Source: Thermotogota bacterium (lineage in GTDB: Bacteria > Thermotogota > Thermotogae > MWEM01). Taken from it: DNA of 64,000 nucleotides. Below are positions 1 to 64,000 of this stretch, piece by piece. A model generated the notes under the pieces. The model ran no database searches. It was not told the origin of the DNA and saw only the letters and a program-made list of their open reading frames with translations. The stretch spans positions 1,030 through 65,029 of the forward strand of contig DAINPP010000009.1 of assembly GCA_036743375.1 (NCBI GenBank), read 5' to 3'. The translations under genes were made by a program, and so were the position numbers. Numbering within the stretch: position 1 is the stretch's first letter; each line of letters starts with the position of its first letter.

Positions 1-732
1 AACGCAAAGAAGGAAAAAGAGGAATTTTTTGCCTCCATCAGTCATGATCTGAAGACACCTATGCACAGTATCATCGGATTTGCCCATCTGTTGCGTGAAT
101 CGTTGAAAAATCCCGAAGACATAGATTGTGTCAACAGTATCCTCGACTCTTCAGACAATATGATGAAACTGATAAACAATATCCTCGATTTTTCAAAGGC
201 GGAAGCGGGCCGGTTGACAATAGTCAACCAAAAGGTCGATTTACGCCGCTTAATAGAAAAAAATTGCAAAAATACCGTTCAAAGGCTCAAAGGGAAACAG
301 TTAGAAATCAATTGTCTGATAGAAGAAGAGCTTCCCGAATTCATCGTGACCGATCCCCTGAGAGTGAATCAGATCCTCATGAATCTTCTGGATAACGCTG
401 TAAAGTTTACAGAGAAAGGGGTCATCGCATTAAAAGTGAGTAGCGAGGTAAAAGACTTCACAAGAACAGGGATTCGTTTCCTCGTAAAAGACACGGGAAT
501 CGGAATGACACAGGAAGAGCTAAAGGGCATCAGGAGTTATTTCTCACAGGCAAACAACGAGATAGAAAGAAAATACGGTGGCAGCGGGCTTGGTCTTTTC
601 ATCACTTCCAAAATTCTCGAATTGATGGACAGCAGGCTTGAAATCAGCAGCCGCAAGGGTGAAGGAAGCGAATTCTCCTTCATGCTCCCTCTCGCAGAGT
701 CTCAGGATTTCCCCTCAACAACGATCGTCTGA
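1..732 (+). CDS. Sensor histidine kinase, C-terminal part (HisKA + HATPase_c); 5' end outside window
   Basis: Frame is open from base 1 (NAKKEKEEFFASISHDLKTPMHSIIGF, H-box), followed by N-box NLLDNAVKFT, G1 DTGIGM and G2 GGSGLGL. No receiver domain before the stop. Confidence 0.93.
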   Translation, partial: NAKKEKEEFFASISHDLKTPMHSIIGFAHLLRESLKNPEDIDCVNSILDSSDNMMKLINNILDFSKAEAGRLTIVNQKVDLRRLIEKNCKNTVQRLKGKQLEINCLIEEELPEFIVTDPLRVNQILMNLLDNAVKFTEKGVIALKVSSEVKDFTRTGIRFLVKDTGIGMTQEELKGIRSYFSQANNEIERKYGGSGLGLFITSKILELMDSRLEISSRKGEGSEFSFMLPLAESQDFPSTTIV

Positions 733-992
733 CAATCAGCTCCCTTTAACCGGTATGGAAGGATACTCTGATATTCCGCTGAAGAATACCATCTGTTCAA
801 GGATGCCCTGTCGGGAAACCTAATAATGACACATCTTCCTTCTGTCATTTCCCCTTCAAGGGTCTCTGGCGATTCATCCACCGCGAGGTATTCCCCATTG
901 TATTTCATAAAAATATCATCACAGTTTTCAAGATATCTTTGATAGGCCGCTTCATCATGAATATTGATCCGTGCAACAAAATAAACACTCAT
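702..992 (-). CDS. DUF1330 family protein (dimeric alpha-beta barrel)
   Basis: 96 aa, pattern Y..YL.....IF.KY.GEYLA......LEG....R.VII.FP......WY.S.EYQ.I...R typical of DUF1330. Its 3' end overlaps the kinase convergently. Confidence 0.85.
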   Translation of the reverse strand: MSVYFVARINIHDEAAYQRYLENCDDIFMKYNGEYLAVDESPETLEGEMTEGRCVIIRFPDRASLNRWYSSAEYQSILPYRLKGADCQTIVVEGKS

Positions 993-1007
993 ATCTTCAC
1001 CTTCGAT

Positions 1008-1865
1008 TCAGTATCTTTCAGAAAGCCTTTCGTCAAGCCGCCACTGAGGAGGTTCTCCGTTATCACTCCAGTATTCGCTGATTTCCGAAATTCTATCATC
1101 TGAAAAGCTGAAAACCGACATAACGATAAAACGCGCAGTTTCCCCTTCATCATGAACATTGACGATAGAAATGAGTTTTTTGTCGGAAGGATATAGGGTC
1201 TCAACCTCGGCAAACCATCTACCGGGATATTTTCTGTTGAAGCAGATATATTTCTCAGTACCGATAAACACCTCTCGCGTATTGGGGAGGCGGATTATTG
1301 CGCTGTCCTCCATGACCTGATGAAGTCGATCAAATTCCGCATCGTTTATATATTGCCAGAATTGCCTCACAAGGCCTTCTCTTTTTACCCGGTCATCCGC
1401 CTCGAGTCTGAGTGTCTCATTCTCTCTCTTCAACTCATCGTATTCCTCTTCTGACACCATACCGCAATCTTTAAAGAACTGCACGACATCTTCCTCGTTC
1501 ACATCGTGTTTTGCACCCATCTGACTGATGATACTGATCCCAAGATTCCGAGCGTACTGACCGTCGATGATCTTCTCATCGACAAGTTTAAACAGGATTT
1601 CGGAGAATTCCTCCGCATCTCCCTTCAGGAGCTTCTCTATAGAATTGATAACCTGATGAAAATACTGTCTGTCAATCGGTACATAGGTAGAACTGTTGAA
1701 TTTTGCCTTCGATATGACATCAAAGGTAACGTCCTCACCAAGATGGTTGAGAATCTTTAATTTCTCACCGTTATTTATCATGTTGAAGATGTCCTTTAAA
1801 CGAATAAACTTCCTGGAATCGGAATCATACAGCTTTCTGTTTTTATATTTTTTTATGATCCTCAA
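1008..1865 (-). CDS. Fusion: PhaR-type (PHB/PHA accumulation regulator) DNA-binding domain + helical linker + SnoaL/NTF2-like domain
   Basis: N-terminus RIIKKYKNRKLYDSDSRKFIRLKDIFNMINNGEKLKIL...GEDVT matches the PhaR N-terminal DNA-binding motif. C-terminus LVRQFWQYIN...IRLPNTREVF...YPGRW...ISEYWSDNGEPPQWR is SnoaL-like. Likely start is TTG at 1865 behind the SD AGGGGGA; the ORF track starts at 1913. Confidence 0.72.
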   Translation of the reverse strand: MRIIKKYKNRKLYDSDSRKFIRLKDIFNMINNGEKLKILNHLGEDVTFDVISKAKFNSSTYVPIDRQYFHQVINSIEKLLKGDAEEFSEILFKLVDEKIIDGQYARNLGISIISQMGAKHDVNEEDVVQFFKDCGMVSEEEYDELKRENETLRLEADDRVKREGLVRQFWQYINDAEFDRLHQVMEDSAIIRLPNTREVFIGTEKYICFNRKYPGRWFAEVETLYPSDKKLISIVNVHDEGETARFIVMSVFSFSDDRISEISEYWSDNGEPPQWRLDERLSERY

Positions 1866-1920
1866 ATGTCTTCCCCCTACAAAATTCTGCCCCATTATAA
1901 CCTGTTTTATCATAGAATCA

Positions 1921-1938
1921 AACCCCCTTTCGGGGGTT
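1921..1938 (-). terminator. GC hairpin between the LolA-like gene and the PhaR-SnoaL gene
   Basis: Minus strand AACCCCC-GAAA-GGGGGTT followed by a short T-rich tail; possible weak terminator or processing stem. Confidence 0.45.
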
Positions 1939-1946
1939 CAAAACGA

Positions 1947-2702
1947 TTAAAATTTCAATTTTGGTCTTGAGATATTCTTTGGTGAGAAAAAGGAATCGTC
2001 CATTCCGAGATCCGTTTCTATTTCTTCAAAAGAGATGGTTGTCTTTCCATTCGTATTGTTGTCAATAGCCGTTATAACCCATGGAACCGTCTTTCCGTTT
2101 ACTTCATTGTATTCGGAAATCTGTATGACTTTTGCCTCTTGATCTTCCCAATTCAGGAAAGTAACCTGATCAGGCAACATTTTATCCTTTGTAATACTGA
2201 TCCTCATTGCCGAATAGGACAATTTTCGATCATCGTTCTTTATCTCTATCACATAAACGAGTGAATCCTGCTTGACGATGGTCGCTCGTTTGGCTACATC
2301 CGAAATCTTGTAAAGAAGGGATAATTCACCGTAGGTAAAATCAGAATCCGCAAACTTTTCGTCCTCGGAGCTGGCCTGCATCTTCTTAACGCTTCTGAGT
2401 GCCGGCATATACATATAAGTCTCTCCGAATCCCTTGGAAAGAAGGGTGATATTCTTTTTCTCCTTTGGCTTCAAGAATCTGATGATGCTGTATATCATAT
2501 TTTCATCTTTTTTATAGATGTAGAATACAAACTCGCCACTTTGTGTTCCGGAATCGTTCTTTTGAGATAAAGAAATCGTGGCCTTCACGTCGTTAAGATG
2601 TTCATAATTTCCCGCCACTTCGTCAAGGATTTCCTGTGCTGTTGCCCCAAAAAACACACCCGTCATCAAAACCATTAAAATCAAGATCATTCCTTTTTTC
2701 AT
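1947..2702 (-). CDS. Outer-membrane lipoprotein-sorting (LolA-like) protein
   Basis: Signal peptide, then motif YMYMPALRSVKKM......KFADSDFTYGEL typical of the LolA-like proteins encoded beside MMPL genes. Confidence 0.85.
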   Translation of the reverse strand: MKKGMILILMVLMTGVFFGATAQEILDEVAGNYEHLNDVKATISLSQKNDSGTQSGEFVFYIYKKDENMIYSIIRFLKPKEKKNITLLSKGFGETYMYMPALRSVKKMQASSEDEKFADSDFTYGELSLLYKISDVAKRATIVKQDSLVYVIEIKNDDRKLSYSAMRISITKDKMLPDQVTFLNWEDQEAKVIQISEYNEVNGKTVPWVITAIDNNTNGKTTISFEEIETDLGMDDSFFSPKNISRPKLKF

Positions 2703-2717
2703 AATTCCCTCCTGTTA

Positions 2718-5360
2718 TTAGCCCTGCTTTATTTTCAGGGGATTTTTCAATATGGAAAAGACTGCGCTGAGAAAGACCAATGAGACAAAGGCGGCTACAA
2801 GCATAGAGATACCCGTCAGAGAACCAAATTCTCTCACGATCCCTATATCGGAAAAGGATAAGGCAAAGAAGCCGAATGCAACGGATAAGGCATTGTAAAT
2901 AACCGCCTTACCACTCGTTCTGAGTGTTCTTCTAACCGCATCGACCGAAATACCCGTTTTTGAATATTCTACTCTGAACCGGTTGACAAAATGGATGGCG
3001 TAATCAATCCCCGCTCCTATTGCGATGGCTGCTATAGAGATGGTGGCCGTGTTAAGTGAAATACCGAGCAACCCCATGATCTCGAAATTCAGAATAACGG
3101 TAAGGGCACTTGGTACAACACCAATAAGCGCAATTTTCAACGATCTAAACTGCAGCAGGAAGAGAAGGAACACTATCGCTATCGTCATGAACATGGATTC
3201 GTACTGATCGTTGAACAGCATATCCTGAATATGCAGCAATATCTGTTCAGAACCCGTCTGTGAAAGACTGACTGAGTCCCCCTCTCCGGGAAGATAAACC
3301 ATTTCCTGTGAAACGGGTAGAAGCCCTGTGATCGTTGTCCGTGAAACCTCCGTTCCAAGCAATTCTGCAAAATACGCGATTTTCCACTCCCTTATCTTGA
3401 CAAAAAGCAAATTGTCAAGATCGTAAGCCAGATCTTCATAATAGTCCGTCGTCCCTTCCAATGCGGCCGACAAAAGATCATAATCATAGTCATCCATCCG
3501 CAGCATGCTGTCCATAACGGCTGTCCTGTTAGTCTCATCGAGGAGATAGTCACCGAAATCATTTGCCTGTGAAATGAGTTCATCAAGTTCCTTCTCATTT
3601 TCAGAGAACAGGGTACCAATTGGCAAATTGAGCGTATTTAAAAATTTCTCCGCATAATCCGCTTCCGAAACATCAACGTATTCGGAATAGAAAGCGGATA
3701 TTTCCGCACTGTCAGCAGCCGAAATGTTCACCGTTTTAAAGGAAGCCGGTTTTGAATCAAGTATCTTCTGTATATCGTTTATAATTACTTCATTGCTCAT
3801 TCTGGATTCAACATCGAAGGAAACTTGAATGATCCCCCTTGTAAAATCCCTGTTTATCAGCTGATAAATGGCATCGTTGTTCTCCATGAAAAACCAGAGA
3901 TTATCGGTCTCATCCCTCGAAGAGGGGACACATTCCGTTCCGCAGAATGACTTTGACAACTTGGCCATGATATCGGCGATCGAATACGTCTCGTTAACAC
4001 CTTCTATCTGTAGTATTTCCTGCTCAACACCGTACATCATCTGCATCGTTACCGGATTTTTAAAATCCCCCCTCACATCGATAAATATGGCTCCGTTCCC
4101 ACCAAAATTGTCACCGATATATTCCGCATCACGGATGATTCTTTCATCCGGATTAATCGAATTGATAATATCCATATCCGTTTTAAGGTTGATGGCAAAC
4201 GGTACCATAACCGCAACGATTCCGAGAAGAATGCCGATGACGAGATAGGGATTGAGGAGTTTTTCAGGTATCTTCAATCCGGAGGCCTCACTTCTTGTCT
4301 TCCGCGTTTTCATCGCTTCAAGAACACTCGGTACAAATATCAATGCAAGAAGATTGGCAAGCAATACACCGACGGCGGAAAAGATTCCGAGCGTACACAC
4401 CGGGTTGATATCGGCTGTAAGCAGTGACAGAAAACCGACGGCAGTGGTCAGTCCGCTGAGTATGACCGCTATCCCGACATCTTTTTCGGTATTTATGATC
4501 TTCTCCTCCTTAGTCCCCGTTTCCTCCGTATATTTGTTGATAATATGGATGGAATAAGCCGTACCGATACTGATCAGCACAACCGGTATGACCGAATTGG
4601 CAACGGTCAGTGGGATATTCAGAAGGGAAATGATCCCCATGGTCCAGACAACACTGATAGAAACGGTTAAAAGCGGTAAGAAGGCTCCAAGAAAACTCCT
4701 GAAACTGATCAGCAACGTGAAGAAGATGATGAGGATGGCGATGGGAATCAACTTGGTCAGATTTCTTTTCGCTATACTTTCTACGGCGTTGTTAACGGGT
4801 GAGACACCGTAATAATGAAAATGATCCCCATACTTTTTATCAAGTGCTTCCCTGATCGTTCCGTAAACATTTTTCGTGTCCATCCCCTCTTTGATCGAAA
4901 AGGTGATAAGGGAAGATTTACCATCATTGGAGATGAATTTTCCGACGATGGAATCATGCTGAAGGACATCCCGTACGGTGATTGACCCATTTGCAATTTC
5001 GTCTGAAAGCGTTATCACTTCTATCCCATAATCTGAAATATTGACAATGGGCATATTACTTAAAGAGGATACACTCTGTACATCGGTCCTTTCAGATAAA
5101 TATCCCGTTATTTCATTGATTTTTATCAGATCCGTATTATCCTCGATATCCATGCCGATCATTACAAGCGATCCAATACCAAACTCTTCTGAAAGATCCG
5201 TAAAATGGGATACAAACGGATCGGATTGTGGTGGATATTTGGTGATATCATCATCAAATTTAAGTCCTAACGATTTCCAGCCAAAAAACAGTGTCAGTAA
5301 TGCCACCGCAATAATGAGCATCACCCTGTACCTGACAATAAATTTACCAAGTCTTTCCAT
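2718..5360 (-). CDS. MMPL/RND family transporter
   Basis: 880 aa with two TM repeats; motifs SIGTAYSIHI, GLTTAVGFLSL, GAGIDYAIHF, NALSVAFGF. Acidic insertion in the second extracytoplasmic loop. Confidence 0.93.
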   Translation of the reverse strand: MERLGKFIVRYRVMLIIAVALLTLFFGWKSLGLKFDDDITKYPPQSDPFVSHFTDLSEEFGIGSLVMIGMDIEDNTDLIKINEITGYLSERTDVQSVSSLSNMPIVNISDYGIEVITLSDEIANGSITVRDVLQHDSIVGKFISNDGKSSLITFSIKEGMDTKNVYGTIREALDKKYGDHFHYYGVSPVNNAVESIAKRNLTKLIPIAILIIFFTLLISFRSFLGAFLPLLTVSISVVWTMGIISLLNIPLTVANSVIPVVLISIGTAYSIHIINKYTEETGTKEEKIINTEKDVGIAVILSGLTTAVGFLSLLTADINPVCTLGIFSAVGVLLANLLALIFVPSVLEAMKTRKTRSEASGLKIPEKLLNPYLVIGILLGIVAVMVPFAINLKTDMDIINSINPDERIIRDAEYIGDNFGGNGAIFIDVRGDFKNPVTMQMMYGVEQEILQIEGVNETYSIADIMAKLSKSFCGTECVPSSRDETDNLWFFMENNDAIYQLINRDFTRGIIQVSFDVESRMSNEVIINDIQKILDSKPASFKTVNISAADSAEISAFYSEYVDVSEADYAEKFLNTLNLPIGTLFSENEKELDELISQANDFGDYLLDETNRTAVMDSMLRMDDYDYDLLSAALEGTTDYYEDLAYDLDNLLFVKIREWKIAYFAELLGTEVSRTTITGLLPVSQEMVYLPGEGDSVSLSQTGSEQILLHIQDMLFNDQYESMFMTIAIVFLLFLLQFRSLKIALIGVVPSALTVILNFEIMGLLGISLNTATISIAAIAIGAGIDYAIHFVNRFRVEYSKTGISVDAVRRTLRTSGKAVIYNALSVAFGFFALSFSDIGIVREFGSLTGISMLVAAFVSLVFLSAVFSILKNPLKIKQG

Positions 5361-5383
5361 AAGTTCCTCCTGATTCCTCGATT

Positions 5384-5400
5384 TTTACGCACTGCGTAAA
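5384..5400. promoter_or_regulatory. Palindromic operator 1 (TTTACGCA-C-TGCGTAAA)
   Basis: Perfect 8-bp inverted repeat around one central base, between the predicted -10 and the SD of the MMPL gene. Confidence 0.8.
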
Positions 5401-5408
5401 CATTGAGG

Positions 5409-5437
5409 ATACTACACCTGTTTTGTAACAGAAACAA
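5409..5437 (-). promoter_or_regulatory. Predicted sigma70-type promoter of the MMPL operon
   Basis: Minus strand TTGTTT (5437-5432), 17 nt spacer, TAGTAT (5414-5409) preceded by TG; lies exactly between the two palindromes. Confidence 0.5.
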
Positions 5438-5454
5438 GCCATCTCCTGTTAACA

Positions 5455-5471
5455 TTTACGCACTGCGTAAT
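5455..5471. promoter_or_regulatory. Palindromic operator 2 (TTTACGCA-C-TGCGTAAT)
   Basis: Second copy, 16/17 identical to operator 1, offset by 71 bp. Confidence 0.8.
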
Positions 5472-5549
5472 TTTTATTCAATTGGATCATCCGGGAAGGA
5501 ACGATACGAAGATGTTTTAAAATAAGTGTATAACTCATACCTGTAGAAA

Positions 5550-5585
5550 ATGAAAGAGGACTGGCCTCATGCCGTCCTCTTTCAT
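5550..5585 (-). terminator. Hairpin terminator downstream of the GH130 gene
   Basis: ATGAAAGAGGAC...GTCCTCTTTCAT 12-bp stem with an inner GGC/GCC pair. Confidence 0.65.
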
Positions 5586-5639
5586 GATTATAAACCGATG
5601 GTCGCGCCCGTATTCGGAAAGCCGAATCAATCGTGATTG

Positions 5640-6542
5640 TTATTCGTTAATCCAATCAAAGACTTCTCGTTTGTCGATGGTTGCCAGTGCGATATAATTA
5701 TCTGCCGCACCATAATGGACATAATACTGATCTTTGTACTCAACCAGTGCATCGGTAAAGACTACCTGAGGCACACCACCGAATATCTCCCAATCTTCCT
5801 TTGGTTCCAGTATTGGTTTTTCCGTTCGCTTGAGTACTTTTGACGGATCATCGGCGTCGAGAAGCATGAATCCGAGTCTGTAGGTCAGTCTTGCGGGATG
5901 CGGCGCATGTTTCTGTACGGCATGATAGCAAAGCAGCCAGCCATAAGGGGTCTTGACTGGGGGACCACCGGCGCCTATCTTTTCATTTTCCCATTCATTA
6001 TCTATCGGTTTCGCCACGATCTTGTGATCCTGCCAGTGAATGAGATCATCCGAACAGGCGATCCAGATATTCGGCGGATCCCTGTGAAGCATGACATACT
6101 TGCCGTTTATCTTTTCAGGAAACAGAACCGCATCTTTATCCGGATCGTATTCCGGCAGGATGATCCCATGTCGCTCCCATGTGATAAAGTTTTTCGTTGA
6201 GGCCAGCGCCACTTTGATATCCGTTGGAGAATAAGCCGTATAGGTCATGTAATATCTGTCCTCAATCCTTGTCAATCGGGGATCCTCCACGCCATAAAGC
6301 TCTTCGGGCCTTTCAGGAGAAAAGACAGGTTTTTCCATCCGGTTAAAATGCAGGCCATCCGTACTGACGGCATATCCCATTCTGGAGACCATATCGGCTC
6401 CCTGTGCCCGATAAAGCATATGAAACAACTCTCCGTCGTACACGACAGCCGGGTTGAAAACATATTTGGATTCCCAGAGATGCATCGGATTCGGCGCAAA
6501 CAACGGATTTAAAGGACTTCTTTTCAATTCAATTCTCATCAT
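5640..6542 (-). CDS. Glycoside hydrolase family 130 (probable beta-mannoside phosphorylase)
   Basis: Motifs VFNPAV, LYRAQ, GVEDPR, KDAVLFPEKING, LHR, KIGAG, YH, VVF, YGAAD. Basic/His/Tyr positions associated with phosphate binding appear retained. Confidence 0.93.
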   Translation of the reverse strand: MMRIELKRSPLNPLFAPNPMHLWESKYVFNPAVVYDGELFHMLYRAQGADMVSRMGYAVSTDGLHFNRMEKPVFSPERPEELYGVEDPRLTRIEDRYYMTYTAYSPTDIKVALASTKNFITWERHGIILPEYDPDKDAVLFPEKINGKYVMLHRDPPNIWIACSDDLIHWQDHKIVAKPIDNEWENEKIGAGGPPVKTPYGWLLCYHAVQKHAPHPARLTYRLGFMLLDADDPSKVLKRTEKPILEPKEDWEIFGGVPQVVFTDALVEYKDQYYVHYGAADNYIALATIDKREVFDWINE

Positions 6543-6566
6543 ATCACCATCTTTTTGTAAGATAAA

Positions 6567-7400
6567 TTATTTAAACGATATCGATATTCCCTGAAGGAAA
6601 TATTTTCTGAATACCAGAAACAGGATGACCATTGGAAGGGTTTGGATAACAGAACCTGCCAGTACCGGTCCGAGCTGATTCGCGTACTCATGATTGAAGC
6701 TTGCCAGTAGCACCGAAAGGGGCATCTTATCATAATCCCGGATGAGTATCAGCGGCGTGAGAAAATTATCCCAGATGCCGATAAAGGTAAACAATCCCAC
6801 GATACTTGCCGTAGAACGGGTCAAAGGCAACATGATGGAAAAGATGATACGTATCTCGCCTGCCCCCTCCATCCTCGCCGCCTCTATATAATCGTTCGGA
6901 ATATTTCTGAAACTCTGCGTAAACATGAATACCCCCCATGCACCAAAAAGTGACGGAACGATAAGGCTGGCCAGGGTATTCAACATACCTAGCGACTTGA
7001 TGACGACAAAGGTAGGAATGGTAAACATGAAGCCCGGAAACAGCATCTGAAAGATCGTAAAATTCTTCAGAATCGTTCCTCCGAGGAATTTAAACTTGGC
7101 TATCGCATAGCCTACAAAGGAGGAAGTGAGTACGACACTGAACGTTACGGTCACGGAAATAATCACACTGTTCATAAGTGATCTGAAAAAATCTCTTTCC
7201 ATCTGATTGGTCGTATCAAAGATAAATTTAAAGTTATCCAATGTAAATTGGCTGGGCCACAGATTGGCATAGATCTCATTCTGAGGTTTGACCGAAGACA
7301 ATGTCAGCCAGATATAGGGATAAAGCCATACAAGTGCCAGAATGAGCATAATGATCTCAAACAGGGCAACACCTATCTTCTTTCGTGTCTTGTTCATCAT
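6567..7400 (-). CDS. Carbohydrate ABC transporter permease (MalG-like)
   Basis: EAA motif DYIEAARMEGA and 6 TM segments. Start at 7400 gives an ATGA overlap with the upstream permease stop. Confidence 0.92.
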   Translation of the reverse strand: MMNKTRKKIGVALFEIIMLILALVWLYPYIWLTLSSVKPQNEIYANLWPSQFTLDNFKFIFDTTNQMERDFFRSLMNSVIISVTVTFSVVLTSSFVGYAIAKFKFLGGTILKNFTIFQMLFPGFMFTIPTFVVIKSLGMLNTLASLIVPSLFGAWGVFMFTQSFRNIPNDYIEAARMEGAGEIRIIFSIMLPLTRSTASIVGLFTFIGIWDNFLTPLILIRDYDKMPLSVLLASFNHEYANQLGPVLAGSVIQTLPMVILFLVFRKYFLQGISISFK

Positions 7401-8290
7401 ACAAAGTTCACTTCCTTCTCTATGAGTTTTCTGACAAGGAATATACATCCAAAACTTATTGCTGCCGCAAAGATACTGATAACAGCCGCATATCCGGGTC
7501 CTGTAGAAGTGAATTTTCTGAACGCATTATCATAGATATACATCATAAACATATAAGTTCTCTTCATAGGACCCCCACCGGTTATCATATAAGGTTCCGT
7601 AAAAATGCCGAAAGACATCGTGATCTGCATGACAAGAACCATAACCATGGAAGGATTGAGAAGAGGCAGTGTTATCTTTGTGAATTGTTTGAATTTACCG
7701 GCACCATCAAGTTTTGCAGCCTCATAGAGCGATTTTGGAATAGCACCGAGTCCCGCGAGGAATATGAGTCCGTAATAACCGAGGAATTTCCAGGAGACCA
7801 TGAGGGCTATGGCAAGGATAGCGAGCTGTGGTCTGGTAAACCACGGGATTGTAAATCCGAACACCTGGTAAAGAAATCGGTTAAGCGGTCCACTTTCAGA
7901 CAGGAGCTTCTGGAAAACGATCGAGTAGCTGACCCCCGAAGAGATATTGGCGATAAGGAAGGAAAGGACGACAAAGGTCTTGAAATACTTCAGCCGGTTG
8001 AAGGCCATTCCAAGCAAAATGGATCCCAGCAGTGAAATCGGTATGAAATAAAGCATGAAGTTGAACGTATTTCCGAGAACGAGCCAGAACGTTTCATCCG
8101 TGATGACCCGGGTAAAATTATCAAAGCCTATGAATTTCGGTGGTGTTAAATAATTCCATTTCACGAACATCAGATATCCAAGCCAGCCAAAGGCGTAACA
8201 GAAGAATATCGACTGATGAACGATATACGGAGAAATAAGACCCCAGCCTTTTAAAGAATCTATTCTCTCAAGTTTACTCTTTCTTTTCGT
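7397..8290 (-). CDS. Carbohydrate ABC transporter permease (MalF-like); probable start at ACG 8290
   Basis: EAA motif SLYEAAKLDGA. The frame stays open 40 codons upstream of ATG 8170 (TKRKSKLERIDSLKGWGLISPYIV..., first TM helix) to an ACG located 7-8 nt after the SD AAGGAGG. Confidence 0.85.
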   Translation of the reverse strand, partial: TKRKSKLERIDSLKGWGLISPYIVHQSIFFCYAFGWLGYLMFVKWNYLTPPKFIGFDNFTRVITDETFWLVLGNTFNFMLYFIPISLLGSILLGMAFNRLKYFKTFVVLSFLIANISSGVSYSIVFQKLLSESGPLNRFLYQVFGFTIPWFTRPQLAILAIALMVSWKFLGYYGLIFLAGLGAIPKSLYEAAKLDGAGKFKQFTKITLPLLNPSMVMVLVMQITMSFGIFTEPYMITGGGPMKRTYMFMMYIYDNAFRKFTSTGPGYAAVISIFAAAISFGCIFLVRKLIEKEVNFV

Positions 8291-8316
8291 AAGATTTCCT
8301 CCTTTATAAAAAGATA

Positions 8317-8339
8317 CTCCCCCCTTAAACAGGGGGGAG
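8317..8339 (-). terminator. Intercistronic hairpin after the solute-binding protein gene
   Basis: CTCCCCCCT-TAAAC-AGGGGGGAG 9-bp stem; typical mRNA-stabilising or attenuating stem in ABC operons. Confidence 0.6.
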
Positions 8340-8348
8340 AAAGATCAC

Positions 8349-9605
8349 TTAAAACAGCTCTCTGTTTATCTTCTTAATGGCGTTGTTGATAATCTGATCG
8401 GCCGGCATATCCACAAGATAGATCGGTTCGGTAAGATCCGTTGTCATGACGTCCTGCACTTCCGTTGTCTTTGAAATCAGTGCCGGAGGAACACTGTTCG
8501 GAACAGCCTCAGCATAGGCTTTCATCATCGGATTGGCCTCCAAAATTGGCTGGAACAGTTCATTGGTCGTCAGATCGGCTCTAACGGGCGGAAGACCTGT
8601 TATATCAAACCACAGTTCATCATGTTTCGGATCTGAATAGACCCATTTCATAAATTCCCATGCCGCTTCTTTATGCCTTGAATCTTTAAACATGACCATC
8701 CCTTTTGTATCGGCAAATGTCTTTATCGCCTGATCTTCCGGATAGCTATCCGGAACGGGCGGGTATGCCAGGATGATTTCAGAGGGAAAGATCTCCGGGA
8801 AAAGATTTTCAGCAGAAGGAATTTCCCATGGCCCCATCAGCTGACCCGCCAATCGGCCTGTGTAAAGTGGATTGTCCATCATGTCCATTGAAGTCCAGCC
8901 ATTGTCAAACAACTTCTGTCCATATTCAACAACTGCGTTACCGGCTTCATCGTTGAAGACCGCCTTGTTCTTTTTTGTGTCGATATACGGATGACCGTTA
9001 CTCGCCGCATAATAAAGCGTGATAAAATCATACCATCTGTCCCACCAGTTTTTCCCCTTCAGGTATTCGACAACGTAGACCTCTTTCGGCTTACAGATTT
9101 TTTCTGCCAGTTCATAAACTTCGCTGTAGGTTCTCGGAGGTGTGTCAAATCCCGCTTCGGCGAGCATGTCCTTTCTCCACCAGAAAAGCATCGGATTTGA
9201 ATAAATCGGAAAGACATATGACTTTCCCGAAAATTCCCAACCTTTGACGGCCTCTTCCATCCTTCTCGCGGCAAGGAGCTGATCAAAATCACTGAAATCG
9301 CTGAGCGGCACAAGCTGATCCGCTTCTATCAGCTGAGCGGCAAATCCACTGAATATGTTGGTACAGAGATCGGGGGCCTGTCCCGTAACGATGGCCGTTA
9401 ATATTGCCTCTTCAGAACTTCCCGATGCAGGAATGGTCTTCCATTCTATCTCTATCTCAGGATGAACACCTTTCCATTCTTCCAGAATTGCCTTCCAGAA
9501 TTGTTCCTGATACATGTTCGGGGCCGTCCACAACACTAATTTCTCCGCCAGTACCGGCGTTAACAACATTACCAAGAGAATAAGAATCACAAGATATTTC
9601 TTCAC
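8349..9605 (-). CDS. Sugar ABC transporter solute-binding protein (family 1)
   Basis: Signal peptide MKKYLVILILLVMLLTPVLA, family-1 SBP features (AIVTGQAPD, YVFPIYSNPMLFWWRKD, AAWEFMKW). GTG start at 9605 behind GGAGG. Confidence 0.92.
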   Translation of the reverse strand: MKKYLVILILLVMLLTPVLAEKLVLWTAPNMYQEQFWKAILEEWKGVHPEIEIEWKTIPASGSSEEAILTAIVTGQAPDLCTNIFSGFAAQLIEADQLVPLSDFSDFDQLLAARRMEEAVKGWEFSGKSYVFPIYSNPMLFWWRKDMLAEAGFDTPPRTYSEVYELAEKICKPKEVYVVEYLKGKNWWDRWYDFITLYYAASNGHPYIDTKKNKAVFNDEAGNAVVEYGQKLFDNGWTSMDMMDNPLYTGRLAGQLMGPWEIPSAENLFPEIFPSEIILAYPPVPDSYPEDQAIKTFADTKGMVMFKDSRHKEAAWEFMKWVYSDPKHDELWFDITGLPPVRADLTTNELFQPILEANPMMKAYAEAVPNSVPPALISKTTEVQDVMTTDLTEPIYLVDMPADQIINNAIKKINRELF

Positions 9606-9630
9606 CCGCAACACCTCCATATGTGTTAAG

Positions 9631-10629
9631 CTAAAGACTGCTGTCTCTTTTTATAAAACTCGTGTGCAATGAGATCTTTATCGGATGTACATTCTCATCG
9701 TACAGGAGTTGCCTGATACGCTCAACCGCGAGATCACCCATCTCATATCTGTAAACCTTCACAGTAGACAGGGAAGGGGACATCGTCGATGCAAACACGG
9801 CATCATCAAAACCCGCCAGGGCTATTTCATCCGGGACCTTATAACCCGCCTTATGAAAAAAAGTCATAATCTTCTTTGCCATACTGTCATTTCCGGCAAA
9901 AATACAATCCGGCATCCCCTCATTCTTAAAGATCTGCGGAAGCAGTAGATTAAAATCATCGTTGATATCATCACATTGAAAGGTCCTCGGGAAGAACCCA
10001 TATTGCTTCATGGCATCACGATACCCTTCATATCGGTCCTTGAATCCGTAATGCAGAAGTGGTCCATGGATATGAAAGATTCTGCTGTATCCCTCTTCTA
10101 TCAGATGGGTAACACAACTAACGGCCCCATCATATCCATTTGATACCACACTGTCCACACTGCACCCCTTCAGATGCTGATCGACGAGTATAAAAGTCTT
10201 TTCACATGCCCGGAATAACAGAACATCTTCTTCGGTCACATCCCCACCTATCAGAAGAAATGCATCATAGTCGGAACTGATCTGCTTTCTCTGGTCTTCA
10301 AGCATGAGTATGTTAACGGTCATATTCAACTTGCCGGCCTTTTCCTTTATCCCTCTGAAAACCGTCGTATAAAAACCATCTCCAAGAAAATCCCTGCCGT
10401 CATTTTTCTCATAGTTCAGTATTCTTTCACTGAATACCGCCCCAATTCTGAAATTTTTTCTCCTTGCAAGGCCTGAAGCGGTTTTTGACGGGGTATATTC
10501 AAGTTCCTCTATCACCTTCTGTACAATCTTTCTCGTCTCTTCGGAAACATATCCCTTTCCGCTGATTACCCTCGAAACGGTGGCGGTAGATACGCCGGCA
10601 AGTCTGGCTACATCATTTATACTTGACAT
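9631..10629 (-). CDS. LacI family transcriptional regulator
   Basis: N-terminal HTH SINDVARLAGVSTATVSRVI, hinge YTPSKTASGL, C-terminal VPDEIALAGFDD. Confidence 0.95.
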   Translation of the reverse strand: MSSINDVARLAGVSTATVSRVISGKGYVSEETRKIVQKVIEELEYTPSKTASGLARRKNFRIGAVFSERILNYEKNDGRDFLGDGFYTTVFRGIKEKAGKLNMTVNILMLEDQRKQISSDYDAFLLIGGDVTEEDVLLFRACEKTFILVDQHLKGCSVDSVVSNGYDGAVSCVTHLIEEGYSRIFHIHGPLLHYGFKDRYEGYRDAMKQYGFFPRTFQCDDINDDFNLLLPQIFKNEGMPDCIFAGNDSMAKKIMTFFHKAGYKVPDEIALAGFDDAVFASTMSPSLSTVKVYRYEMGDLAVERIRQLLYDENVHPIKISLHTSFIKRDSSL

Positions 10630-10644
10630 ATTCCCTCCTGTATA

Positions 10645-10658
10645 TGTAAACGCTTACA
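10645..10658. promoter_or_regulatory. LacI-type operator TGTAAACGCTTACA
   Basis: Near-palindrome with CG centre; on the minus strand it directly follows an extended -10 (TGTGTATAAT) upstream of the LacI gene. Confidence 0.8.
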
Positions 10659-10945
10659 CAATTATACACAAATAAAAAAGGCTATTCTATTCTTTTTTCA
10701 ACGATTTATCATAAATTATAACTGATTATAACCATTTATATAAATATTTCTTCTTATTTGGGAATATTATGAATGATATAAGCTTCTTTCTTTATATTGC
10801 ATCTTATTTCTTTGATATTCATCAATATTCTTCCAAAAAATAAGTTTTTCGAATCTAATGAACGATATCGAATCAATTTCTGACTATTTTGTTGGATATG
10901 AGTGTTTGCCGAAATCATAGGCAGAGTTATATCATGTTTATGTTG

Positions 10946-10959
10946 TGAAAGCGTTTACA
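10946..10959. promoter_or_regulatory. LacI-type operator TGAAAGCGTTTACA
   Basis: Same motif as 10645-10658 (reverse complement differs at one position), about 30 bp upstream of the divergent 10990 gene. Confidence 0.78.
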
Positions 10960-10989
10960 TATTTTGGCTATATTAAGGAGGAATTTGAA

Positions 10990-12342
10990 ATGAAGAAGAA
11001 TCGTATTGCTATCGTTTTATTCATCATTATTGCGGTCTGTCTGACTTTTGCGGAGACAGTCGAACTCCGGGTTAATGCGGAAACACTCACCGGTGATCCG
11101 GTTGCATACCGAATCTATATGTACGAAGCACTCGAACTGATCCCCGAAGATTTTGATGCCAATTGGGATTCCCTCAGGGTCTTTGATGCGGAGGAAAATG
11201 AAATTCCCTATCAGATCGACGATCTTGACGGAAACGGCAAACTGTCAGCACATGATATGCTCAGTTTCTTCATGACAGGAACGGCAAAAATGGTTATCAG
11301 TGATGATCTCTCATTGGATAGACCTGAATACGACGCAGTTCTCAGCGTAAACGAAGTAGATGGAGAATTCATCGTTACTGGCGGAGAACTCGATGCTGAA
11401 GTAAAGATCGACAATCATGGATTTGCAAATTACGTTAATTACAGGAATTTTGAAGAAGCCGTATACACCGAACTCGGAATCATGAGAATAGCCGGTTGGA
11501 AAGGCAGCACATTCTGGGCCGATGGGCAGCTTGGGAACAAACATGAAGAAAAGACTTCCTATAATTTTAAGGTGAATGAAATGGAATTCGTCAATTCCGG
11601 TCCCGTTGGTGCCACTTTTGTTTCCGATCTCGAATCAGAGACATTTATAGGCGTTCATCAGATCCTTATCACACAGGTCATGGCAAATGGCGAATGTTTT
11701 GTGGAATCCAATATCATCTTTGAAACCTACACGGATCTCATGAAATTACAGGAGATGTCCACAAAGGCGCTCACAAGCGTAGATATGGAGACACTCAAGC
11801 ATATCATGCCCCTGCCGAGAAGACTTGTATGGGCGGAACAGCTCAATTCAAGCTCATTTGATTACTGGAACGACAGAGAGGCTATAGAAATCGTGAATGG
11901 ACAGCCTTATGTCTGTTTTGATGCACTCGATGCCATGAAACCACTCTGGTGGGGAGCAACCTACATCTACTCCTCCCCGGAAAGCTGGAGGGGAAATTAC
12001 TCTGAAGATCTCGGTGCCTGTGCTTATTCCATTTCCGTTGAAAAGCCGCTTGTATATGCCAATTTCAACGATTTTGTCATGGGCAACACATGGGTATACG
12101 AAAGTAGAGAGTTCAGAGATGGTCTCTTCAGGTGGATGCCCGCGGAATTCAATGCCTTTGAGACAACCGAGGGAAACGTTTCAACGGATACCGTTGACTG
12201 TGTCGCTCATTTCTTCCCGGGAGATAACGTCGTATTCAGAAAGGTGTACGGATTCACCGATGGTTTCGCCAACACAGCGGATGCCATAGGATATCTTGAA
12301 GCAAGGGCAGTGGAGATCGAATCGATCACACTTGCGGAATAA
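10990..12342 (+). CDS. Secreted protein of unknown function (N-terminal segment resembles DUF4861-type proteins)
   Basis: SD AAGGAGG then ATG 10990; signal peptide ending CLTFA; motif LRVFDAEENEIPYQIDDLDGNG (DxDGNG Ca-binding-like); aromatic-rich beta-type C-terminus. Confidence 0.75.
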   Translation: MKKNRIAIVLFIIIAVCLTFAETVELRVNAETLTGDPVAYRIYMYEALELIPEDFDANWDSLRVFDAEENEIPYQIDDLDGNGKLSAHDMLSFFMTGTAKMVISDDLSLDRPEYDAVLSVNEVDGEFIVTGGELDAEVKIDNHGFANYVNYRNFEEAVYTELGIMRIAGWKGSTFWADGQLGNKHEEKTSYNFKVNEMEFVNSGPVGATFVSDLESETFIGVHQILITQVMANGECFVESNIIFETYTDLMKLQEMSTKALTSVDMETLKHIMPLPRRLVWAEQLNSSSFDYWNDREAIEIVNGQPYVCFDALDAMKPLWWGATYIYSSPESWRGNYSEDLGACAYSISVEKPLVYANFNDFVMGNTWVYESREFRDGLFRWMPAEFNAFETTEGNVSTDTVDCVAHFFPGDNVVFRKVYGFTDGFANTADAIGYLEARAVEIESITLAE

Positions 12343-12379
12343 CGTCCAAATTTTGCGATAAATTAAGAAAAACGGGAGG

Positions 12380-12420
12380 AAAAAAAAGGGGGATATCTTC
12401 TCTTCATCCCCCCCTTTTTC
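12380..12420 (+). terminator. Intrinsic terminator
   Basis: AAAAAGGGGGAT...ATCCCCCCCTTTTT stem plus T tract after the 10990 gene. Confidence 0.6.
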
Positions 12421-12585
12421 GTTATACCCACCTTTTTAAACAATCTATTGCTTTATGATTATAGATGTTAGAAGTCACATTATGAAGCATTCCGCTGTAT
12501 TAAGCAGGACTTTTCATCGGCCAATGATGTTCTGTCGAGCAGCGGGAATCTTATCACTTAAGGTAAGCTGGAGGGAAATCAACCT

Positions 12586-14886
12586 ATGAAAATCAAGAAA
12601 ATTCTGATTCTGACACTGACAGTTCTTCTGACAACGGCCGCTTTTTCAGCTGTTTTTCCTCAAAGGGAATCCCATCTCATGTTCCTCAGAAAAGAAATGT
12701 CCGTCGAAGGCAACCTGAAGACAGGTTATATCATCTATGCAGATAAAAGGGAAGGCAGATATGTGCATACCGACGCCGGGAGTGAAGGAATCTCATGTGT
12801 CGATGATACGGCCAGAGCGGGTATTTATTTCCTGAACATGTATGAAAACACAAGGGAAAAAGACAGTCATGCCGCACAGAGATACCGGGAACTCTTCCTT
12901 GAAACCCTTGATTTCTGCGATGCATTCAGAACCCGAACAGGGGATTATTATAATTTCATCTTTGAAAACGGTGAAATCAACAAAAGGGGAATCACAAGCA
13001 GAACCTCTGCAAACTGGTGGGCCTTGAGGGCTTTATGGCTACTGTCACAGTCTTTAACCGTCATTGAAGATTCCGAAGATTTCAACACGGAGAAGATTTA
13101 TGATGAGGCGGAGCAGACTGCAACCCTGTTTGTTCAGGAGCTTGATGCGACCGGGCTGATCAGGGGATACGCCGATCTTTCCGCGCTTTATGTCATATCA
13201 CTTGCCAACCTCTACGAATTTTCAGGAGAATCAAAATGGCTTGAGTTGATCCGTCAGGTCAGCGATGGTCTGCTCGGTAAAAGAGCCCATTTTATCTTCG
13301 ATGGGATCATCGACGAGGGAACGGAGAAATTTATTTTTCACAGCTGGGGAAGCAGGCAGGTTCAAGCTCTCGCAATGGCATTTACAGCCACACACGACGA
13401 CAAATACCTTGAGGCGGCAAAAGACATGGCCGATTCTCTGTACACTCACATGATCAACCTCGGGCCTTTCTATGATTATGATACAGAAAATTTCAACCTG
13501 TTTTCACAGATCGCCTATGGAACGGAAGCCGCTGTGACCTCGCTTTATCAACTGTATCAGATCACAGGGGATGAAGCGTATGCCTGGCTTCTCGCACTCA
13601 ACGCGGGGTTTTTCAGCGGGAATAATCAGCTGCAAAGGGCCATGACAGGAGAAAATGGGGAAGGCTATGACGGACTCGAGAAGGTCTTCATCAACACGAA
13701 TTCCGGTGCGGAATCCACCATCTCCTATCTACTTTCCATGTCTCTTGTAGACAGATTACCCGAAACCATTCGAAGATTTGCTGAAATGAAGCCGGTTCAT
13801 CAATCCGAACCGCTCCTGATAGAAGCGGAAAACATGGATTCAGGATTATCGAGTTGCGATACCGAGAACATAAACGGATTCAACGGTGTATCGGGCCGTT
13901 CATTCAAGCTGAAGGAAACCTTTACACTTAATCGGGGTACCTATGATATCTTCCTGTTTGGAACAGGGCTGAAGGATTCTGAGATCAAATTCTATCTGGG
14001 TAAAGAAACCATAGGAAAAAATATCCTGTCCGATACGGATCATTATCTCGGCAGAATAAAAAACACAGCGGATGAGGAAGTCAGAATCATTTTTTCAGGT
14101 AAATCGGAAGAAAAAATCTTTCTCAATCAGATCTTATGCCTGCCCGTCATCGAATATCAGGTGTTCAATGTTAACGGCATTAATTACCTTGCCGCATTCA
14201 ACACCTCTGATGAAGAGATGGAATTTAACTATCAGCCGATTGAAAAAAAGGGGTATCTCCTCTCGGAAGCCAATTTCGATATTGATGAAAAAGAGACTGC
14301 TGAGCAATCCGTCTATGAAGTCGGTTCAACCGAAGTCCATTCCGGATATATCGTTCTTAAACTGAATGCCTTCATGGATAACAACGGCATAGGCATGCCG
14401 GTTAATCCCGGAAATTACGATAATCTCGGAGGAAAGGCGGGGGCTTATTATCCGGAGGAAAAAATTCGCGGACTGCTTACAGGTGGCTTCCTGTATCCTG
14501 ACGGTATTCCTTTCAGGATCTTACTGGAAGAAAACGACAATCTCATCGCCGGTGGACAACGCTTGATGATAAACGAGACCGGAACGACACTTTATGTTTT
14601 CGGAAGCTGCGATCACGGTAGTTTTAACGGTGATCTTGAAATAGGCTATTCTGATGGTGAAAGAGAATATACCTCATTGAGTTTCCCTGACTGGTGTTCT
14701 GAGATCCGGGATGAAGATTCTATCGCTCTTCAGGTGCCATACAGATACGATTCCAGCGACCTTGAGGAGTGGATAGCGCCAAAGATCGCGATATGCAAAA
14801 TCCCACTGAAGGGAAAGAAGATCGAATCGATCACAATACCTGAAATTCCGACAATGCATCTTTTCGGAATAACACTCGGAAAATAA
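12586..14886 (+). CDS. Secreted multidomain putative glycoside hydrolase: six-hairpin (alpha/alpha)6-like domain + CBM-like + C-terminal beta domain
   Basis: Signal peptide; motifs EGISCVDDTARA, WWALRALW, SWGSRQ, QIAYG, GYDGL, NSGAESTISYLLS; then LLIEAEN (CBM6/35-like start) and DNNG...NYDNLG...YYPEE...GIPF...PDW, reminiscent of alpha-mannosidase accessory domains. Confidence 0.65.
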   Translation: MKIKKILILTLTVLLTTAAFSAVFPQRESHLMFLRKEMSVEGNLKTGYIIYADKREGRYVHTDAGSEGISCVDDTARAGIYFLNMYENTREKDSHAAQRYRELFLETLDFCDAFRTRTGDYYNFIFENGEINKRGITSRTSANWWALRALWLLSQSLTVIEDSEDFNTEKIYDEAEQTATLFVQELDATGLIRGYADLSALYVISLANLYEFSGESKWLELIRQVSDGLLGKRAHFIFDGIIDEGTEKFIFHSWGSRQVQALAMAFTATHDDKYLEAAKDMADSLYTHMINLGPFYDYDTENFNLFSQIAYGTEAAVTSLYQLYQITGDEAYAWLLALNAGFFSGNNQLQRAMTGENGEGYDGLEKVFINTNSGAESTISYLLSMSLVDRLPETIRRFAEMKPVHQSEPLLIEAENMDSGLSSCDTENINGFNGVSGRSFKLKETFTLNRGTYDIFLFGTGLKDSEIKFYLGKETIGKNILSDTDHYLGRIKNTADEEVRIIFSGKSEEKIFLNQILCLPVIEYQVFNVNGINYLAAFNTSDEEMEFNYQPIEKKGYLLSEANFDIDEKETAEQSVYEVGSTEVHSGYIVLKLNAFMDNNGIGMPVNPGNYDNLGGKAGAYYPEEKIRGLLTGGFLYPDGIPFRILLEENDNLIAGGQRLMINETGTTLYVFGSCDHGSFNGDLEIGYSDGEREYTSLSFPDWCSEIRDEDSIALQVPYRYDSSDLEEWIAPKIAICKIPLKGKKIESITIPEIPTMHLFGITLGK

Positions 14887-14897
14887 AATCGAAGATG

Positions 14898-14950
14898 ATG
14901 AAAAATGGCTGAAAACGAATACGCTCCGTTCTCAGCCGTTTTTTCATTTT
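14898..14950. terminator. Bidirectional terminator between convergent genes
   Basis: ATGAAAAATGGCTGAAAACG...CGTTCTCAGCCGTTTTTTCAT imperfect stem flanked by A and T tracts. Confidence 0.65.
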
Positions 14951-16050
14951 TTAAATCCGAGAATTGCATCCACAATCTTATCCGATGCATCCCCGTCCCC
15001 AAAAGGATTTGAAGCAATGGACATGGCCCTGTAAAGATAATCATTTCTGATGAGTTCGGAAGCGTGTTTATAGACACTTTCAGTATCGGTTCCTATCAAT
15101 TTGGCCACTCCGGAACTGACAGCCTCAGGCCTTTCAGTCGTTTCCCTGAGTACGAGAACCGGTTTTCCAAGTGCAGGTGCCTCTTCCTGTACACCGCCGG
15201 AATCACTCAGGATGAACTGACAACCGTTCATGAGGGCTACAAACTCCAGATATTCAACGGGATCCAGCAGTATGGTACGTTCCACATCTTTTAATTCCGG
15301 ATAGACAACATCCCGAACAGCGGGATTATAATGAACCGGAAAAACGAGATAATAGTCTTCATTCTCTTCAAGAAGTCTTTTAACGGCCTTCATGGTAGAT
15401 CTCATCTTCTCACCGTGATTTTCCCTCCTATGCATGGTCATGAGTATATATTTCTTTTCTTTCAGATCATATTTATCGATATAGGATTCAAGGACATTCT
15501 TTTTATTTTTAATAACCCACATCAGTGCATCGATAACCGTGTTCCCCGTGATCGAAATACGTTCCTCTTTCACCAGCTCTCTGAGAAGGTTATCCTTCGA
15601 CTTCTGTGTGGGGGCAAAGTGCAGAGTAGCCAGTTTTGAAGTCATACACCGGTTCATCTCCTCCGGAAAGGGATCGTACATCTCAAAAGATCTCAAACCG
15701 GCTTCCACATGCCCGACAGGGACTTTGTTATAAAATCCGATCAGAGAGCCGACAAAGGTAGAAGTTGTATCCCCCTGCGTCAAAAGCCAGTCAAATTCCC
15801 CTTCCCTGATGATCTCATCAAGAGCCGAAGAGAGTCTCCCGGTCAGTCCGGCAAGTGTCTGCCTGTCTTTCATGATATTTAGATCGTAATCCGGTTTTAT
15901 TCCAAACAGCTCCAGTACCTGGTCCAGCATCTCCCGATGCTGAGCCGTGGCAATCACCTGTGCCTCCACCCCTCTCTCTATCAACTTGTGATATAACGGA
16001 GCCATCTTGATGGCTTCAGGTCTTGTACCAAATATCAATCCTACTCTCAA
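14944..16050 (-). CDS. wecB: UDP-N-acetylglucosamine 2-epimerase (non-hydrolysing)
   Basis: IFGTRPEAIKMAP, QHREML, QGDTT, HVEAGLRS, PFPEEMNR, SDSGGVQEEAP, NPFGDGDAS. Confidence 0.96.
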   Translation of the reverse strand: MRVGLIFGTRPEAIKMAPLYHKLIERGVEAQVIATAQHREMLDQVLELFGIKPDYDLNIMKDRQTLAGLTGRLSSALDEIIREGEFDWLLTQGDTTSTFVGSLIGFYNKVPVGHVEAGLRSFEMYDPFPEEMNRCMTSKLATLHFAPTQKSKDNLLRELVKEERISITGNTVIDALMWVIKNKKNVLESYIDKYDLKEKKYILMTMHRRENHGEKMRSTMKAVKRLLEENEDYYLVFPVHYNPAVRDVVYPELKDVERTILLDPVEYLEFVALMNGCQFILSDSGGVQEEAPALGKPVLVLRETTERPEAVSSGVAKLIGTDTESVYKHASELIRNDYLYRAMSIASNPFGDGDASDKIVDAILGFKK

Positions 16051-17468
16051 ACCTCTCCCCCCTCTGATTTTTCTCTTATAAATCTGAAGCAGTTCATATC
16101 GTCACAATTCATAGAAATTCCCTTTTTTTCAAGCCGTTCAAGTGATTCACGTCCGGCGGGATCCGTATACTTGGCCAGATAGGTGGCACTGTGGAGATGA
16201 AGACATTTTAATCCCTTCTGATCTCTTATGCCTCCGATTCCCGCTTCAAGCGCCTGCGCATAGTTCCTGATAAATTCTTCCCCGTTTCTATCCGAGAGGT
16301 ATATCCTGCTCTTTCTGTGTTCTGCGTATTCCACGTTCACCTTGGCATATTCATCCGTATCCTTTAACGGATCCAGTTCACTGATCTGACCGGATTCCTC
16401 CATTTGGGCCAGATGATATTTCAGATGCGGGCAGATCATGTAAAAAGTAGTAGGAAACGGATTTGAGTCCTTGACAGGGTAGCTCTCTATCACCTGAGGA
16501 AATCCATATTTGCATCGCTTTGAACATCTGTAGAAGTTTTCGGGAACCTCTTTCTTTTCCATTTGTCCCGGAATAACCGTCCGATCCATCTTGGAACGGT
16601 TGTATTCATAAACATAAACGACGGATTTTTCCATTGGCACTTCTCCATCGAACAGGGTTGTAAATCCCTGATTCAGCAGGCGGCTGTTCCAGTTGTTAAG
16701 TGAACAGGGAATGGTTGTCTGAAGATATTCACAGTCGTAGCCCTTTGCATATTGTTCAACCATCGGAAGGACATCAGCCATCCAATCTCCCGGTTCCGTC
16801 ATGAGACAGATGGAGAAATTCTCCCGTTCATGTTCGTGCACACCCGCAATCAGTTTGCCTTCATCACATTCAAACAGGAATTTGTTTTCAAGGCAATCGA
16901 GTGAGGGATAAAGCGTCCAGCAATCTATCGCATAATCGCCGGCAGCGAAGAGAAACTTTGAAAATTCATTCTTCCGTCTCGCAATCTCTTCCGGAAAAAT
17001 TGGTCTCACTTTCACCTTAGATTCATCGACTTCCGACACCGTATCGGCAATACGTTTCTCAAAGAAATAAAATGCATTCTTCCTGTCAAAGCAGTATTTT
17101 TCAGCAATATGCATGCTTTCTCCGGACTCTGAAAAGATCAGAGAAAACAAACGGGTAGCACCCGTAAACATTACCGCTTTCATTATTTCGATCATCATGA
17201 GTTTGCCGAGACCTTTTCCGGTATACTCCGGATCAACACGTAGCCCTTCAAGATAGGCATCCTTTCCGTAGATCGTCGCATGATTGACCGCACAGACTTT
17301 ATTGTTATCCATATCCTTCACTATCAGTAGCGGATCTGTTGTATTCATCCATTTGTCCAGAATATACGGGATATAATCATCCCCGTCCCAGATCTTTGAA
17401 GAAAGTTTCAATATTCCTTCAATATCTGACACCGACGGTTTCATCACTTTAAAATTCATCATCATCAC
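16047..17468 (-). CDS. GNAT N-acetyltransferase fused to a C-terminal DUF501 domain
   Basis: N-terminus WDGDDYIP...YLEGLRVDPEYTGKGLGK (acetyl-CoA motif A). C-terminus RCKYGFPQVI...PFPTTFYMICP...GIGG...KCLHLH (DUF501 signatures). Confidence 0.85.
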   Translation of the reverse strand: MMMMNFKVMKPSVSDIEGILKLSSKIWDGDDYIPYILDKWMNTTDPLLIVKDMDNNKVCAVNHATIYGKDAYLEGLRVDPEYTGKGLGKLMMIEIMKAVMFTGATRLFSLIFSESGESMHIAEKYCFDRKNAFYFFEKRIADTVSEVDESKVKVRPIFPEEIARRKNEFSKFLFAAGDYAIDCWTLYPSLDCLENKFLFECDEGKLIAGVHEHERENFSICLMTEPGDWMADVLPMVEQYAKGYDCEYLQTTIPCSLNNWNSRLLNQGFTTLFDGEVPMEKSVVYVYEYNRSKMDRTVIPGQMEKKEVPENFYRCSKRCKYGFPQVIESYPVKDSNPFPTTFYMICPHLKYHLAQMEESGQISELDPLKDTDEYAKVNVEYAEHRKSRIYLSDRNGEEFIRNYAQALEAGIGGIRDQKGLKCLHLHSATYLAKYTDPAGRESLERLEKKGISMNCDDMNCFRFIREKSEGGEV

Positions 17469-17514
17469 CTCACAGAAGCATTGTAATCTCTCTTGTCAGG
17501 AGTATTGTATCATG

Positions 17515-17545
17515 AAAAAAGGACACCTTGAAGGTGTCCTTTTTT
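17515..17545 (-). terminator. Intrinsic terminator after the response regulator
   Basis: AAAAAA-GGACACCTT-g-AAGGTGTCC-TTTTTT perfect stem with tracts on both sides. Confidence 0.85.
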
Positions 17546-17560
17546 ATGACGTTTTACCGC

Positions 17561-18280
17561 TTAGGCTTCTCCGCCCGGATTTTTGAATTTATAACCTTTT
17601 CCCCTTACCGTCATGATATACTGCGGATTTGAAGGATCTTCCTCAATCTTTGTCCTGAGTCTTCTGATATGTACGTCAACCGTTCTTGTGTCTCCGTAAT
17701 AATCATAGCCCCAGAGGGTATCGAGCAGAACATCCCTGCTGAAGACCTTTCCCTCATTCTCGGCGAGGAATCTGAGCAGTTCAAATTCGAGCGGTGTAAG
17801 GTTCTTTGCATCTCCCCTTACGAGAATCTCGTATCTTTCGAGATCGATCTCAAGATCCTTTACGGCAATTCGCTTCGGTTTCTCCGCCTTCTGTTCAAGG
17901 GATCTCTGAATTCTTCTGAATATCGCCTTGATTCTAACGAGAACTTCCCTTACACTGAATGGCTTGGTGATGTAGTCATCGGCTCCGAGTTCAAGTCCGA
18001 GAATCTTATCAAATTCATCGGTCTTTGCCGTGATGAAAATGATCGGCTTGTTCTGGTGCTTTTCATGCGCTCTGAGTTTTCTGGTAAGGTCAAACCCGTC
18101 AACATCCGGGAGCATAACGTCAACTATGAATAAATCGATATCTTCGTCATTGTCAGCAAGTTCCATTGTTTCTTCAGCGTTATAGGCTTTCAAAACTTCA
18201 TAGCCATCTTTCTTGAGATTATAGCTCAGAAGCTCAACGATAGAAGGCTCATCGTCAACAACCAAAATTTTTCTTTTCAT
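17561..18280 (-). CDS. drrA: OmpR/PhoB family response regulator, DrrA-like
   Basis: REC (ILVVDD, DVMLP, KPF) plus winged helix (LTPLEFELL, RTVDVHIRRLRTKIE, TVRGKGY). Strongly resembles Thermotoga DrrA as recalled. Confidence 0.88.
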   Translation of the reverse strand: MKRKILVVDDEPSIVELLSYNLKKDGYEVLKAYNAEETMELADNDEDIDLFIVDVMLPDVDGFDLTRKLRAHEKHQNKPIIFITAKTDEFDKILGLELGADDYITKPFSVREVLVRIKAIFRRIQRSLEQKAEKPKRIAVKDLEIDLERYEILVRGDAKNLTPLEFELLRFLAENEGKVFSRDVLLDTLWGYDYYGDTRTVDVHIRRLRTKIEEDPSNPQYIMTVRGKGYKFKNPGGEA

Positions 18281-18618
18281 TTTTTTCAGCTCCTTGTATT
18301 TTCGTTTAAAGATTATCTATCTTTTTATCCACCCAACTTATTTTAACATAATTACGAATTAATTTCAAGTTTTATCGAACAAACAAAAAATCATTTACAG
18401 TTAACATTACCTATGGCAGAACATAAATTCATTCCTCCTTTATTTATGCCTATTATATAATCAGACGTATTTTCTCACAATACAATTGTACTTCAGTTAT
18501 TCAACAAATAAATGAAATTCTGATCTTTTTCCAATTGTGAACCTTAACAAATTTTCGTAAAATAACAATTCATGCTATGATAAAATGATTAAGAAAAATC
18601 ACGATAGAAGAGGTAGAA

Positions 18619-21195
18619 ATGGACAGTATATACATAGAACAGAACTGCGGAGAAGCGGAATACAAGATACTGATAAACGGAAAGTACCAGATGCTGCAGC
18701 CGGAAAGCGGTGAAAGCTTACTGGGAAAACTGGCTCCTTTTACGTTTAATCCCGTGCAGCAGGCTTTCAGGGCGTATTACAAGGGAGGAAATGCAGTAAT
18801 AGCAACCCCGACGGGAACGGGAAAAACAGTGGTTTCCTTTATTGCCATGCTCGATCATGAGAACCCGGAAAGGATCGTAAAACCAACGATTTACCTTTCA
18901 CCCACAAGGGCCCTGGCGAGGCAGGTCTATCAGGAGTTGAAGGATACCGATCTCAAGGTATTTCTGAGAACGGGTGAAAAAAAGATGGATGTCAAGGAAA
19001 ATTTTGATATTGTCGTGGCCACTCCCGAAGCCTTTCTCGCCTCGAGACATTCATCGGCCGAATGGATAAAACGGGCAAAACTTGTCATCGTAGATGAAGC
19101 TCATATGCTCGTACAGGATTCGAGGGGTATCGTCTATGAAGAATCCATCGTTCATGCACTTGGAGATGAAAAGACACTCATTCTTCTTTCCGCCACGATG
19201 CCGGATGCCCTTGAAATGGCAAATTGGACGAAAGCTGAACTGCTGATAGAGAGTAACTGGAGGCCACTCCCGCTGGAAAGAAAATTCGTCAGATATTCGG
19301 CTCCGACACGAAAGAACAGAAAAAAGGTGGCTACGGCGATCTACAATGATTTCCTTGAACATAATATCCAGAATCATACTAAAACGATGATCATTATCCC
19401 CTCAAAAAAAAGCGGCTGGTATCTGCTTGAAGCCTTTGAGGAGATGGGATTTCCCGTGTTAAACGAAACCGTTCCCTACATCAAGAGGACTGATATCGCC
19501 AATGCAATTGCAGCCTTCCACAACGCGGATATCCCCATCGATGAACGGCATGAGATCGAAAAGCGGTTCAAGGATCAGAATGACCCGTTAACGGTCCTGG
19601 TCTCTACCCAGACACTGGCCTACGGGTTTAACTCACCGACGGACGACATACTGATCTTTGTCAAATACTCGGCCTATAACGATGACAATCTCTGGCCTAC
19701 CTTCCTTGATCTTCTTCAGTTTGAAGGCCGGGCTGGCCGAAAGGGACACACTACGAGAGGATACGGTCAGGTCCTGTATTCAACAGGTGCACGGGCCGGT
19801 AAAACTCAGGAAATCCTGGAGGAAAAACTCAGAAAGGGACTGGATGATGTGCTTGAGACCGCGCTTGACAAATCTTTCACCCGTGTCTCACAGGGATACC
19901 TGAACAATTTCAGCAGCGGCGTTACGAGAGAGCTCGGGGATGTTGAACTGGCAACACTCGGAATCATGTCGGTGGAACCCGTCAGAATAATGGACATCCA
20001 TTATAAGGACAGAAGCAAGAAAAAAGTCCTCGACAGGGCGCACAAGCGGCTCGTTGAAATCGGCATGCTGGATGAAGAATATGCCATCTCATCACTTGGG
20101 CAGCTCACCGCCTCCTATATGCTCAACCCCGAAAAAGTCAATCAGTTCGCCTCGGTCATCCCGAAGACGAATGACGGTGAACCGGATGATCAGGCCTATT
20201 CCTTCTGGGAAAAATACAATTCGACGGCGTTACTGATCCCAACTTACGGTTCTATCCCGCCGCATTATCCGCCATTCATCCCCATTTTTCCCGGACTCTG
20301 GAACGTGGCAACGATCACGGGTAACTTCCCCGATACGGGCATCCTGCAATACGGTTTAAGCACCCTGACGACAAGAATCGGCGCCGGATTTAAAAAAGAC
20401 ACACCGGTCGCCATGAGGCAGAGACCTCCCGCATGGACGGCATCCATCTCTAACGAGCTGCAGCTCGTCATGAGTTTCATCAAACGCGGAGCGTACAAGG
20501 GATTCTGGCCGGATATGACGGATAATGAATATCAGCGTATCGTCCGTTCCCTGTCATACGGTGTTCATCCGTATTATTCGCTGCTGACCGAGATCACCAA
20601 CATTGGAAGCATCAGGGCAAACATGCTCGCCTTCGTCGCCATGAATGCCGGAATACAGTCCGATGTCGATCTCGTTTACAGAATTCTTTCCGATGAAAAG
20701 GCCATACTCGATGTCTGGCCTCAGACTCAGCAGTTCCTACAGAGCTGGTACGCCCTTCAGGCAAAATGGATACACGATGAACTGGAGATTGAAGGGAATA
20801 TCTCTATCTCTGAAATCATCAACACGGATTATCAGACCTTCCAGGAAGCCGTGTACCTCGTACAGAAAGAGGCCGAAGAGAAGGGGAAGACCTTTTACGG
20901 TGTCAAGACACTCGATTTCATAGAAAATCCAATGCAGAACGTCGTAACGGAATTCAAGGCAAAATATCCGGAAGCCCTGCTCTTCATCAAACCATCCGAT
21001 GATCAGCAGAAGGCAAAGGATATGCTTTACAGCGATTCCATCACCCTCGTTGCAACGGATTCCAACGGGAACGGCCTTGGAAAGGCAAAGGTTTACAAGC
21101 CTGGAAGACTTCCGCCAAAGGTCATACTGGAATACATTCCGCACGCCGAACCTTTCCTCGCAAGTGATACGAGAAAGTTCATCTGGGTGGATTGA
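18619..21195 (+). CDS. Ski2-like SF2 helicase (Hel308/Hjm-like)
   Basis: Q motif FNPVQ, Walker A TPTGTGKT, SPTRALARQ, DEAH, LSAT, FHNA, STQTLAYG, QFEGRAGRKG, and HhH-like SYGVHPYYSLLTEITNIGSIRANML. Confidence 0.88.
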   Translation: MDSIYIEQNCGEAEYKILINGKYQMLQPESGESLLGKLAPFTFNPVQQAFRAYYKGGNAVIATPTGTGKTVVSFIAMLDHENPERIVKPTIYLSPTRALARQVYQELKDTDLKVFLRTGEKKMDVKENFDIVVATPEAFLASRHSSAEWIKRAKLVIVDEAHMLVQDSRGIVYEESIVHALGDEKTLILLSATMPDALEMANWTKAELLIESNWRPLPLERKFVRYSAPTRKNRKKVATAIYNDFLEHNIQNHTKTMIIIPSKKSGWYLLEAFEEMGFPVLNETVPYIKRTDIANAIAAFHNADIPIDERHEIEKRFKDQNDPLTVLVSTQTLAYGFNSPTDDILIFVKYSAYNDDNLWPTFLDLLQFEGRAGRKGHTTRGYGQVLYSTGARAGKTQEILEEKLRKGLDDVLETALDKSFTRVSQGYLNNFSSGVTRELGDVELATLGIMSVEPVRIMDIHYKDRSKKKVLDRAHKRLVEIGMLDEEYAISSLGQLTASYMLNPEKVNQFASVIPKTNDGEPDDQAYSFWEKYNSTALLIPTYGSIPPHYPPFIPIFPGLWNVATITGNFPDTGILQYGLSTLTTRIGAGFKKDTPVAMRQRPPAWTASISNELQLVMSFIKRGAYKGFWPDMTDNEYQRIVRSLSYGVHPYYSLLTEITNIGSIRANMLAFVAMNAGIQSDVDLVYRILSDEKAILDVWPQTQQFLQSWYALQAKWIHDELEIEGNISISEIINTDYQTFQEAVYLVQKEAEEKGKTFYGVKTLDFIENPMQNVVTEFKAKYPEALLFIKPSDDQQKAKDMLYSDSITLVATDSNGNGLGKAKVYKPGRLPPKVILEYIPHAEPFLASDTRKFIWVD

Positions 21196-21217
21196 TCGTT
21201 GAAGAATGTTTTTTCAA

Positions 21218-21253
21218 AAAAAATCTCCCTATTTTAAAACAGGGAGATTTTTT
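21218..21253. terminator. Bidirectional terminator
   Basis: AAAAAATCTCCCT...AGGGAGATTTTTT between the convergent helicase and satP genes. Confidence 0.8.
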
Positions 21254-21265
21254 ATTCCTCAGTGC

Positions 21266-21862
21266 TTATCTTTTCACGGGGAAAATGGGTAACACAGGTT
21301 TCTCGTAAATCTCGTTCAGGACCTCAGCCATGGAAAGGTACATTGCCGAAGAACCGCAGAATATTCCCACCACACCGGCAAGGACTTTTGAGGTACCTGT
21401 AAAATCCGCTATGCTGAGTAGGAAAAACAGTACGGCCAGTGAAGCAAAGACAAACTGCTGTACTCTATTTGTCCTGAGCGTTCCAAAGAACATAAAGAGT
21501 GTAAAGATTCCCCAGAGAAGTAAGTAAAAACCCATAGAAACTTCCGTTGGTGCGGCTACGGCAAGATCCGTCTTCGGAAGCAGCCAGATGGTAACGAGCG
21601 AAAGCCAGAAGAACCCGTAGGATGTAAAGGCAACTTTTCCAAAGGTGTTTCCCTTTTTCCATTCCATGATCCCGGCAACGACCTGTGCCAGTCCGCCGAC
21701 GAAGATCCCCATCGCCATGATGGCACTGTCAAGTCCGAAGAGACCTGCGTTGTGAAGATTGAGCAGTATGGTTGTCATACCGAATCCGAGCAGACCAAGC
21801 GGTGCGGGATTTGATGTGGTGTCCTTATGTAGAACGACTTGATGCTGAACATTTTTGTCCAT
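21266..21862 (-). CDS. satP: Acetate uptake transporter (GPR1/FUN34/YaaH family)
   Basis: NPAPLGLLGFGMTTILLNLHN, GGLAQ, NTFG..AF.SYG.FW signatures. Confidence 0.93.
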   Translation of the reverse strand: MDKNVQHQVVLHKDTTSNPAPLGLLGFGMTTILLNLHNAGLFGLDSAIMAMGIFVGGLAQVVAGIMEWKKGNTFGKVAFTSYGFFWLSLVTIWLLPKTDLAVAAPTEVSMGFYLLLWGIFTLFMFFGTLRTNRVQQFVFASLAVLFFLLSIADFTGTSKVLAGVVGIFCGSSAMYLSMAEVLNEIYEKPVLPIFPVKR

Positions 21863-22099
21863 GTAAATTCCTCCTGAAAATTATTTATATCGTGATACTC
21901 CGCTTAATATTGGTATTTCAGGGCATTAAAGCCGAGGTATTCTATCATAATGACGTTAAAGAATACAATTAAAAACATGTACCGAAAATGATTCGGAACT
22001 CATAAAACCACCGGATGATTAAAATTAAATGATTAGTGATATAATCAGTCTTGTTTATTCAAGTACTTCTGTTTCCTTATTTATAAACGGGGTGATTCG

Positions 22100-22927
22100 A
22101 TGAAAGATTTGATCAGATTATCTGATTTATCCCGCCGGGATATAGACCATATCTTCAAGATGGCAGATAGGATAGACAGCTTCAGGGATAGTTTGAAAGG
22201 AAAAACAATTGTCATGTTTTTCCCCGAAAGCAGTATACGAACGAGGGTAACTTTTGAGGCTGGAATTCACATACTTGGCGCTCAGGGAATTCTGTTTCCA
22301 AGCACCACGTTAGATAAGAAGGAAGCCCTGAAAGATGTTACCGGTTATCTAAATAACTGGTCGGACTGCCTGATCATCAGGCACAGGGACATCGATCTGA
22401 TCCGGGAAATTGCAGCGTACAGTAAAGGTCCCGTCATTAACGCCATGACTTCTGCCAATCATCCCTGTGAGATTCTGTCTGATCTGTATTCCCTGTCAAA
22501 AATCCGGAAAAATTATCTGAAGGATACCTATCTGTTCGTAGGGGCTGACGGCAATATCGGCGAATCGTGGAAAAGTGCCTCTGAAATCCTGAATCTTGAT
22601 CTGGTTCAAGCCTGCCCAGAAGGCTTCGAGATCGAGGGTCTGACTGTGATAAACGATATAAAAAGCGCGGTAAAGGCAAAAGATATCGTTCTTACCGATT
22701 CGGTCCCATCAGATTATTCAGCCGCTTTTAAACCTTTTCAGATAACAAAAGACATCATGCGACTCGCAAACGATGGGGCAATTTTAAACCCGTGTCCGCC
22801 ATTCACGAGAGGGGCAGAGGTCTCCCAGGATGTCATCGCAAGTGATTTTTTTGCAGGCTATTCATTTAAAAGGCATTTATTAAGCGTTCAGCAGGCCATC
22901 ATTCTCTACATGATGGGCATTAAATAA
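22100..22927 (+). CDS. Atypical transcarbamylase (OTCase/ATCase superfamily)
   Basis: SIRTR (SxRT carbamoyl-phosphate motif), IIRH, VINA, HPCE for HPxQ, PCPP for HCLP; no SMG loop. Confidence 0.75.
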   Translation: MKDLIRLSDLSRRDIDHIFKMADRIDSFRDSLKGKTIVMFFPESSIRTRVTFEAGIHILGAQGILFPSTTLDKKEALKDVTGYLNNWSDCLIIRHRDIDLIREIAAYSKGPVINAMTSANHPCEILSDLYSLSKIRKNYLKDTYLFVGADGNIGESWKSASEILNLDLVQACPEGFEIEGLTVINDIKSAVKAKDIVLTDSVPSDYSAAFKPFQITKDIMRLANDGAILNPCPPFTRGAEVSQDVIASDFFAGYSFKRHLLSVQQAIILYMMGIK

Positions 22928-22951
22928 AAAACAAAGAGGGGAGGGATTCAT

Positions 22952-24337
22952 TTGAGAGTGGTTAAATTTGGCGGATCAAACCTTAAGAAGAGAGACGATA
23001 TCTCCAAACTGGTTAAGGTCATCCATGAATATGAAAAACCGCTTATCGTAGTTATCTCAGCATTATACGGTGTGACAAATACAATAATCTCGACAGTTGA
23101 GCAGGCGCATAAGAATTTTGATTCTATAGAGCTTCTGAAAGATCAGCTTTACAAGGCTCATCGGGATATGTTATCGGACTATCTGTCTGATGAAATGGAA
23201 AAACAAACGGCATTTGAAGAATTGGAGAGGCGAATCGACGAGATGAAAAGATTCCTCCTTGGTATCCATTATATAGGAGAGGCGCCTGATTTCGTCCGTG
23301 ATACGGTTCTCAGCTACGGGGAAAGACTTTCGGCCTTTACCCTTTCGATCATCCTGAAAAAACTCGGTATTGATGCCCAGGAGGCAACGCCTGAAGCGAT
23401 GGGGCTGATAACGGATGGAGAATTCGGAAATGCGACGGTCAATTTCGAAAAGAGTTCCAAACAGGTCGCCGATTATTTCAGCGAAGAAAAGGTGTATATC
23501 GTCCCGGGTTTTTACGGGATCTCGGAAGCCGGCAAGGTGAATCTCTTCGGAAGAGGGGGCAGCGATTATTCAGCCGCCGCGATAGCCGGTTGCGTCCATG
23601 CCCAGTCCCTGGATCTCTGGAAAGACGTTGAAGGCTTTTTGAGTGCCGATCCAAGGGTTGTGGAGGATGCCTGGAGTATCAAAAAGATGTCCTACCTTGA
23701 AGCAGCCGAACTATCGTATTTTGGGGCAAAGATCATTCATCCGAGGGCCTTTGAACCGCTTATGGAAAAAGATATCCCGCTTAACTTATTCAATATCGAC
23801 GGTAAGCTTGATGAGATCAAACCGGTTACCGTTATTACGTCAAATTCGATCAGGACAAAATATGTGGTAAAAAGTGTTTCACACACCGATAATTTTGGAA
23901 TTCTTAAATTAAAGGGGCCGGGAGTCGGTGTTAAACCGGGTATTCTGGCAGATGCCACAAATGCCTTGAAACGCGAAGGAATAAACATCAAATCCGTTCT
24001 GACCTCACAGACGATCATCAGCATACTGCTTTCTTCGGATGACCTGTACAGGGCGTACACCCTGATGAAGCATTTAAGAATCATGGGGGTGGAGGACATC
24101 AACCTTGTCGATGACGTCTCTCTGATCGCGATCGTCGGTGATGGGATCAACGAAACACCGGGTATCGCCGCAAAACTCTTTAATGCCCTTTCACGTGAAA
24201 ATATCAACGTCAACATGGTTTCTATCGGCATTTCTGAAGTGGCAAGCTATTTCATCGTCACAGCATCCGAAAGAGACCGTGCGGTAAAATCAATTCACAA
24301 GGAGTTCTTCAATGAAAACAGTAAGCGAAATAAATAA
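22952..24337 (+). CDS. Aspartate kinase with two ACT domains
   Basis: VVKFGGS, LSYGERLSA, VPGFYG, GRGGSDYSAA, WKDVEGFLSADPR, EAAELSYFGAKIIHP, then C-terminal ACT repeats. Confidence 0.95.
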   Translation: MRVVKFGGSNLKKRDDISKLVKVIHEYEKPLIVVISALYGVTNTIISTVEQAHKNFDSIELLKDQLYKAHRDMLSDYLSDEMEKQTAFEELERRIDEMKRFLLGIHYIGEAPDFVRDTVLSYGERLSAFTLSIILKKLGIDAQEATPEAMGLITDGEFGNATVNFEKSSKQVADYFSEEKVYIVPGFYGISEAGKVNLFGRGGSDYSAAAIAGCVHAQSLDLWKDVEGFLSADPRVVEDAWSIKKMSYLEAAELSYFGAKIIHPRAFEPLMEKDIPLNLFNIDGKLDEIKPVTVITSNSIRTKYVVKSVSHTDNFGILKLKGPGVGVKPGILADATNALKREGINIKSVLTSQTIISILLSSDDLYRAYTLMKHLRIMGVEDINLVDDVSLIAIVGDGINETPGIAAKLFNALSRENINVNMVSIGISEVASYFIVTASERDRAVKSIHKEFFNENSKRNK

Positions 24338-25442
24338 GAAGATAAAGGAAGGCAAGGCGGTTGTTTTAACGGCAACGGAAGCAAAGCTTCTCGCGGAGGA
24401 GGAAGGGATCAGGACACTTGAGGAAAAGGTAGATGTTGTCACAACGGCTACGTTTTCACCGATGTGTTCATCCGGTGTTTTTATCAACCCGGGACATACT
24501 TCACCGCATATGAAGATGCAAAAGGTTACACTCGACGGGGTTGAGGCTTATGGTGGAATTGCAACGGCCGACATTTATCTCGGTGCCACACAGGAAAGTC
24601 GTGAGGATAGCCGGTTTGGCGGAGCACATGTCATCAAGAAACTCATAGACGGTGAATCGGTCGAATTTCAGGCCTTCGGTAAACCGACCGACTGTTATCC
24701 GAAGACGGAATTCAGAAAGAGCATCAAACTCTCAGATCTGAATCAGGCTTATTTCTACAACCCGAGAAACTGCTATCAGAATTATGATACGGCTTATAAT
24801 TCATCCGACAGGGAACTTCGTACCTATATGGGAATCCTGCAACCCAACGGTCAGACGATTCATTATGCCGGTTCCGGAGAAATCTCTCCGCTGATCAACG
24901 ATCCCCTGCTCGAAACGATCGGAGTCGGAACAAAGATATTCTTCTGTGGTGGTGAAGGTTTTGTCAGCTGGGAAGGGACTCAGTTCAATCTGGAAACCGA
25001 AAGGGATCCGAAGACGAATCTTCCGATCGGTCCTTCGGCGACGCTTGCAATAACGGCTGAAATGCGTGGAGTTGATCCAAGGATGATTGCCCCGATATAC
25101 ATTCCCGGCTACGGTGTGAGTATTTATCTCTCGATAGGAATGGCAATCCCCGTTGTCAGTTCCGATATTGCAAAGGCATTGACCATCAGAAATAAGGACA
25201 TTATTACGAATATACACGATTATGCCACCGGTGAAACCATAGGAAAGGTCAACTACGAGGCACTCGTAAAAAACGAAGTCTATGTCGGTGAAAAACACGC
25301 TTCAAGCCGAACCATGTCCAGGATCAAAGAATCTTACCATATCATGGCCCTGCTAAAGGAAAAGGTGATCAACGGGACCTTCATACTGACCGAACCGGTG
25401 ATGAAGCTACCGATCTTCGGAAAATGCACACCGATTGAATAA
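24312..25442 (+). CDS. Homocysteine biosynthesis protein (DUF39; aspartate-semialdehyde sulfurtransferase family), no CBS domains
   Basis: KTVSEINKKIKEGKAVVLTA, VDVVTTATFSPMCSSG (conserved Cys), YGGIATADIYLGAT, NPRNCYQNY, GSGEISPLINDP, GTKIFFCGG. Confidence 0.88.
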   Translation: MKTVSEINKKIKEGKAVVLTATEAKLLAEEEGIRTLEEKVDVVTTATFSPMCSSGVFINPGHTSPHMKMQKVTLDGVEAYGGIATADIYLGATQESREDSRFGGAHVIKKLIDGESVEFQAFGKPTDCYPKTEFRKSIKLSDLNQAYFYNPRNCYQNYDTAYNSSDRELRTYMGILQPNGQTIHYAGSGEISPLINDPLLETIGVGTKIFFCGGEGFVSWEGTQFNLETERDPKTNLPIGPSATLAITAEMRGVDPRMIAPIYIPGYGVSIYLSIGMAIPVVSSDIAKALTIRNKDIITNIHDYATGETIGKVNYEALVKNEVYVGEKHASSRTMSRIKESYHIMALLKEKVINGTFILTEPVMKLPIFGKCTPIE

Positions 25443-25496
25443 AGAGACTTGTTCAACAGGCAAACAATCCATTTTAAAATACTAAAACCGGTCACA

Positions 25497-25540
25497 AACA
25501 GACCAATCTGTTCACAGGATCAGCTTGGTCTGTTCTTTTG
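25497..25540 (+). terminator. Intrinsic terminator
   Basis: AACAGACCAA...TTGGTCTGTT 10-bp stem followed by CTTTTG. Confidence 0.6.
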
Positions 25541-25625
25541 ACTACAGGTGTTGAAACCTATGGTTTTACCGGTAGAATATTAATCATCATCGATGATCGT
25601 AACTATCAAAACAGGGGGGATAACA

Positions 25626-26135
25626 ATGCAACATAGAATCAGAGCGGCCGCTCTCGTCTTTTCTGAAGACAAAAAATCTTTATTACTGATCAAACATGTA
25701 CATCCTGAAACAAGCCGAACCTGGTGGGTGCCTCCCGGTGGCGGCGTGGAAGAAATGGATGACAGCATCTTTCATACCGCTGAAAGGGAAACATTTGAAG
25801 AAGCGGGCATTACGATAAAGACAACCGGAACAATCAGATATATCAGGGAATTTTATGAAGAGACCAGAGACATCTTACACCTTGAATTATTTGTCGATGC
25901 CGAATATATCGGTGGAGAAGCAACCACAGAAAACATCTTTGGAAAAGGGCCGGATGAGCACTTTATCAAAGAAGCCGCATGGCTGACGAGAGAACAGATG
26001 AGAGGACTTCTCATTTTTCCGGAAATCGCCCACGAAGATTTATTCTGGGAAGATAAGAAGGCAAGCGGCCTCTACCTCGAAAAACAGATAGAGAAAAAAC
26101 GGGAAAATGACGGGAGACAAATCCAAGCCATTTGA
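25626..26135 (+). CDS. NUDIX hydrolase
   Basis: Nudix box PGGGVEEMDDSIFHTAERETFEEAGI; ATG 25626 behind GGGGGA. Confidence 0.9.
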   Translation: MQHRIRAAALVFSEDKKSLLLIKHVHPETSRTWWVPPGGGVEEMDDSIFHTAERETFEEAGITIKTTGTIRYIREFYEETRDILHLELFVDAEYIGGEATTENIFGKGPDEHFIKEAAWLTREQMRGLLIFPEIAHEDLFWEDKKASGLYLEKQIEKKRENDGRQIQAI

Positions 26136-26387
26136 AGTTTGTCGTAAAGAAAATCTGACAGGATAATTGAAATCCAAGAATAAGTCAAGACTACGGTTCT
26201 GAACACCTCAGTTACCACGCCAACAATCGGGAAATCCGGGTTGTAAACGATACTGGATCTATTGGATCAGAGAGTGAATGATCTTCTGAACACCCTGAGA
26301 CTTGGAGATATACTTGATTATAAAACGGGTAACAGGAGCTACGAAGAACGATACGAATATCAATTATCCAAAATGAGAATAAAGCGA

Positions 26388-27395
26388 TCAGGTCTCCCTT
26401 TCTATGAGTGAGACATCCAGCATCAGTTTTTTAGTTCTCTTTCGCGTTCCGTTTATTTTCTGGATGAGAATCTTCACCGCCTCGTTACCGGCCTTTTCCT
26501 TATCGATATTAATAGTCGTGAGATGTGGTGAAAAAATGGTCGTAAATTCGATATTGTCATAACCGATGACAGAAACATCTTCGGGGACACGGATTCCTTT
26601 TTCTGAAAGGGCATTGATAACGGCAAAGGCTCTCATATCGTTGAAGCAGAAGACCCCATCATATTTGACCCCACTCTCATATTCCCTTTTAACAAAGCTG
26701 ATCGTATTCTCATAATCCGTTTCAATATCGTTGATGATACGATATTCCGATTTTATATCGCTTTTTTCAAGATAATCGGAAAAACCGGTTTGTCTCATCC
26801 TTGCAGCTGAGTGATCTGAACAGGAATTAATCATCAGCAGTCGCCTTCTTCCTTTTTTCAGGAGATGTTCCGCTGCGAGATATCCCCCTTTGACATCATC
26901 AGTATAAACTTCATCGACGTTGATATCATCATAGTCTCTTCCGATGATGACCACCGGAAATTTGTCCTCGATAAACGGTTTGATATATTCAATCTCGGAA
27001 CTGCTTGGAACAATAATAACCCCATCCACACGGTGTTCCATCAAAGTATTCATGGCCGTCTTGGATTCCTCATTTCTCAATTCGGTATTCATCAGCAGCA
27101 TTCTGTAATCGTGTTTCGAAATTCCCTTTTCGATCCCCTGAAGGATTTCGGAAAAAAAGGGATCAAATTCGGCTTCAAAGATGACACCAACCGTAAGACT
27201 TTTATTGCTGCGCATCATCGTTGCCGTGACATTTCTGACATAGCCCAGTTCTTTTGCAGTTTCAAGTATCTTTTTTTTCGTCTCCTCTGAAATATCCGGC
27301 TTGTCGTTCAGTGCCCTGGAAATAGTCGAAACGGACATACCCAATTCTTTTGCCAGAGTCTTTATGGTCACATAATTCTTTTTCAAATCAATCAC
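26388..27395 (-). CDS. LacI family transcriptional regulator
   Basis: VTIKTLAKELGMSVSTISRALND HTH; VPEDVSVIGYDN. Confidence 0.95.
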   Translation of the reverse strand: MIDLKKNYVTIKTLAKELGMSVSTISRALNDKPDISEETKKKILETAKELGYVRNVTATMMRSNKSLTVGVIFEAEFDPFFSEILQGIEKGISKHDYRMLLMNTELRNEESKTAMNTLMEHRVDGVIIVPSSSEIEYIKPFIEDKFPVVIIGRDYDDINVDEVYTDDVKGGYLAAEHLLKKGRRRLLMINSCSDHSAARMRQTGFSDYLEKSDIKSEYRIINDIETDYENTISFVKREYESGVKYDGVFCFNDMRAFAVINALSEKGIRVPEDVSVIGYDNIEFTTIFSPHLTTINIDKEKAGNEAVKILIQKINGTRKRTKKLMLDVSLIERET

Positions 27396-27546
27396 TCCCG
27401 AAACTAAGAGGCTATAACACCTTTATATTCTATCAGATAACACTATTTTTTCTGAATTCTTACGCAATTCGAAGGTATTCCCCCGAAACCTCACATATTT
27501 CTCCAAAATCGTTTCTCATCAGATTTCGTATTTAAAAAAAAGATGC

Positions 27547-27595
27547 TATAATATCACCGGTAACGTTTTCGGTAACGTATCCGGTAACGTTTACA
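27547..27595 (+). promoter_or_regulatory. Extended -10 (TGcTATAAT) followed by three tandem LacI-like operators
   Basis: CGGTAACGT at 27558, 27570 and 27582 (12-bp period), right after TATAAT 27547-27552. Confidence 0.75.
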
Positions 27596-27661
27596 TTATA
27601 TCAGATAATAAAAATAGTCCAAAATCGTCCATCAGGATGATAAAAACTGAGGAGGTACTGT

Positions 27662-28909
27662 ATGTCAAAAAAGATCGTTGTTCTGTTACTGGTGGCACTC
27701 TTTACCCTTTCCGGGGTCCTTATGGCTTCAACAACTCTGATTCTCTGGGATCAGAATCAATCCACTGAAAAGATCGTTAAGATGTTCAATGAAAAGATGG
27801 AAAACGAGGGAAAGGATATCCGAGTTAAACTTGAGATAATCCCTTATGATCAGATGGTTCCAAAGTTTATGGCCTCACTTTCTACGGGAAGGGCACCTGA
27901 CCTGTACGGACTGGATATAGTACAATTCCCGTATTTCATATCCATTGGTGCCTTTACAGACATAACAAACTGGGCAAAATCACAGCCGTATTTTGATGAA
28001 CTGCCGCAGGGAATGATGAAGGTTGGAATGAAAGGGGAAACTATTTACGCGTTGCCTTATCAAATTGATATGTCAACCCTTCTCTGGAACAAAGATATGT
28101 TCAAAGAAGCAGGATTGGATCCCGAACAACCTCCAAAGACATGGTATGAACTTGTTGAGATCGGGAAACAACTCACGATCGACAACGACGGTGACGGCAT
28201 CATCGACCAGTGGGGATTCAACCTGGCCGGGGGTGGAGCCGGGGCCTACATGTTCTGGTTTATGCCGTTCGTGTGGGGAAATGGTGGAAGTATGTTTGAT
28301 GACGACGGAAACGTCACACTCGATTCTTACGAGACAGTTGAAGCCCTTCAATTCTGGAGCGATCTCATCCACAAATACAAGATTGCACCACTTTCATCCG
28401 TTCAGTATGGCTCAGGTGACAGATACAATGCCTTTGTATCCGGAAAGCTCGCCATGTATCTCGGTGGAAATTTCAACATCACATCACTCAGAAAAGATGC
28501 CCCTAACATGGACTTTGGTGTGACACCTATCCCGAAAAACAGGGGAGGATTCGCCACATTTGGCGGAGGAAGCCTTCTCGGCATCACTTCACAATGTAAA
28601 AATGTGGAAGCGGCTCAGGAATTTATGGCGTTCATCTATTCTGATGAGGCACAGATTGAAGCGTATGCCCCAAATCTTCAATTACTCGCCAGACCGAGTC
28701 TTTACGATAACAAATATTACAATGAGATCCCTCAGATGGCAGCATTTGCCGATATTCTCGGCTATGCACTCACCCCGTATTCAACAAATTACAATGAAAT
28801 ATATGATCCGGTTCAGTATTACTTCGAAAGCGTTTTCCTCGGCAAAATGAACGCGGAGGAAGCCGTTAAAAAGTGTACTGAAGAGATAAAACAGATCATG
28901 AACAAATAA
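27662..28909 (+). CDS. Sugar ABC transporter solute-binding protein
   Basis: Signal peptide; TGRAPDL, IYALP, LLWNKDMFKEAGLDP, PKTWYEL, FVSGKLAM. Confidence 0.93.
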   Translation: MSKKIVVLLLVALFTLSGVLMASTTLILWDQNQSTEKIVKMFNEKMENEGKDIRVKLEIIPYDQMVPKFMASLSTGRAPDLYGLDIVQFPYFISIGAFTDITNWAKSQPYFDELPQGMMKVGMKGETIYALPYQIDMSTLLWNKDMFKEAGLDPEQPPKTWYELVEIGKQLTIDNDGDGIIDQWGFNLAGGGAGAYMFWFMPFVWGNGGSMFDDDGNVTLDSYETVEALQFWSDLIHKYKIAPLSSVQYGSGDRYNAFVSGKLAMYLGGNFNITSLRKDAPNMDFGVTPIPKNRGGFATFGGGSLLGITSQCKNVEAAQEFMAFIYSDEAQIEAYAPNLQLLARPSLYDNKYYNEIPQMAAFADILGYALTPYSTNYNEIYDPVQYYFESVFLGKMNAEEAVKKCTEEIKQIMNK

Positions 28910-28923
28910 CATAAATCCCTTTT

Positions 28924-28951
28924 GATGGCCCTGAAAGGGCCATCTCTTTTT
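28924..28951 (+). terminator. Intercistronic hairpin after the SBP gene
   Basis: GATGGCCCT-GAA-AGGGCCATC followed by TCTTTTT. Confidence 0.7.
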
Positions 28952-28971
28952 ATGATCAGGAGGCTCAGTTT

Positions 28972-29847
28972 ATGACTCTAAGACAGAAAAAAAACTTTTC
29001 AGGCCTGCTCTTTTTGCTGCCTGTCATGATAATGGTCGGTATCTTCTTTATTTATCCACTGATTAGAGTACTGATAACCTCATTCCAGGAATGGAATGTG
29101 ATGGGCGGGTCTAAATTCATCGGGTTTGAAAATTATACCGCGGCACTGACGGATGATGAATTCTGGTTGACACTTGGGAATACCATCATCTACGCGTTGA
29201 TAGTCACGCCGATGATCTTCGTCCCCGCCCTTTTACTCGCCGTTGTCTTAAAAAAGACATCACGTTCGAGTAAATTCTTCAGAACGATATTCTTTTTACC
29301 GTTTGCCATATCGTTTGTGGCATCGAGCTATATGTGGAAATGGATTTACAACGATACCTACGGAATACTGAATTATATGCTCACATCATTACACCTGATC
29401 AGCCAACCCATCAACTGGCTCGGTGAAACGTGGCTGTCTAGAATCATGGTTTCCATCATGGTTTCCTGGAAGACATTGGGCTTTTCGATGATCATCATTC
29501 TCGCCGGATTACAGGGAATTCCCAATGAGGTGTATGAAGCGGCATCCATCGACGGGGCAAAAAAGTCTCAGACGCTCAGGTTTATCACCCTGCCACTGTT
29601 GAGACCGACACTGATACTCGCCTTAATCCTATCGGTCGCCGGATCATTCAAAGCCTTTGACCATTTTTTCATCATGACCAAGGGAGGCCCTTTAAAAACT
29701 ACGGAAACAATCGTTATGTATATCAATAAAGTGGCATTTGAATATTACAACATCGGACTCGGTTCGGCAATATCCGTTTTGTTCCTGATCATCTTACTGA
29801 TCGTCAGCTTCTTCCAGTTAAAGGCAGGTGGCTTCAGCAATGAGTAA
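28972..29847 (+). CDS. Carbohydrate ABC transporter permease
   Basis: EAA motif EVYEAASIDGA, 6 TM segments. Confidence 0.93.
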   Translation: MTLRQKKNFSGLLFLLPVMIMVGIFFIYPLIRVLITSFQEWNVMGGSKFIGFENYTAALTDDEFWLTLGNTIIYALIVTPMIFVPALLLAVVLKKTSRSSKFFRTIFFLPFAISFVASSYMWKWIYNDTYGILNYMLTSLHLISQPINWLGETWLSRIMVSIMVSWKTLGFSMIIILAGLQGIPNEVYEAASIDGAKKSQTLRFITLPLLRPTLILALILSVAGSFKAFDHFFIMTKGGPLKTTETIVMYINKVAFEYYNIGLGSAISVLFLIILLIVSFFQLKAGGFSNE

Positions 29848-30661
29848 AAAGACCTTTATCCTTTTATTGATCCTCTCACTATTCTTTATGATCGCCATAT
29901 ACTGGACGGTTCTGACTTCATTCAAACCACCCGAAGAAGTTCTGAGTTATCCGCCGGGATTTATCACGGCAAATCCCACACTCGAACAGTACAACAAGCT
30001 GTTCACAACGGCCGATTCAATATTTCTCAGATATGCGGGAAACACCTTTATTCTCTGTGGTCTCTCGATCGCCATCGTTATGATTCTAAGTATCCTGGGT
30101 GGTTATTCACTGAGTAAGCTGCCGTTTAAAGGGTGTAATGTCATATTTCTGCTCGTGTTGTCGATCATGATGGTTCCCTATCAATCGTTGCTGATACCGC
30201 TTTATGACCTGATGAACAAGTTGAATCTCCTGGATACGTTATTCGGACTCTCTCTGATATACGCCACATACTTTATGCCGTTCTGTCTGTTCATGATGAA
30301 AAATTATTTTTCATCCCTGCCAGCAACGTTGAGGGAAAGTGCCCTCATCGATGGGGCATCAGAACTGAAGATACTGTTTAAAGTTCATCTTCCACTCGCC
30401 ATGCCGGCTGTCGCAACGATCATCGTTTACGTCTTCCTGGCCACGTGGAACGATTTTATCCTTTCACTCATCTTCACCAGTTCCAGTGAAGTCAGAAATG
30501 TACAGGTGGGGATCATGAACTTTGCCACATCAAGGTTCACACAGGATTGGGGTTTAATCAACGCCGGGGCTACATTCAGTATCATACCGAGCATCATCGT
30601 CTTCCTTGTACTTCAGAAATACTACGTTCAGGGAATGACATCAGGTTCAACAAAAGGATAA
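29840..30661 (+). CDS. Carbohydrate ABC transporter permease
   Basis: LRESALIDGA motif; ATG 29840 overlaps the previous stop. Confidence 0.92.
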   Translation: MSKKTFILLLILSLFFMIAIYWTVLTSFKPPEEVLSYPPGFITANPTLEQYNKLFTTADSIFLRYAGNTFILCGLSIAIVMILSILGGYSLSKLPFKGCNVIFLLVLSIMMVPYQSLLIPLYDLMNKLNLLDTLFGLSLIYATYFMPFCLFMMKNYFSSLPATLRESALIDGASELKILFKVHLPLAMPAVATIIVYVFLATWNDFILSLIFTSSSEVRNVQVGIMNFATSRFTQDWGLINAGATFSIIPSIIVFLVLQKYYVQGMTSGSTKG

Positions 30662-30667
30662 CGGGGG

Positions 30668-32629
30668 ATGAAAATGGACAAAATAAATAAGATGATCAGA
30701 GAATCAAAATACAGCGAGTTGAATCTCGGTGAAGTCAGACCGTCCGGTTGGTTGAAAGATCAACTTGAGATTCAGGCAGAAGGATTAACGGGCAAGCTGG
30801 AATCAATCTGGAAAGATGTGGGGCCCGACAGTGGCTGGCTCGGCGGAAAAGGGGAGAGCTGGGAAAGAGGCCCTTATTACTGCGACGGACTCATCCCGCT
30901 CGCCTATCTGCTTAATGATAAAAAACTGATTGGAAAGGCTGAAAAATGGGTAGAATGGACGTTAAACAGTCAGAAGGAGGACGGTTCCTTCGGTCCCGTC
31001 ACGAATCAAGACTGGTGGTCAAGGATGGTCATGCTCAAGGTGCTGAAAAATTATTATGAATACACGAAAGATGACCGAATCATCACATTCCTTCTCAAGT
31101 ATTTTAAACTTCAGGAAAGGGAAATTGAAAAACATCAATTCACCCTCTGGGAGGATTCCAGAGCCACGGAAAACATCTATGTGCTGTACTGGCTTTATGA
31201 AATAACAGGGGAAGAATTTCTCATTTCACTCGTTGAAAAATTCTTCTTGAAGACGAAGGACTGGTCAGCTTACCTGACCCATTTTAAGTACAGTGCCAGT
31301 GCACAGGAGTATATGGATTGGGAGATATTTACCGCAATAACGAAGGAAAAAGGACTCGAAGAACTCTACAGGTATGAAAGAGAGCATGCCACCCGTGAAT
31401 GGTCAACGCGCTTCGAAGAGACACATATCGTCAATGTTGTGATGGCACTCAAGTATCCCGCCTTGAAATATTTGCTGACAGGGAATGAAGAACAGCTCAA
31501 AATCGTTAACGAGGGGATAAAAAAACTCGAGAGGTATCATGGAACAGTCAACGGCATGATAAACGGAGATGAACATCTCTCCGGAAACAGTCCTTCAAAC
31601 GGGACGGAACTCTGTGCCGTGGTGGAGTACATGTTTTCGCTCGAAATTCTCTTCAGAATCTTTGGAGAAACCGGACATGCCGATTTACTCGAAAAACTGG
31701 CGTACAACGCCTTGCCCGGAACACTCGATCCTGAGATCATGTCACATCAGTACGATCAGCAGGTCAATCAAATCAGCTGCTCGATAGCGAGAAGACAGTG
31801 GTACAACAACCTGGATGATTCCAATATCTTCGGACTGGAGCCCAATTTTGGATGCTGTACGGCGAACATGCATCAGGGATGGCCGAAATTCGTGAAAAAT
31901 CTGTGTTATAAAACAGAAGAAGGTTTATTCTTTGGCATCTATGGTCCTTGTGAGGTCGATACGACGATAAAGGGAAACGAAATAAAGATAAGGGAAATCA
32001 CAGAATACCCATTTAAAAATCAGATCATCTTTGAATTTGAGAAAGCGGAAGCTGTAAGATTCCCCATTCAATTCAGGATTCCTTCATGGGCCGACAGCTG
32101 CCGTTATTCCATCAATAATGAACCGGTTTCAACCGTGAGTGATGAAAAGATCCTGGTACTCGACGGCGCCTGGAAAACGGGGGATATTATACAGATCGAA
32201 TTCATCACCAAAGTCCGGCTCTCCACATGGATGAACAATTCAATCGGTGTAGAATACGGATCACTCGTTTTCAGTCTGAAACTTGAGGAGCAATGGAACA
32301 ATATCAGCGGGAGTGAGGCCTATCCTGTATATGAGATTTATACAACTCAAAGATGGAATTATGCACTTCAGCTCGATAAAGAAGCAGATTCAGAACAATT
32401 TGAAATTGAACGCAAACCGATAGAAAATCAACCTTTTACCGTATGCAGTGCACCTGTAACACTAAGATGCAAAGGGGCCATCCTCCACGCCTGGGGTGTT
32501 GATAGAAATTCTGCGGATAATCCACCCCTCAGTCCGGTACGGATAAACAGTGCCGCTGAGGAAATTGAGCTCATTCCCTACGGATGCGCCCGGCTTAGGA
32601 TTTCTCAATTCCCTTATTTTGAAAAATAG
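30668..32629 (+). CDS. Beta-L-arabinofuranosidase-like glycoside hydrolase (GH127/GH146, DUF1680)
   Basis: GWLKDQL, WERGPYY.DG, HIVN, GTELCAVVE (E-x-C), LEKLAYNALP, FGCCTAN (CC): the Zn/Cys signature of the family. Confidence 0.88.
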   Translation: MKMDKINKMIRESKYSELNLGEVRPSGWLKDQLEIQAEGLTGKLESIWKDVGPDSGWLGGKGESWERGPYYCDGLIPLAYLLNDKKLIGKAEKWVEWTLNSQKEDGSFGPVTNQDWWSRMVMLKVLKNYYEYTKDDRIITFLLKYFKLQEREIEKHQFTLWEDSRATENIYVLYWLYEITGEEFLISLVEKFFLKTKDWSAYLTHFKYSASAQEYMDWEIFTAITKEKGLEELYRYEREHATREWSTRFEETHIVNVVMALKYPALKYLLTGNEEQLKIVNEGIKKLERYHGTVNGMINGDEHLSGNSPSNGTELCAVVEYMFSLEILFRIFGETGHADLLEKLAYNALPGTLDPEIMSHQYDQQVNQISCSIARRQWYNNLDDSNIFGLEPNFGCCTANMHQGWPKFVKNLCYKTEEGLFFGIYGPCEVDTTIKGNEIKIREITEYPFKNQIIFEFEKAEAVRFPIQFRIPSWADSCRYSINNEPVSTVSDEKILVLDGAWKTGDIIQIEFITKVRLSTWMNNSIGVEYGSLVFSLKLEEQWNNISGSEAYPVYEIYTTQRWNYALQLDKEADSEQFEIERKPIENQPFTVCSAPVTLRCKGAILHAWGVDRNSADNPPLSPVRINSAAEEIELIPYGCARLRISQFPYFEK

Positions 32630-32645
32630 ATTTATAAAGCCACAG

Positions 32646-32670
32646 GGGCGATTTATAAATCGCCCTTTTT
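32646..32670 (+). terminator. Intrinsic terminator
   Basis: Perfect palindrome GGGCGATTTATAAATCGCCC followed by TTTTT. Confidence 0.8.
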
Positions 32671-32954
32671 CAAGATTATCTTTATTTCCCCATTGATCAA
32701 TCTGTTTCTTAAGTTTTATACGACTAATCCTTGATTTACCTGAAAATCATATAAACGGCTCAATGTACATCCTACATGTTTTTTTCTTTTTGTCTCCCAT
32801 TTCTATCGTTTTCCCTGAGTGAAAGGGATTTTTATCTCCACAATCTGTCGGATGTGTCAAGGAGTTTTTCACCGATGAAAAGTGCTTCTTTCCATAGTAT
32901 AGGTATCGATACAATTATTTCAAACTAAGCAATAAAAACCTGTAGACGTATTCC

Positions 32955-32988
32955 GAAAGGGAGTCACGTTTCCCGTGACTCCTTTTTT
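32955..32988 (-). terminator. Intrinsic terminator after the phosphotransferase gene
   Basis: GGAGTCACG-tttcc-CGTGACTCC stem with flanking tracts. Confidence 0.7.
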
Positions 32989-33992
32989 CATTTCAAGTTA
33001 GCAAGATATTCTTTTATAATTTCGGTACATCTCGTTACATACTCTTTGTCAGCATCATCGATATAAAGACAATAATTCAGAAAATTAACCCTTCTGGCAA
33101 TCATTAACATCTCAAGCACATCATCATCAAAAGTCATTTCCGGATAGATCTCGTTATACCCTTTGATAACAGCGGCTTTCACTTCATCAAAATTAAAATT
33201 TTTATCGTTTCTGTAATAAAAAAAGGTGATCGCCAGGTCATGCACTGGAAATCCGTACATGGCTTCTTCAAAGTCCAGTACTCGAAGTCCATCTTTATGG
33301 ATTTTTACATTCCAAGGGTTCAGATCAGCATGTATAAGTTGAGGCTCTTGTCCATTATACAGATTGCTGAGTCTTTCATTCAGGATAGGAATGATTGTAT
33401 CCATTATTTCAACGGTATCTTCTGCAAGAAGATCCTGATAGTGCTCTTCATGATACACGGCTTCTTCATCCGGATAATAGAAGACCTTGTCCCATCTTTT
33501 CGGATTGATATCCTCCGGCATTTTTATTGCCGCTGTTTTTGAGTGAAGGGTCGCAGTTAATCTGCCAAGTTCCTGAAAAACCTCGGGTGTTTCTTTACCA
33601 TCTATATCCTCACCTTCCATCCAGGAATAAACGGTAACTCTCTTGGGCTTTTCAGTTAATTCTGATCTGACTATAGTGACCCCTTCTCCCGCCTTATTCA
33701 TTAGCACATATGGAGTCTCTATGTCTTTCAGATGACTGAGAAAAAAGACCTCAGCACGATTATCATTAATATCACTTGACTCTTCCTGAAAAATCTTAAG
33801 GGCGAATTTCTCGTCATCAGATGTCCTTATTTTGAAATGTACATTTGTTTCTTCAGCAAGGAACTCAAGTTCATTTACTTTAATATCATATTCTGCCAAG
33901 GCTTTTTCGGCTACTTTTTTCAGCATCTCCATTCGTTCCACCACATCACCTCTCTTTTCAATTATCCAATTATAACATTTATAAACTAACAT
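32988..33992 (-). CDS. APH/choline-kinase-like phosphotransferase (homoserine kinase type II-like)
   Basis: FALKIF, LIHADLNPWNV (Brenner motif), VLDFEE. The true start is probably near 33932-33944. Confidence 0.85.
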   Translation of the reverse strand: MLVYKCYNWIIEKRGDVVERMEMLKKVAEKALAEYDIKVNELEFLAEETNVHFKIRTSDDEKFALKIFQEESSDINDNRAEVFFLSHLKDIETPYVLMNKAGEGVTIVRSELTEKPKRVTVYSWMEGEDIDGKETPEVFQELGRLTATLHSKTAAIKMPEDINPKRWDKVFYYPDEEAVYHEEHYQDLLAEDTVEIMDTIIPILNERLSNLYNGQEPQLIHADLNPWNVKIHKDGLRVLDFEEAMYGFPVHDLAITFFYYRNDKNFNFDEVKAAVIKGYNEIYPEMTFDDDVLEMLMIARRVNFLNYCLYIDDADKEYVTRCTEIIKEYLANLK

Positions 33993-34114
33993 ACAAAAAC
34001 AACAGTAACTATAAATACAGGAGGTTATATTCGGAGTGAAGGAGGGAATAAACGATGCTCTTGTTATTTCTACAGAAATTTCAGACGAAGTTGCCTAACG
34101 GCAAATCAATCTGA

Positions 34115-35116
34115 TTATTTACCTATGTTGATATCCTTAACCGATTCTCTTTCTATGATATGTGTATTCAGCATGATCTTTCTTTTCACCTTGCTCTTTT
34201 CTCTCCCCTCGATCCGATTCACGAGCAACTGTCCAGCGCTGAACCCCATATCAAATCTCGGTTGATGAATGGTTGTCAGTGAAGGGACAAGGTACTTACT
34301 GAGCGGTGCGTTGTCAAAACCCATTACGGAAACATCGTCTGGAATTCTGAATCCACATTCATGTATGGCGCGATAGCCTCCGCAAGCCATCCAGTCATTG
34401 AGAAAAAAGACCGCAGTAAAATCAACGCCTTTTCGAACAGCTTCTTTAACGGCTGCATAACCATTTTCAGGTTCAAAGGCTCCCGGCTCAAAGTGAACGG
34501 AGAAATCGGGATGATCTTTCATAAAATTCTCAAAGGCCCTTTTTCTCAGAACGGATGAATAAACGGTATTATCCCCCTCTGAAAAAAGAACCTTCCTGTG
34601 TCCCTTGTTATAAAGGTAATTTGCGGCCATCATGCCCGAACTGTAATTATCGATTGTGATGGAATCAATTCGTATCTCGCTGTCTTTTCGATCTACTCCC
34701 ACAACCGGAACAGATGAATTCAAGAGATACTTGATCTCTTCATCATCCTCTTTTGAAGAACAGACAACGATTCCATCCGCCTTTCTCTGATAGAGTTCGG
34801 AGATGATGTCGATCTCCTTTGAGAGTTTCTGTTTGGTCGTTGCCAGAAAAAATTCATAATTATTCTTGAGCAGCGCATCTTCTACTCCCATCGTCAATTC
34901 CGGATAATGATATCCCCTTAAATTAGGTACTATAATCCCCACAAGCTTTTTTATCCGCTTGTCTACCATCGAGGATCTATGATAATCATACTCATTGAGG
35001 GCTCTTAATACCTTTTTCTTCATATCCGGAGACACGTTTGAACTGCCATTCAAAACTCTTGAAAAAGTTGCTATTGAAATTCCTGTTTTTTTAGATATAT
35101 CCCTCAACGTTGGCAT
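34115..35116 (-). CDS. LacI family transcriptional regulator
   Basis: MPTLRDISKKTGISIATFSRVLN HTH; IPDDVSVMGFDN; last gene of the Opp-type operon. Confidence 0.93.
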   Translation of the reverse strand: MPTLRDISKKTGISIATFSRVLNGSSNVSPDMKKKVLRALNEYDYHRSSMVDKRIKKLVGIIVPNLRGYHYPELTMGVEDALLKNNYEFFLATTKQKLSKEIDIISELYQRKADGIVVCSSKEDDEEIKYLLNSSVPVVGVDRKDSEIRIDSITIDNYSSGMMAANYLYNKGHRKVLFSEGDNTVYSSVLRKRAFENFMKDHPDFSVHFEPGAFEPENGYAAVKEAVRKGVDFTAVFFLNDWMACGGYRAIHECGFRIPDDVSVMGFDNAPLSKYLVPSLTTIHQPRFDMGFSAGQLLVNRIEGREKSKVKRKIMLNTHIIERESVKDINIGK

Positions 35117-35155
35117 CCAATCACCTTCTGAACACAATTTTCTGTTATTTTAAAC

Positions 35156-35184
35156 AACCGGCATTTCGCAACGAAAGGCCGGTT
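35156..35184 (-). terminator. Hairpin between the ATPase and LacI genes
   Basis: AACCGGC-a-TTTCG-caa-CGAAA-g-GCCGGTT. Confidence 0.5.
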
Positions 35185-35202
35185 TTATACTAATTCTCAA
35201 GA

Positions 35203-36129
35203 TTATTCGCTAAACAAAACTGTATGTTGCGGTTCTACTTCCACAAAACCCTTTCCCGGATTCTGCTGATAAAAATCCCTGACATCATAGGCCACCTGTT
35301 CCGGGAGAAATTCCTCTTCCTGACTCCACCTCGTTCCAATTTCCGGAATGGATTCAAAGAGCATCTTCGTATACGGATGTACCGGTTTTTCATAAATCTT
35401 CTTGGTATCTCCTCTTTCGACAAGCCTTCCCTTATACATGATCAGGGTTGTATCGCTGATATAATAGCCAAGATTCAGATCATGTGTGATAAAGATGACC
35501 GTCATCCCATTCTTCTTACAGAGTTCGACGAGCAGATTGAGGACACCGATTCGTGTGGAGGCATCAAGCATACTGATCAGTTCATCTGCTACCAGAATAT
35601 CGACATCGAGCAGAAGTGCACGCGCGATTAACAGCCTCTGAAGCTGTCCACCACTGAGCTGATGTGGAAATTTCCCGAGTATTCTGTCTGGGTTCAGATT
35701 AACGTTGACAAGCGCCTCTTCTATCTTTTCTCTTCTGTTCTTTTCCTCTTTTCTGAAGGATTTAAAGAGCATATCAAACACCCGATCAACCCTGAAAAGG
35801 GGGTTGAAGGAAGAAAACGGATCCTGGAATATCGCCTGTACTCTTCGGTAATAGTCCTTTTTCTCGTTCTTCTTTTCTATCTGTGTGATATCTTTTCCCC
35901 TGTAAAGGATAGTTCCCGAAGTTGGCTTCAGCAATTTCAAAATCATACGGCCAACAGTCGTCTTTCCGCTACCACTCTCTCCAATGAGAGAAATGACCTG
36001 CCCCTTCACGAGGTTGAAAGAGACATCCTTAACCGCAACGGTCTTCTCTTTTGAGATAAATCCCGTACTGAATTCCTTGGTGAGGTTTTCCACTTTCATG
36101 ATGATGTTATTGTTGTCCACAACGATCAC
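35203..36129 (-). CDS. Opp/Dpp-family ABC ATPase (OppF-like)
   Basis: GESGSGKT, QDPFSSFNP, FPHQLSGGQLQR, HPYT. Confidence 0.95.
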   Translation of the reverse strand: MIVVDNNNIIMKVENLTKEFSTGFISKEKTVAVKDVSFNLVKGQVISLIGESGSGKTTVGRMILKLLKPTSGTILYRGKDITQIEKKNEKKDYYRRVQAIFQDPFSSFNPLFRVDRVFDMLFKSFRKEEKNRREKIEEALVNVNLNPDRILGKFPHQLSGGQLQRLLIARALLLDVDILVADELISMLDASTRIGVLNLLVELCKKNGMTVIFITHDLNLGYYISDTTLIMYKGRLVERGDTKKIYEKPVHPYTKMLFESIPEIGTRWSQEEEFLPEQVAYDVRDFYQQNPGKGFVEVEPQHTVLFSE

Positions 36130-37112
36130 TCCCCACCTTTTGGCATCGTCTCACGCCAATTCCAGCATGATACGTAATGATTCTCACTGATCTTTTCCCT
36201 TTCAGGCGTCTTTTCACACTTTTCCGTCTTATACGGACATCTGAATCTGAAACGGCAGCCTTCTCCAATATTGAGAAGATGAGGCGGTGTTCCCTTGATT
36301 CCTTCAAGCGCCTTGTCCTTATATTGTATACCAACTTGAGGTAGAGATGCAATCAACGCTCTTGTATACGGGTGTTTCGCATGTTTGACCAGTTCATCCG
36401 TTGGTCCGATTTCCGCAAAATGACCGGCATACATGATCAATATCCGTTCGGCAATCTGATACAGAATTGACAGATCGTGTGTGATAAAGATTGAGGACCC
36501 TATGATCTTTTCGTCCCTGAGTTTCACAAGCATATTCGCCACAAATCGCTGTGAACTGACATCGAGTGCTGAAGTAATCTCATCGGCTATGATAAAATCC
36601 GGATCCAGCAGGGTGGAAATGATCATGATCATTCTCTGTTTCATCCCACCGGAAAGCTCTACGGAATACCTGTCGAGGGTGGAGGGATCGAGATTGATCA
36701 TCTCCAATCGTTCCCTGACTTTTTCAAAAAACTTTCTGTTCGGTTTTATGCCATGCTCCGAGACCAGATCGGATATAAATGTCCGAATCTTCTTTGTCGG
36801 ACTGAAGGCATCAAGTGCATACTGTGGAATAATCGAAATATTGTTCATCCGCATAGGTCTGAATTTCTTTTCAGGCAAGGTCATGATATTCGTTCCCAAC
36901 AGATTGGCCTCACCGGATATATATTTAAGCGGCGGTTTTCTCAGCATGAGCGCACTGGCTAAAGTACTCTTTCCACAACCGGATTCACCGGCCACACCGA
37001 GAATCTCCCCTCTTTTCACGTTAAAGGAAATCCCATCAAGTGCCTTGACATCTCCCTTCAGAATCCTGTAATAGGCTTTTAAATCCTTAATCTCCAATAC
37101 ATTCTCAGACAT
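36126..37112 (-). CDS. Opp/Dpp-family ABC ATPase (OppD-like)
   Basis: GESGCGKS, LSGGMKQR, C-terminal GCRFRFRCP...C...VSCW. Confidence 0.95.
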   Translation of the reverse strand: MSENVLEIKDLKAYYRILKGDVKALDGISFNVKRGEILGVAGESGCGKSTLASALMLRKPPLKYISGEANLLGTNIMTLPEKKFRPMRMNNISIIPQYALDAFSPTKKIRTFISDLVSEHGIKPNRKFFEKVRERLEMINLDPSTLDRYSVELSGGMKQRMIMIISTLLDPDFIIADEITSALDVSSQRFVANMLVKLRDEKIIGSSIFITHDLSILYQIAERILIMYAGHFAEIGPTDELVKHAKHPYTRALIASLPQVGIQYKDKALEGIKGTPPHLLNIGEGCRFRFRCPYKTEKCEKTPEREKISENHYVSCWNWRETMPKGGE

Positions 37113-37115
37113 AAG

Positions 37116-37982
37116 CTACATCTCCCTTAATCTCGGATTGAAGACTTCATCAAGTCCGGTGTTTATAAAGTAAAGTGAGACAATCAGGATGGTCAGTATG
37201 AGTCCCGGAATGATCGCCCACCACCAGAGTCCAAGCTGAATCGCGTTCCAGTTGACGGCATTCTGCATGATGAGTCCAAGCGAAACTCCCTGTGTTGGCC
37301 CAAGCCCGATAAATTCAAGACTGACGGCCGACAGGATGGTCCCGTTGAATTGAAGGATAAAAACCATAAATACATAGGAGAACATATTCGCTGCAATATC
37401 TTCAGCGATAATTCTTCTTACAGGCGTAGAAGAAATCCTCGAGAGGTTGACAAACTCCTTGTTTTTTAATGAGAGTGTCTGCGATCTGACTGCCCGAGCT
37501 GTCCATGTCCACGCCGTTAAACCGATGATGATACTTTCACTCAATATTCCCCGATAAGGCAGATAGGCCGACAGGATGATCAGCAGGGCAAGCGTTGGGA
37601 TGACCAGGAAGATATTGGTAATCATCATCAGGGATTCATCCGCAAATTTTCCACTGTAATATCCCGCAAAGAAGCCTATTACAAGTCCGACAACCGTAGC
37701 AATCGTACCACCAATAAGCCCGACGAGAAATGTAGATCTAAGACCGTAAACAACCCTCGTAAACACATCCTTCCCCATGATGGTTGTCCCAAACCAATGA
37801 TCGGCGCAGGGTGCCAGATAAGGCGCACCGGCAAATTCATCGTATTCATAAGGGGTCATTGAAGGACCGAATATTGCCAGAAATAAAATGGATAGAAAGA
37901 TAATCACACCAAAGATGACCTTCCCGTTTGTTGCCGCAAAATAAAGATTTTCATGTTTCTTCCAGAATTCACGCTTTGCCAT
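37116..37982 (-). CDS. Opp/Dpp-family ABC permease (OppC-like)
   Basis: HWFGTTIMGKDVF, ARAVRSQTLSLKNKEFV. Confidence 0.93.
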   Translation of the reverse strand: MAKREFWKKHENLYFAATNGKVIFGVIIFLSILFLAIFGPSMTPYEYDEFAGAPYLAPCADHWFGTTIMGKDVFTRVVYGLRSTFLVGLIGGTIATVVGLVIGFFAGYYSGKFADESLMMITNIFLVIPTLALLIILSAYLPYRGILSESIIIGLTAWTWTARAVRSQTLSLKNKEFVNLSRISSTPVRRIIAEDIAANMFSYVFMVFILQFNGTILSAVSLEFIGLGPTQGVSLGLIMQNAVNWNAIQLGLWWWAIIPGLILTILIVSLYFINTGLDEVFNPRLREM

Positions 37983-37985
37983 AAA

Positions 37986-38990
37986 TCACACCTCCCCGGA
38001 GAAAGAAAACCTGACTCTGGGATCTATCAACATATAAACGATATCTACGATGAAGTTGGCACAGAGCATGAAGATAACGAGGAACAGGAAACATCCCTGT
38101 ACGAGGAAATAATCCTGATTGACGATGGCCTTCAGCATCAGATAACCGAGTCCCGGATAGGAGAAGACAATTTCAGTCGTCATCGCACCGGCTACTATCG
38201 TACCAAGTTGTATGGCAAGACCGGAAACCTGAGGCAATACCCCGTTTCTGAAGGCATATTTTCTGATCAGATTATCCGAGGCGCCGAGCGATTCCATGTA
38301 CTTCGAATAATTAGAACCCATTTCATAAATAATCATATTTCTCATCCCAATCGCCCAGCCACCAAGCTGAACAAGGAAGAGGGTAAAGAACGGCAGGAAC
38401 CAATGATGCAGGAAATCACCTATGAAAGTTAAATTAAACCCGGGCTCAATCGTGGCGCTGTAGGCATTACTGATGGGGAACCATCCGAGCTGAACACCGA
38501 ATACGAAGGCAACCACCACGGCAAACCAGAAATAGGGGGATGATGTCAGGAAATAAAAAAACGGCATCATCGTGTTATCGGCTTTTTTATTCACTCCCGA
38601 GTACGCCCCGAGATTGTTTCCTATTACCCAGCTTAAAAGTATCGCAGGTAGAAGCAGAATCAAGTCATAAACAATCGCCTGTGCGATAATTTCACCTACA
38701 GGCTTTGGAAACATGTATATACTCGTTCCAAGATCTCCCTTGAACAAAGAACCCCAGAAATTTGCATACTGTTCCAGCATGGGTTTATCAAGTCCAAATG
38801 AAGATGTTATCTGTGCTTCAATAATCTCTCTTCCACCTTCCATACCTTCAAATCTCGAAAGCAGCATGGAAATCGGATCACCGGGCATAAATCGGGGGAT
38901 GGCCCAGTCAATGGTTACTGCAATAAAGAAAGTAAATAGATAAATAATCACTTTTTTGGTCAAATACTTTTTCATTTTCTTTGAGTACAA
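37986..38990 (-). CDS. Opp/Dpp-family ABC permease (OppB-like)
   Basis: IPRFMPGDP, FGLDKP, GDLGTS, VFSYPGLG, QDY. Confidence 0.93.
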   Translation of the reverse strand: MYSKKMKKYLTKKVIIYLFTFFIAVTIDWAIPRFMPGDPISMLLSRFEGMEGGREIIEAQITSSFGLDKPMLEQYANFWGSLFKGDLGTSIYMFPKPVGEIIAQAIVYDLILLLPAILLSWVIGNNLGAYSGVNKKADNTMMPFFYFLTSSPYFWFAVVVAFVFGVQLGWFPISNAYSATIEPGFNLTFIGDFLHHWFLPFFTLFLVQLGGWAIGMRNMIIYEMGSNYSKYMESLGASDNLIRKYAFRNGVLPQVSGLAIQLGTIVAGAMTTEIVFSYPGLGYLMLKAIVNQDYFLVQGCFLFLVIFMLCANFIVDIVYMLIDPRVRFSFSGEV

Positions 38991-39004
38991 CTCCTCTCTA
39001 AAGT

Positions 39005-39034
39005 AACAGGCCCCCCTACGGGCGGGGACCTGTT
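39005..39034 (-). terminator. Intercistronic hairpin after the oligosaccharide-binding protein gene
   Basis: AACAGG-CCCC...GGGG-a-CCTGTT GC-rich stem. Confidence 0.55.
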
Positions 39035-39057
39035 AAACTAAGGTTTAAATGACCGAA

Positions 39058-40728
39058 TTACTGTTTAAGATTGATGAGCATCTCAAGTGCTCCATACTGC
39101 CATTTTCCAGCCCATGAACATGGGTAACCTTCAGGATTGTCTTCTGTTGGCCAATTCTTCCATACACTTGATGTTGACTGTGCCCAGAGACCGTTGTACC
39201 AGAGAGGCACGGAAGGCATTGCCTCAAGCATGATCTGCTGAATTTCCGCTGCCTTATCCATGATTGCCGGATCCGTATCCTGCATCATGTTGAAATCATC
39301 GATAGCTGCAAACAATTCGGGGTTGTCGTATCTTCCGAAGTTTCCGTCCGTTACTTCTTCACCGTAAATTTCATCACAGACGACGTAATTCCAGTATGTC
39401 CAAGGTGTTGTACTCCTGGATGATGAGTTGTTGTTGATTGCCATATCGAATGAACCGTCATGGATCATATTGTTATAGATGGAATAATCCGGGAAATCAG
39501 GAACGGCATTAATTCCTACTGCCTTCAGGTTCGTTGCAAGGATCTTGATGGATTCCATCCAGTCTGTCCAACCATTGGGAACGATGATCTTGAAGCTGAT
39601 TGCGTTTCCATCTTTGTCTTCTCTCCATCCGTCTCCGTTTACGTCGACGTATCCGAGTTCATCGAGCATAGCCTTTGCCTTTTCAGGATTGTATGAGAAA
39701 CCGTATTCTTCAACGACTTCTTCAGAAAGGAACTTCGTCCAGCCTTCACCAAAGAGTCCTGTCGGATTTGCAACTTTTACCTGATTTTCAAATACCTTTT
39801 CCGCAATCATTGCAGGATTGAAGGCAAATGCAATAGCTCTTCTGAATCCAGCATCGTTTAATGCGGGTTTGGTGGCATTAAGGAAAAGAAGTGCTGTATT
39901 TTCTGAAAGCATGTAAGGGGAACCCTTGAACCATGTTGTGAGACCAAATGTGTCTTTGATCTTTGGAACACCAGGAATGAAGAAGTTACTGAGGTCGAGT
40001 TCGCCTTTCATAAGCATTCCAAGTGCAACGTTGTTTCCATTAACCACGAGATTAATGAGATATTTTGGCTTCGGCTGACCCATTACGTCATTTCCCCACC
40101 AGTTTTCATTTCTAACCCAGATCATTCTGTCCTGACCTGTTGCTTCCATCATGTAAGGACCTGTACCAACCGGGTTTGCATTTGCCGTTGTCAAATATTC
40201 TGAAGGATCCATTGCTTCCCAGATATGTTTTGGAAGGATTCTGAGATCGTAAAGCGTTCTCTTCCATTCCTGATAATGTACATTATCGTTAAATGTGAAT
40301 CTGACTTTGTAAGGTGTTACTGCTTCTACCTTATCCAACCATTTCCAGATGTTGGAGTAATGAAGTGCGTTGTCTTTTGCCACTTCAAAGGTGAAAACAA
40401 CATCGTCAGCCGTAAAGGATTTTCCGTCTGTCCATTTCACACCTTTTCTCAGTTCAGCTTCATAAACCTTTGATCCAATCCATTCTCCCGATGTTGCGAG
40501 ATAAGGAACAAATTCATCTGTTGTCGGGTAATAGAGGAAAAGATATTCATAAACAAGCCCACCTGTTCCGGTTGTTTCCTGCCATGGTGTAAGTGGATTC
40601 CAGTTAGTTGGTGCATTCCAGAGCCCTCCACCGTAAACGAATGTTTCTGAGCGATCGTAAGCAAATGATGTTGCCGCAACAAATAAAACTAATGCAACTG
40701 CCAAAAAGACCTTCCAATGACCTTTCAT
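39058..40728 (-). CDS. Family-5 (Opp-type) solute-binding protein, beta-mannoside/cellobiose-binding type
   Basis: Signal peptide; WNAPTNWNP, WTDGKSFTADDVVFTF, GTGPY, NNVALGMLMKGELDLSNF, VPNGWTDW. Resembles the Thermotoga oligosaccharide-binding proteins as recalled; adjacent to a GH2 mannosidase. Confidence 0.88.
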   Translation of the reverse strand: MKGHWKVFLAVALVLFVAATSFAYDRSETFVYGGGLWNAPTNWNPLTPWQETTGTGGLVYEYLFLYYPTTDEFVPYLATSGEWIGSKVYEAELRKGVKWTDGKSFTADDVVFTFEVAKDNALHYSNIWKWLDKVEAVTPYKVRFTFNDNVHYQEWKRTLYDLRILPKHIWEAMDPSEYLTTANANPVGTGPYMMEATGQDRMIWVRNENWWGNDVMGQPKPKYLINLVVNGNNVALGMLMKGELDLSNFFIPGVPKIKDTFGLTTWFKGSPYMLSENTALLFLNATKPALNDAGFRRAIAFAFNPAMIAEKVFENQVKVANPTGLFGEGWTKFLSEEVVEEYGFSYNPEKAKAMLDELGYVDVNGDGWREDKDGNAISFKIIVPNGWTDWMESIKILATNLKAVGINAVPDFPDYSIYNNMIHDGSFDMAINNNSSSRSTTPWTYWNYVVCDEIYGEEVTDGNFGRYDNPELFAAIDDFNMMQDTDPAIMDKAAEIQQIMLEAMPSVPLWYNGLWAQSTSSVWKNWPTEDNPEGYPCSWAGKWQYGALEMLINLKQ

Positions 40729-40825
40729 ACAAACACCTCTTTTAATAGATTTTTTTTACAACAGTTTTCATGCCCACCCATTTTGCCCTATTCATGAAAA
40801 TTATGCTGTTCAAAAGAACTATATA

Positions 40826-40841
40826 ATGAAACATGATACAT
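40826..40841. promoter_or_regulatory. Operator ATGAAACATGATACAT upstream of the Opp-type operon
   Basis: Near-palindrome with CATG centre; recurs at 43610. Confidence 0.7.
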
Positions 40842-40991
40842 CTTGAATTTTTTAAAACCTAATTACACCTGATTATTCAGAAATATTCAGAATTATGTAC
40901 AAATCCTTTACTTTTTCGGATTGTTTCAGAAAACAATGAAACAGCCAAACTTGGATAACGCTCTATACGCATCGATGCAGCTTTTTAAAAT

Positions 40992-41020
40992 AAAAAAAGC
41001 ACAGTTTCCCGTGCTTTTTT
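40992..41020 (-). terminator. Intrinsic terminator after the beta-mannosidase gene
   Basis: AAAAAAAGCAC...GTGCTTTTTT. Confidence 0.7.
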
Positions 41021-41044
41021 GAAAATCATCTTTACTTATTAAAA

Positions 41045-43564
41045 TTACTCTCTTGTTATTTCAAACAGGCTTCTTACAATCAGATCTTCAGGTTTCATCT
41101 CTTTTTCAGATTTAAAATGTATCACTTTTCTTGTCCCGTCGAAGGAGAAATAATTGTCATCAAAGATCATATGATCATTACAAACAGACTCTTTAATATC
41201 GATAAAGCAATAGATGACCGGAACGGTCGAAGAAACGGCAATCTCGTATGAATTTCCGTTTCTTTTCAGCGAATAATCGAAAAAGGGTTTTTTAAGGTTC
41301 AGCTTCTTAGGAATACAGAACAGTTTAAAGCCTTCGGAAATGAGGGTTTTATCGTTGTCATACAACTTGAAGAAAGCAATTGACTCTTCAGCAACTGCCT
41401 TTATTTCCTTCAGAGAAATCTTTTTAACACCCTTTGAAGATAGCCTTTCAACCTTAATCTTTTCCCCTTTTGAATAAAGCACTTCACCTTCCGTAGAAAG
41501 GACACTGAGTTCGTAGAACCCTGAAAAATCCTCGTTGAGATCGTTGCTTATCCAGACCTCAAGGTCTTTATCCGTTTCCAGACCACTGATCATAAGCGGA
41601 TTGAAGAAACGCTTTGCCACATAATGCAAAGCCTTCCAACGGCCGTAATAATCGATAGAAGACCAGCTTGCCACCGGCCAGCAATCGTTCACCTGCCAGT
41701 ACAAGGCCCCCATACAATGATAATCGTTCCTGTTCTGCCTCCAGTGTTCCACACCATACTGCATGGCTTCCGCCTGAGAAAGCTGTGAAAGAACAATCTG
41801 TTTGTCAAAACTCTGAGGAATGGAAAACTGTTTCTCCATATAATCGTAGATTTTTTTGTTTCCCGCCGGATTTTTCTGATGATTCTCCATGATTTCACTG
41901 TCATAAGCCATCTGTTCTTCCGGACAGAAAGCCCTGATCGTCTTGATATCCGGGAAAGATTCAAATCCGAATTCAGACATAAACCGCGAGTTAAATTCCC
42001 TGTAGGATTCGAGTGGATACCCTTCATGCCAGACCTTCCAGTAATGCGAATCCCCATAGTTCTCAGATTCAGGATCATTGAAATTACCACCCGATGACGG
42101 TGAACTCGGCCAGTACGGACGTACACCATCGAACGTTTTCACATAGGCGGGCAGTATTTCTTCAAATAGTCTCAGATAGAATTGTTTCAATTCCGGAACG
42201 AATTTCTCAAATCCCCAGCAAACCCAGCCTATTTCCATCTCGTTATTACCGACCCAGATGGCCAGTGACGGATGATTTCTCAAACGCCTTATGTTATCTT
42301 CCGCTTCCCGTTTGACATTTTCCTCAAATCCTTCAAAATCCGGGGTGGGTCTACACGCAAAGGTAAAATCCTGCCAGACAAGAATTCCCATTTTATCACA
42401 ATAATCATAGAATTCGTCATCCTCATAGATACCGCCACCCCAGACCCTTATCATATTCATGTTGGCCTTCAGACAATCATCAATAACCTTTTCATGTAAT
42501 CTGTTTCTTCTCCCCCGTACAATCAGAGAATCTGAGGGAATCCAATTTACCCCTTTGGCAAACACAGGGATCCCGTTCAGTTCAAAATAGAAGGTTTCTC
42601 CCCATCTGTCTGCTCTTCTGATGAGATTGATCTCACGGATCCCGAATTTCAAAGTCTTGACGTCGATGACCTCTCCGTCTTTGATCAGTGACGCCGTGAT
42701 CTCGTAAAGTTCAGGTGTTCCGAGTTCCTTCGTCCACCATAAAACCGGAGACCCTACTTCTATCTCGCTTAATAGGGTTCTGTCGGATATTGCGGCGACA
42801 GATTCATGTACCACTTTTTCTTTATTCCTGACGGTATATTGAACGGTAAGAGAAGCTGAATCATCAGGAATCAAAGGCTCTGATAAAACGAGTTCTGTCT
42901 TTAAGATTGCTTTTTCCGCCATTCCGGGTTCTGAAAATGTTAGCTCTGTACGGATGGCAAGATCCTCTATCATCCGATTGCAGGTATGGAGTTCCACTGC
43001 TCTCCAGATCCCCATGTCCGGTATACGCGGTCCCCAATCCCAGCCAAATGAGTAGTAGGCCTTTCTCAAGGTTTCGATTCCCGGAATTTGAAAGTTATGT
43101 GATCCGATATCATCGATATCAAATCCCATATCCTCGACTCGTCTACGAGCTTCCGCAACAGGACTTTTAAAAACGACACGAAGGGAGTTTTCACTTTTCA
43201 AAATGTTCTTTCCGGGTTTTTTCAGATAGCAGTCATAAGTGCGATGCATGTTGTCGCCACTGAGTATCCGTTCATCGTTAAAATAAACCTCGACAATCGT
43301 ATCAAGTCCCTTGAATCTGAGGATGACAATCTCCGTATTAAGCATATCTTCTGGTGCATAAAGCTTCATGGAATATTCCCAGTCGTTTTCATAAACCCAC
43401 TTGGCATCAAATTCATTCATTCCATAAAAAGGATCGGGAATCACCGAATTATCCAACAGTGTTTCATAAACGGTTCCCGGAACAACGGCCGGATACGATT
43501 CGGTCCCGCCTGTCATTTTCAGGCTCCAACCCTCTGTTAACGCGATAATATTATGTTTTTTCAT
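41045..43564 (-). CDS. manB: Beta-mannosidase (GH2)
   Basis: RKAYYSFGWDWGP, FAKGVNWIP, NMNMIRVWGGG.YE, VWQDF, RLRNHPS..IWVGNNE, GDSHYW, RFMSEFGFES, GALYWQVNDCWP. Confidence 0.93.
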   Translation of the reverse strand: MKKHNIIALTEGWSLKMTGGTESYPAVVPGTVYETLLDNSVIPDPFYGMNEFDAKWVYENDWEYSMKLYAPEDMLNTEIVILRFKGLDTIVEVYFNDERILSGDNMHRTYDCYLKKPGKNILKSENSLRVVFKSPVAEARRRVEDMGFDIDDIGSHNFQIPGIETLRKAYYSFGWDWGPRIPDMGIWRAVELHTCNRMIEDLAIRTELTFSEPGMAEKAILKTELVLSEPLIPDDSASLTVQYTVRNKEKVVHESVAAISDRTLLSEIEVGSPVLWWTKELGTPELYEITASLIKDGEVIDVKTLKFGIREINLIRRADRWGETFYFELNGIPVFAKGVNWIPSDSLIVRGRRNRLHEKVIDDCLKANMNMIRVWGGGIYEDDEFYDYCDKMGILVWQDFTFACRPTPDFEGFEENVKREAEDNIRRLRNHPSLAIWVGNNEMEIGWVCWGFEKFVPELKQFYLRLFEEILPAYVKTFDGVRPYWPSSPSSGGNFNDPESENYGDSHYWKVWHEGYPLESYREFNSRFMSEFGFESFPDIKTIRAFCPEEQMAYDSEIMENHQKNPAGNKKIYDYMEKQFSIPQSFDKQIVLSQLSQAEAMQYGVEHWRQNRNDYHCMGALYWQVNDCWPVASWSSIDYYGRWKALHYVAKRFFNPLMISGLETDKDLEVWISNDLNEDFSGFYELSVLSTEGEVLYSKGEKIKVERLSSKGVKKISLKEIKAVAEESIAFFKLYDNDKTLISEGFKLFCIPKKLNLKKPFFDYSLKRNGNSYEIAVSSTVPVIYCFIDIKESVCNDHMIFDDNYFSFDGTRKVIHFKSEKEMKPEDLIVRSLFEITRE

Positions 43565-43609
43565 ATAAATTCCCCTTTACAGTATAAAATTCTACGAGGA
43601 TATTTAATC

Positions 43610-43625
43610 ATGAAACATGTTACAT
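43610..43625. promoter_or_regulatory. Operator ATGAAACATGTTACAT upstream of the beta-mannosidase gene
   Basis: 15/16 identical to the 40826 site; one mismatch from a perfect palindrome. Confidence 0.72.
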
Positions 43626-45353
43626 TCAAAAAACGGGGTCTACGAATTCAAATGTCCGCGTGTCGATTAACCCAAGGTTTGTAATCTTAAGCTCCGGTAT
43701 GACTTCAAGCTGTATGAATGAAAGGGCCATAAACGGATTTTCCAGGATGCATCCAAGCTCCTCCCTTGCCGCACGTTGAAGCTCCAGTTTTTTCTCAACG
43801 ACGGTCTCGAGGGGTTCTGAAGACATCAGTCCGGCAACCGACAAGGGCAGAGACGCAATGACCTTCCCGTTCAATGCCACAGACATCCCCCCCTTATTGG
43901 CAATCACATCGTTAAGCGCACAGGCCATATCCCCTTCATTTTTCCCCGTAACGGATATGTTATGAGAATCATGTCCTACAGAAAGGGCAATGGCTCCGTC
44001 TTTAAGACCTATTCCGGAGACAAATGCCATCGAAAACTGCTTCTCAGTCGTATAACGGTTGATAACCGCCACTTTTGCAAAGTCTATTCCCGAGAGATCC
44101 GGTTCCCCGTTGATAATCTCCGTTTCCTCTATCACTTCTCTGGTCAGGACGGACTCACCGAAGACCTTTATCCCCCTGAGTCGAGCCCGGTCCTTTTTTA
44201 TTTTCATCAGAAAATCCTCTGCCGCATAATAGGGACATCTGACGGTGTTTTCAACATTTCTGAAGCTTTCAAAGGCAGGCGGAAAATGTGCGACACATTC
44301 CCCTTTTTCAGCCACTATCTTCGAATCCTTTATCACCATTTCCGGATAGAAATCGTTCAGGTTGGAGGTTACCACCATATCCGCCTTGTATCCCGGGGCA
44401 ATGGCCCCCATACTTCTTAACCCGTAATGGCGTGCCGTGTTGATCGTGGCAATTCGGATAGCTGTGATAGGATCCACACCGTTTTTAACGCTGATCCTGA
44501 TCATCTCATCCACATCGCCCTTCAGTATATCCTCCGCATGTTTATCATCACTGCAGAAGGACAGATAGGGTTCCGTTTTATCGTTCACAATCGGAAGGAG
44601 ATTTTCCAGATCCCTTTCACCGCTTCCATATCTCATCAGGACCTGCATACCGCAGGAAAGTTTTTCATAGGCCTCTTCTGCCGTTGTACTCTCATGATCC
44701 GATTTGATAAAGGCAGCCGCATACGCGTTGAGATCCTTACCCGAAAGTCCCGGGGCATGCCCGTCTATCTTCTTGTATTTATGTCTGAAAAGCTCTATCA
44801 TCGTCAGCAGGTTTTCATCCTTATTCAGGATACCGGGATAATTCATGACTTCACCAAGGCCAAGAACCCTCGGGTGTTTCTCGATAAATCCGATCATGTC
44901 CATTACCCGGACATCCGCCCCGTTTGTCTCCATGGCAGTAGCCGGTACACAGGACGGAAGCATGAAATAGATATTCAGTGGAACCCCCTCGGTATAATCC
45001 AGGAAAAACTGAACCCCTTCAAGCCCCATCACGTTGGCTATTTCATGCGGATCGGCAATAACCGTCGTCGTTCCCCTTGCCAGTACGGCCCTGGCAAACT
45101 CTCTCGGCTCAAGCAGACTGCTTTCTATATGAAGATGGGCATTGATCAATCCGGGAACGAGATATTTCCCTTCAAGATCGATAATCTCCTTTCCCTTTTC
45201 ATAATCCCCCACACCCGCTATTCTCTTCCTGTATATGGCAACGTTTGTCTTTTTCACATCGCCTGAAAACACATTAACAACACGTGCATTTCTGATCAGC
45301 AAATCAGCCGGAACTTCTCCCCTCGCAACCGGAATAATCTCAATCGCTCTCAT
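43626..45353 (-). CDS. ade: Adenine deaminase
   Basis: PGLINAHLHIESS, DPHEIANV, LGEVMNYP, IDGHAP, SDHES, FCSDDKH, VGHDSHN. Likely start ATG 45353. Confidence 0.95.
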   Translation of the reverse strand: MRAIEIIPVARGEVPADLLIRNARVVNVFSGDVKKTNVAIYRKRIAGVGDYEKGKEIIDLEGKYLVPGLINAHLHIESSLLEPREFARAVLARGTTTVIADPHEIANVMGLEGVQFFLDYTEGVPLNIYFMLPSCVPATAMETNGADVRVMDMIGFIEKHPRVLGLGEVMNYPGILNKDENLLTMIELFRHKYKKIDGHAPGLSGKDLNAYAAAFIKSDHESTTAEEAYEKLSCGMQVLMRYGSGERDLENLLPIVNDKTEPYLSFCSDDKHAEDILKGDVDEMIRISVKNGVDPITAIRIATINTARHYGLRSMGAIAPGYKADMVVTSNLNDFYPEMVIKDSKIVAEKGECVAHFPPAFESFRNVENTVRCPYYAAEDFLMKIKKDRARLRGIKVFGESVLTREVIEETEIINGEPDLSGIDFAKVAVINRYTTEKQFSMAFVSGIGLKDGAIALSVGHDSHNISVTGKNEGDMACALNDVIANKGGMSVALNGKVIASLPLSVAGLMSSEPLETVVEKKLELQRAAREELGCILENPFMALSFIQLEVIPELKITNLGLIDTRTFEFVDPVF

Positions 45354-45369
45354 CAAATCCCTCCCCTTT

Positions 45370-46287
45370 TTATTTGTGTCTCTTTGAACAAACGCCATAT
45401 TTCTCATCTTCTTCTACATTTCCAAGTGGCTCGACATGGATCAGCACATCATAAACATGTTCAACATGTTCCTTAATGCTCTTTTCCACCTGTCTCGCTA
45501 TCTCATGACTCGCGGTGACGGTCATCTGCCCATCCACCTCTATATCGAGATCTATGATCAAATAGGCCCCTATCTTCCTTATCCTTGCCTTGTGAGGATT
45601 ATAGGCACCTTCGACAATACCGACCGCGTGAAATATCTGATTGTAAACCGATGTATCCTCTACCCCTTCCATCAGTTCATGATTCTCTTCATAAAAGATC
45701 TCTATGGCCACTTTGATGATCCATACGCCAAGGAATAGCGCGACGATCTTATCCAATATCGGTAAATTGAACACGTAGGTAAAGATAAGACCTATCAGGA
45801 CACTGGATGACAGGAAGACATCATTTCTCATATTTTTGGCGTCAGCGATCAGCATGGAACTCTTCTCCCTCTTACCCGTCGAATATTTGTACCAGGCCAA
45901 AAATATTTTAACGATGATGGAAAAGATCGTAACGTATATGGCCGGAGCGGAAGGGATTTGAGAAACTTCTCCGGAAAAGATCCGTTGAATGGAAGTGATG
46001 ATCAGTTGTATTCCCGCATAAAAAATGATAAAGGCCAATATGCCTGTTGCAATGGTTTCCGCACGGCCATGCCCGTAAGGATGCTCTTCATCCGGTGGTT
46101 TGTCTATTATCTTTGTCACCCACAGGGTAAGAAATGAGGTCAGGATATCCGTCGTACTGTCTATCCCGTCACCGATAACGGCAAAACTACCTGTAACGGC
46201 CCCCGTAAATATCTTCAGAACCGCCAGAATAGTGTTACCTATCACTCCAATCCATGACGCTCTTTTTATGTTTTGTATCCTGTTCAA
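45370..46287 (-). CDS. Cation diffusion facilitator (FieF-like)
   Basis: AVIGDGIDS, HPYGHGRAE, ADAKNMRND, C-terminal IHVEP. Confidence 0.93.
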   Translation of the reverse strand: MNRIQNIKRASWIGVIGNTILAVLKIFTGAVTGSFAVIGDGIDSTTDILTSFLTLWVTKIIDKPPDEEHPYGHGRAETIATGILAFIIFYAGIQLIITSIQRIFSGEVSQIPSAPAIYVTIFSIIVKIFLAWYKYSTGKREKSSMLIADAKNMRNDVFLSSSVLIGLIFTYVFNLPILDKIVALFLGVWIIKVAIEIFYEENHELMEGVEDTSVYNQIFHAVGIVEGAYNPHKARIRKIGAYLIIDLDIEVDGQMTVTASHEIARQVEKSIKEHVEHVYDVLIHVEPLGNVEEDEKYGVCSKRHK

Positions 46288-46502
46288 ATATATTCCTCCC
46301 TTTAATCAGTCTTAATTTTTCTATTTTACCTTATTATGCATGCCTAAGACAAGTGAAGTGTCAGCAAATAGCAAAATAATGATGACTAATATTTAAAATA
46401 AAAAAAAAGTATCGGTTTTACAAATATAATGGTATAATCACGGGTATGACCTGAGATGGTGTACAATGAAGCATATTTTTTATATATTTTGGAGGGTGTA
46501 TT

Positions 46503-46775
46503 ATGAATAAACTTCAACTCGTTAAAGCACTTGCAGAATCAACAAACACTTCACAGAAACAGGCAGAACTGTTCCTCAACGAATTCCTTAAAACGGTAAC
46601 TGATGAATTGACAGAGGGAAATGAAGTTAAACTCGTTGGATTTGGAACTTTTAAGACGAAGGTAAATGAAGCAAGAAAGGGTATTAACCCACAGACAAAG
46701 GAAGAAATCGATATTCCTAAAAAGAGGGTTCCGAAGTTCGTTCCAGGAAAAGAACTCAAAGAAAACGTAAAATAA
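46503..46775 (+). CDS. hup: DNA-binding protein HU
   Basis: MNKLQLVKALA...VKLVGFGTF...ARKGINPQTKEEIDIP...PKFVPGKELK. Confidence 0.97.
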   Translation: MNKLQLVKALAESTNTSQKQAELFLNEFLKTVTDELTEGNEVKLVGFGTFKTKVNEARKGINPQTKEEIDIPKKRVPKFVPGKELKENVK

Positions 46776-46797
46776 GAACTATCGCAATATTCAGTCG

Positions 46798-46830
46798 AGA
46801 TGGCCTGTTCCTACAGGCCATCTTTTGTTT
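46798..46830. terminator. Bidirectional terminator (hup / HD-GYP)
   Basis: AGATGGCCTGT-tcct-ACAGGCCATCT followed by TTTGTTTT. Confidence 0.75.
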
Positions 46831-48670
46831 TTGATTGAACGGTAGAAATATCATCCCAGATTTCTGCAATTTCACGCTGATTCTTCATAAAACAGTCAAA
46901 GATAACCGGATTAAAATGCGTGGGCTGTGTCCTTCCTTCTTCACCACAAATGATCGAAATTGCCTTATCGTGAGTATAAGCGCTCTTGTAAGGCCGCTCG
47001 GATCGTAAGGCATCATAAACATCCACGAGTGAGACAATCGCCGCTTCAAGCGGTATGGCCTCCCCTTTGATTCCGTAAGGATATCCGGAACCGTCATAGC
47101 GTTCATGATGATAAAGGGCAATATTCAACGCCGTATTGAAATAATCATCATCACCAAGGAGTCTTTTCCCGTAAAGTGTGTGTTTTTTCATCTTCTCCCA
47201 CTCTTCATCCGTTAATTTGTCCCGTTTCTTCAGGATGGATTTGGGAACAAGGATTTTACCGATATCATGAAGAGGGGCAAAATGCCTTATTTCTTCGATG
47301 CTTGCCGTTGAAAGATTCAACTTTTCCGCTATATAGGCAGAGAGTTCCCCAACGCGATCGATATGATTGCCGGTAACCTCATCGTAGGCTTCCGCAATAT
47401 AAGCCAGTCGATTACTGAATTTGACATAGGATTCGTTTAACAGCGATTTATTCTCATCTATCTGAAGATAAAGGCTCAGCAGATTACTGAAAAAGGTGGC
47501 AAAGCGCTTCGACTCTTGGGAAAAATCCGCATTTTCCCCCTCCATATCCACCGAAATATTGCCATAATGCCTTTTTTCACTTCTTATTGGGATTAAAAGT
47601 GTTTTTTTTACCTCTTTAAAGAACGATTCGAGTTTTACCACTTCAGAGGTAGGCGTACTTTGTCTCGTCAGATCAAGAATATCTTCGAACACTTCAGGTC
47701 TTTCTATATCTAAAAAGAAAGCATCCTGAAAACCAAACCGATTCAGCTCTTCGCAATCATACCCCTTCGCATCGAGAAAAATGGCCTGATTTTCTTCACG
47801 CGTCACGAGGACACCCTTTTTAAATTCCGGGATAAACTCATCAAGCCGGTTGAAAAAATTTTTTAAAAGGACATTTTTATCGTTATACCTGAAAAAGCTG
47901 ATATCGGCGAGTTTTTCTATCTTTTCAATCAATTCCTCGTTGGCCTTGTATGCGTCTGTCAATTCATCGCTGATCGCCTTGATCTGTTCATAACTCGATT
48001 GGATCTCATAATTCTTGGCCTTCAATTCAGAAATATCGGAAGCCGAAGTCAGTACGACTCTTGAAAGTTCGTCTTCATCGTGCATAAACAGGGTCTTGGT
48101 TATTTTAAGTGTCTGCTGATTTCCCCAGTAATCGCTGAGGGCCATCTCTGCAATAAGGTCCTCTCCCGTTTCCAGAACCCGTTTGTCCATTTCGGCAAGC
48201 TGCCCGAACACCTCTTTATCGATGTGTGTAAATTCATTCATGTATCTGTCTTTCAGTCCGTTAGGCCGCATCCCGAAAAAATCGGCATTCTTCCGATTGG
48301 TAAAGAGAAATTTTCCGTTCTGATCTTTGATACTGAGCATGGAGGGAACATTGTCGATTATATTCTGAATCTGTTTATTCTTCCGGTCGATCACCTTTAT
48401 CAGTTCATTCTTCTTCTTCATCTCTTTTCTCTGAATTACGATAGAGGCGACGGTGAAAAAAGTAAAGGCAGCGACGATGATTACAAGAATTTCCAGAAAA
48501 TCTATGGTAGAGATTGTATTTTCCCTGTATAGTTTTATAGATTCTTCTGACGTGGTTTCGGTAACAGGCTTAATCTCATGAAAAACTTCGTTATTTTCGG
48601 TTAACTGGACATCGGTACCCAAAAGCATCACATTAAAAAATATCATAATAAAAACAATAAATTTTTTCAA
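46811..48670 (-). CDS. Membrane-anchored PAS/GAF-like HD-GYP phosphodiesterase
   Basis: Two N-terminal hydrophobic segments, PAS (IKDQNGKFLFTN), HDIGK, HHERYDGSGYP, DVYDAL, RPYK. Confidence 0.9.
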   Translation of the reverse strand: MKKFIVFIMIFFNVMLLGTDVQLTENNEVFHEIKPVTETTSEESIKLYRENTISTIDFLEILVIIVAAFTFFTVASIVIQRKEMKKKNELIKVIDRKNKQIQNIIDNVPSMLSIKDQNGKFLFTNRKNADFFGMRPNGLKDRYMNEFTHIDKEVFGQLAEMDKRVLETGEDLIAEMALSDYWGNQQTLKITKTLFMHDEDELSRVVLTSASDISELKAKNYEIQSSYEQIKAISDELTDAYKANEELIEKIEKLADISFFRYNDKNVLLKNFFNRLDEFIPEFKKGVLVTREENQAIFLDAKGYDCEELNRFGFQDAFFLDIERPEVFEDILDLTRQSTPTSEVVKLESFFKEVKKTLLIPIRSEKRHYGNISVDMEGENADFSQESKRFATFFSNLLSLYLQIDENKSLLNESYVKFSNRLAYIAEAYDEVTGNHIDRVGELSAYIAEKLNLSTASIEEIRHFAPLHDIGKILVPKSILKKRDKLTDEEWEKMKKHTLYGKRLLGDDDYFNTALNIALYHHERYDGSGYPYGIKGEAIPLEAAIVSLVDVYDALRSERPYKSAYTHDKAISIICGEEGRTQPTHFNPVIFDCFMKNQREIAEIWDDISTVQSKTKDGL

Positions 48671-48841
48671 AGTTTACATTCTCCGTGTGATATACAAATA
48701 AGTCTCTAAACAATTCCTTCTTTTAGAGTATTTTTATCTTATCATTATTTTTAACCTATCTTCTTTTAATTATATGAAGTTTTATAAGATAAAGACATCA
48801 TCCGTGACAACAATGGAGAATGTTTGTTTTCTTTCAGTCGA

Positions 48842-49420
48842 TTACCTTTTTTTCTTATTCTGATCGGATATATCCGTCAGGATATCCGTTTTCATGCCCG
48901 ACAGGCTCAGAATTTTCACGATGAAATCCGTTTTATCCTCCACATAGGACTCAATATCATCAATATATTTCCCCGCGAGTAATTTCTTCAATTCTGAATA
49001 TTCTTTAACCGCTTCGGGATTTTCCCTGAGATAGTCCCTGAGTTTCAGATGATTCTCAAGGCTCTCTATTCCCTTCATACAGCAGTACAGATGGTGATCA
49101 GGCCAGTCTCTGTCCGGTTCAGAACAGGGAACTTTTCCGGAAGTTCTCGCAAAGGCCTCTCTCCCCTTAATGCCAAGATCTCCCTGATGGATGTATCCGA
49201 CGGTCTCAAGCCTGCAGATAATCTCCCTTTTTCCCATCTCCGAAAAGGCTATGATATCCATATCTATGATCGGTTTTGCGGCAAGCCCTTCAACAGACGT
49301 ACTGCCGACATGCTGTATATCACAGTCTATTCCGGTCAGCAATCGTTCATAATAAGTTTTAAATGCCTGAAAATCTTCAGCCCACTTTGGATCATAGTCT
49401 TTCACTACGATTTTCTGCAC
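48842..49420 (-). CDS. GrpB/UPF0157 family nucleotidyltransferase-like protein
   Basis: YDPKW, HVGSTSVEGLAAKPIID, HLKLRDYLR, EYSELK. Confidence 0.88.
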   Translation of the reverse strand: MQKIVVKDYDPKWAEDFQAFKTYYERLLTGIDCDIQHVGSTSVEGLAAKPIIDMDIIAFSEMGKREIICRLETVGYIHQGDLGIKGREAFARTSGKVPCSEPDRDWPDHHLYCCMKGIESLENHLKLRDYLRENPEAVKEYSELKKLLAGKYIDDIESYVEDKTDFIVKILSLSGMKTDILTDISDQNKKKR

Positions 49421-49482
49421 ACCGTATCACCTCCGGAATCTCAAATGCCAGTCTTATTAGATTCATCTCGAAAGAGCTCCAC

Positions 49483-50484
49483 TCAAACACGAACCCTTCG
49501 AACCGATGTGATCTTCTCCTCAAGCTCCTTTCCATAAGCGGTATCCGGATTAAATACCCGATCAACACTCACACCACCGTGATACACGTTGGAATGCAGC
49601 ATCAGGTCTTCACCGATGTACATGCCGACATGTCCCGGAAAGTAAATAAGATCTCCAAAGGTTCTGTCTTCCATATTAACCGGCTCAAGGACTTTTTCCT
49701 GCTGATCGGCATCTCTTGGAATGATCACACCGAGAAGATGATAAAGTCTTCCCACGAGACCCGAACAATCCGTACCGAAGACCGAAGAGCCGCCCCAGAG
49801 ATAAGGCGTTCCCATAAACGGCCTGATATATTTTTCAAGAGAGCTCTTATCTCTCTTTTCATCATCATAAGTCCCCTCTATCACTTCAAAATCCCCGGCG
49901 GCCGTTTCAAAGAATTTATTCTGTTCCGAATTCGAATCGGAGTAGACGACGGATCCCATAGAAACCCAGAATGATCGATTGATATCCGAGACACTTTCCA
50001 GCATGGCAAACCTTGTCTGTACGAGATGAAGGCTCTTCTGACAAAGATCACTCATCCGCTCTTCGGTACAAAACGACAACCCGTTGTTATTGACATAACC
50101 AACATATCCATGATTCAGATCCTTGACAAGCGAATAAACCGTTCCGAGCTCAAGAACCTCTACCCATTCTCCAAAGATGAGATCTCTGACGCGTTCACTT
50201 CTGAACCTCGGATCTTTTCTGACATCAAGGACCGGGATAGTGATCTGGGCATACGAAAACGGCTCGGGAACGGATTCGTTCAATACCCTTATCTCACTCT
50301 TTTTTACTTCGGGAAACCGCTTCAGACATTCCACGACTTTTTCCTTTCCCTCTACGCTGTCTACTTCTATAAAGACGATCATCCCTTCATCATCGAGAGA
50401 TCTGTACCGGTAGTAGTTGATCCTCTCATCAGAAAAGAGATCTTTTATCTCATGATCGAGTCTTTCCATAGTTCTGAGATCCAT
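49483..50484 (-). CDS. NlpC/P60 (C40) peptidase with SH3-like domain
   Basis: GTPYLWGG...DCSGL, IPRDADQQ, GDLIYFPGHVG; upstream SH3-like LIFGEWV...GYV. Confidence 0.9.
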   Translation of the reverse strand: MDLRTMERLDHEIKDLFSDERINYYRYRSLDDEGMIVFIEVDSVEGKEKVVECLKRFPEVKKSEIRVLNESVPEPFSYAQITIPVLDVRKDPRFRSERVRDLIFGEWVEVLELGTVYSLVKDLNHGYVGYVNNNGLSFCTEERMSDLCQKSLHLVQTRFAMLESVSDINRSFWVSMGSVVYSDSNSEQNKFFETAAGDFEVIEGTYDDEKRDKSSLEKYIRPFMGTPYLWGGSSVFGTDCSGLVGRLYHLLGVIIPRDADQQEKVLEPVNMEDRTFGDLIYFPGHVGMYIGEDLMLHSNVYHGGVSVDRVFNPDTAYGKELEEKITSVRRVRV

Positions 50485-50615
50485 ATTTTCATCCTCCCCC
50501 TGTTTTCATGCTATAATTGAGTGTTTATTTTCCTGCAGTCTGTTTTCCTCGCAAAATCATAAGTGACTGTAAAAGTCCATACAATTATACATTATTTACG
50601 AAAGAAGTGATTTGA

Positions 50616-51845
50616 ATGATAGAAAAAATGAACGGTAAAGTGATGATTGAATCGGTCGATCTCTTTGAATTGGCTGAAAAATACGGGACGCCTCTGTATT
50701 GTTACAGTAAGCAGGCGATTAAGGACCGGATCAAGATGATTTATCATACCATGGAAGAAATCGCAGATTTCCACCTTGGATTTGCCTTAAAGGCAAACAA
50801 CAATATCCATCTGATCAACCTCCTTGTAAAAAATGGATGTATGATAGATATAGTCAATCACAACGAATATATTCTTGCCCGTGAAGGGGGGACACCTGCG
50901 GATAAGATCGTCGTCAACGGGAATGGGGCGAGTAGAGAATTTCTCGAAACAATGATAGCGGAAGGTGTTTATTCGATCAATATCGATTCATACGAAGAAT
51001 ATAAGATCGTCAGAAATATCGTGGAGAAGCTGGATGACAAGGAAAGGCTCCCCAATTTTATGCTCCGGGTCAACCCGGATGTCAATCCGAATACACATCC
51101 GTACATCTCCACAGGACTTAAGGAAAATAAATTCGGTATCCAGATGGATGTGGCGAGAAAGATCCTATCAACGGATAAGGGACTGATAACCGGGCTGCAT
51201 ACCCATATCGGTTCAAACATATTCGACATCAGTCCGTTTAAAGAGGCCTTTGCAAAATTACTTGAACTGAAGAAAGATTTCTCGCAGTTGAAGGCGGTAA
51301 ATATCGGAGGCGGCTGGGGTATCGACTATCACAAAGAAGGAACGGATTTCGATACGGAAACCTTCAGAAAGGAGATCGTTCCCCTCCTCAAGGAAATGGA
51401 TTGCAGGATCATGATGGAAATTGGCCGCTTTATCATGGGACCTTCCGGCATCCTTCTTTCAAAGGTGCTTTACAAGAAGGAAACCGAATTCAAAACATTC
51501 GTCGTATGTGACGCAAACATGGCTAATATGATCAGGCCCGCCCTTTATGACGCCTATCATCATATACAGCCCCTTCATACAAAACCGGTTGAAGAAAAGA
51601 TAACGGCTGATGTAGTTGGCGGTCTCTGTGAAACGGGAGACCGGCTGGCAAAAAACAGGGAGATAGAGGATGTCAGCAAGGGTGATCTCATCGCCATACA
51701 CGATGCCGGTGCCTACGGTTATTCTATGGCTTCAAACTACAACGCGGAATCAAAACCGGCTGAAGTCCTCATCTATAAAGATTCTCACAGATTGATCAGA
51801 AAACGCGAAACGGTTCAGGATCTACTTAAAAAAATGAAGATATGA
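50616..51845 (+). CDS. lysA: Diaminopimelate decarboxylase
   Basis: YGTPLY, FALKAN (PLP Lys), LRVNP, KFGI, HIGS, NIGGG, VGGLCETGD, AGAYG.SMASNYN. Confidence 0.93.
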   Translation: MIEKMNGKVMIESVDLFELAEKYGTPLYCYSKQAIKDRIKMIYHTMEEIADFHLGFALKANNNIHLINLLVKNGCMIDIVNHNEYILAREGGTPADKIVVNGNGASREFLETMIAEGVYSINIDSYEEYKIVRNIVEKLDDKERLPNFMLRVNPDVNPNTHPYISTGLKENKFGIQMDVARKILSTDKGLITGLHTHIGSNIFDISPFKEAFAKLLELKKDFSQLKAVNIGGGWGIDYHKEGTDFDTETFRKEIVPLLKEMDCRIMMEIGRFIMGPSGILLSKVLYKKETEFKTFVVCDANMANMIRPALYDAYHHIQPLHTKPVEEKITADVVGGLCETGDRLAKNREIEDVSKGDLIAIHDAGAYGYSMASNYNAESKPAEVLIYKDSHRLIRKRETVQDLLKKMKI

Positions 51846-51939
51846 TGTATAATCGTACGTCGATCAATTCATTTTAAGTTCATCTGTTTGGAGTTTCATC
51901 TAATACCCGGAGACCCTCTTCATTAAGTCAGGTGGTTTT

Positions 51940-54336
51940 TTGAACGAGTCTGATAGGTTTGATTTTGAGATTGTCGATGCATCTTCAATGGCTTTTGTTC
52001 ACAAAAAAATACTATACGATGACTCTGGATTTGTCAGAGATTTCCTTATTGTCCACGTAAACAGGGCGTTTGAATTGTTGCTTGGCGTAAGTGCGAATGA
52101 TCTGTGCGCTACTGAAGAGAGTAATTTTTTCGGTTATGCCAAGGAAAATTATCAAAGGCTGCTGAAGGATTACTCTCTTCAGTTCGAAGAGAAAAGGCCT
52201 TTCTTCATAGATATCTACTCACCAAAGTTTCACAAGTGGATGCGAATTTATTATGAACACGTCAGAAATGATTATTATATCTCCTGGGTTCTCGATGTCA
52301 ATGCGGAAAAAATATTGATGCAGACCTCCAATGAGATGTTTCAATCCGGGATGATACAGCCTAAAACCATCGCCGAAAGAGCCTGCAGAATATCCGAAAC
52401 CCCCTTTGTGTTCTTCTGTCAATTCAGGGATAATGAAGCTCACCCGTATGATCATGAAACTTATACCGAAAGGATGGAACTCAACGACTTTTCAGAAAAC
52501 ATCGCCAGATATTTCACAGAAATCTCAAAACGGGATCTGATGAATTCTTTTACAAAAGCCGATCTTTCCCCCATAGGCAATTCTACCCTGAACATCTCAT
52601 CGCCCGAAGATTATCTTTGTACAATTCATCTGTTGATCCGTGAAAACAAGTTAAAGGGTCTTTTCCTCTTCCTGTATCAAAAGGGGGTTGAAATCAGGAA
52701 TATCCCCTTTCTTCTGACTTTCACGGAACAAGTCAGCATGCTGATGCACGGCAATGAATTAGTAGAAAGGCGAATGACCGCGGAAAAGTCACTAAAACAG
52801 AAGGAAAAAAATTATCGGATCATGACGGAGAACGCCACAGACGGTGTCGCGGTGATTCAACAAAAGAAGCTGAAATATATCTCACCTTCCTATAGAAAGA
52901 TGCTATTACTTGGTGAGGAGGAGGAATTGAATTCTGTTGATGATGTATTCGTAAACGTTCCAGAAGAATATCGCCAGCAAATAAAACAGAATTTCAGAAG
53001 GGTCAGCGAGAATGTGGATGAAGTCTTAACGCAAAGGTACCCCGTTGTCAAGAAAGATGGGACAAAAACGTGGCTCGAAGACAACATGAGGCTTCTTATC
53101 GAAGAGGAGGGAGCCTTCGAGACGATTTATCTGAACGGCAGAGATGTGACAAAACAGGTCCAGTACGAAAATGAGCTGGTGGAGACTAAAAAGAGGATCG
53201 AAAAGGCCAATTCCGTCAAGACCGAATTTATGATGAACATGAGTCATGAACTCAGGACGCCCCTTAATGGAATACTCGGCTTTTCATCTTTATTAAAGGG
53301 AACCGACCTCGATAATGAACAACTGGAATACATCAGCAACATCGAAGTATCCGGCCGGCGTCTCCTCGGAATCGTAAACGATATCCTTGATTTCACCAAA
53401 ATACAGACTTATAAGATGAAGATCACACATGAGCCGGTGATGATCAGAGAAATGTTAGGGAGTTTGATCAATATGATCTCCAGAACAGCGGAAGACAAGA
53501 ACATAGAAACCCTTCTTGAATTCGACGACAATATTCCGGAAAAGGTGTGCGTTGATAAAATAAAACTGTCACAGATCCTGTCAAACCTGTTGATGAACGC
53601 ACTGAAATTTACCGAGAAGGGAAAAATCATCCTCAAGGCCGTTCTGTTCACAAGAAATCATTCCAAAGCGATCATCAGATTCTCCGTTTCAGATACCGGG
53701 ATTGGTATTGATCCCTCGGTGAAAAAATTAATCTTCGAATCATTCACTCAGGCCGATTCCTCGTTAAGCAGACAGTATGGGGGAACAGGACTTGGTCTGA
53801 GTATATCTAACGGGATTTTAAACCTGATGGACAGCCGGTTGAATTTGACCAGTGAATCGGGTAAGGGTAGCGAATTCAGTTTCATTCTGACACTCGAGAT
53901 CTGTGATGAAAAAAACGAACCTGTGGATTCCGAAAAACAACAGAAAGAAACGGTTAATCCGGATTATAAACAATTAAAGATTCTTATTGTGGAAGACAAT
54001 CAAATCAATTTGAAACTCAACGAAACAATCGTCAGAAGACACTATCCCTACGCAAAGATATTCGAGGCCATGAATGGCAAGGAAGCCATCGAAAATCACA
54101 TGAAAAATCATGCGGATCTCATCCTGATGGATGTGAGAATGCCTGAAATGAACGGACTTGAGTCCACAAGGATCATCCGTAAAAATCTGAAGGATAACGA
54201 TGTCATCATTATCGGCCTTTCAGCTGAAGCGCATAAAGACAAGATATACGAGGGAATTGCATCCGGGATGGACGACTATATCACGAAACCGGTAATCCCC
54301 AATGAACTGATAAAAATAATCAACAAATACATTTGA
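51940..54336 (+). CDS. Hybrid sensor histidine kinase (PAS-like/PAS + HisKA + HATPase + REC)
   Basis: MSHELRTPLNG, NALKFT, DTGIGI, GGTGLGL, ILIVED...LMDVRMP...KP. Confidence 0.93.
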   Translation: MNESDRFDFEIVDASSMAFVHKKILYDDSGFVRDFLIVHVNRAFELLLGVSANDLCATEESNFFGYAKENYQRLLKDYSLQFEEKRPFFIDIYSPKFHKWMRIYYEHVRNDYYISWVLDVNAEKILMQTSNEMFQSGMIQPKTIAERACRISETPFVFFCQFRDNEAHPYDHETYTERMELNDFSENIARYFTEISKRDLMNSFTKADLSPIGNSTLNISSPEDYLCTIHLLIRENKLKGLFLFLYQKGVEIRNIPFLLTFTEQVSMLMHGNELVERRMTAEKSLKQKEKNYRIMTENATDGVAVIQQKKLKYISPSYRKMLLLGEEEELNSVDDVFVNVPEEYRQQIKQNFRRVSENVDEVLTQRYPVVKKDGTKTWLEDNMRLLIEEEGAFETIYLNGRDVTKQVQYENELVETKKRIEKANSVKTEFMMNMSHELRTPLNGILGFSSLLKGTDLDNEQLEYISNIEVSGRRLLGIVNDILDFTKIQTYKMKITHEPVMIREMLGSLINMISRTAEDKNIETLLEFDDNIPEKVCVDKIKLSQILSNLLMNALKFTEKGKIILKAVLFTRNHSKAIIRFSVSDTGIGIDPSVKKLIFESFTQADSSLSRQYGGTGLGLSISNGILNLMDSRLNLTSESGKGSEFSFILTLEICDEKNEPVDSEKQQKETVNPDYKQLKILIVEDNQINLKLNETIVRRHYPYAKIFEAMNGKEAIENHMKNHADLILMDVRMPEMNGLESTRIIRKNLKDNDVIIIGLSAEAHKDKIYEGIASGMDDYITKPVIPNELIKIINKYI

Positions 54337-54356
54337 TCGTGATAAAGTGAGGGAAT

Positions 54357-57300
54357 ATGGAAAGAAAATTTAAAAACAGCATAGAAAATTCTCCAATTGC
54401 CTTTGCCTACGGGTTGATAACTTTCGATGAAAGAGATTGTGTCGAAGATTTCTCCGTTTTATATGTCAACAAATACTTTGAAAAAACTACCGGCTTGAGA
54501 AAGGAACTGATACTGAACAGAAACTTCTCCGATTTTTTTGAAAGACAAGGCAAAAAGAGAATTGCCTGGATGAAGAGAATTTTTTCAGATGCCTTAAAAT
54601 CTGAATATCTCGAAGAAACGATCTATTCCCATACCCTGAAAAGCTGGTTTCAGATAAAAATAGAATACGACACCTCTTTTCCAAATCACTTTAAATGCTG
54701 GATAACAGATATAACGGCAGAAAAAATACTGTTGAAGACTTCCGAAGAAATCCTGAACTCAAAAAATATCACTTATCAAACGATCATCAACAGGGCCTTG
54801 AAAATAGGGAACGCAAAATATGCCTTTCTCGCTTCCTTGAATATGGAAAAGGATACCTTTACCATCCTGTCAAATGCATCAAAGACCAACAGAGCCATTC
54901 AACCAATCTTCCACCGACATCACCCCGCCGGAACCACCTGGGGACTTGGAAAGGCTTTTGGGGAAGACTTAAGACACAATGTAAACATCATGACAGACCC
55001 CATGCTGTTTTTCACTGATGATTCCCAGAATTCCTTTATGAATGACTTAAAACCGTTGATCAAACCTGAGGAGACCCTCCTGATAAAAATAGGAAAAAAG
55101 GGAAAGATAATGGCCTTTCTCGCATTGTTTCCAGACGAAAACTTCCGGCAGGCGGACAGAAATATACTGAAGACGTACGCCAAGCAACTCTCCGTAATCT
55201 TTCATAACAAAGAAAATGAGCTGAGGGAAAAAAAGAGAATCGAACAGTTGAACATGTATGAGTCCATCATCTCGACGGTTTCCGATCCGATGTCCGTTAT
55301 CGATTGTGACTACAGATACCTCATCATCAACAACGCCTATACCAGATTTCATAACAGACCGCGTGAGGCAATCATAGGCCGAAGTATCAGCGAATTTTAC
55401 AAGCACAACAATGATTTTGAAGAGATTATAAAACCCAGACTTGACGAATGTCTTCGGGGGAAGACCGTAAAATACAAGCATTGGCTGGAAAATCAGAACG
55501 GTGAGAAGAACTTTTTTGAGATTTGCTATTATCCGAGGTATTCGAACTCCGGAGAGATAATTGGTTGTGTCATCCAGGGAAAAGATCTGACCGAAGAAAT
55601 CTCCCTGAGAAAAAAGCTTTCCAACGTTATTGAGGGGACCGATGCCGGAACATGGGAAAGGGATCTTCTGACAGGGGAGGCCTTTCTCAATGAAAGATGG
55701 GCCAATATGCTCGGTTATACCCTTAAGGAATTGTTTCCTTTAAACAATATGACCTGGAAATCCAGAATCCATCCGGATGATCTGGAGAAGGTTAATAAAG
55801 CGCTGGCTGAACATTATAGAAGACGTATTGATCATTTTGAATGTGAATTCCGTATGAGGCATAAAAACGGAAGCTGGATCTGGATTCTCTCTAAGGGAAA
55901 GGTGTTAGAATGGACTGATGCGGGAAAACCCCTCAAGATGTTTGGTACGCAGGTAGATATCAGTAAGCGGAAAGAAGCGGAAGAAAAACTGATCGAGAGT
56001 AGGAATCTGATGCATTCGATTGTGGATACACTCCCTGGGGATATGACGGTAATAGACGATGAATACCGGATTATTGCCTTTAACAAGGATAATTTCAAAT
56101 TCAGTGTCGTTGGAATAACGGATAAGAATGCCACTTTGGGGAAAAAATGTTATGAAGTATACATGAAGAGAGATTCTCCCTGTCCCTGGTGCAGGATTTC
56201 GGACGCCATGACGTACAAAAAATCGTTCACCGAGATCACCTCTAAAGAGGATCCACGCGAGAAAATCTCCGGTAAATCGCTGAAATTATTCGTCTCCCCT
56301 ATCTTTGAAACCGATGGAACCGTGCTGGGTGCCGTTGAATACGCCTTGGATATCACCGATTTAAAAGAGGCGAAGGAAACCGCGGAAAAGGTCAAAAAAC
56401 AGAAAGAGGATTTTTTTGCCAATATGAGTCATGATCTCAGAACACCTGTCAACAGCATCATCGGCTATTCCAAATTGCTGCAGAAAACGCTGTTTGAATC
56501 CACACAGAAGAAATACATCAATCATATCATCAACACATCGGATAATCTGCTCCAGATCATCAAAAACATCCTTGAATATTCTAAGGCGGAAACCGGAAAA
56601 CTCCGTTTAAACAGGGAAAAAACGGATATATACAAGCTTCTGAACACGGCCTTTGAACTGATTAAACCACTTTTAAACGAGAAGACCTCTTTTACCCTTT
56701 ATATCGACAAAAAGATTCCGAGATATCTGAAGACAGATGATAGGAAACTGGAGCATATCATGAACAATCTACTGAGCAATGCCGTAAAATTCACTGAAGA
56801 AGGGCGAATCACCTTGTCCGCAAAATTATTAAACCGCACCGATACAAAGGCGGAAATCAAGATCTCGGTAAAAGATACGGGAATTGGTATTGAAGAGAAG
56901 GCTCAACAGACGATCACCGGTTCCTTTGATCAGGGAAACAGTTCAATACCTTATAAATACGGTGGGACGGGACTTGGTTTATCGGTCGTTTCAAAATTTC
57001 TCGAGCTCTTCGACAGTGAACTGACCATAGAAAGTATGCCGGGAAAAGGGAGTAAATTCAGCTTTATTCTCAACTCCGACTATATCACGGCAAAAGAGGC
57101 GGAAAAGGACATCAGGGAATACTCAACCGTGAAAGACCGCTCTTTTAAGGTATTAATCGCTGAAGACAACGAAATCAACATCATGCTGCTGGAAGCCATG
57201 ATCAAAAGGGATTTTCAGAATGCAAAGGTGTTGATCGCAAAAAATGGGGAAGAAGCGGTAGAACTCTATAAAGAACATGAACCCGGAATCGTCTTTATGG

Positions 57301-57506
57301 ACATCAACATGCCGTTGTTAAGCGGTTACGATGCGACACAGAAGATAAGAAAAACAGCCGGAGCATCAAAAATCTCCATCATAGGATTTACCGCGTCATC
57401 TATTCCGGAAGTCCTTGAAAAGGCCATAAAAAGTGGAATGAACGAGTGTATCACCAAACCGGTTACGGCGGAAAAGATTAAGCTTATCATTTCAAACTGT
57501 TTATAA
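54357..57506 (+). CDS. Hybrid sensor histidine kinase (multiple PAS/PAC + GAF-like + HisKA + HATPase + REC)
   Basis: PAS3 (WKSRIHPDD...EFRMRHKNGSWIW), MSHDLRTP, NAVKFT, GGTGLGL, VFMDINMP. Confidence 0.93.
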   Translation: MERKFKNSIENSPIAFAYGLITFDERDCVEDFSVLYVNKYFEKTTGLRKELILNRNFSDFFERQGKKRIAWMKRIFSDALKSEYLEETIYSHTLKSWFQIKIEYDTSFPNHFKCWITDITAEKILLKTSEEILNSKNITYQTIINRALKIGNAKYAFLASLNMEKDTFTILSNASKTNRAIQPIFHRHHPAGTTWGLGKAFGEDLRHNVNIMTDPMLFFTDDSQNSFMNDLKPLIKPEETLLIKIGKKGKIMAFLALFPDENFRQADRNILKTYAKQLSVIFHNKENELREKKRIEQLNMYESIISTVSDPMSVIDCDYRYLIINNAYTRFHNRPREAIIGRSISEFYKHNNDFEEIIKPRLDECLRGKTVKYKHWLENQNGEKNFFEICYYPRYSNSGEIIGCVIQGKDLTEEISLRKKLSNVIEGTDAGTWERDLLTGEAFLNERWANMLGYTLKELFPLNNMTWKSRIHPDDLEKVNKALAEHYRRRIDHFECEFRMRHKNGSWIWILSKGKVLEWTDAGKPLKMFGTQVDISKRKEAEEKLIESRNLMHSIVDTLPGDMTVIDDEYRIIAFNKDNFKFSVVGITDKNATLGKKCYEVYMKRDSPCPWCRISDAMTYKKSFTEITSKEDPREKISGKSLKLFVSPIFETDGTVLGAVEYALDITDLKEAKETAEKVKKQKEDFFANMSHDLRTPVNSIIGYSKLLQKTLFESTQKKYINHIINTSDNLLQIIKNILEYSKAETGKLRLNREKTDIYKLLNTAFELIKPLLNEKTSFTLYIDKKIPRYLKTDDRKLEHIMNNLLSNAVKFTEEGRITLSAKLLNRTDTKAEIKISVKDTGIGIEEKAQQTITGSFDQGNSSIPYKYGGTGLGLSVVSKFLELFDSELTIESMPGKGSKFSFILNSDYITAKEAEKDIREYSTVKDRSFKVLIAEDNEINIMLLEAMIKRDFQNAKVLIAKNGEEAVELYKEHEPGIVFMDINMPLLSGYDATQKIRKTAGASKISIIGFTASSIPEVLEKAIKSGMNECITKPVTAEKIKLIISNCL

Positions 57507-57570
57507 CTTTCTATCTGAAATATGTTATGATCTAATAAATTAATAAATAGTACCGGCAGGTGATTGGATA

Positions 57571-58488
57571 ATGAATAAATTTTTAAAATACGTGGGCTCT
57601 CTGTTCGTATTAATACTTCTCGCGGTGTTCTTTTCCGGTTGTGATGGAATGCTGAGAAAAGAGGAATCGTTTGAATCTTCCTTTCATATAACCAACAATA
57701 CCGACTATTCCCTATTGGATGTGGATTCACGAAATGGATCAATCGAGGTTATCCCGTGGAACGAAAACTTTTTTAAGATAGAAGGTAAAAAGTTTATTCA
57801 GGGAAGCGGCAACCTGGACGAATTGATAGAAAAAGTACAGATCAGGGAAAAAGAGATCGGATCGGTTATTCGGATTTATATCGATTTTCCGGAGAGCAAT
57901 AATTTCCTCAAAAATACCAGCTACGGGGCCAATCTCACGATTAGTGTACCGACTGACATCTTCAGTTCTCTCGAAAAGATCGATCTAGATTCATCAAATG
58001 GCCCTGTTTACCTCTCCAGTTTCACAGGAAGTATAGTGGCGGATACCTCAAACAGTTCGATGAAATTTGAAGGCTGCACCGGAGACCTCAAGGCAAAAAG
58101 TACGAATGGATCTATCTCACTGAATAACGTAAAAGGTCAGATAGATGTGACTACGAGTAACGCCTCCATTCAGTTGAACGATTGTTTTCTTACCGGTTCA
58201 TCCAACCACTTCCAAACTACCAATGGATCCATCGACGGGGATTTCACCCCCCCTTTATCCGGTAACACAACCTTCAGTACCAGTAACAGCTGGGTCACAC
58301 TCAGGGTGCCATCTATCTCAAACATCAACTTCTCCGCAAGAACAAGTAACGGCTCCATATCCACTGAAAATCTCCTTGTAAAATTGACCCAGGACTCAAA
58401 AAACAGTAAAAACGGGATGGTCAACGAAGGTGGGGCAAAGATAGATATCAAATCCTCAAATGGAAACGTAAAGATCATCGGAGAATAA
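57571..58488 (+). CDS. DUF4097-type beta-strand-repeat lipoprotein
   Basis: Lipobox FSGC; about eight repeats of the form (T/S)(S/T)N(G/S/A)x(I/V/M). Confidence 0.85.
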   Translation: MNKFLKYVGSLFVLILLAVFFSGCDGMLRKEESFESSFHITNNTDYSLLDVDSRNGSIEVIPWNENFFKIEGKKFIQGSGNLDELIEKVQIREKEIGSVIRIYIDFPESNNFLKNTSYGANLTISVPTDIFSSLEKIDLDSSNGPVYLSSFTGSIVADTSNSSMKFEGCTGDLKAKSTNGSISLNNVKGQIDVTTSNASIQLNDCFLTGSSNHFQTTNGSIDGDFTPPLSGNTTFSTSNSWVTLRVPSISNINFSARTSNGSISTENLLVKLTQDSKNSKNGMVNEGGAKIDIKSSNGNVKIIGE

Positions 58489-58495
58489 AATGGAC

Positions 58496-58522
58496 TAAAG
58501 TTTCTAAATACCATTCCGATAA
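58496..58522 (+). promoter_or_regulatory. Sigma28 (FliA) promoter
   Basis: TAAA (58496-58499), exactly 15 nt, TCCGATAA (58515-58522), upstream of flgM. Confidence 0.85.
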
Positions 58523-58582
58523 CTGGTTGTAACGAATTGAATTTAAAGGGGTTAGGGTAAAGTGATACCCTGGAGGTGTATT

Positions 58583-58864
58583 ATGATTGATTCTGGTGGG
58601 ATCAACAGGATAAATCCTGCGGATTATATTAATCAGATAAAGCAGACGAACAAGGTACAAAAACCGGAGACTCAAGCGGCGGATGATTCTATCTTCAAGA
58701 CGGAGAATCTTGAAAAGAGTGCCGGTATCAAATCCATGCTGAAAGAGGCTGAGCGTATTCCTGAAGTCAGGGAAAAGCTGGTCAACCATTTCCGTGAACT
58801 CATCAGAAATGATGCTTACAATACGGATACCGATAAAATTCTGAATAAAATCCTTGGAGAATGA
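58583..58864 (+). CDS. flgM: Anti-sigma28 factor FlgM
   Basis: SD GGAGGT then ATG 58583; C-terminus IPEVREKLV....LIRNDAY..D...I..KIL; downstream of a sigma28 promoter and upstream of flgN. Confidence 0.75.
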   Translation: MIDSGGINRINPADYINQIKQTNKVQKPETQAADDSIFKTENLEKSAGIKSMLKEAERIPEVREKLVNHFRELIRNDAYNTDTDKILNKILGE

Positions 58865-58877
58865 ACGGGGGACTAAA

Positions 58878-59366
58878 GTGAAGGAACTTGACGATTTACG
58901 AGATCATATTGAAGCCCTTATAGTACTTTTCGATGAGTATAAGGGACTTTTGTCCGAAAAGGAGCAGACACTTATCAGCGGAGAATATGATGAACTGAAC
59001 GAGATAACGCATGAAGAGGAAATAATGGTTATATCCATTGACTCGGCCGAAAGGAAGAGAGATGAGTTATCGGGATTACTCTGCGATGCTTTGCATATCG
59101 ACAGAGGTTCCTCAGTTTCAGATATTGCGGAGTCTCTCGGTGAAGAAGAGGGAACGAAGTTTATGCTGGTCATCGCAAAACTGCTCGAATGTCTTCAGGA
59201 GATCAGTTATCTTCATTATAACATAGAAAGGATGATCACCTTCCAGTTGAAAAATATCAGGTTGCTGACCGATACGGCAACCGGTCAGGAAAGGATCAAC
59301 ACATACAACGTCAAAGGAAAATATCAGCAGGACATCCAGAAAAAGATGTTCAACGGTAAAGGATAG
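58878..59366 (+). CDS. flgN: Flagellar export chaperone FlgN
   Basis: Helical, LL.EKEQ.LI......L..I..EEE pattern, C-terminal TY...G; position between flgM and a hook-associated protein gene. Confidence 0.75.
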   Translation: MKELDDLRDHIEALIVLFDEYKGLLSEKEQTLISGEYDELNEITHEEEIMVISIDSAERKRDELSGLLCDALHIDRGSSVSDIAESLGEEEGTKFMLVIAKLLECLQEISYLHYNIERMITFQLKNIRLLTDTATGQERINTYNVKGKYQQDIQKKMFNGKG

Positions 59367-59386
59367 AATCTGAAGGAGAGTCGCCT

Positions 59387-60280
59387 ATGAGAATAAATCA
59401 CACGATGCTTCACAACAAGATACTGCAGGATATAACGAACGACTATAAGAAAGTTGCAAGACTTCACGAAGAGGGGACGACCGGTTTAAAAGTCATCTAT
59501 CCGTCCGATGATGCGATCGTTGCAACGAGGGCATCCAACGCCAATTCAAGGGTGAGGGAGATGGAGCAGTATAAGAGAAACGGCAACACGGTCAGTACTT
59601 ATCTCGATCTGTACGATAGCGTTACTCAGGAGATGTCATCACTCGCTACGAATATCAGAGAATTGACTGTAAAAGGGGCTAACGACTCGATGACGCCAAC
59701 CGACAGGGAAAGCATTGCCCAGGAGATAGACAAGATCAAGGATCATATGATACAGCTTGCCAATACGAACGTCGGTGGGGAATACATCTTTGCCGGAGCC
59801 GATGCCGCAAATCCGCCGGTCGCAGACGACGGGACCATTACGATGGAAACGAAGGCCAATGTCAAACAGAGCACGAATCTTGGTGGCTATTCGTTCTCCT
59901 ACGGAGTAACGGTATACGACGAATTTGTCGTCGATGGAAACGAAAGCGTGTTCAACCTGTTAGAAAATATCTCAGAAAACCTCATGGAGGATAATCCGGA
60001 AAGTTATCTGAACGATATAGCGCTTGAAAAACTGGAACGGTTCGAGTACAACCTTCAGCGAATGACCTCTGAGAATGGATCCTCTCAGAAATTCCTCGAA
60101 ATGTCCGTCAACCGATTTGAAGAATACACCAATTTCTTGACCGACTACGTTTCAAAGGAACAGGATGCCGATTTTCTTGAAACTTATACTAATCTCACAA
60201 ATCAGCAGACGATCCTTGATGCGGCGTTAAAAACAGGTAGCAGCGTTATGACCAAATCATTGGTAGATTTCGTTTCATAG
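59387..60280 (+). CDS. flgL: Flagellar hook-associated protein 3
   Basis: MRINH, TGLKVIYPSDD, ELTVKGAND, IQLAN...GEYIFAG, C-terminal flagellin-type helix. Confidence 0.92.
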   Translation: MRINHTMLHNKILQDITNDYKKVARLHEEGTTGLKVIYPSDDAIVATRASNANSRVREMEQYKRNGNTVSTYLDLYDSVTQEMSSLATNIRELTVKGANDSMTPTDRESIAQEIDKIKDHMIQLANTNVGGEYIFAGADAANPPVADDGTITMETKANVKQSTNLGGYSFSYGVTVYDEFVVDGNESVFNLLENISENLMEDNPESYLNDIALEKLERFEYNLQRMTSENGSSQKFLEMSVNRFEEYTNFLTDYVSKEQDADFLETYTNLTNQQTILDAALKTGSSVMTKSLVDFVS

Positions 60281-60314
60281 TCGGTCGAAATAAAAAATAA
60301 AGTATTGCGTAGTG

Positions 60315-60345
60315 CAGGGAAGGTCGGATCAATCGACCTTCCCTG
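60315..60345. terminator. Hairpin terminator between convergent genes
   Basis: CAGGGAAGGTCG-7 nt-CGACCTTCCCTG 12-bp perfect stem. Confidence 0.7.
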
Positions 60346-60367
60346 TGTTGTTGCTGCCCTATCAGCT

Positions 60368-60835
60368 TTACTGCTGCTCTGTCAGCGAAAGGAAAAATTT
60401 ATCACCGGTATTCTGGCAATCTATCCGGATGATCGAAAAAGCCGTTCTGAACGCGGCGGACCCTTTTTTTCCATTTTTCATGATTCGGTGATACGTCTGC
60501 AGGACCTGTTCGTTCAGATAAAAAAGGCCATTTCGATGAAGCCAGAACGTGATCAGCAGTTCCGTATCCGAATTTCTCCTGAGTAAAGGTGGATTATCCT
60601 GTTCTATAGTAATATTGCTCATTTCAGGCACATAATACATATCGACAGTTCCCCCCATCGCGGAATAATGATACATTGTTTTATAAACCACGTTGGCATT
60701 ATCGATATAACTGTAATACTCCAATCCGTAATCGGTCCATATGTCGAGTATCCCATCGTTTATATAAAACGAAAAAACCATCAGTGGAAACAGAAGTGTA
60801 ATCAGCAGCAGAATTTTTACTCTCAAAATTTTCAC
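60368..60835 (-). CDS. Hypothetical exported protein
   Basis: Open frame with signal-peptide-like start (GTG 60835: MKILRVKILLLITLLFPLMVFS); no family recognised. Confidence 0.5.
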   Translation of the reverse strand: MKILRVKILLLITLLFPLMVFSFYINDGILDIWTDYGLEYYSYIDNANVVYKTMYHYSAMGGTVDMYYVPEMSNITIEQDNPPLLRRNSDTELLITFWLHRNGLFYLNEQVLQTYHRIMKNGKKGSAAFRTAFSIIRIDCQNTGDKFFLSLTEQQ

Positions 60836-60951
60836 ACCTTGATCAAAATGTAGATTATATATTTCTATAAAACCTCTACTTATTATATCAGATTTTTTCA
60901 TGTTATAATTAACTATAAATGCTGTATACAGTTTGAAAGGAATTGATTAAA

Positions 60952-61713
60952 ATGAAGATTTTAATTACCAATGATGACGGGATCATGGCAGAAGGCATAT
61001 TCTGCCTTAAGAGGTATCTGACGGAAGCGGGACATGAGGTCATCGTATCCGCCCCCGCGACGGAGCAGAGTGCCACCGGACATGCAATTACCTTGAGAAA
61101 ACCCCTGTGGGCAGAAAAGACAGACCGTGAAGGAGAATTCTTCGGTTATGGTGTAACGGGAACACCCGCAGACAGTGTGAAGATCGGAATACTGGAGTTT
61201 GCCAAGAGAGATATAGATATCGTCATATCGGGTATCAATAAAGGGGCCAATCTCGGCACGGACATCCCCTATTCCGGAACCGTATCAGGTGCGCTTGAAG
61301 GGGCTATTATGGGATATCCGGCGATTGCCATCTCCAGCTTAAACCCAAGGGATTCCCACTTTGAAACAGCCGCAAGATTTCTGACGGAATTTCTTGAGAC
61401 CTTTGATATCAAATCGATCAAACCGTTCGGCGCCTTGAACATCAATGTGCCATCTATACCCTATCATGAGTTGAAAGGGTATAAGCTCACCCGTCAGAGT
61501 GCAAGAAGATTTGACGATTATTTTGAAAAGAGAAAAGATCCCTATGGAAATGATTATTTCTGGCTGATGGGAACTATAAAGGATGAAGAACTGCCTGAAG
61601 ACAGTGACTGGGCCGCAATCAGGGAAAATTACGTTTCAATTACACCGTTGACGGTATTTATGTGCGATTGTGACTGGTTTAATGAAATAAAGAACTATCG
61701 AAAGGATGATTGA
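60952..61713 (+). CDS. surE: 5'/3'-nucleotidase SurE
   Basis: MKILITNDDG, QSATGHAIT, GTPADSV, SGINKGANLG, YSGTVSGALEG. Confidence 0.97.
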   Translation: MKILITNDDGIMAEGIFCLKRYLTEAGHEVIVSAPATEQSATGHAITLRKPLWAEKTDREGEFFGYGVTGTPADSVKIGILEFAKRDIDIVISGINKGANLGTDIPYSGTVSGALEGAIMGYPAIAISSLNPRDSHFETAARFLTEFLETFDIKSIKPFGALNINVPSIPYHELKGYKLTRQSARRFDDYFEKRKDPYGNDYFWLMGTIKDEELPEDSDWAAIRENYVSITPLTVFMCDCDWFNEIKNYRKDD

Positions 61714-62229
61714 ATGGAATACAAACTCAGATATTACGGAGATCCGATATTGAGAAAGAAGACCGAAAAGATAACGGATTTCGGAGAAGAATTACAAAAA
61801 CTGATTGAAGATATGGTTCGACTCATGTATGCGGAAGATGGAGCCGGGCTTGCCGGCCCTCAAGTGGGTGTCAGTAAAAGTCTGTTTGTCGGAGACGATA
61901 ATTCGGGTGATGGCTGGAAGGCCTATATTAACCCTGAAATCCTCGACTTCTCAGATGAAAAGGAAGTTGCCGAGGAAGGTTGTCTTTCCGTTCCGGATAT
62001 CTTTGAGAATGTGGAAAGGGCAAAAGAAGTACGGATCAGATACAATGATCCGGAAGGCAACGTGCATGAAGAAACACTGAGCAGTTACAAGGCAAGGATC
62101 GTACAACATGAAACGGATCATCTGAATGGAATCCTGTTCATCGATCATCTCAGTACCTTAAAAAGAAGACTCTTAAAGAAAAAGTTGGATTTCATAAAAA
62201 GGATGGCGAAGGAAAATACCAATGAATGA
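61714..62229 (+). CDS. def: Peptide deformylase
   Basis: GAGLAGPQVG, EGCLS, QHETDHLNG. Confidence 0.97.
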   Translation: MEYKLRYYGDPILRKKTEKITDFGEELQKLIEDMVRLMYAEDGAGLAGPQVGVSKSLFVGDDNSGDGWKAYINPEILDFSDEKEVAEEGCLSVPDIFENVERAKEVRIRYNDPEGNVHEETLSSYKARIVQHETDHLNGILFIDHLSTLKRRLLKKKLDFIKRMAKENTNE

Positions 62230-63190
62230 TGAAATCAAGGCAAAAAAAGAGATGAGAATCGTATTCATGGGAACACCGGATTTTTCAGCGTATCATCTTC
62301 AAAGCCTCATCGATGCGGGGTATAACATTGTCGGTGTCTTTTCACAACCGGATAAGATTTCAGGTAGAGGGGGAAAAACGAGACCGACCCCGGTCAAAGT
62401 TACGGCAATGAACGCGGGGATTGATGTTTTTCAGCCTAAGTCGGTCAACCTGAAGCAGGGTTTTTCTCTTCTTGAGCAACTGAAGCCGGATGTAATTATA
62501 GTCGTCGCATTCGGTAAAATCCTGAAGGATAAGGTCATTTCACTTCCCGGTATGGGCATTTACAACGTTCACGCCTCTCTTCTTCCTGCATACAGAGGAG
62601 CCGCTCCCATACAGCGTTCGATTGAACAGGGCGATGAAAGGACCGGCGTGGCTATCATGAAGATCGCCACTGAACTCGATGCCGGAGATGTGGCAAAGAT
62701 GTCTGAAGTTTCCATAGAACCGGCTGATAACTTTGAAACCGTCCACGACAAACTGCAGGAAGCCGGTGCCACGCTACTGATTGATTTTCTCGAAGAATTG
62801 AGAACCGGTACCGTTTCCTTCAGGAAACAGGCACATGAGAAGGCAACCTATGCGGCCAAGATAGAAAAGGGTGAATTGATTCTTGACTGGACCGAAACCG
62901 CGGAGAAACTGCATAACAAGATCAGGGCATTCGATCCCGTTCCCTGTGCGAGGACGCTGCTTGACGGCCAAACGGTAAAACTTAAAGGCTCTCTCGCAAC
63001 CGAAAAGGGAGATGACACAGCTGTTCCCGGTACAATCCTTGACATAACAAAAAAAGGGGCATGGATTCAATGTGGAAGTGGAAAGATCCTTATTAAAGAT
63101 ATACAGCTGCCGTCAAAACAGTTTACGACGTTTCAGGAGGCCAAAAACGGTAGAAAAATAGAGATAGGGAAGTGTTTTGACCGTGTATAA
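62222..63190 (+). CDS. fmt: Methionyl-tRNA formyltransferase
   Basis: IVFMGTPDF, SQPD, VVAFG, NVHASLLP.YRGAAPIQ, LDAGD. Confidence 0.97.
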   Translation: MNDEIKAKKEMRIVFMGTPDFSAYHLQSLIDAGYNIVGVFSQPDKISGRGGKTRPTPVKVTAMNAGIDVFQPKSVNLKQGFSLLEQLKPDVIIVVAFGKILKDKVISLPGMGIYNVHASLLPAYRGAAPIQRSIEQGDERTGVAIMKIATELDAGDVAKMSEVSIEPADNFETVHDKLQEAGATLLIDFLEELRTGTVSFRKQAHEKATYAAKIEKGELILDWTETAEKLHNKIRAFDPVPCARTLLDGQTVKLKGSLATEKGDDTAVPGTILDITKKGAWIQCGSGKILIKDIQLPSKQFTTFQEAKNGRKIEIGKCFDRV

Positions 63191-63191
63191 G

Positions 63192-63938
63192 ATGAAAATG
63201 AGTTATTCCAAACTCACAACATTCGAGCAATGTCCACTTAAATTCAAGTTTCAGTATATCAACCGTTTTCCGACAAGTTCAAGTCCCGCGTTACTGCTCG
63301 GGCAGACCATACACAGTGCGCTGGATAAATATTTCTCCTTTTCTGAAGACCGGCGTTCACTCACAATTCTTAAAAACCTGTTCAGAAGTGAGTGGAAAAC
63401 GGAAAGAAACAAACTCAGAGAACAGGGTAGCCTTGAGATGGATAAAGAAACAGAGGTTGAACACGGAAAACGCGGTCTGATCATGCTCGAGAACTTTTAC
63501 AGTAGTAGTCTTAACTTTGAGCCCGTCCAGCGGGAAGAGTTCATCGAGGCGGATCTGAAAGATGACATGCCGTTTCTCGGAAGGATAGACAGACTGGATA
63601 AGGTGCGCATAGATGGCGTGGAAGGCTATAAAGTCGTCGATTATAAAACGGGAAAGCTGAGTGAAAGGTTCATAGACTTTATCCAGCTCTTCACCTATGC
63701 CTGGCTCATGAACGAACAGGGGCACAAGGTCATCGCCTCCTCGTTTTATTATCTCGAACAGAATAAGCTCATAGAAAAACCGCTGACAGAGGAAATCTAC
63801 GAACAGACGAGAAACAAGCTGATCGAAAAATGTATTCCTGTTTACGAGGCACTGGAGACGGATACTTTTGATCCAAAGGAATCCGCACTCTGTCCCTATT
63901 GTGATTATATAAGGATGTGTCCTCTCAAGGAAGCATAA
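63192..63938 (+). CDS. PD-(D/E)XK nuclease, RecB/AddB-like, with 1+3 Cys Fe-S motif
   Basis: SYSKL..F.QCP, GQTIH, GRIDRLD, VVDYKTG, QL..Y, CPYCDY...C. ATG 63192 lies 1 nt after the fmt stop. Confidence 0.88.
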   Translation: MKMSYSKLTTFEQCPLKFKFQYINRFPTSSSPALLLGQTIHSALDKYFSFSEDRRSLTILKNLFRSEWKTERNKLREQGSLEMDKETEVEHGKRGLIMLENFYSSSLNFEPVQREEFIEADLKDDMPFLGRIDRLDKVRIDGVEGYKVVDYKTGKLSERFIDFIQLFTYAWLMNEQGHKVIASSFYYLEQNKLIEKPLTEEIYEQTRNKLIEKCIPVYEALETDTFDPKESALCPYCDYIRMCPLKEA

Positions 63939-63955
63939 CATGCTTCCTTGAGAGG
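63921..63955. repeat. Perfect 16-bp inverted repeat overlapping the nuclease stop codon
   Basis: CCTCTCAAGGAAGCAT-aac-ATGCTTCCTTGAGAGG. Confidence 0.9.
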
Positions 63956-64000
63956 CAGGAGTTTCTACTAAACTCCATCCTTCCATTTTACGAGGCATAT

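Follow-up and report, generated by a model that had tools for sequence, protein, structure and literature searches.

At the start of a 64-kb stretch of DNA from a Thermotogota bacterium (the whole stretch is called the window here) there is a set of genes that we read, with moderate confidence, as a repressor-gated envelope exporter of hydrophobic molecules or lipids, carried as a cassette by part of the Thermotogota. As judged from the sequences compared, the conserved core of this cassette is made up of an MMPL/RND pump, a periplasmic LolA-like protein and a regulator whose DNA-binding domain is of the PHB_acc_N type, and the sequence and position of a conserved operator pair support a tie between this PhaR-type regulator and the promoter of the MMPL gene. 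For the combination, which an earlier note on this DNA took to be undescribed, no description was found in the searchable literature.

The Pfam scan identified four minus-strand ORFs, all of them co-oriented, that correspond to MMPL, LolA-like, PHB_acc_N + SnoaL_2 and DUF1330 proteins (Table 1). Their close spacing, claimed from the start, is borne out by gaps of 15, 33 and 15 nt, with the LolA-like gene beginning 15 nt past the MMPL stop codon. The idea that the four genes form one simple operon under a single promoter is not supported: a conserved terminator-like hairpin and an internal promoter precede the regulator gene. Upstream, the inverted repeat that follows the GH130/sugar-ABC operon is the likely boundary of the MMPL/LolA-like unit. 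No Rfam families or tRNAs were found in the window and, as had been noted, the window ORFs that were scanned contain neither a TetR domain nor a PHA synthase; TetR domains were also absent beside the related loci.

Table 1. Coordinates of the features of the MMPL/LolA-like/regulator locus in the window
Feature	Position	Strand	Details
Distal operator O1 (putative)	5456..5470	.	TTACGCAGTGCGTAA on the gene strand; TTAYGC-N3-GCRTAA type; upstream of the -35 region
Proximal operator O2 (putative)	5385..5399	.	Identical to O1; 71 nt from O1
Putative MMPL-LolA-like promoter	5409..5437	-	-35 TTGTTT (5437..5432), 17-nt spacer, -10 TAGTAT (5414..5409)
MMPL-family RND transporter, 880 aa	2718..5360	-	Pfam MMPL E 5.8e-52; Shine-Dalgarno GGAGG 5370..5366
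LolA-like periplasmic protein, 251 aa	1947..2702	-	Pfam PF17131 E 2.4e-31; Shine-Dalgarno GGAGGG
Terminator-like GC hairpin	about 1918..1941	-	GAACCCCC-GAAA-GGGGGUUU then GAUUCU; directly 3' of the LolA-like stop codon
Regulator gene's own promoter (predicted)	1894..1921	-	TTGATT, 16 nt, TATAAT; sigma-70-like
Regulator, 285 aa	1008..1865	-	ORF originally called 1913..1008, 301 aa
PHB_acc_N DNA-binding domain of regulator	aa 1-57, nt 1695-1865	-	Pfam E 1.5e-12
Clade-specific helical middle domain of regulator	aa ~60-135	-	AF2 model
Long helix of regulator	aa 139-174	-	AF2 model
NTF2/SnoaL-like cone of regulator	aa 175-285, nt 1011-1343	-	AF2 model, Foldseek, phmmer
DUF1330 gene, 96 aa	702..992	-	Pfam E 7.3e-27; 15 nt past the regulator stop
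Likely terminator of upstream GH130/sugar-ABC operon	5550..5585	-	Perfect 12-nt inverted repeat, then TTTTCT

The synteny between the PhaR-type N-terminal domain and MMPL was checked in related genomes, and the regulator was found together with MMPL and LolA-like genes in every intact related locus (L001, L004, L011, L012, L030, L031, L019, L021, L022 and L032). Since the three genes stay together while their surroundings differ, the set behaves as a cassette. The relatives come from Petrotogaceae and from digester or oil-type metagenomes; in most Thermosipho-type loci the regulator gene closes the operon, and the Thermosipho loci have an additional gene for a probable outer-membrane beta-barrel protein. 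No other regulator is consistently adjacent among the related loci, a MarR gene being found solely in L012. The homologous loci in genome contigs were detected with alignment queries rather than with single proteins, scans of these contigs with the regulator or the LolA-like protein by itself having given no matches; in metagenomes, the alignment of the regulator yielded distant N-domain matches only.

The twin palindromes that had been described around the promoter are real, and consist of 16-nt repeats (TTTACGCACTGCGTAA, at 5384-5399 and 5455-5470) that contain a 15-nt palindromic operator. The two copies bracket the MMPL promoter directly upstream of the gene, where O2 covers the expected transcription start, with 9 nt between it and the putative -10 box on its upstream side. 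When one mismatch at most is allowed, the 64-kb window has three matches to the palindrome where chance predicts 0.31, and none of 100 shuffles reaches three. Two copies of TTAYGC-N3-GCRTAA are present in nine loci from different Thermotogota, among them Thermosipho africanus, T. melanesiensis and two MAGs besides the window; in all nine there are exactly two copies, 64–71 nt apart (a spacing that does not correspond to whole turns of the helix), with none elsewhere in those stretches, and the O1 element occupies the same relative place in the eight other loci. The invariant columns of the MMPL promoter alignment (A6) are the operator bases, and TA..AT hexamers and TTAACA/TTTACA blocks are kept between the operators. 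The promoter itself has weak hexamers, with TTAACA at 5452..5447 as an alternative -35 box, and its position is inferred, because the strict consensus scan made no call at this site.

The operators also have a counterpart in the literature. PhaR-type boxes have been footprinted as TG[N]TGC[N]3GCAA in Herbaspirillum seropedicae and reported as CTGC[N]3GCAG in Rhodobacter sphaeroides (PMC3206438), and in Bradyrhizobium diazoefficiens mutagenesis established that GC-N3-GC is essential (PMC10888616). The YGC-N3-GCR core of the window operators matches these published boxes (TGC-N3-GCA), and their two-site layout resembles that of the phaP promoter of Ralstonia eutropha, where PhaR binds at the transcription start and upstream of the -35 box (PMC3206438). 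Distant PHB_acc_N genes from three other lineages have GTGCA-N-YGCATAA between the -35 and -10 boxes of their own promoters. It could be argued that the palindromes belong to another factor, or are simply a hairpin or repeat, and that the PhaR-like protein regulates something else: binding is read here from sequence, O1 (5456-5470) was flagged in a scan as a plus-strand terminator-like hairpin, and repeat elements that are unrelated and belong to other phyla show this pattern too. We regard this as very improbable, given that position, copy number and sequence are kept in the nine loci while the surrounding DNA and flanking genes change, and that the motif fits both the PhaR boxes and the promoter boxes of distant PHB_acc_N genes; as hairpins, stems of 6–7 mostly A/T pairs with loops of 1–3 nt would make poor terminators, and no plus-strand gene ends at O1. 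A scan of genome contigs for the twin-operator pattern returned seven unrelated repeat or hairpin loci, none with PhaR_N, MMPL or LolA, and it is uninformative on distribution because it missed Thermosipho although the pattern fits L019 and L021 locally.

The protein that would bind these operators has a PHB_acc_N domain (PF07879, 47.9 bits against a cut-off of 25, residues 19–67 of the 301-aa ORF), which is predicted with a pLDDT of about 91 in the AF2 model; no solved structure of a PhaR-type DNA-binding domain is known. In this domain, in the (T/C)GC-N3-GC(A/G) core and in the two promoter-bracketing sites it agrees with PhaR/PhbF/AniA (PHB_acc_N + PHB_acc), the known cases of which are titrated by something hydrophobic. 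In contrast with that group, its middle domain is clade-specific, an NTF2 cone is present, the half-sites are extended to TTAYGC and its presumed target is an MMPL/LolA-like transporter. For the middle domain (pLDDT 41–62) no relatives were detected: in HHalign, homology to other PHB_acc_N proteins does not extend past residue 55, and for this reason a phasin-like middle domain, suggested by MAFFT, was discarded, since homology to the PhaR_N-phasin proteins stops there. A Foldseek search of the PDB with the DNA-binding and middle domains gave no significant match. That the protein might be a canonical PhaR in charge of the metabolism of PHA granules, as implied by the source annotation ("transcriptional regulator of phasin expression") and by the names given to the Thermosipho homologues, finds some basis in the PHB_acc_N domain itself, and yet this is barely credible: the match to TIGR01848 covers only the N-domain and reaches 38.6 bits against a cut-off of 109.45, PHB_acc (PF05233) has no match at E <= 0.1, no phasin, PhaC or other pha genes were found in the 64-kb window or in the flanks of the fetched Thermotogota loci, and the operators are located at the MMPL promoter.

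The C-terminal domain of the regulator is a SnoaL/NTF2 alpha+beta cone, a fold that is modelled confidently (pLDDT 94–98). SnoaL_2 is matched at 23.5 bits, below the Pfam cut-off of 27; phmmer finds 4lmi (E 1.2e-8), and Foldseek gives a probability of 1.00 to 4lmi, 3en8, 4kvh and ketosteroid isomerases, the closest solved relatives being proteins of unknown function. A cone of this kind at the C-terminal end of a transcription regulator is also found in ECF sigma factors of the TIGR02960/PRK08241 type, to whose models the window domain has weak matches (E 0.0012 and 0.023), but the DNA-binding part of the window protein is of the PhaR type and not a sigma factor. Because the SnoaL domain is strongly divergent (22–36% identity among orthologues) and dispensable in sister lineages, its role in sensing is uncertain.

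Upstream of the regulator gene, the hairpin that had been pointed out in the junction with the LolA-like gene proved to be genuine (-16.7 kcal/mol, z -3.3). Hairpins of differing sequence lie at the same place in L001, L004, L011, L012, L030 and L031, and compensatory changes affect six of the 11 pairs across the related loci. The promoter predicted next to it is the best minus-strand site within 600-5700 in the consensus scan (score 10/12), and its -10 box (GTTATAAT) is invariant across seven related loci. The ATG at 1913 was rejected as the regulator start, being unconserved and inside the spacer of this conserved promoter; a TTG at 1865, preceded by a Shine-Dalgarno GGGGG at 1877..1873, is conserved, and the regulator is therefore taken to have 285 residues rather than 301. 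An alternative RNA fold, in which CCCCC of the hairpin pairs with the Shine-Dalgarno of the regulator, was not significant (z -1.0). In the clade of the window, then, the hairpin and a predicted promoter of its own, free of operators, uncouple the regulator gene from its putative targets.

Two of the parts initially regarded as defining the system, the SnoaL fusion and DUF1330, turned out to be accessory. SnoaL is found in five regulator protein clusters (P0001-P0003, P0153 and P0154) and is absent from about 25 short-form clusters, most members of the family having about 160 residues (161 in T. africanus) and no SnoaL. DUF1330 is lineage-specific: it is present only in contigs of the window's own lineage and absent from L001, L004, L011, L012, L019-L022, L030 and L031. 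In the window it is probably co-transcribed with the regulator, and the 3' end of its gene overlaps a convergent histidine-kinase ORF (61..732) by 31 nt.

As for the transporter, the MMPL protein has PF03176 in two stretches, plus a Sterol-sensing match, and its translation can be read as a 1+5 / 1+5 RND layout (12-TM) with two large extracytoplasmic loops. Its best NCBIfam match is TIGR00921 (HAE3), at 277.6 bits still under the cut-off of 351.9, and its sequence relatives in the PDB are MmpL4/5, HpnN and MmpL3. The LolA-like protein matches PF17131 (TP_0789-like) with 109.3 bits against a cut-off of 30, is 58–65% identical to its orthologues, and has PDB relatives (3bk5, 9tp6, 4z48 and 3buu) whose annotations point either to outer membrane lipoprotein sorting or to the LolA superfamily. 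Its N-terminus (MKKGMILILMVLMTGVFFGATAQE) is a signal peptide with no lipobox cysteine, so the protein is predicted to be soluble and periplasmic rather than a lipoprotein.

The actinobacterial lipid/siderophore exporters MmpL3/4/5/11 are controlled by TetR or MarR proteins. With them and with HpnN the cassette shares an MMPL-family RND pump that has a dedicated adjacent repressor and presumed substrates among the hydrophobic or amphiphilic components of the envelope; unlike actinobacterial MmpL, it has PHB_acc_N instead of TetR/MarR, a LolA-like protein instead of MmpS, and a diderm Thermotogota host. The pairing of an RND/MMPL pump with a LolA-like carrier is common to the aryl-polyene export set ApeL (LolA-like), ApeM (RND) and ApeN (LolB-like), for which lipid delivery to the outer membrane has been proposed (PMC8253772), whereas the cassette has no linked biosynthetic genes or LolB-like protein and does have a dedicated repressor and conserved operators. 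By analogy with ApeM/ApeL/ApeN, MmpL and HpnN, and in view of the LolA-like signal peptide, a role in export is inferred.

Other directions and cargoes have to be considered. An ordinary xenobiotic or solvent efflux pump, expelling toxic hydrophobic compounds (solvents, detergents, antimicrobials) sensed by the regulator, with the LolA-like protein as a mere accessory periplasmic adaptor, would account for the weak similarity of the pump to AcrB-type RND permeases, for the presence of a local repressor whose operators cover the promoter, as is typical of drug-efflux operons, and for the multidrug-sensor-type neighbours of L012 and L030 (GyrI-like, AraC-Cass2 and MerR-GyrI). It is nevertheless rather unlikely, as the proteins that the pump matches best (MmpL4/5, HpnN, HAE3) export lipids or siderophores and are not multidrug pumps, linked genes for a membrane-fusion protein or a TolC-like channel are lacking, and the partner that is always present has the LolA-like fold of a lipid carrier, a feature shared with the APE lipid export set. 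Substrate-induced handling or uptake of very hydrophobic exogenous compounds (long-chain alkanes, waxes, fatty acids) is suggested by Thalassolituus oleivorans, in which TOL_3187, an MMPL-LolA-like fusion, and the adjacent predicted porin TOL_3188 show 42-fold, or exclusive, induction on n-C28 (PMC6304351). The combination is the one found in the cassette, to which Thermosipho also adds its probable outer-membrane beta-barrel, and the oil-type and digester origin of relatives would suit such a role; in the cassette, however, the proteins are separate and not fused, and the phylum is another. Characterised RND/MMPL proteins export rather than import, and none of the loci examined has linked genes for the catabolism of alkanes or fatty acids, which makes uptake quite improbable.

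Returning to the repressor-gated exporter, its operation can be sketched as follows. The regulator would combine a PhaR-type DNA-binding domain with a helical domain and a coiled-coil helix, to which the NTF2/SnoaL cone is added in the window, and most likely binds both TTAYGC-N3-GCRTAA operators as an oligomer. Bound upstream of the -35 box (O1) and over the transcription start (O2), it would keep the MMPL and LolA-like genes silent until an inducer, probably hydrophobic, frees the repressor after being sensed via the helical domain and, where present, the NTF2 pocket. The proton-driven MMPL pump would then pull a hydrophobic or amphiphilic molecule out of the inner membrane, and the soluble LolA-like carrier would take it toward the outer envelope, where in Thermosipho the predicted beta-barrel protein may be the recipient of the cargo. 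In loci where its gene ends the operon, the regulator would be autoregulated.

These observations bear on how PhaR-family regulators are understood, since they are currently treated, and automatically annotated, as regulators of PHA or phasins. A DNA-binding domain previously known only from bioplastic (PHA) regulation is paired here with MMPL and LolA-like genes, in a phylum for which PHA production is not known. Because the PhaR-type domain and operators are located at an MMPL/LolA-like transporter, the Thermosipho annotations that refer to phasin expression are probably wrong. The sharply defined operator–regulator pair occurs in the cultivable species T. africanus and T. melanesiensis, and is directly testable. 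With either nothing or an NTF2 cone as its variable C-terminus, the regulator offers a natural experiment on the addition of sensor modules to a repressor.

For the movement of hydrophobic cargo to the outer envelope of the Thermotogota, the regulated MMPL and LolA-like set, with the beta-barrel protein where it occurs, is a concrete candidate route. A more specific and decidedly tentative proposal is that of a lipid-homeostasis circuit dedicated to this envelope, in which the PhaR-type repressor directly senses the build-up of a native membrane lipid, or of a lipid-like molecule, in the inner membrane, where its relatives respond to the hydrophobic surface of polyester granules, and switches on a conveyor of MMPL, LolA-like and (in Thermosipho) beta-barrel proteins that takes the lipid through the periplasm to the toga. 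Equally tentative is the link to the unusual membrane lipids of Thermotogota that the earlier note suggested. If such a circuit exists, a deep-branching diderm would have an inner-to-outer-membrane lipid route. The operon of a Thermodesulfobacteriota MAG (L013), in which an MMPL gene follows a PHB_acc_N regulator after 17 nt, hints at a partnership wider than the Thermotogota, and with such a circuit the PHB_acc_N family would be one of general sensors of hydrophobic material, not specific to PHA.

The four co-oriented genes reported in the earlier note are present as four minus-strand ORFs with Pfam matches to MMPL, LolA_like, PHB_acc_N/SnoaL_2 and DUF1330, the SnoaL_2 match in the regulator ORF (23.5 bits) being slightly under the Pfam cut-off and the pump ORF matching, in addition, Sterol-sensing and, weakly, ACR_tran. 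The upstream GH130/sugar-ABC operon is closed by an inverted repeat and a T-run (5550-5585), so the cassette unit (MMPL pump, LolA-like periplasmic protein and PHB_acc_N regulator) begins at approximately 5480. The absence of TetR and PHA synthase was also confirmed, since neither TetR nor PHA genes were found among the ORFs scanned in the 64-kb window. The cassette is a real observation, far beyond chance.

Coordinates of the cassette genes, promoters, operator pairs and Thermosipho-type extra gene (window positions unless a related locus, L0xx, is named)
Feature	Locus	Position	Strand	Details
MMPL pump ORF	window	5360..2718	minus	Pfam MMPL E 5.8e-52, two stretches
LolA-like ORF	window	2702..1947	minus	Pfam LolA_like PF17131 E 2.4e-31
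Regulator ORF as first called	window	1913..1008	minus	PHB_acc_N E 1.5e-12, residues 19-67
DUF1330 ORF	window	992..702	minus	Pfam E 7.3e-27
Regulator promoter	window	1921..1894	minus	TTGATT-16-TATAAT; best minus-strand match in region
Putative MMPL promoter	window	-35 5437..5432; -10 5414..5409		TTGTTT, 17-nt spacer, TAGTAT; inferred
Operator pair	window	5385 / 5456		spacing 71 nt
Operator pair	L012	6337 / 6408		spacing 71 nt
Operator pair	L011	6385 / 6455		spacing 70 nt
Operator pair	L030	4376 / 4446		spacing 70 nt
Operator pair	L031	4383 / 4453		spacing 70 nt
Operator pair	T. africanus (L019)	2268 / 2335		spacing 67 nt
Operator pair	T. melanesiensis (L021)	2321 / 2386		spacing 65 nt
Operator pair	L022	2343 / 2407		spacing 64 nt; second site with one mismatch
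Operator pair	L032	1845 / 1910		spacing 65 nt
Extra ~400-aa gene	L019	5728-6960		between LolA-like gene and regulator
Extra ~400-aa gene	L021	5782-6984		between LolA-like gene and regulator
Extra ~400-aa gene	L022	5774-6964		between LolA-like gene and regulator
Extra ~400-aa gene	L032	5337-6569		between LolA-like gene and regulator

As for the surroundings, the DUF1330 gene and a convergent histidine-kinase ORF (61..732, plus strand) overlap at their 3' ends by 31 nt (702-732); the latter is clipped by the window edge and complete, as a 680-aa gene, in L005. Four sizeable ORFs are without a Pfam family at E <= 1e-5/1e-6: 10945-12342 (465 aa), 12586-14886 (766 aa), 57571-58488 (305 aa, immediately upstream of FlgN and flagellin genes) and 60368-60901 (177 aa). 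At the right edge (63177-63938) there is an ORF for a PD-(D/E)XK / Cas4-like nuclease; no CRISPR array or further cas gene was noticed among the window ORFs scanned.

Both of the twin palindromes that had been noticed upstream of MMPL are there: the 16-nt repeat TTTACGCACTGCGTAA occupies 5384-5399 and 5455-5470, and within each copy is the 15-nt palindrome TTACGCA-C-TGCGTAA (the proximal operator O2 and the distal operator O1, respectively). With up to one mismatch, the generalised pattern has three matches in 64 kb against 0.31 expected, a number reached by none of 100 shuffles. Each of nine loci has exactly two copies of TTAYGC-N3-GCRTAA, both always directly ahead of MMPL, with none elsewhere in the stretches fetched, and the invariant columns of a six-way promoter alignment are essentially the operator bases. 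Promoter-like blocks are conserved between the two operators; the MMPL promoter of the window is considered putative because a strict consensus scan did not call it; with the promoter at this position, O2 would cover the expected start site and O1 would sit upstream of the -35. A lone one-mismatch copy (TTACTCGCCGCATAA, 8998-9012), located within a sugar-binding-protein gene (8349..9620), is most likely due to chance. The twin-operator scan of the genome_contigs collection missed T. africanus and T. melanesiensis, even though the pattern matches L019 and L021, so absence from that collection does not mean absence in nature.

Several observations make the PHB_acc_N protein the likely operator binder: it is the sole regulator always found with the operators, the operator core is that of published PhaR sites, the two-site geometry of R. 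eutropha PhaR at phaP matches, similar boxes exist in the promoters of distant PHB_acc_N genes, and one of these genes is paired with MMPL. Regarding the core, the footprint of H. seropedicae PhbF is TG[N]TGC[N]3GCAA and the R. sphaeroides site was described as CTGC[N]3GCAG (PMC3206438), while mutagenesis in B. diazoefficiens established that GC-N3-GC is essential and that full binding requires two boxes (PMC10888616). At phaP, R. eutropha PhaR binds at the transcription start and upstream of the -35 (PMC3206438), which is the geometry of O2 and O1 in the window. The distant genes, incidentally fetched, come from Thermodesulfobacteriota (L013), Bacteriovoracaceae (L014) and deltaproteobacterial (L016) MAGs, and each has a box GTGCA-N-YGCATAA (TGC-N3-GCA plus TAA) between the TTGACT -35 and the -10 of its own promoter; the half-site GCATAA is common to these boxes and the Thermosipho operators. 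In L013 (9920-13988) a second box upstream of the -35 completes the pair around the promoter of a 169-aa regulator; 17 nt beyond that gene comes MMPL (694 aa), and next a 456-aa ORF that matches no Pfam family. The pairing of regulator and MMPL in L013 is an independent case of the partnership and suggests that it exists beyond Thermotogota. The relatives in L014 and L016 adjoin SDR (PhaB-like?) and fumarase genes instead of MMPL.

The notion of a single promoter for the four genes has had to be abandoned in favor of two transcription units, given that a conserved hairpin and a promoter precede the regulator. In all seven window-clade loci the LolA-like stop is followed by a GC hairpin, a U-rich tail, the invariant GTTATAAT, a Shine-Dalgarno sequence and, directly ahead of RIIKKYKNRKLYD, a TTG start codon. 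The hairpin varies in sequence between loci and keeps its pairing, with compensatory changes in 6 of 11 pairs and stabilities of -14.6 to -18 kcal/mol (z -3.3 to -4.6). This conserved order, together with the best minus-strand promoter match, sets the predicted regulator start at TTG 1865 (285 aa) and assigns the gene a predicted promoter of its own. The start first considered, ATG 1913, with its 33-nt "gap", is misleading in view of the order shared by the seven loci. No operator is found near the regulator's own promoter in the window, and the DUF1330 gene, with its start 15 nt past the regulator's stop codon, probably shares a transcript with the regulator. The arrangement differs in other lineages: in most Thermosipho-type loci (L021, L022 and L032) the regulator, last in the operon, follows the preceding gene too closely for a promoter of its own to fit in between and would therefore be autoregulated, and in T. 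africanus the hairpin is directly ahead of the Shine-Dalgarno and the -10 box is missing.

The AF2 model of the regulator shows a beta-rich DNA-binding domain that is not a classical helix-turn-helix (aa 1-57, pLDDT ~91), a low-confidence helical middle domain (~aa 60-135, pLDDT 41-62), one long helix (aa 139-174) and a very confident NTF2 cone (aa 175-285, pLDDT 94-98). The core modelled alone gave no significant PDB match, and profile-profile homology to other PHB_acc_N proteins ends at residue 55. The cone matches 4lmi, 3en8, 4kvh and ketosteroid-isomerase, LEH and SnoaL folds (Foldseek, phmmer), and the C-terminal third weakly matches SnoaL-extended ECF sigma models (NCBIfam). The window cone (1011-1343) is only 22-36% identical to those of orthologous fusions and nearer to stand-alone 120-130-aa proteins (P0006, 128 aa, 51%, with the YPGRWFA and EYW..G..PQWR motifs kept; P0008, 48%) and to the NUDIX-SnoaL fusion P0007, a divergence that reflects either fast change in sister lineages or domain replacement. 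The pump has the RND 1+5/1+5 layout of hydrophobic segments, resembles MmpL4/5, HpnN and MmpL3 in the PDB, and is nearest, among the NCBIfam models, to HAE3 subfamily TIGR00921 (277.6 bits, under cut-off), with MMPL and HpnN next. The LolA-like protein carries a signal peptide that has no lipobox and resembles "outer membrane lipoprotein-sorting" structures (3bk5, 9tp6, 4z48, 3buu).

The SnoaL-fused regulator is very rare: three clusters among 5.8 billion proteins in a first search, five with a profile search (P0001-P0003, P0153, P0154), and a single full-length cluster plus short forms among 1.84 billion representatives. A ~160-aa Thermotogota family (Thermosipho africanus, T. melanesiensis, T. 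japonicus, T. globiformans, Fervidobacterium), labelled "regulator of phasin expression" or "PhaR" in databases, has the N-domain, middle domain and coiled coil in common with the window regulator and is missing the SnoaL part. Even inside the clade the cone is accessory, since the closest relatives (L012/P0004 and L030/P0155, 65-69% identity over the core) stop directly after the coiled coil. DUF1330, in turn, is restricted to the window's own contigs among the related loci compared, so neither the SnoaL domain nor DUF1330, both listed in the earlier note as parts of the system, belongs to its core. The synteny of regulator and MMPL is, on the contrary, borne out: the order MMPL, LolA-like, regulator is found in all intact loci, namely L001, L004, the window's own contigs, L011 (Petrotogaceae MAG), L012 (Thermotogae MAG), L030, L031, Thermosipho L019, L021 and L022, and L032. 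The flanking genes vary by lineage (downstream of the regulator, an IS element in L011, a convergent DUF3089 gene in L004, other genes in L012 and L030), which indicates that the unit travels as a cassette. The IS element of L011 (10905-12052; HTH_Tnp_1 and rve integrase ORFs) is inserted right after the regulator, and the LolA-like ORF of that locus is split (209 aa), probably through a long-read frameshift.

The extra ~400-aa protein of the Thermosipho-type loci, not present in the window, L011 or L012, is a probable outer-membrane beta-barrel, judging from its signal peptide, its aromatic C-terminus (...GVKVSY) and the lack of a Pfam match. Fervidobacterium L020 (6177-7477) and L034 (7177-8477), from two assemblies, carry deletion remnants of the cassette in an identical state: one operator and promoter fused to the frameshifted 3' two-thirds of the 400-aa gene, then the regulator, with MMPL, LolA-like and the second operator lost.

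The model with the best support is that of a repressor-gated exporter. In this model the PhaR-type protein, bound to O1 and O2, would block the MMPL promoter until a hydrophobic signal released it; the pump, driven by the PMF, would then load hydrophobic or amphiphilic cargo onto the LolA-like carrier in the periplasm, which would take it toward the outer envelope, in Thermosipho with the help of the probable beta-barrel. On the functional side, sensing of lipids, transport out to the toga and any connection with the unusual Thermotogota lipids are inferences. Precedents for RND and LolA-like lipid delivery are the aryl-polyene set ApeM/ApeL/ApeN (PMC8253772) and T. oleivorans TOL_3187/3188, induced on n-C28 (PMC6304351). 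The window regulator keeps the DNA-binding domain of PhaR, together with its type of operator and its arrangement of two sites, but has neither the PHB_acc domain nor linked pha genes; with an N-domain-only match to the NCBIfam PhaR model (38.6 bits, equivalog cut-off 109.45), it was rejected as PhaR proper. Nothing on PHB_acc_N with MMPL, nor on either in Thermotogota, turned up in the literature searched, in agreement with the view that the combination is undescribed. Taken together, comparisons across loci support well a hitherto undescribed module in which a transporter is paired with a regulator that has a PhaR-type domain. The module would work like TetR- or MarR-controlled MmpL operons but with a different regulator family, and would be a new form of an already known kind, a local repressor with an RND exporter of lipids or other hydrophobes.

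Follow-up and report, generated by a model that had tools for sequence, protein, structure and literature searches.

In a 64,000-nt stretch of a Thermotogota contig (DAINPP010000009.1; the whole stretch is referred to as the window), one open reading frame (1008..1913, minus strand; 301 aa counted from an ATG at 1913) holds the PhaR-like motifs IKKYKNRKLYD and GEDVT, the segment VSEEEYDELKRENETL and a SnoaL-like domain. This raises the question whether these parts form a single functional protein and, if so, what it could control. An earlier note, made from the sequence alone, saw in it either a new one-component regulator with a ligand pocket or a recent fusion of two genes. The fusion proved to be real and very rare: the gene joins a PhaR-type DNA-binding regulator and a SnoaL/NTF2-like domain. 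The regulator is a member of a so far undescribed PhaR-like group, encoded beside a lipid-type RND exporter operon and not beside bioplastic-storage genes.

Reading frame, start codon and junction

Four contigs, drawn from three independent sources (ENA, Logan, JGI), all encode the same 301-aa protein, which rules out an assembly artefact at the in-frame junction. As had been described, one polypeptide links a DNA-binding domain of the PhaR type with a complete domain of the SnoaL/NTF2 type. At the junction (about 1406-1377, minus strand) the DNA reads CTC GAG GCG GAT GAC CGG GTA AAA AGA GAA, which had been taken for a possible relic SD and start. Judged by these letters, the GAGG is a chance occurrence and nothing more, because GTA is not a start codon, the sole ATG nearby is out of frame and runs into a stop after three codons, and the next in-frame GTG is located ~27 nt away from the GAGG; an in-frame start at a workable distance is thus absent from the junction.

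The true start of the gene is probably not the ATG at 1913, which is located upstream of a conserved −10 box, but the TTG at 1865-1863, since homologues begin exactly at (M/L)RIIKKYKNRKLYD with a TTG or GTG codon. An SD-like sequence AGGGGGAAG (1878-1870) lies 4-7 nt 5' of this TTG. The re-annotated coding sequence (1008..1865, minus strand; stop 1010-1008) encodes 285 aa; residue numbers below refer to the 301-aa frame. The gene possesses a promoter of its own (1894..1921, minus strand) with −35 TTGATT (1921-1916), a 16-nt spacer and −10 TATAAT (1899-1894), i.e. 10/12 consensus positions, and AGTTATAAT recurs unchanged at this position in six loci (L001, L004, L008, L019, L020, L021). A terminator-like hairpin (1918..1941, minus strand; core CCCCC-GAAA-GGGGG at 1936-1923; −15.6 kcal/mol, z −3.3) is found directly past the stop codon of the preceding LolA-like gene; five further lineages have hairpins of other sequence at the same position (−14.6 to −18 kcal/mol).

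Domain architecture of the fused protein

The N-terminal part (1713..1859, minus strand; aa 19-67) is a PhaR-type PHB_acc_N domain (PF07879), which scored 47.9 bits against a Pfam cut-off of 25. Its AF2 model has the topology β-β-β-α-β-α (pLDDT 84-89), and no solved structure was significantly similar to this module in Foldseek (best E 0.3). It is followed by a helical middle and a C-terminal zipper-like helix (1389..1712, minus strand; aa 68-175), a region without a Pfam family, which according to the alignments is common to the regulator and to short regulators of ~160 aa. The helices of this region are predicted with a pLDDT of 57-81, and weak matches to BMFP/UbiK-type coiled coils were obtained for 14/23 family members. 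The PhaR equivalog model TIGR01848 gave 38.6 bits for the regulator (cut-off 109.45; only model positions 1-51/107 matched), and neither the PHB_acc C-terminal domain (PF05233) nor a phasin domain was matched at E ≤ 1 in the regulator or the 23 family members. The description as phasin-regulator-like therefore holds for the DNA-binding domain and, weakly, for the zipper, and fails for the rest, all the more as the regulator is linked to RND and LolA-like genes and not to pha genes. The regulator is not a canonical PhaR.

For the C-terminal domain (1011..1388, minus strand; aa 176-301), the sequence score and the structure have to be read together. SnoaL_2 (PF12680) matched aa 182-277 over model positions 1-101/102 with E 8.5e-5 and 23.5 bits, below the cut-off of 27. 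The fold, however, is clearly that of the NTF2/SnoaL/ketosteroid-isomerase type: the AF2 model (aa 170-283; pLDDT 80-92) has the α+β cone of three helices on a curved β-sheet, and Foldseek retrieved 4lmi_A (E 6e-9) and 4kvh (TM 0.88, rmsd 1.7 Å), with 397 PDB matches at E ≤ 1e-3, of which the best listed are all NTF2, SnoaL, KSI or LEH folds. As the close relatives P0005 (30.9 bits) and P0010 (38.1 bits) also pass the SnoaL_2 cut-off, the assignment is secure in spite of the sub-threshold score. Searched against the PDB, the family profile found 4LMI (E 2.5e-17) and 3EN8 (E 1.4e-12), whose subfamily is marked by W…(P)NT.E…YPG.W…EYW…PP.WR; these motifs are retained in the window protein (as LPNTxE, YPGRW and EYW..PPxWR). 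All 17/17 hallmark residues (positions ≥85% conserved among 40 stand-alone members) are present in the window copy. The helix across the junction (residues 151-170) is modelled with low confidence (pLDDT 48-59). The protein thus has the layout of a one-component regulator, combining a DNA-binding output domain with a putative input domain for small molecules.

Elsewhere, domains of this subfamily are fused to small-molecule enzymes (GNAT, Nudix, glyoxalase, kinases), and such partners fit a small-molecule-binding module. Relatives of 270-350 aa were considered as possible SnoaL-bearing sigma factors and rejected, as they carry GNAT, Nudix, glyoxalase, PRiA4_ORF3, Ham1, AAA_18 or AHSA1 domains.

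Genomic context and predicted operators

Upstream of the regulator gene, on the same strand, lie genes for an MMPL/HAE3-type RND transporter (2718..5360; 880 aa; Pfam MMPL 177 bits, with sterol-sensing-domain similarity; TIGR00921 HAE3 278 bits, under the cut-off of that model) and for a LolA_like/TP_0789-like protein (1947..2702; 251 aa; PF17131 109 bits) whose N-terminal segment resembles a signal peptide. Proteins of the MMPL/LolA-like type have been linked to very hydrophobic cargo (PMC6304351). Downstream, 15 nt past the regulator stop, a DUF1330 gene (702..992, minus strand; 96 aa; Pfam 94 bits) with its own SD is probably co-transcribed with the regulator; it is absent from this position in every lineage other than that of the window and so does not belong to the conserved core of the system. 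The LolA-like gene is syntenic in all lineages, and the N-module regulator is always encoded after the MMPL/HAE3 RND gene and the LolA-like gene, in Thermotogota and in one spirochaete. The order RND, LolA-like, PhaR-like is found in the window, in four further fused loci (group B: P0002, P0003, P0153, P0154), in loci of short forms (P0004, P0155), and in Thermosipho, Mesoaciditoga and Brevinema. Within the cluster, no DNA-binding gene other than the PhaR-like one is conserved. No pha gene occurs in any of the fetched loci, and no Rfam RNA family was found anywhere within the window.

Two identical perfect palindromes, TTACGCA-G-TGCGTAA, bracket the core promoter of the RND gene. The proximal predicted operator, O2 (5385..5399), lies immediately upstream of the SD GGAGGA (5370-5365) and ends 24 nt short of the RND ATG; O1 (5456..5470) is located 71 bp upstream of O2 and abuts the −35-like TTAACA (5452-5447). 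The core promoter between them (5409..5452, minus strand) further includes a TGTTACAAA box (5430-5422) and TAGTAT (5414-5409), which in an alignment of 7 loci represent a conserved box and a second −10-like element, i.e. alternative −10 candidates. The palindrome TTAYGC-N3-GCRTAA is present at the RND promoter of every RND/LolA/PhaR-like locus, usually twice. All loci with the order RND, LolA-like, PhaR-like have the consensus TTAYGCNNNGCRTAA ahead of the RND start, in two copies except in Brevinema, which has one exact and one degenerate copy adjacent to each other; in Petrotogales-like lineages the spacing of the pair is fixed at 70-71 bp. Of 22 loci with a PhaR-like gene and no RND/LolA genes, none has the consensus, save WOR-3 L048, which has one site, flanked by a TATAAT box and the start of the regulator itself. 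In the window, the degenerate consensus with ≤1 mismatch matched 3 times against 0.31 expected, a number reached in 0/100 shuffles.

The linkage to the RND and LolA-like genes and the operators are conserved across phyla, down to ~30% protein identity. The proposal that the palindromes noted at 5384/5455 are the target of the regulator is strongly backed by this conservation across lineages, and the predicted targeting of the palindromes by the regulator can be regarded as well supported. The motif YTKNTGCRNYGCANMAR of R. eutropha PhaR is not discriminating here: O2 matches it with 2 mismatches, and the window has 7 matches against 6.0 expected. No operator was detected at the regulator's own promoter in the window.

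Distribution and origin of the fusion

The N-module of ~160 aa is a stand-alone regulator family of Thermotogota and one spirochaete. In a search of 1.84 billion representative proteins, an added NTF2-like domain was found in only two lineages, that of the window and a Petrotogaceae group. The architecture recurs in P0002, P0003, P0153 and P0154, aligned end to end. Homologues are either fused or without the C-domain, and in none of them do two neighbouring genes take the place of the fusion. Candidate halves were rejected: P0004 and P0008 are complete short regulator genes followed by unrelated genes on their contigs, and P0005 is located in an unrelated chemotaxis/kinase neighbourhood, no relationship of its contig to the window lineage being found beyond generic kinase domains. 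An apparent alignment beyond the P0002 stop was dismissed, as no meaningful sequence follows the stop, and tblastn found no C-domain remnant near the short-form genes.

The suggestion of a recent fusion cannot be generalized. The fused domain of the Petrotogaceae group is old, with synonymous sites saturated between P0003 and P0153, and it is under purifying selection (dN/dS 0.21-0.34). These values, together with the 17/17 hallmarks of the window copy, argue that the fused domain is functional. The group-B domains have lost 9-11/17 hallmark residues, including the invariant E214, and P230 in 3/4 of them. A structural role would explain this loss at least as well as a conserved ligand chemistry, and perhaps better.

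A tentative reading of these histories, which we regard as unlikely, is that one regulator family acquired domains of the same NTF2-like subfamily on two independent occasions. It is supported by the N-module tree, which groups the window protein with the short forms (bootstrap 89), and by the C-domain tree, in which monophyly of all fused domains appears in 0/300 bootstraps. It is put in doubt by possible long-branch effects and by the junction, as both fused lineages have exactly 18 linker residues from 'ENE' to 'FW'. If the double capture were true, 4LMI/3EN8 proteins might be dedicated sensors of a hydrophobic envelope metabolite, and a PhaR-derived system extending from Thermotogota to Brevinema might monitor lipid or other hydrophobic cargo for RND/LolA-like export to the outer envelope ('toga').

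Proposed function and alternative explanations

We propose, with a probability of about 0.5, that the protein is a one-component repressor of the exporter operon with an added small-molecule-binding domain. Its PhaR-type N-domain would bind, as a dimer, the two TTAYGC-N3-GCRTAA palindromes bracketing the promoter of the RND/LolA-like operon, with further assembly probable via the zipper helix. As O1 abuts the −35 element and O2 is placed at or just downstream of the presumed transcription start, occupancy would block transcription. The regulator itself would be expressed from its constitutive-looking promoter behind the terminator, with translation beginning at the weak TTG. The putative ancestral form of ~160 aa would end after the zipper, and in the window lineage the NTF2/SnoaL-like domain, with a hydrophobic cone-shaped cavity, appears to have been appended via a helix modelled as continuous. 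The domain most likely binds a small hydrophobic molecule, either the exporter substrate or an envelope-stress compound, and binding may change the DNA affinity or the oligomeric state, so that the exporter is de-repressed. Against this reading stand the short regulators, which work without the C-domain, so that it is not required for the basic circuit, as well as the hallmark losses in group B and the low model confidence of the junction helix.

The same repressor and operators can also be combined with a different role of the added domain. NTF2-like domains often dimerise, and the domain could be an oligomerisation or architectural module, by which a dimer of dimers bridges O1 and O2 over 71 bp for tighter repression. 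The fixed 70-71 bp operator spacing in Petrotogales-like lineages would agree with this, as would the 18-residue linker common to both fused lineages (expected if the helical register matters) and the group-B domains, which under purifying selection keep the fold-defining W186, F268, I275 and Y281 and lose most polar hallmarks. The window copy, however, retains all 17 hallmarks including the polar T212, E214, E280 and R292, which a pure scaffold would not need, and the two-operator layout is identical in short-form relatives without any NTF2-like domain; we consider such a purely structural role rather unlikely. The retained polar residues would also agree with the C-domain being an active enzyme (for example an isomerase, hydrolase or cyclase) for a hydrophobic compound handled by the exporter. 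The protein would then be a bifunctional 'Rosetta-stone' fusion that ensures co-expression or provides a trigger enzyme, which might act together with the DUF1330 protein, whose gene is coupled downstream in the window lineage only. NTF2-like relatives do include epoxide hydrolases, ketosteroid isomerases and BaiE, and the subfamily is fused elsewhere to enzymes (GNAT, Nudix, glyoxalase, Ham1, kinases). But no catalytic activity is on record for the 4LMI/3EN8 subfamily, group B has lost the putative active-site residues and yet kept the fusion, no DUF1330 gene is found next to that of P0005 (the closest stand-alone homologue), and a low-abundance, TTG-initiated regulator would be a poor vehicle for an enzyme, which makes this explanation improbable.

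Two simpler explanations have little left in their favour. That the protein is a canonical PhaR for phasin or PHA-granule genes, its RND operon and palindromes being coincidental, is suggested by the PHB_acc_N domain and by public labels of Thermosipho homologues ('PhaR' or 'regulator of phasin expression'); it is close to refuted by the failure of TIGR01848, by the missing PHB_acc or phasin domain, by the lack of pha genes among the examined loci and by the linkage and operators kept across phyla. An artefactual fusion, due to a sequencing or assembly error or to a very recent read-through of two genes, could account for the window C-domain being nearer to stand-alone proteins (54% identity) than to other fused C-domains (24-35%); with the identical frame on four contigs, four further fused proteins in other lineages and a junction devoid of stop, frameshift or start codon, it is the least credible of all. 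The one-component repressor with a small-molecule-binding domain remains our preferred reading.

Comparison with known systems

To our knowledge, research on PhaR has been almost wholly limited to PHA-granule sensing. In the system described here, the PhaR-type DNA-binding domain heads a separate, unstudied family tied to an MMPL-type RND exporter and a LolA-like carrier. PhaR (Cupriavidus necator/R. eutropha, Paracoccus denitrificans; TIGR01848) resembles the window regulator in having PHB_acc_N followed by a helical C-terminal part. It has palindromic operators whose halves are one base apart and whose centre is GC-rich, TGCR-N-YGCA, located beside the −35 box and at the TSS (PMC12849132); the window operators resemble them in palindromy, single-base spacer, GC-rich centre (YGC-N3-GCR) and promoter placement. 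Unlike PhaR, the window regulator lacks a PHB_acc/phasin-type C-terminal domain, scores far under the equivalog cut-off and possesses the extra NTF2-like domain. Furthermore, its predicted target is the RND/LolA-like export operon instead of phasin genes, and its own promoter is without a detected operator.

The short PhaR-like proteins (158-166 aa; P0004, P0155, P0008, P0157, P0166 and others from Thermosipho, Fervidobacterium and Thermotogota MAGs) have an orthologous N-module (37-71% identity), and their loci equal the window in neighbourhood, operator pair, separate promoter and non-ATG start; unlike the window protein, they end just past the zipper helix, without an NTF2-like domain. No published study of them was found in the literature, and their labels ('PhaR', 'phasin regulator') are by transfer only. 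The fused variant thus offers a natural experiment, one repressor with and without an NTF2-like domain, and the predicted operator is sharply defined, conserved across phyla and easily testable.

Repressors of RND/MmpL pumps of the TetR/MarR type (AcrR, TtgR, MmpR5) are locally encoded, bind palindromic operators at the pump promoter and are released by pump substrates. The logic proposed for the window circuit would be the same by analogy, with unrelated DNA- and ligand-binding folds.

The C-domain shares its subfamily, and the motifs P.T.E, YPG.W and EYW..PP.WR, with 4LMI (Kribbella flavida) and 3EN8 (Burkholderia xenovorans), which are stand-alone structural-genomics proteins of ~130 aa. 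The fused variant could yield a first function for this subfamily and hint at what the widespread RND/LolA-like pair carries in bacteria with unusual outer envelopes. There is also precedent for a SnoaL_2 domain modulating the DNA binding of a transcription factor, as the C-terminal SnoaL_2 of ECF41/ECF56 sigma factors modulates promoter DNA binding (M. tuberculosis σJ, PMC5766207; Streptomyces SigG1, PMC7730460). The window regulator likewise carries its SnoaL_2/NTF2-like domain C-terminally on a transcription factor in a one-component manner, but its DNA-binding module is PHB_acc_N instead of σ2/σ4. No Sigma70 domain is present in it (TIGR02960 and NF006089 match weakly and in the SnoaL part only), no sigma factor occurs among the checked longer relatives of its C-domain, and the SnoaL_2 domains of ECF41/ECF56 belong to a different subfamily, with no significant match in the PDB profile search. 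SnoaL-type domains as modules of transcription factors would thereby extend past the ECF sigma factors.

Domain architecture of the regulator

The minus strand of the window encodes at 1008..1913 an ORF of 301 amino acids, whose translation contains all sequence strings quoted in the earlier note. Its N-terminal domain is of the PhaR type, as proposed there and now confirmed with Pfam (PHB_acc_N, aa 19-67 in the 301-aa numbering, 47.9 bits; curated cut-off 25). The PhaR equivalog model of NCBIfam scores 38.6 bits (cut-off 109.45), and only its first 51 positions are matched. Foldseek gave no significant PDB match to the N-terminal module (N-module; best E 0.3), in agreement with the statement that PhaR stands outside every well-characterised transcription-factor family (PMC12849132). 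No Pfam family was found for the middle region of this module. For its final helix, the coiled coil claimed earlier is plausible, with weak BMFP/UbiK-type coiled-coil matches in 14 of the 23 family members. Note also that P0099 (135 aa) and P0109 (130 aa) consist of little more than PHB_acc_N present twice in tandem, and thus may mimic a dimer of the PhaR DNA-binding domain within one chain ("pseudo-dimers").

The C-terminal part (C-domain) had been described as a complete SnoaL-like domain. This holds for its fold: AlphaFold2 predicts the N-terminal domain as well as aa 170-283 (pLDDT 80-92) with confidence, and Foldseek matches the C-terminal part with NTF2/SnoaL/ketosteroid-isomerase folds (397 matches at E ≤ 1e-3, including 4lmi_A, E 6e-9, and 4kvh, TM 0.88, rmsd 1.7 Å). 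The protein's own SnoaL_2 match (aa 182-277; model positions 1-101 of 102; E 8.5e-5) stays with 23.5 bits below the Pfam cut-off of 27, but close relatives exceed it; the assignment to SnoaL_2 is thus based on fold and relatives rather than on this score. The C-domain falls within a defined NTF2-like subfamily, the sole solved members of which, 4LMI (E 2.5e-17) and 3EN8 (E 1.4e-12), are structural-genomics proteins of unknown function. Elsewhere, members are duplicated in tandem, fused to AAA_18 or PRiA4_ORF3, or fused to GNAT (recurrently, in both domain orders), Nudix, glyoxalase, Ham1, AHSA1/START-like or ROK kinase domains (e.g., P0040, P0052, P0063, P0090, P0094, P0059), and the recurrence of this last group of partners hints at recognition of a small molecule by the subfamily. 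Among the 150 best matches, PHB_acc_N is the only DNA-binding partner.

The identical regulator protein was found on four contigs (ENA, Logan and JGI assemblies), which rules out an assembly artefact at the junction. The string GAGGCGG…GTA AAA AGA GAA, proposed as a relic SD/start, is present in the DNA there but does not resemble a former start site: translation does not initiate at GTA, the ATG nearby is out of frame and followed immediately by a stop, and the GTG that follows in frame lies too far from GAGG.

The gene has a separate promoter, preceded by a terminator. The region between the stop codon of the preceding LolA-like gene and a TTG at 1865 contains the hairpin CCCCC-GAAA-GGGGG (−15.6 kcal/mol) and the promoter-like TTGATT-16-TATAAT, the regulator's candidate own promoter. 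In six other loci, a hairpin of similar strength and different sequence is located at the same place, followed by the invariant AGTTATAAT. Furthermore, all homologues start at (M/L)RIIKKYKNRKLYD, where most lineages use TTG as the codon and Thermosipho uses GTG; the window equivalent is TTG 1865, with AGGGGGAAG upstream of it. The conserved −10 box (1899-1894) would fall within the first 16 codons of the version starting at the annotated ATG 1913. As this ATG lies upstream of the box, the coding sequence most likely spans 1008..1865 (285 aa). The called start of P0002 (MIFREYDL…) is probably misannotated in the same way.

Homologues and origin of the fusion

A word-indexed search of 5.8 billion proteins revealed only two relatives, P0002 (50% identity) and P0003 (45%), both full-length fusions. 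Among 1.84 billion representatives searched exhaustively with HMMER, 602 matched, and these are of several classes: one fused representative, hundreds of ~125-aa proteins matching the C-domain alone, short proteins matching aa 17-171 only (P0004, 68% identity; P0008, 37%) and proteins with the C-domain joined to other partners. With an N-module profile, two further fusions (P0153 and P0154) were recovered, as was a ~160-aa family from Thermosipho, Fervidobacterium and uncultured Thermotogota that carries the label "PhaR" by annotation transfer; the fused proteins are named "hypothetical" in the source databases. The architecture seen in the window is therefore present in other genomes, i.e. 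in the Petrotogaceae proteins P0002, P0003, P0153 and P0154 (group B). The earlier note had set against its reading the case that all homologues are split; in fact, no homologue was split into two neighbouring genes, each being either fused or without the C-domain. Contig look-ups showed the short regulators to be complete genes followed by unrelated genes, and tblastn detected no copy or remnant of the C-domain near any of them.

Whether the NTF2-like domain was gained once or independently in the window lineage and in group B can be weighed with the trees of both modules. The N-module tree unites the window protein with the short forms P0004 and P0155 (bootstrap 89) and shows group B as a separate clade. 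The window C-domain is 51-54% identical to P0005, the nearest stand-alone homologue (with chemotaxis and kinase genes as neighbours), vs. 24-35% to the C-domains of group B; the latter are monophyletic (96%), and monophyly of all fused domains was obtained in 0 of 300 bootstraps. Of the 17 hallmark residues (conserved in ≥85% of 40 stand-alone members), the window copy retains all and group B 6-8. On these data, two independent fusions are possible; against them speak the identical length of the linker from "ENE" to "FW" (18 residues in each lineage) and the long branch of group B. With one fusion or two, the event is old in group B, where P0003 and P0153 show saturation at synonymous sites. 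The fused domain is under selection there: judged from its dN/dS of 0.21-0.34 (N-module, 0.06-0.12), it is functional and evolves two to four times faster than the N-module.

A conserved exporter cluster with paired putative operator sites

In every lineage, an MMPL/HAE3-type RND gene, a LolA_like/TP_0789-like gene and the regulator gene follow each other on one strand (in the window, RND and LolA-like proteins of 880 and 251 aa, respectively), and apart from the PhaR-like gene, the cluster has no conserved gene for a DNA-binding protein. All three proteins are 60-70% identical to those of Petrotogaceae and "Thermotogae" MAGs, from which the organism is probably one of the Thermotogota; the window contains no marker gene. 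In Thermosipho (L013-L017) an additional conserved gene for a 410-aa protein, in which no Pfam domain was found, is located between the LolA-like gene and the regulator (e.g., L014, 3528-4760).

The perfect palindrome TTACGCA-G-TGCGTAA is present in two exact copies upstream of the RND gene, at 5456-5470 (O1) and 5385-5399 (O2). The pair is flanked on one side by the terminator of GH130, the preceding gene, and on the other by the RND start. The degenerate consensus TTAYGCNNNGCRTAA (≤1 mismatch) has three matches in the 64 kb vs. 0.31 expected, and none of 100 shuffles reached three. The third match, a one-mismatch copy TTACTCGCCGCATAA at 8998-9012 inside a solute-binding-protein gene (8349-9620, minus strand), is probably due to chance. 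In loci with short-form regulators (L008/L024, L021/L022), group B (L019/L023, L020), Thermosipho (L013, L014, L017) and Mesoaciditoga (L025, L027), the fetched DNA contains the consensus exactly twice, both times a short distance before the RND start. In the spirochaete Brevinema (L032), one exact and one degenerate copy lie side by side at the same place. The copies of a pair are 70-71 bp apart in Petrotogales-like lineages; the corresponding distance is 66-67 bp in Thermosipho and either 83 or 18 bp in Mesoaciditoga. The promoter has the order O1, −35-like TTAACA, conserved TGTTACATA box (or second −10-like box), O2, SD and start, an arrangement resembling that of the mapped sites of R. eutropha PhaR.

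The consensus is absent from 21 of the 22 loci in which a PhaR-like gene is not beside RND/LolA-like genes. The sole exception is a WOR-3 MAG (L048, 5976-6003), where a single TTACGCAATGCGTAA site directly follows a TATAAT box and is separated by 4 nt from the GTG with which a distant PhaR-like gene without RND neighbour starts. It is likely an autoregulatory operator, and its position independently ties the motif to the PHB_acc_N gene and not to the pump. The published R. eutropha PhaR motif is too degenerate for significance (7 matches in the window vs. 6.0 expected), and the operator argument thus rests mainly on the phylogenetic footprint.

Proposed function of the regulator

We propose that the regulator, in dimeric or higher oligomeric form, would bind O1 and O2, that this occupancy would repress the RND/LolA-like operon, and that binding of a small hydrophobic molecule to the added NTF2-like domain would relieve repression. 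The sensing role follows the precedent of σJ, whose C-terminal SnoaL_2 domain modulates promoter binding (PMC5766207); MMPL/LolA-like proteins are linked to very hydrophobic cargo (PMC6304351). The main rival assigns to the NTF2-like domain a role in oligomerisation and operator bridging; according to a third reading, it is an enzyme fused to its own regulator. A canonical PhaR role, as well as an artefactual fusion, is effectively excluded. The proposed DNA recognition resembles that of PhaR, but with its sub-cut-off equivalog score, no granule-binding domain and no pha linkage in the loci examined the protein falls outside PhaR as a family. Its proposed working logic is that of local pump repressors, and its likeness to ECF41 sigma factors is limited to the SnoaL-type appendage. 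In the full-text literature, we found neither these Thermotogota proteins nor a PhaR-SnoaL fusion described, nor any report of a link between PHB_acc_N proteins and RND clusters. The fusion by itself is only modestly novel. Behind it stands the conserved regulator-operator-exporter module, a clean finding that is open to direct testing.

Other features of the loci

A DUF1330 gene (702-992, minus strand) begins 15 nt after the regulator with its own SD, only in the window lineage; its 3' end overlaps that of a convergent histidine-kinase gene (61-732, plus strand) by 31 nt. P0005 has no DUF1330 neighbour. In Thermosipho, two small ORFs (~80 aa each, one DUF5320) are located 3' of the regulator. 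In the Petrotogaceae MAG locus L019, the LolA-like gene (7152-8000) is called 42 aa short (209 aa), and its coding sequence seems to run on beyond an in-frame TAA, so the gene is a pseudogene unless the long-read assembly is in error here. Unlike its sister locus L020, L019 has an IS element (HTH_Tnp_1 and rve, 8905-10052) just 3' of the fused regulator. Finally, two adjacent window ORFs of 465 and 766 aa (10945-12342 and 12586-14886, both plus strand) have no Pfam match at E ≤ 1e-5 and are surrounded by genes for hybrid PAS histidine kinases and for sugar utilisation (GH130, GH127, GH2, ABC sugar transporters).

What the first reader, a model, noticed from the sequence alone, without database searches (positions are those of the whole stretch)
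12586..14886. Secreted six-hairpin-like protein: candidate new glycoside hydrolase family
Seen: the motif set CVDDTARA...WG...GYDGL...NSGAESTISYL plus two accessory beta domains and a signal peptide. From recall, the DDxARA/NxGAEST motifs mark an uncharacterised helical-barrel domain often fused to GT4 and found near GH130 genes; here it has no GT4, is exported, and carries CBM-like and mannosidase-accessory-like modules. Inference: an extracellular mannoside-active enzyme feeding the ABC/GH130 route, with the DD pair and the AES Glu as candidate catalytic residues.
Basis: partly seen in the sequence, partly recalled or inferred. Interest (0 to 1): 0.65.

Follow-up and report, generated by a model that had tools for sequence, protein, structure and literature searches.

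The report
Uncharacterised secreted six-hairpin enzyme, β-1,2-mannoside locus
This gene encodes an exported three-domain protein whose helical-barrel domain belongs to a large enzyme-like family of unknown function that almost always sits beside β-1,2-mannoside phosphorylase genes, so it is a good candidate for the missing enzyme that cuts β-1,2-mannans outside the cell.

Summary
ORF 12586-14886 (+) encodes a 766-aa protein with a Sec-type signal peptide, an (α/α)6-barrel domain carrying the CVDDTARA, WG, GYDGL and NSGAESTISYL motifs, and two β domains. The barrel fits no Pfam or NCBIfam family. Its only close relative with a structure is 7TEM (Yersinia pestis YPO2471), which has no assigned function. 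The family is large (3,220 cluster representatives) and mostly exported. E67, D73, D74, R77, N123, R148, Y311, N347, D362 and E376 are ≥99% conserved.

The gene lies in a conserved LacI-controlled module with an ABC importer and a GH130. GH130 is present in 15/15 Thermotogota and 18/20 other-phyla loci with adequate flanks. 80 of 84 neighbouring GH130s carry the published E/K signature of β-1,2-mannoside specificity. The 7TEM orthologue and distant GT4-fused relatives also neighbour GH130.

The most likely function is an extracytoplasmic glycoside hydrolase of a new family that releases β-1,2-manno-oligosaccharides for import and phosphorolysis. This rests on context and conservation, not on biochemistry.

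The separate upstream partner protein is the one with the mutarotase/GH38-accessory-like fold.

The parts
12586..14886 (+). Target gene: 766-aa exported three-domain protein
   Evidence: ORF; AF2 model pLDDT 85.3; 19 full-length homologues, all Thermotogota
12586..12651 (+). Signal peptide (residues 1-22, predicted cleavage after FSA)
   Evidence: Sequence inspection. About 116 of 145 family members with an N-terminal barrel have Sec or lipoprotein-like leaders by a crude test.
12661..13785 (+). N-terminal β-extension plus (α/α)6 barrel (residues 26-400), 7TEM/YPO2471 family. Invariant residues: E67, D73, D74, R77, N123, W145, R148, Y311, N347, D362, E376.
   Evidence: 7TEM phmmer E=5e-25, profile E=3e-157, Foldseek TM 0.82 / rmsd 2.7; conservation
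13798..14265 (+). Middle β-sandwich domain (residues ~405-560), function unknown (possible carbohydrate-binding module)
   Evidence: AF2 all-β segment; no PDB or Pfam relative; found in 39 of 175 related proteins
14308..14883 (+). C-terminal AziU2-like β domain (residues ~575-766)
   Evidence: Profile vs PDB: AziU2/Azi28 E=6e-24; Foldseek 7wuw TM 0.75; occurs as 3-6 tandem repeats in Rib-domain surface proteins
10990..12342 (+). Conserved upstream partner (about 450 aa from the likely true start): signal-anchored galactose-mutarotase-like β-supersandwich with an EF-hand-like Ca loop
   Evidence: Adjacent in all Thermotogota loci and present in Bacillota loci; AF2 pLDDT 91.5; Foldseek hits to GH38 C-terminal domains, PL26, LacZ domain 5 and GalM
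10946..10959 (.). LacI-type operator TGAAAGCGTTTACA upstream of the partner/target unit
   Evidence: Exact motif match; 0 of 100 shuffles reach the observed count; position conserved in most Thermotogota loci
10645..10658 (.). LacI-type operator TGTAAACGCTTACA upstream of the lacI-SBP-permease-GH130 operon
9631..10629 (-). LacI-family regulator
   Evidence: Pfam LacI + Peripla_BP_3; conserved in the module
8349..9620 (-). ABC solute-binding protein
   Evidence: Pfam SBP_bac_1; best PDB hit Listeria Lmo0859, E=3e-72
6567..8170 (-). Two ABC permease genes (the upstream one probably starts further 5' than the ORF call)
   Evidence: Pfam BPD_transp_1
5640..6542 (-). GH130, predicted β-1,2-mannoside phosphorylase (E86/K136 signature, catalytic D87, H153-R154)
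   Evidence: PDB 9FJ8 1,2-β-oligomannan phosphorylase E=5e-89 and 7FIP β-1,2-mannobiose phosphorylase E=6e-86; E/K rule from PMC7660257

Best explanation
The protein is an exported enzyme. Its N-terminal (α/α)6 barrel founds, or belongs to, a still-uncharacterised glycoside-hydrolase-like family (the YPO2471/7TEM family). It most likely cleaves a β-1,2-mannoside-containing glycan outside the cytoplasm. The resulting β-1,2-manno-oligosaccharides are bound by the cluster's solute-binding protein, imported by the ABC permeases, and phosphorolysed by the cytoplasmic GH130 to mannose-1-phosphate. The whole module is controlled by the cluster's LacI repressor through two shared operators.

The invariant carboxylates D73/D74, D362 and E376 sit at the N-terminal ends of the inner helices, which is the usual catalytic face of six-hairpin enzymes. 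They are the candidate acid/base residues. R77, R148, N123, N347, W145 and Y311 are candidate substrate-binding residues. The middle β-sandwich and the AziU2-like C-terminal domain are probably glycan-binding or surface-tethering modules specific to Thermotogota. The mutarotase-like partner may assist as a second subunit.

Shown here: domain anatomy, family membership, conservation, gene-cluster and operator conservation, and the β-1,2 signature of the GH130s. Inferred: hydrolysis, substrate identity, catalytic roles of residues, and the roles of the accessory domains and the partner.
For: - Fold and family: AF2 model; 7TEM as the only close structure; only sub-threshold hairpin-level similarity to GH127, GH88, GH9 and GH76.
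- Active-site-like conservation: 145 diverse members and 46 stand-alone members keep E67, D73, D74, R77, N123, R148, Y311, N347, D362 and E376. GT4-fused relatives keep all of these except E67, which lies in the N-terminal extension they lack, and Y311, which is Ile in four of the seven.
- The conserved residues fall at the starts of helices 72, 144, 196, 258, 310 and 375.
- Export: the leader here, and in about 80% of members by a crude test.
- Context: the 7-gene module is conserved at 30-63% identity while the flanks differ. GH130 is present in 15/15 Thermotogota and 18/20 other-phyla loci with at least 6 kb flanks, median 585 nt away in the latter.
- Specificity: 80/84 neighbouring GH130s carry the E/K β-1,2 signature. 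The window GH130 is closest to characterised β-1,2-oligomannan and β-1,2-mannobiose phosphorylases.
- The 7TEM orthologue locus has SBP, permeases, GH130 and PMM. GT4 fusions are adjacent to GH130, plus PMM-like and mannose-P-isomerase-like genes in L085.
- Conserved paired LacI operators.
- No source gives the family a functional name, and no β-1,2-mannanase was found in the literature.
Against: - No biochemical data exist for any member.
- CAZy/dbCAN membership could not be checked.
- The invariant N/R/Y/H set would also suit a lyase or an isomerase.
- GT4-fused cytoplasmic relatives show the domain is not restricted to extracellular depolymerisation.
- The Yersinia-type locus has an E/R GH130 (β-1,3, or the Lin0857-type β-1,2 group) and a probable periplasmic location, so the substrate may be an oligosaccharide rather than a polymer, and the linkage may vary.
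- In this window a terminator-like hairpin (12381-12419) separates partner and target, and no operator lies directly upstream of the target.
- No natural source of β-1,2-mannan is known for these habitats (PMC4264767).
Confidence: 0.5

Rival explanations
1. The barrel is a glycosidase or transglycosylase of the same pathway, but it cuts a bond other than the β-1,2-mannosidic one. For example, it could release β-1,2-oligomannoside chains from a carrier (a phosphodiester-linked or core-linked heteroglycan, or a glycolipid), or act on β-1,3 linkages in some lineages.
For: Two invariant arginines (R77, R148) could bind an anionic group. The Yersinia-type locus also carries GH13-like and DUF1861 genes and an E/R GH130. 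Three of 84 neighbouring GH130s are E/R. GT4 fusions suggest a processing role in biosynthesis.
Against: 80/84 GH130 partners are E/K. Most loci contain no other glycosidase that could perform the β-1,2 endo-cleavage.
Confidence: 0.2
2. The barrel is a non-hydrolytic carbohydrate enzyme on the GH130 route. It could be an AGE/cellobiose-2-epimerase-like epimerase or isomerase (a known GH130 partner in β-1,4-mannan catabolism), or an (α/α)n polysaccharide lyase.
For: Foldseek finds AGE-family epimerases and glucose-2-epimerase at TM 0.5-0.64. Invariant N, R and Y plus a 90%-conserved His resemble lyase or epimerase catalytic sets. The pairing of cellobiose 2-epimerase with GH130 is established knowledge.
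Against: The protein is exported, whereas known epimerase partners are cytoplasmic. No Pfam AGE hit was found, and no invariant His pair exists within the barrel (H252 is 90% conserved and lost in GT4 fusions). No uronate-catabolism genes are in the loci. Identity to AGE structures is only 13-14%.
Confidence: 0.13
3. The protein is non-catalytic: a surface glycan-binding or capture protein that hands substrate to the ABC system, or a structural toga or surface protein.
For: There are two accessory β domains. The C-terminal module recurs in Rib-domain surface proteins. No activity has been shown for any member.
Against: Invariance of four carboxylates across phyla, and in cytoplasmic GT4 fusions, is atypical for a binding module. 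Most family members are the bare barrel (114 of 175).
Confidence: 0.07

Closest known systems
YPO2471 'putative exported protein' of Yersinia pestis (PDB 7TEM, structural genomics)
   Same: Same family: E=5e-25 pairwise and 3e-157 to the family profile; TM 0.82, rmsd 2.7 Å; the DD-ARA, WW-R, QIAY, DG and NSGAESTIE motifs are conserved; exported. Its 93%-identical orthologue lies in a LacI/SBP/permease/GH130 locus.
   Different: 7TEM is the bare barrel (about 425 aa) with no middle or C-terminal domains. It has no assigned function and no paper was found. Its locus has an E/R GH130, GH13-like and DUF1861 genes, an OMP-like gene and PMM.
Endo-β-1,2-glucanase systems (GH144/GH162 six-hairpin enzyme + ABC importer + GH94 sophoro-oligosaccharide phosphorylase). 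Recalled from established knowledge, not tested here.
   Same: Same proposed logic: an extracytoplasmic (α/α)6 endo-enzyme makes β-1,2-oligosaccharides, an ABC transporter imports them, and a cytoplasmic phosphorylase degrades them.
   Different: The sugar is glucose, not mannose. No detectable sequence relationship was seen (these families are not among the Pfam or PDB hits). The phosphorylase family is GH94, not GH130.
Thermoanaerobacter sp. X-514 β-1,2-mannoside cluster (Teth514_1785-1796; PMC4264767)
   Same: The GH130 here is closest to Teth514_1788/1789-type enzymes. That cluster also combines an ABC importer, GH130s, a GT4 and hypothetical proteins.
   Different: That cluster encodes a GH5 and a mannose-1-phosphate guanylyltransferase and was proposed as a GDP-mannose salvage route. 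Whether its hypothetical or GT4 proteins contain this barrel was not testable here.
GH127/GH146, GH9, GH88, GH76 six-hairpin glycosidases and AGE-family epimerases
   Same: Same overall (α/α)6 fold (Foldseek), with weak similarity in one helix-hairpin (residues 259-336).
   Different: All Pfam scores are below the gathering thresholds. Identity is 8-14%. Their catalytic signatures were not detected: C71 (88% conserved) is the only well-conserved Cys, and there is no invariant His pair inside the barrel.
AziU2/Azi28 (subunit of the AziU3/U2 aziridine-forming complex, PDB 7WUW/8GS1)
   Same: The C-terminal domain is homologous (profile E=6e-24; TM 0.75).
   Different: Here it is a C-terminal appendage of a secreted glycan enzyme. 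Elsewhere it is a tandem repeat in surface proteins. The W of the invariant D-W pair is replaced (F) in AziU2. No link to aziridine chemistry is implied.

Membership tests
YPO2471/7TEM six-hairpin family (unnamed; no Pfam or NCBIfam model) | Significant full-domain sequence homology to 7TEM and family profile | tested here: met
   phmmer E=4.8e-25 over residues 10-397. A profile of 46 members hits 7TEM at 2.7e-157, and the window protein matches that family profile at 6e-101.
YPO2471/7TEM six-hairpin family (unnamed; no Pfam or NCBIfam model) | Same fold as 7TEM | tested here: met
   Foldseek E=1e-20, TM(target) 0.82, rmsd 2.7 Å over 399 columns
YPO2471/7TEM six-hairpin family (unnamed; no Pfam or NCBIfam model) | Invariant motif set: EG..(C)VDD.AR, NF, WW..R, QIAY, N, G...DG, N.NSGAEST | tested here: met
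   All present in the window protein
Glycoside hydrolase (any CAZy GH family) | Assignment by CAZy/dbCAN family model | not testable with these tools
   No dbCAN or CAZy library was available. The Pfam GH models GH127, GH88, GH9 and GH76 are all below gathering score.
Glycoside hydrolase (any CAZy GH family) | Demonstrated glycosidic-bond hydrolysis with carboxylate acid/base residues in a pocket | not testable with these tools
GH127/GH146 β-L-arabinofuranosidase | Pfam PF07944 above gathering score; Cys nucleophile and Cys3-Glu zinc site (from knowledge) | tested here: not met
   19.8-22.2 bits against a cut-off of 24.9, covering only residues 259-335. C71 (88% conserved) is the only well-conserved Cys.
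GH9 / GH76 / GH88 | Pfam model above gathering score over the catalytic domain | tested here: not met
   Only 4, 2 and 5 of 46 members give weak hits. PDB profile hits to GH76 have E of 0.009-0.26 on one hairpin.
AGE superfamily epimerase/isomerase (e.g. cellobiose 2-epimerase) | Sequence-model match, and a conserved catalytic His pair in the barrel (from knowledge) | tested here: not met
   No AGE Pfam hit. Only structural similarity at TM 0.5-0.64 and 13-14% identity. H252 is 90% conserved and replaced in GT4 fusions; H30 lies outside the barrel.
GH130 β-1,2-mannoside phosphorylase (the neighbouring gene 5640-6542, not the target) | PF04041 match; catalytic Asp; phosphate-binding basic residues; E/K linkage pair (PMC7660257) | tested here: met
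   Pfam E=1.3e-87; 9FJ8 and 7FIP E about 1e-89 and 1e-86; E86, D87, K136, H153-R154
AziU2-like β domain (C-terminal module) | Sequence and fold homology to AziU2/Azi28 | tested here: met
   Profile E=5.8e-24 over the full domain; Foldseek TM 0.75
Carbohydrate-binding module (middle domain) | Homology to a known CBM family | tested here: inconclusive
   β-sandwich in the model, but no Pfam or PDB sequence match. A domain-level fold search was not possible.

The most novel reading that the evidence does not exclude
The 7TEM/YPO2471 barrel is the catalytic module of a new glycoside hydrolase family whose activity is endo-β-1,2-mannanase (or β-1,2-manno-oligosaccharide hydrolase/transglycosylase). 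No such enzyme could be found described. It would be the missing first step of a widespread bacterial β-1,2-mannan utilisation pathway. In the GT4-fused form it would be part of a bacterial mannogen-like β-1,2-mannan synthesis and turnover system. In Thermotogota and Bacillota it may work as a split enzyme with the mutarotase-like partner, mirroring the supersandwich-plus-barrel build of GH15/65/94/95.
Probability: 0.35. Interest if true: 0.8.

Novelty: new variant of a known kind. Interest (0 to 1): 0.66.

Why it matters
β-1,2-Mannoside phosphorylases (GH130) are known, but the enzyme that produces their substrates, and the natural source of β-1,2-mannan for environmental bacteria, are not (PMC4264767).

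A family of more than 3,000 sequence clusters, with a solved but unannotated structure, co-localises almost obligatorily with β-1,2-type GH130s across about ten phyla. That gives a concrete and testable candidate. Confirmation would:
- found a new GH family;
- assign a function to 7TEM;
- explain a recurrent gene module in Thermotogota, Bacillota, Bacteroidota and Yersinia;
- supply a tool for making or analysing β-1,2-mannosides, which occur as Candida cell-wall epitopes and as Leishmania mannogen.

Tried and rejected
- Pfam and NCBIfam scans of the target, and of 46 family members, gave only sub-threshold generic six-hairpin hits.
- The PDB profile search found nothing beyond 7TEM except hairpin-repeat noise.
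- Literature searches for YPO2471, 7TEM, β-1,2-mannanase, and GH130 context with a six-hairpin domain found no characterisation. The GH130 papers do not discuss this neighbour.
- The supplement of the Thermoanaerobacter paper held nothing on Teth514_1785, 1786 or 1791.
- The middle-domain profile had no PDB relative.
- The AziU3/U2 literature in the library was uninformative about the fold.
- The NCBI name 'sugar phosphotransferase' on truncated Yersinia forms has no HMM support and was set aside.
- The Lmo0859/Lin0857 cluster link could not be verified in the literature.
- No operator was found directly upstream of the target gene.
- Rfam and tRNA scans of the window were empty.
- The MMPL gene (2718-5360) and the UDP-GlcNAc 2-epimerase gene (14944-16050) flank the module here but are not conserved in other loci, so they were excluded.
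Full report
**Observation.** The window contains an ATG-initiated ORF at 12586-14886 (+) of 766 aa.
- C71-VDDTARA
- HSW254-G255-SRQ
- G360-YDGL
- N372-SGAESTISYL

The N-terminus (MKIKKILILTLTVLLTTAAFSA|VF) reads as a Sec signal peptide. An AlphaFold2 model built on 19 full-length homologues is confident (mean pLDDT 85.3, pTM 0.81). After a short β-extension (residues 35-62) it shows about 11 long helices between residues 72 and 388. Two all-β domains follow, at about 405-560 and 575-766.

**What the barrel is.** Pfam gives only sub-threshold matches, all to a single helix-hairpin (residues 259-336): GH127 19.8 bits against a cut-off of 24.9, plus GH88, C5-epimerase and pectate lyase. NCBIfam gives nothing.

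- Against PDB sequences the single significant hit is 7TEM, 'putative exported protein YPO2471' of Yersinia pestis (E=4.8e-25 over residues 10-397), with all motifs aligned.
- Foldseek agrees. 7TEM is the top hit (TM 0.82 to target, rmsd 2.7 Å, 23% identity). Generic (α/α)6 barrels follow at 8-14% identity: GH9, GH127/146, AGE epimerases and complement thioester domains.
- A profile of 46 stand-alone family members hits 7TEM at 2.7e-157. Beyond that it finds only hairpin-repeat noise in GH76 and similar entries. Individually, those members give scattered sub-threshold Pfam hits to GH127, GH88, GH9, GH76 and LanC.
- No paper mentioning YPO2471, or 7TEM as a glycosidase, was found. Every source name is 'hypothetical protein', an automatic 'glycosyl hydrolase', or 'glycosyltransferase' for GT4 fusions.

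The barrel is thus a six-hairpin domain of a distinct, structurally solved but functionally unassigned family.

**Size, architecture and conservation of the family.**
- A profile search of 1.84 billion cluster representatives finds 3,220 proteins at E ≤ 1e-3 and 1,211 at E ≤ 1e-10.
- Among 175 retrieved proteins, 114 are the bare barrel and 33 have the barrel-middle-C-terminal architecture. Every full-length three-domain homologue that could be placed taxonomically is from Thermotogota.
- About 116 of 145 members with an N-terminal barrel have Sec or lipoprotein-type leaders by a crude test.
- Across 145 diverse barrels, the residues E67, G68, D73, D74, R77, N123, W145, R148, Y311, N347, G358, D362, G374 and E376 are ≥99% conserved. 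The numbering printed is one too low; correct numbering is.
- Distant GT4-fused relatives (profile E 1e-33 to 1e-40) lack the N-terminal β-extension. They keep D73, D74, R77, N123, R148, N347, D362, N370, N372 and G374-A375-E376-S377.
- In the model, these residues lie at or just before the starts of helices 72, 144, 196, 258, 310 and 375, that is, every second helix. In six-hairpin enzymes that is the face carrying the active site. This last point is inference from known topology, because coordinates could not be inspected.

**Genomic context.** In the window the gene is preceded by a 465-aa ORF with no annotation. That pair diverges from a lacI-SBP-permease-permease-GH130 operon.

- The same seven genes in the same order occur around homologues at 30-63% identity, while the flanks differ.
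- Among fetched loci with at least 6 kb on both sides, GH130 is present in 15/15 Thermotogota loci and 18/20 loci from other phyla: Bacillota, Bacteroidota, Ignavibacteriota, WOR-3, Stahlbacteria, Calditrichota, Marinimicrobia, Rhodothermota and Flavobacterium. In the other phyla the median distance is 585 nt. An SBP plus permease is present in 32 of those 35 loci.
- The window's GH130 is closest to the solved 1,2-β-oligomannan phosphorylase (9FJ8, E=5e-89) and β-1,2-mannobiose phosphorylase (7FIP, E=6e-86).
- Li et al. (PMC7660257) give a residue-pair rule for GH130 linkage specificity: Y/R for β-1,4, E/K for β-1,2, E/R for β-1,3. The window enzyme is E86/K136, with catalytic D87 and H153-R154.
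- Of 84 GH130 genes neighbouring a barrel gene, 80 are E/K, 3 are E/R and 1 is E/G.
- A protein 93% identical to 7TEM (Yersinia kristensenii type) lies in a locus of PMM, LacI, SBP, two permeases, a GH13-like gene, GH130 (E/R), DUF1861, an OMP-like protein and then the barrel.
- Two GT4-fused relatives are also adjacent to E/K GH130 genes. One of these loci (L085) also has PMM-like and mannose-phosphate-isomerase-like genes.

**Regulation.**
- Two exact LacI-type palindromes lie in the divergent promoter region. TGTAAACGCTTACA (10645-10658) is beside lacI. TGAAAGCGTTTACA (10946-10959) is just upstream of the partner's likely true start, ATG at 10990 with an AAGGAGG ribosome-binding site.
- The same two-site layout is found in most Thermotogota loci, usually as the only matches in about 20 kb.
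- The partner-to-target gap is 0-230 nt in relatives. Here it is 243 nt and contains a terminator-like hairpin at 12381-12419, so co-transcription in this organism is uncertain.

**Accessory parts.**
- **C-terminal domain.** It is homologous to AziU2/Azi28, a subunit of the aziridine-forming complex of azinomycin biosynthesis (profile E=6e-24; Foldseek TM 0.75). The same module occurs as 3-6 tandem copies in large proteins with Rib, PQQ-propeller, GH28 or F5/8-C domains. It has no Pfam model. It is not a mannosidase accessory domain.
- **Middle domain.** It is a β-sandwich beginning 'LIEAENMD' with no detectable relative. 'CBM-like' remains a guess.
- **Upstream partner.** Its model has pLDDT 91.5. 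It is a signal-anchored galactose-mutarotase-like supersandwich resembling accessory domains of GH38 α-mannosidases, PL26, LacZ domain 5 and GalM. It has an EF-hand-like loop. It is found throughout Thermotogota and in the Bacillota loci.
- **Solute-binding protein.** Its best structural relative is Listeria Lmo0859 (E=3e-72).

**Mechanism proposed (confidence about 0.5).** An exported six-hairpin glycosidase cleaves a β-1,2-mannoside-bearing glycan. The SBP and ABC system import the oligosaccharides. GH130 phosphorolyses them to Man1P. LacI controls both transcription units.

Candidate catalytic residues are D73/D74, D362 and E376. The logic parallels the known β-1,2-glucan systems (six-hairpin endo-glucanase + ABC importer + GH94), but that parallel comes from background knowledge, not from a test here.

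Rivals:
- a glycosidase or transglycosylase acting on a different bond of the same substrate (0.2);
- an epimerase, isomerase or lyase (0.13), disfavoured by export, the lack of a His pair and the absence of uronate genes;
- a non-catalytic binder (0.07), disfavoured by invariant carboxylates that persist even in cytoplasmic GT4 fusions.

**Novelty and limits.** The fold and a crystal structure exist, and the GH130 side is known. What is new is the functional assignment and the near-obligate linkage to β-1,2-type GH130s. CAZy membership, pocket geometry and activity could not be tested with the tools available. I rate it a new variant of a known kind (a probable new GH family in the six-hairpin class), with interest about 0.66.

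Noticed in passing
window 14308-14883 (residues ~575-766 of the target): The C-terminal β domain is homologous to AziU2/Azi28 of the aziridine-forming AziU3/U2 complex (E=6e-24). The same module forms 3-6 tandem repeats in large surface proteins with Rib, PQQ-propeller, GH28 or F5/8-C domains. It has no Pfam model, so it is an undescribed and widespread domain family.
   Followed up: partly
window 10990-12342 (+): The conserved upstream partner is a signal-anchored galactose-mutarotase-like supersandwich with an EF-hand-like DxDxNGKLSxxD loop and many invariant aromatic and charged residues. It could be a second subunit of a split supersandwich-plus-barrel enzyme. The ORF caller's GTG start at 10945 overlaps the operator; the real start is probably ATG 10990.
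   Followed up: partly
window 10645-10658 and 10946-10959: A pair of LacI-type operator palindromes lies in the divergent promoter region. The two-site layout is conserved in most Thermotogota loci.
   Followed up: yes
L018, L019, L020, L023-L025, L027, L029, L033, L037 (directly next to the first GH130, on the side away from the permease genes): Kosmotogaceae and Petrotogaceae loci carry a second E/K GH130 paralogue in which the HR phosphate-site motif is replaced by FG or YG. It is possibly a hydrolase-type GH130, or an enzyme with altered phosphate binding.
   Followed up: no
L086 8833-9948: In the Yersinia-type locus, a 371-aa protein with a signal peptide and a C-terminal '...NYIF' lies directly upstream of the 7TEM orthologue. 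It looks like an outer-membrane β-barrel and is possibly an oligosaccharide porin.
   Followed up: no
Protein cluster of P0154 (Yersinia kristensenii / Y. thracica): 218-aa truncated forms of the 7TEM-family protein are named 'sugar phosphotransferase' in NCBI. No NCBIfam model supports this, so the name looks unfounded.
   Followed up: partly
window 7397-8347 (-): The first ABC permease ORF is called at 257 aa, but the frame stays open and conserved with orthologues for about 50 more codons upstream, with no ATG/GTG/TTG called there. It probably uses a different start, or the ORF call is truncated.
   Followed up: partly
window 12381-12419 and 14907-14937: Two terminator-like hairpins: AAAAAAAGGGGGAT/ATCCCCCCCTTTTT after the partner gene, and a 13-bp stem between the convergent target and UDP-GlcNAc 2-epimerase genes.
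   Followed up: no
window 16047-17468 (-): This ORF fuses a GNAT acetyltransferase domain to DUF501. It is not part of the conserved module.
   Followed up: no
window 8349-9620 (-): The cluster's SBP is far closer to Listeria Lmo0859 (PDB 4GQO, E=3e-72) than to any other solved SBP. The locus-tag proximity to the Listeria β-1,2-mannobiose phosphorylase Lin0857 suggests an orthologous cluster, but this was not verified.
   Followed up: partly
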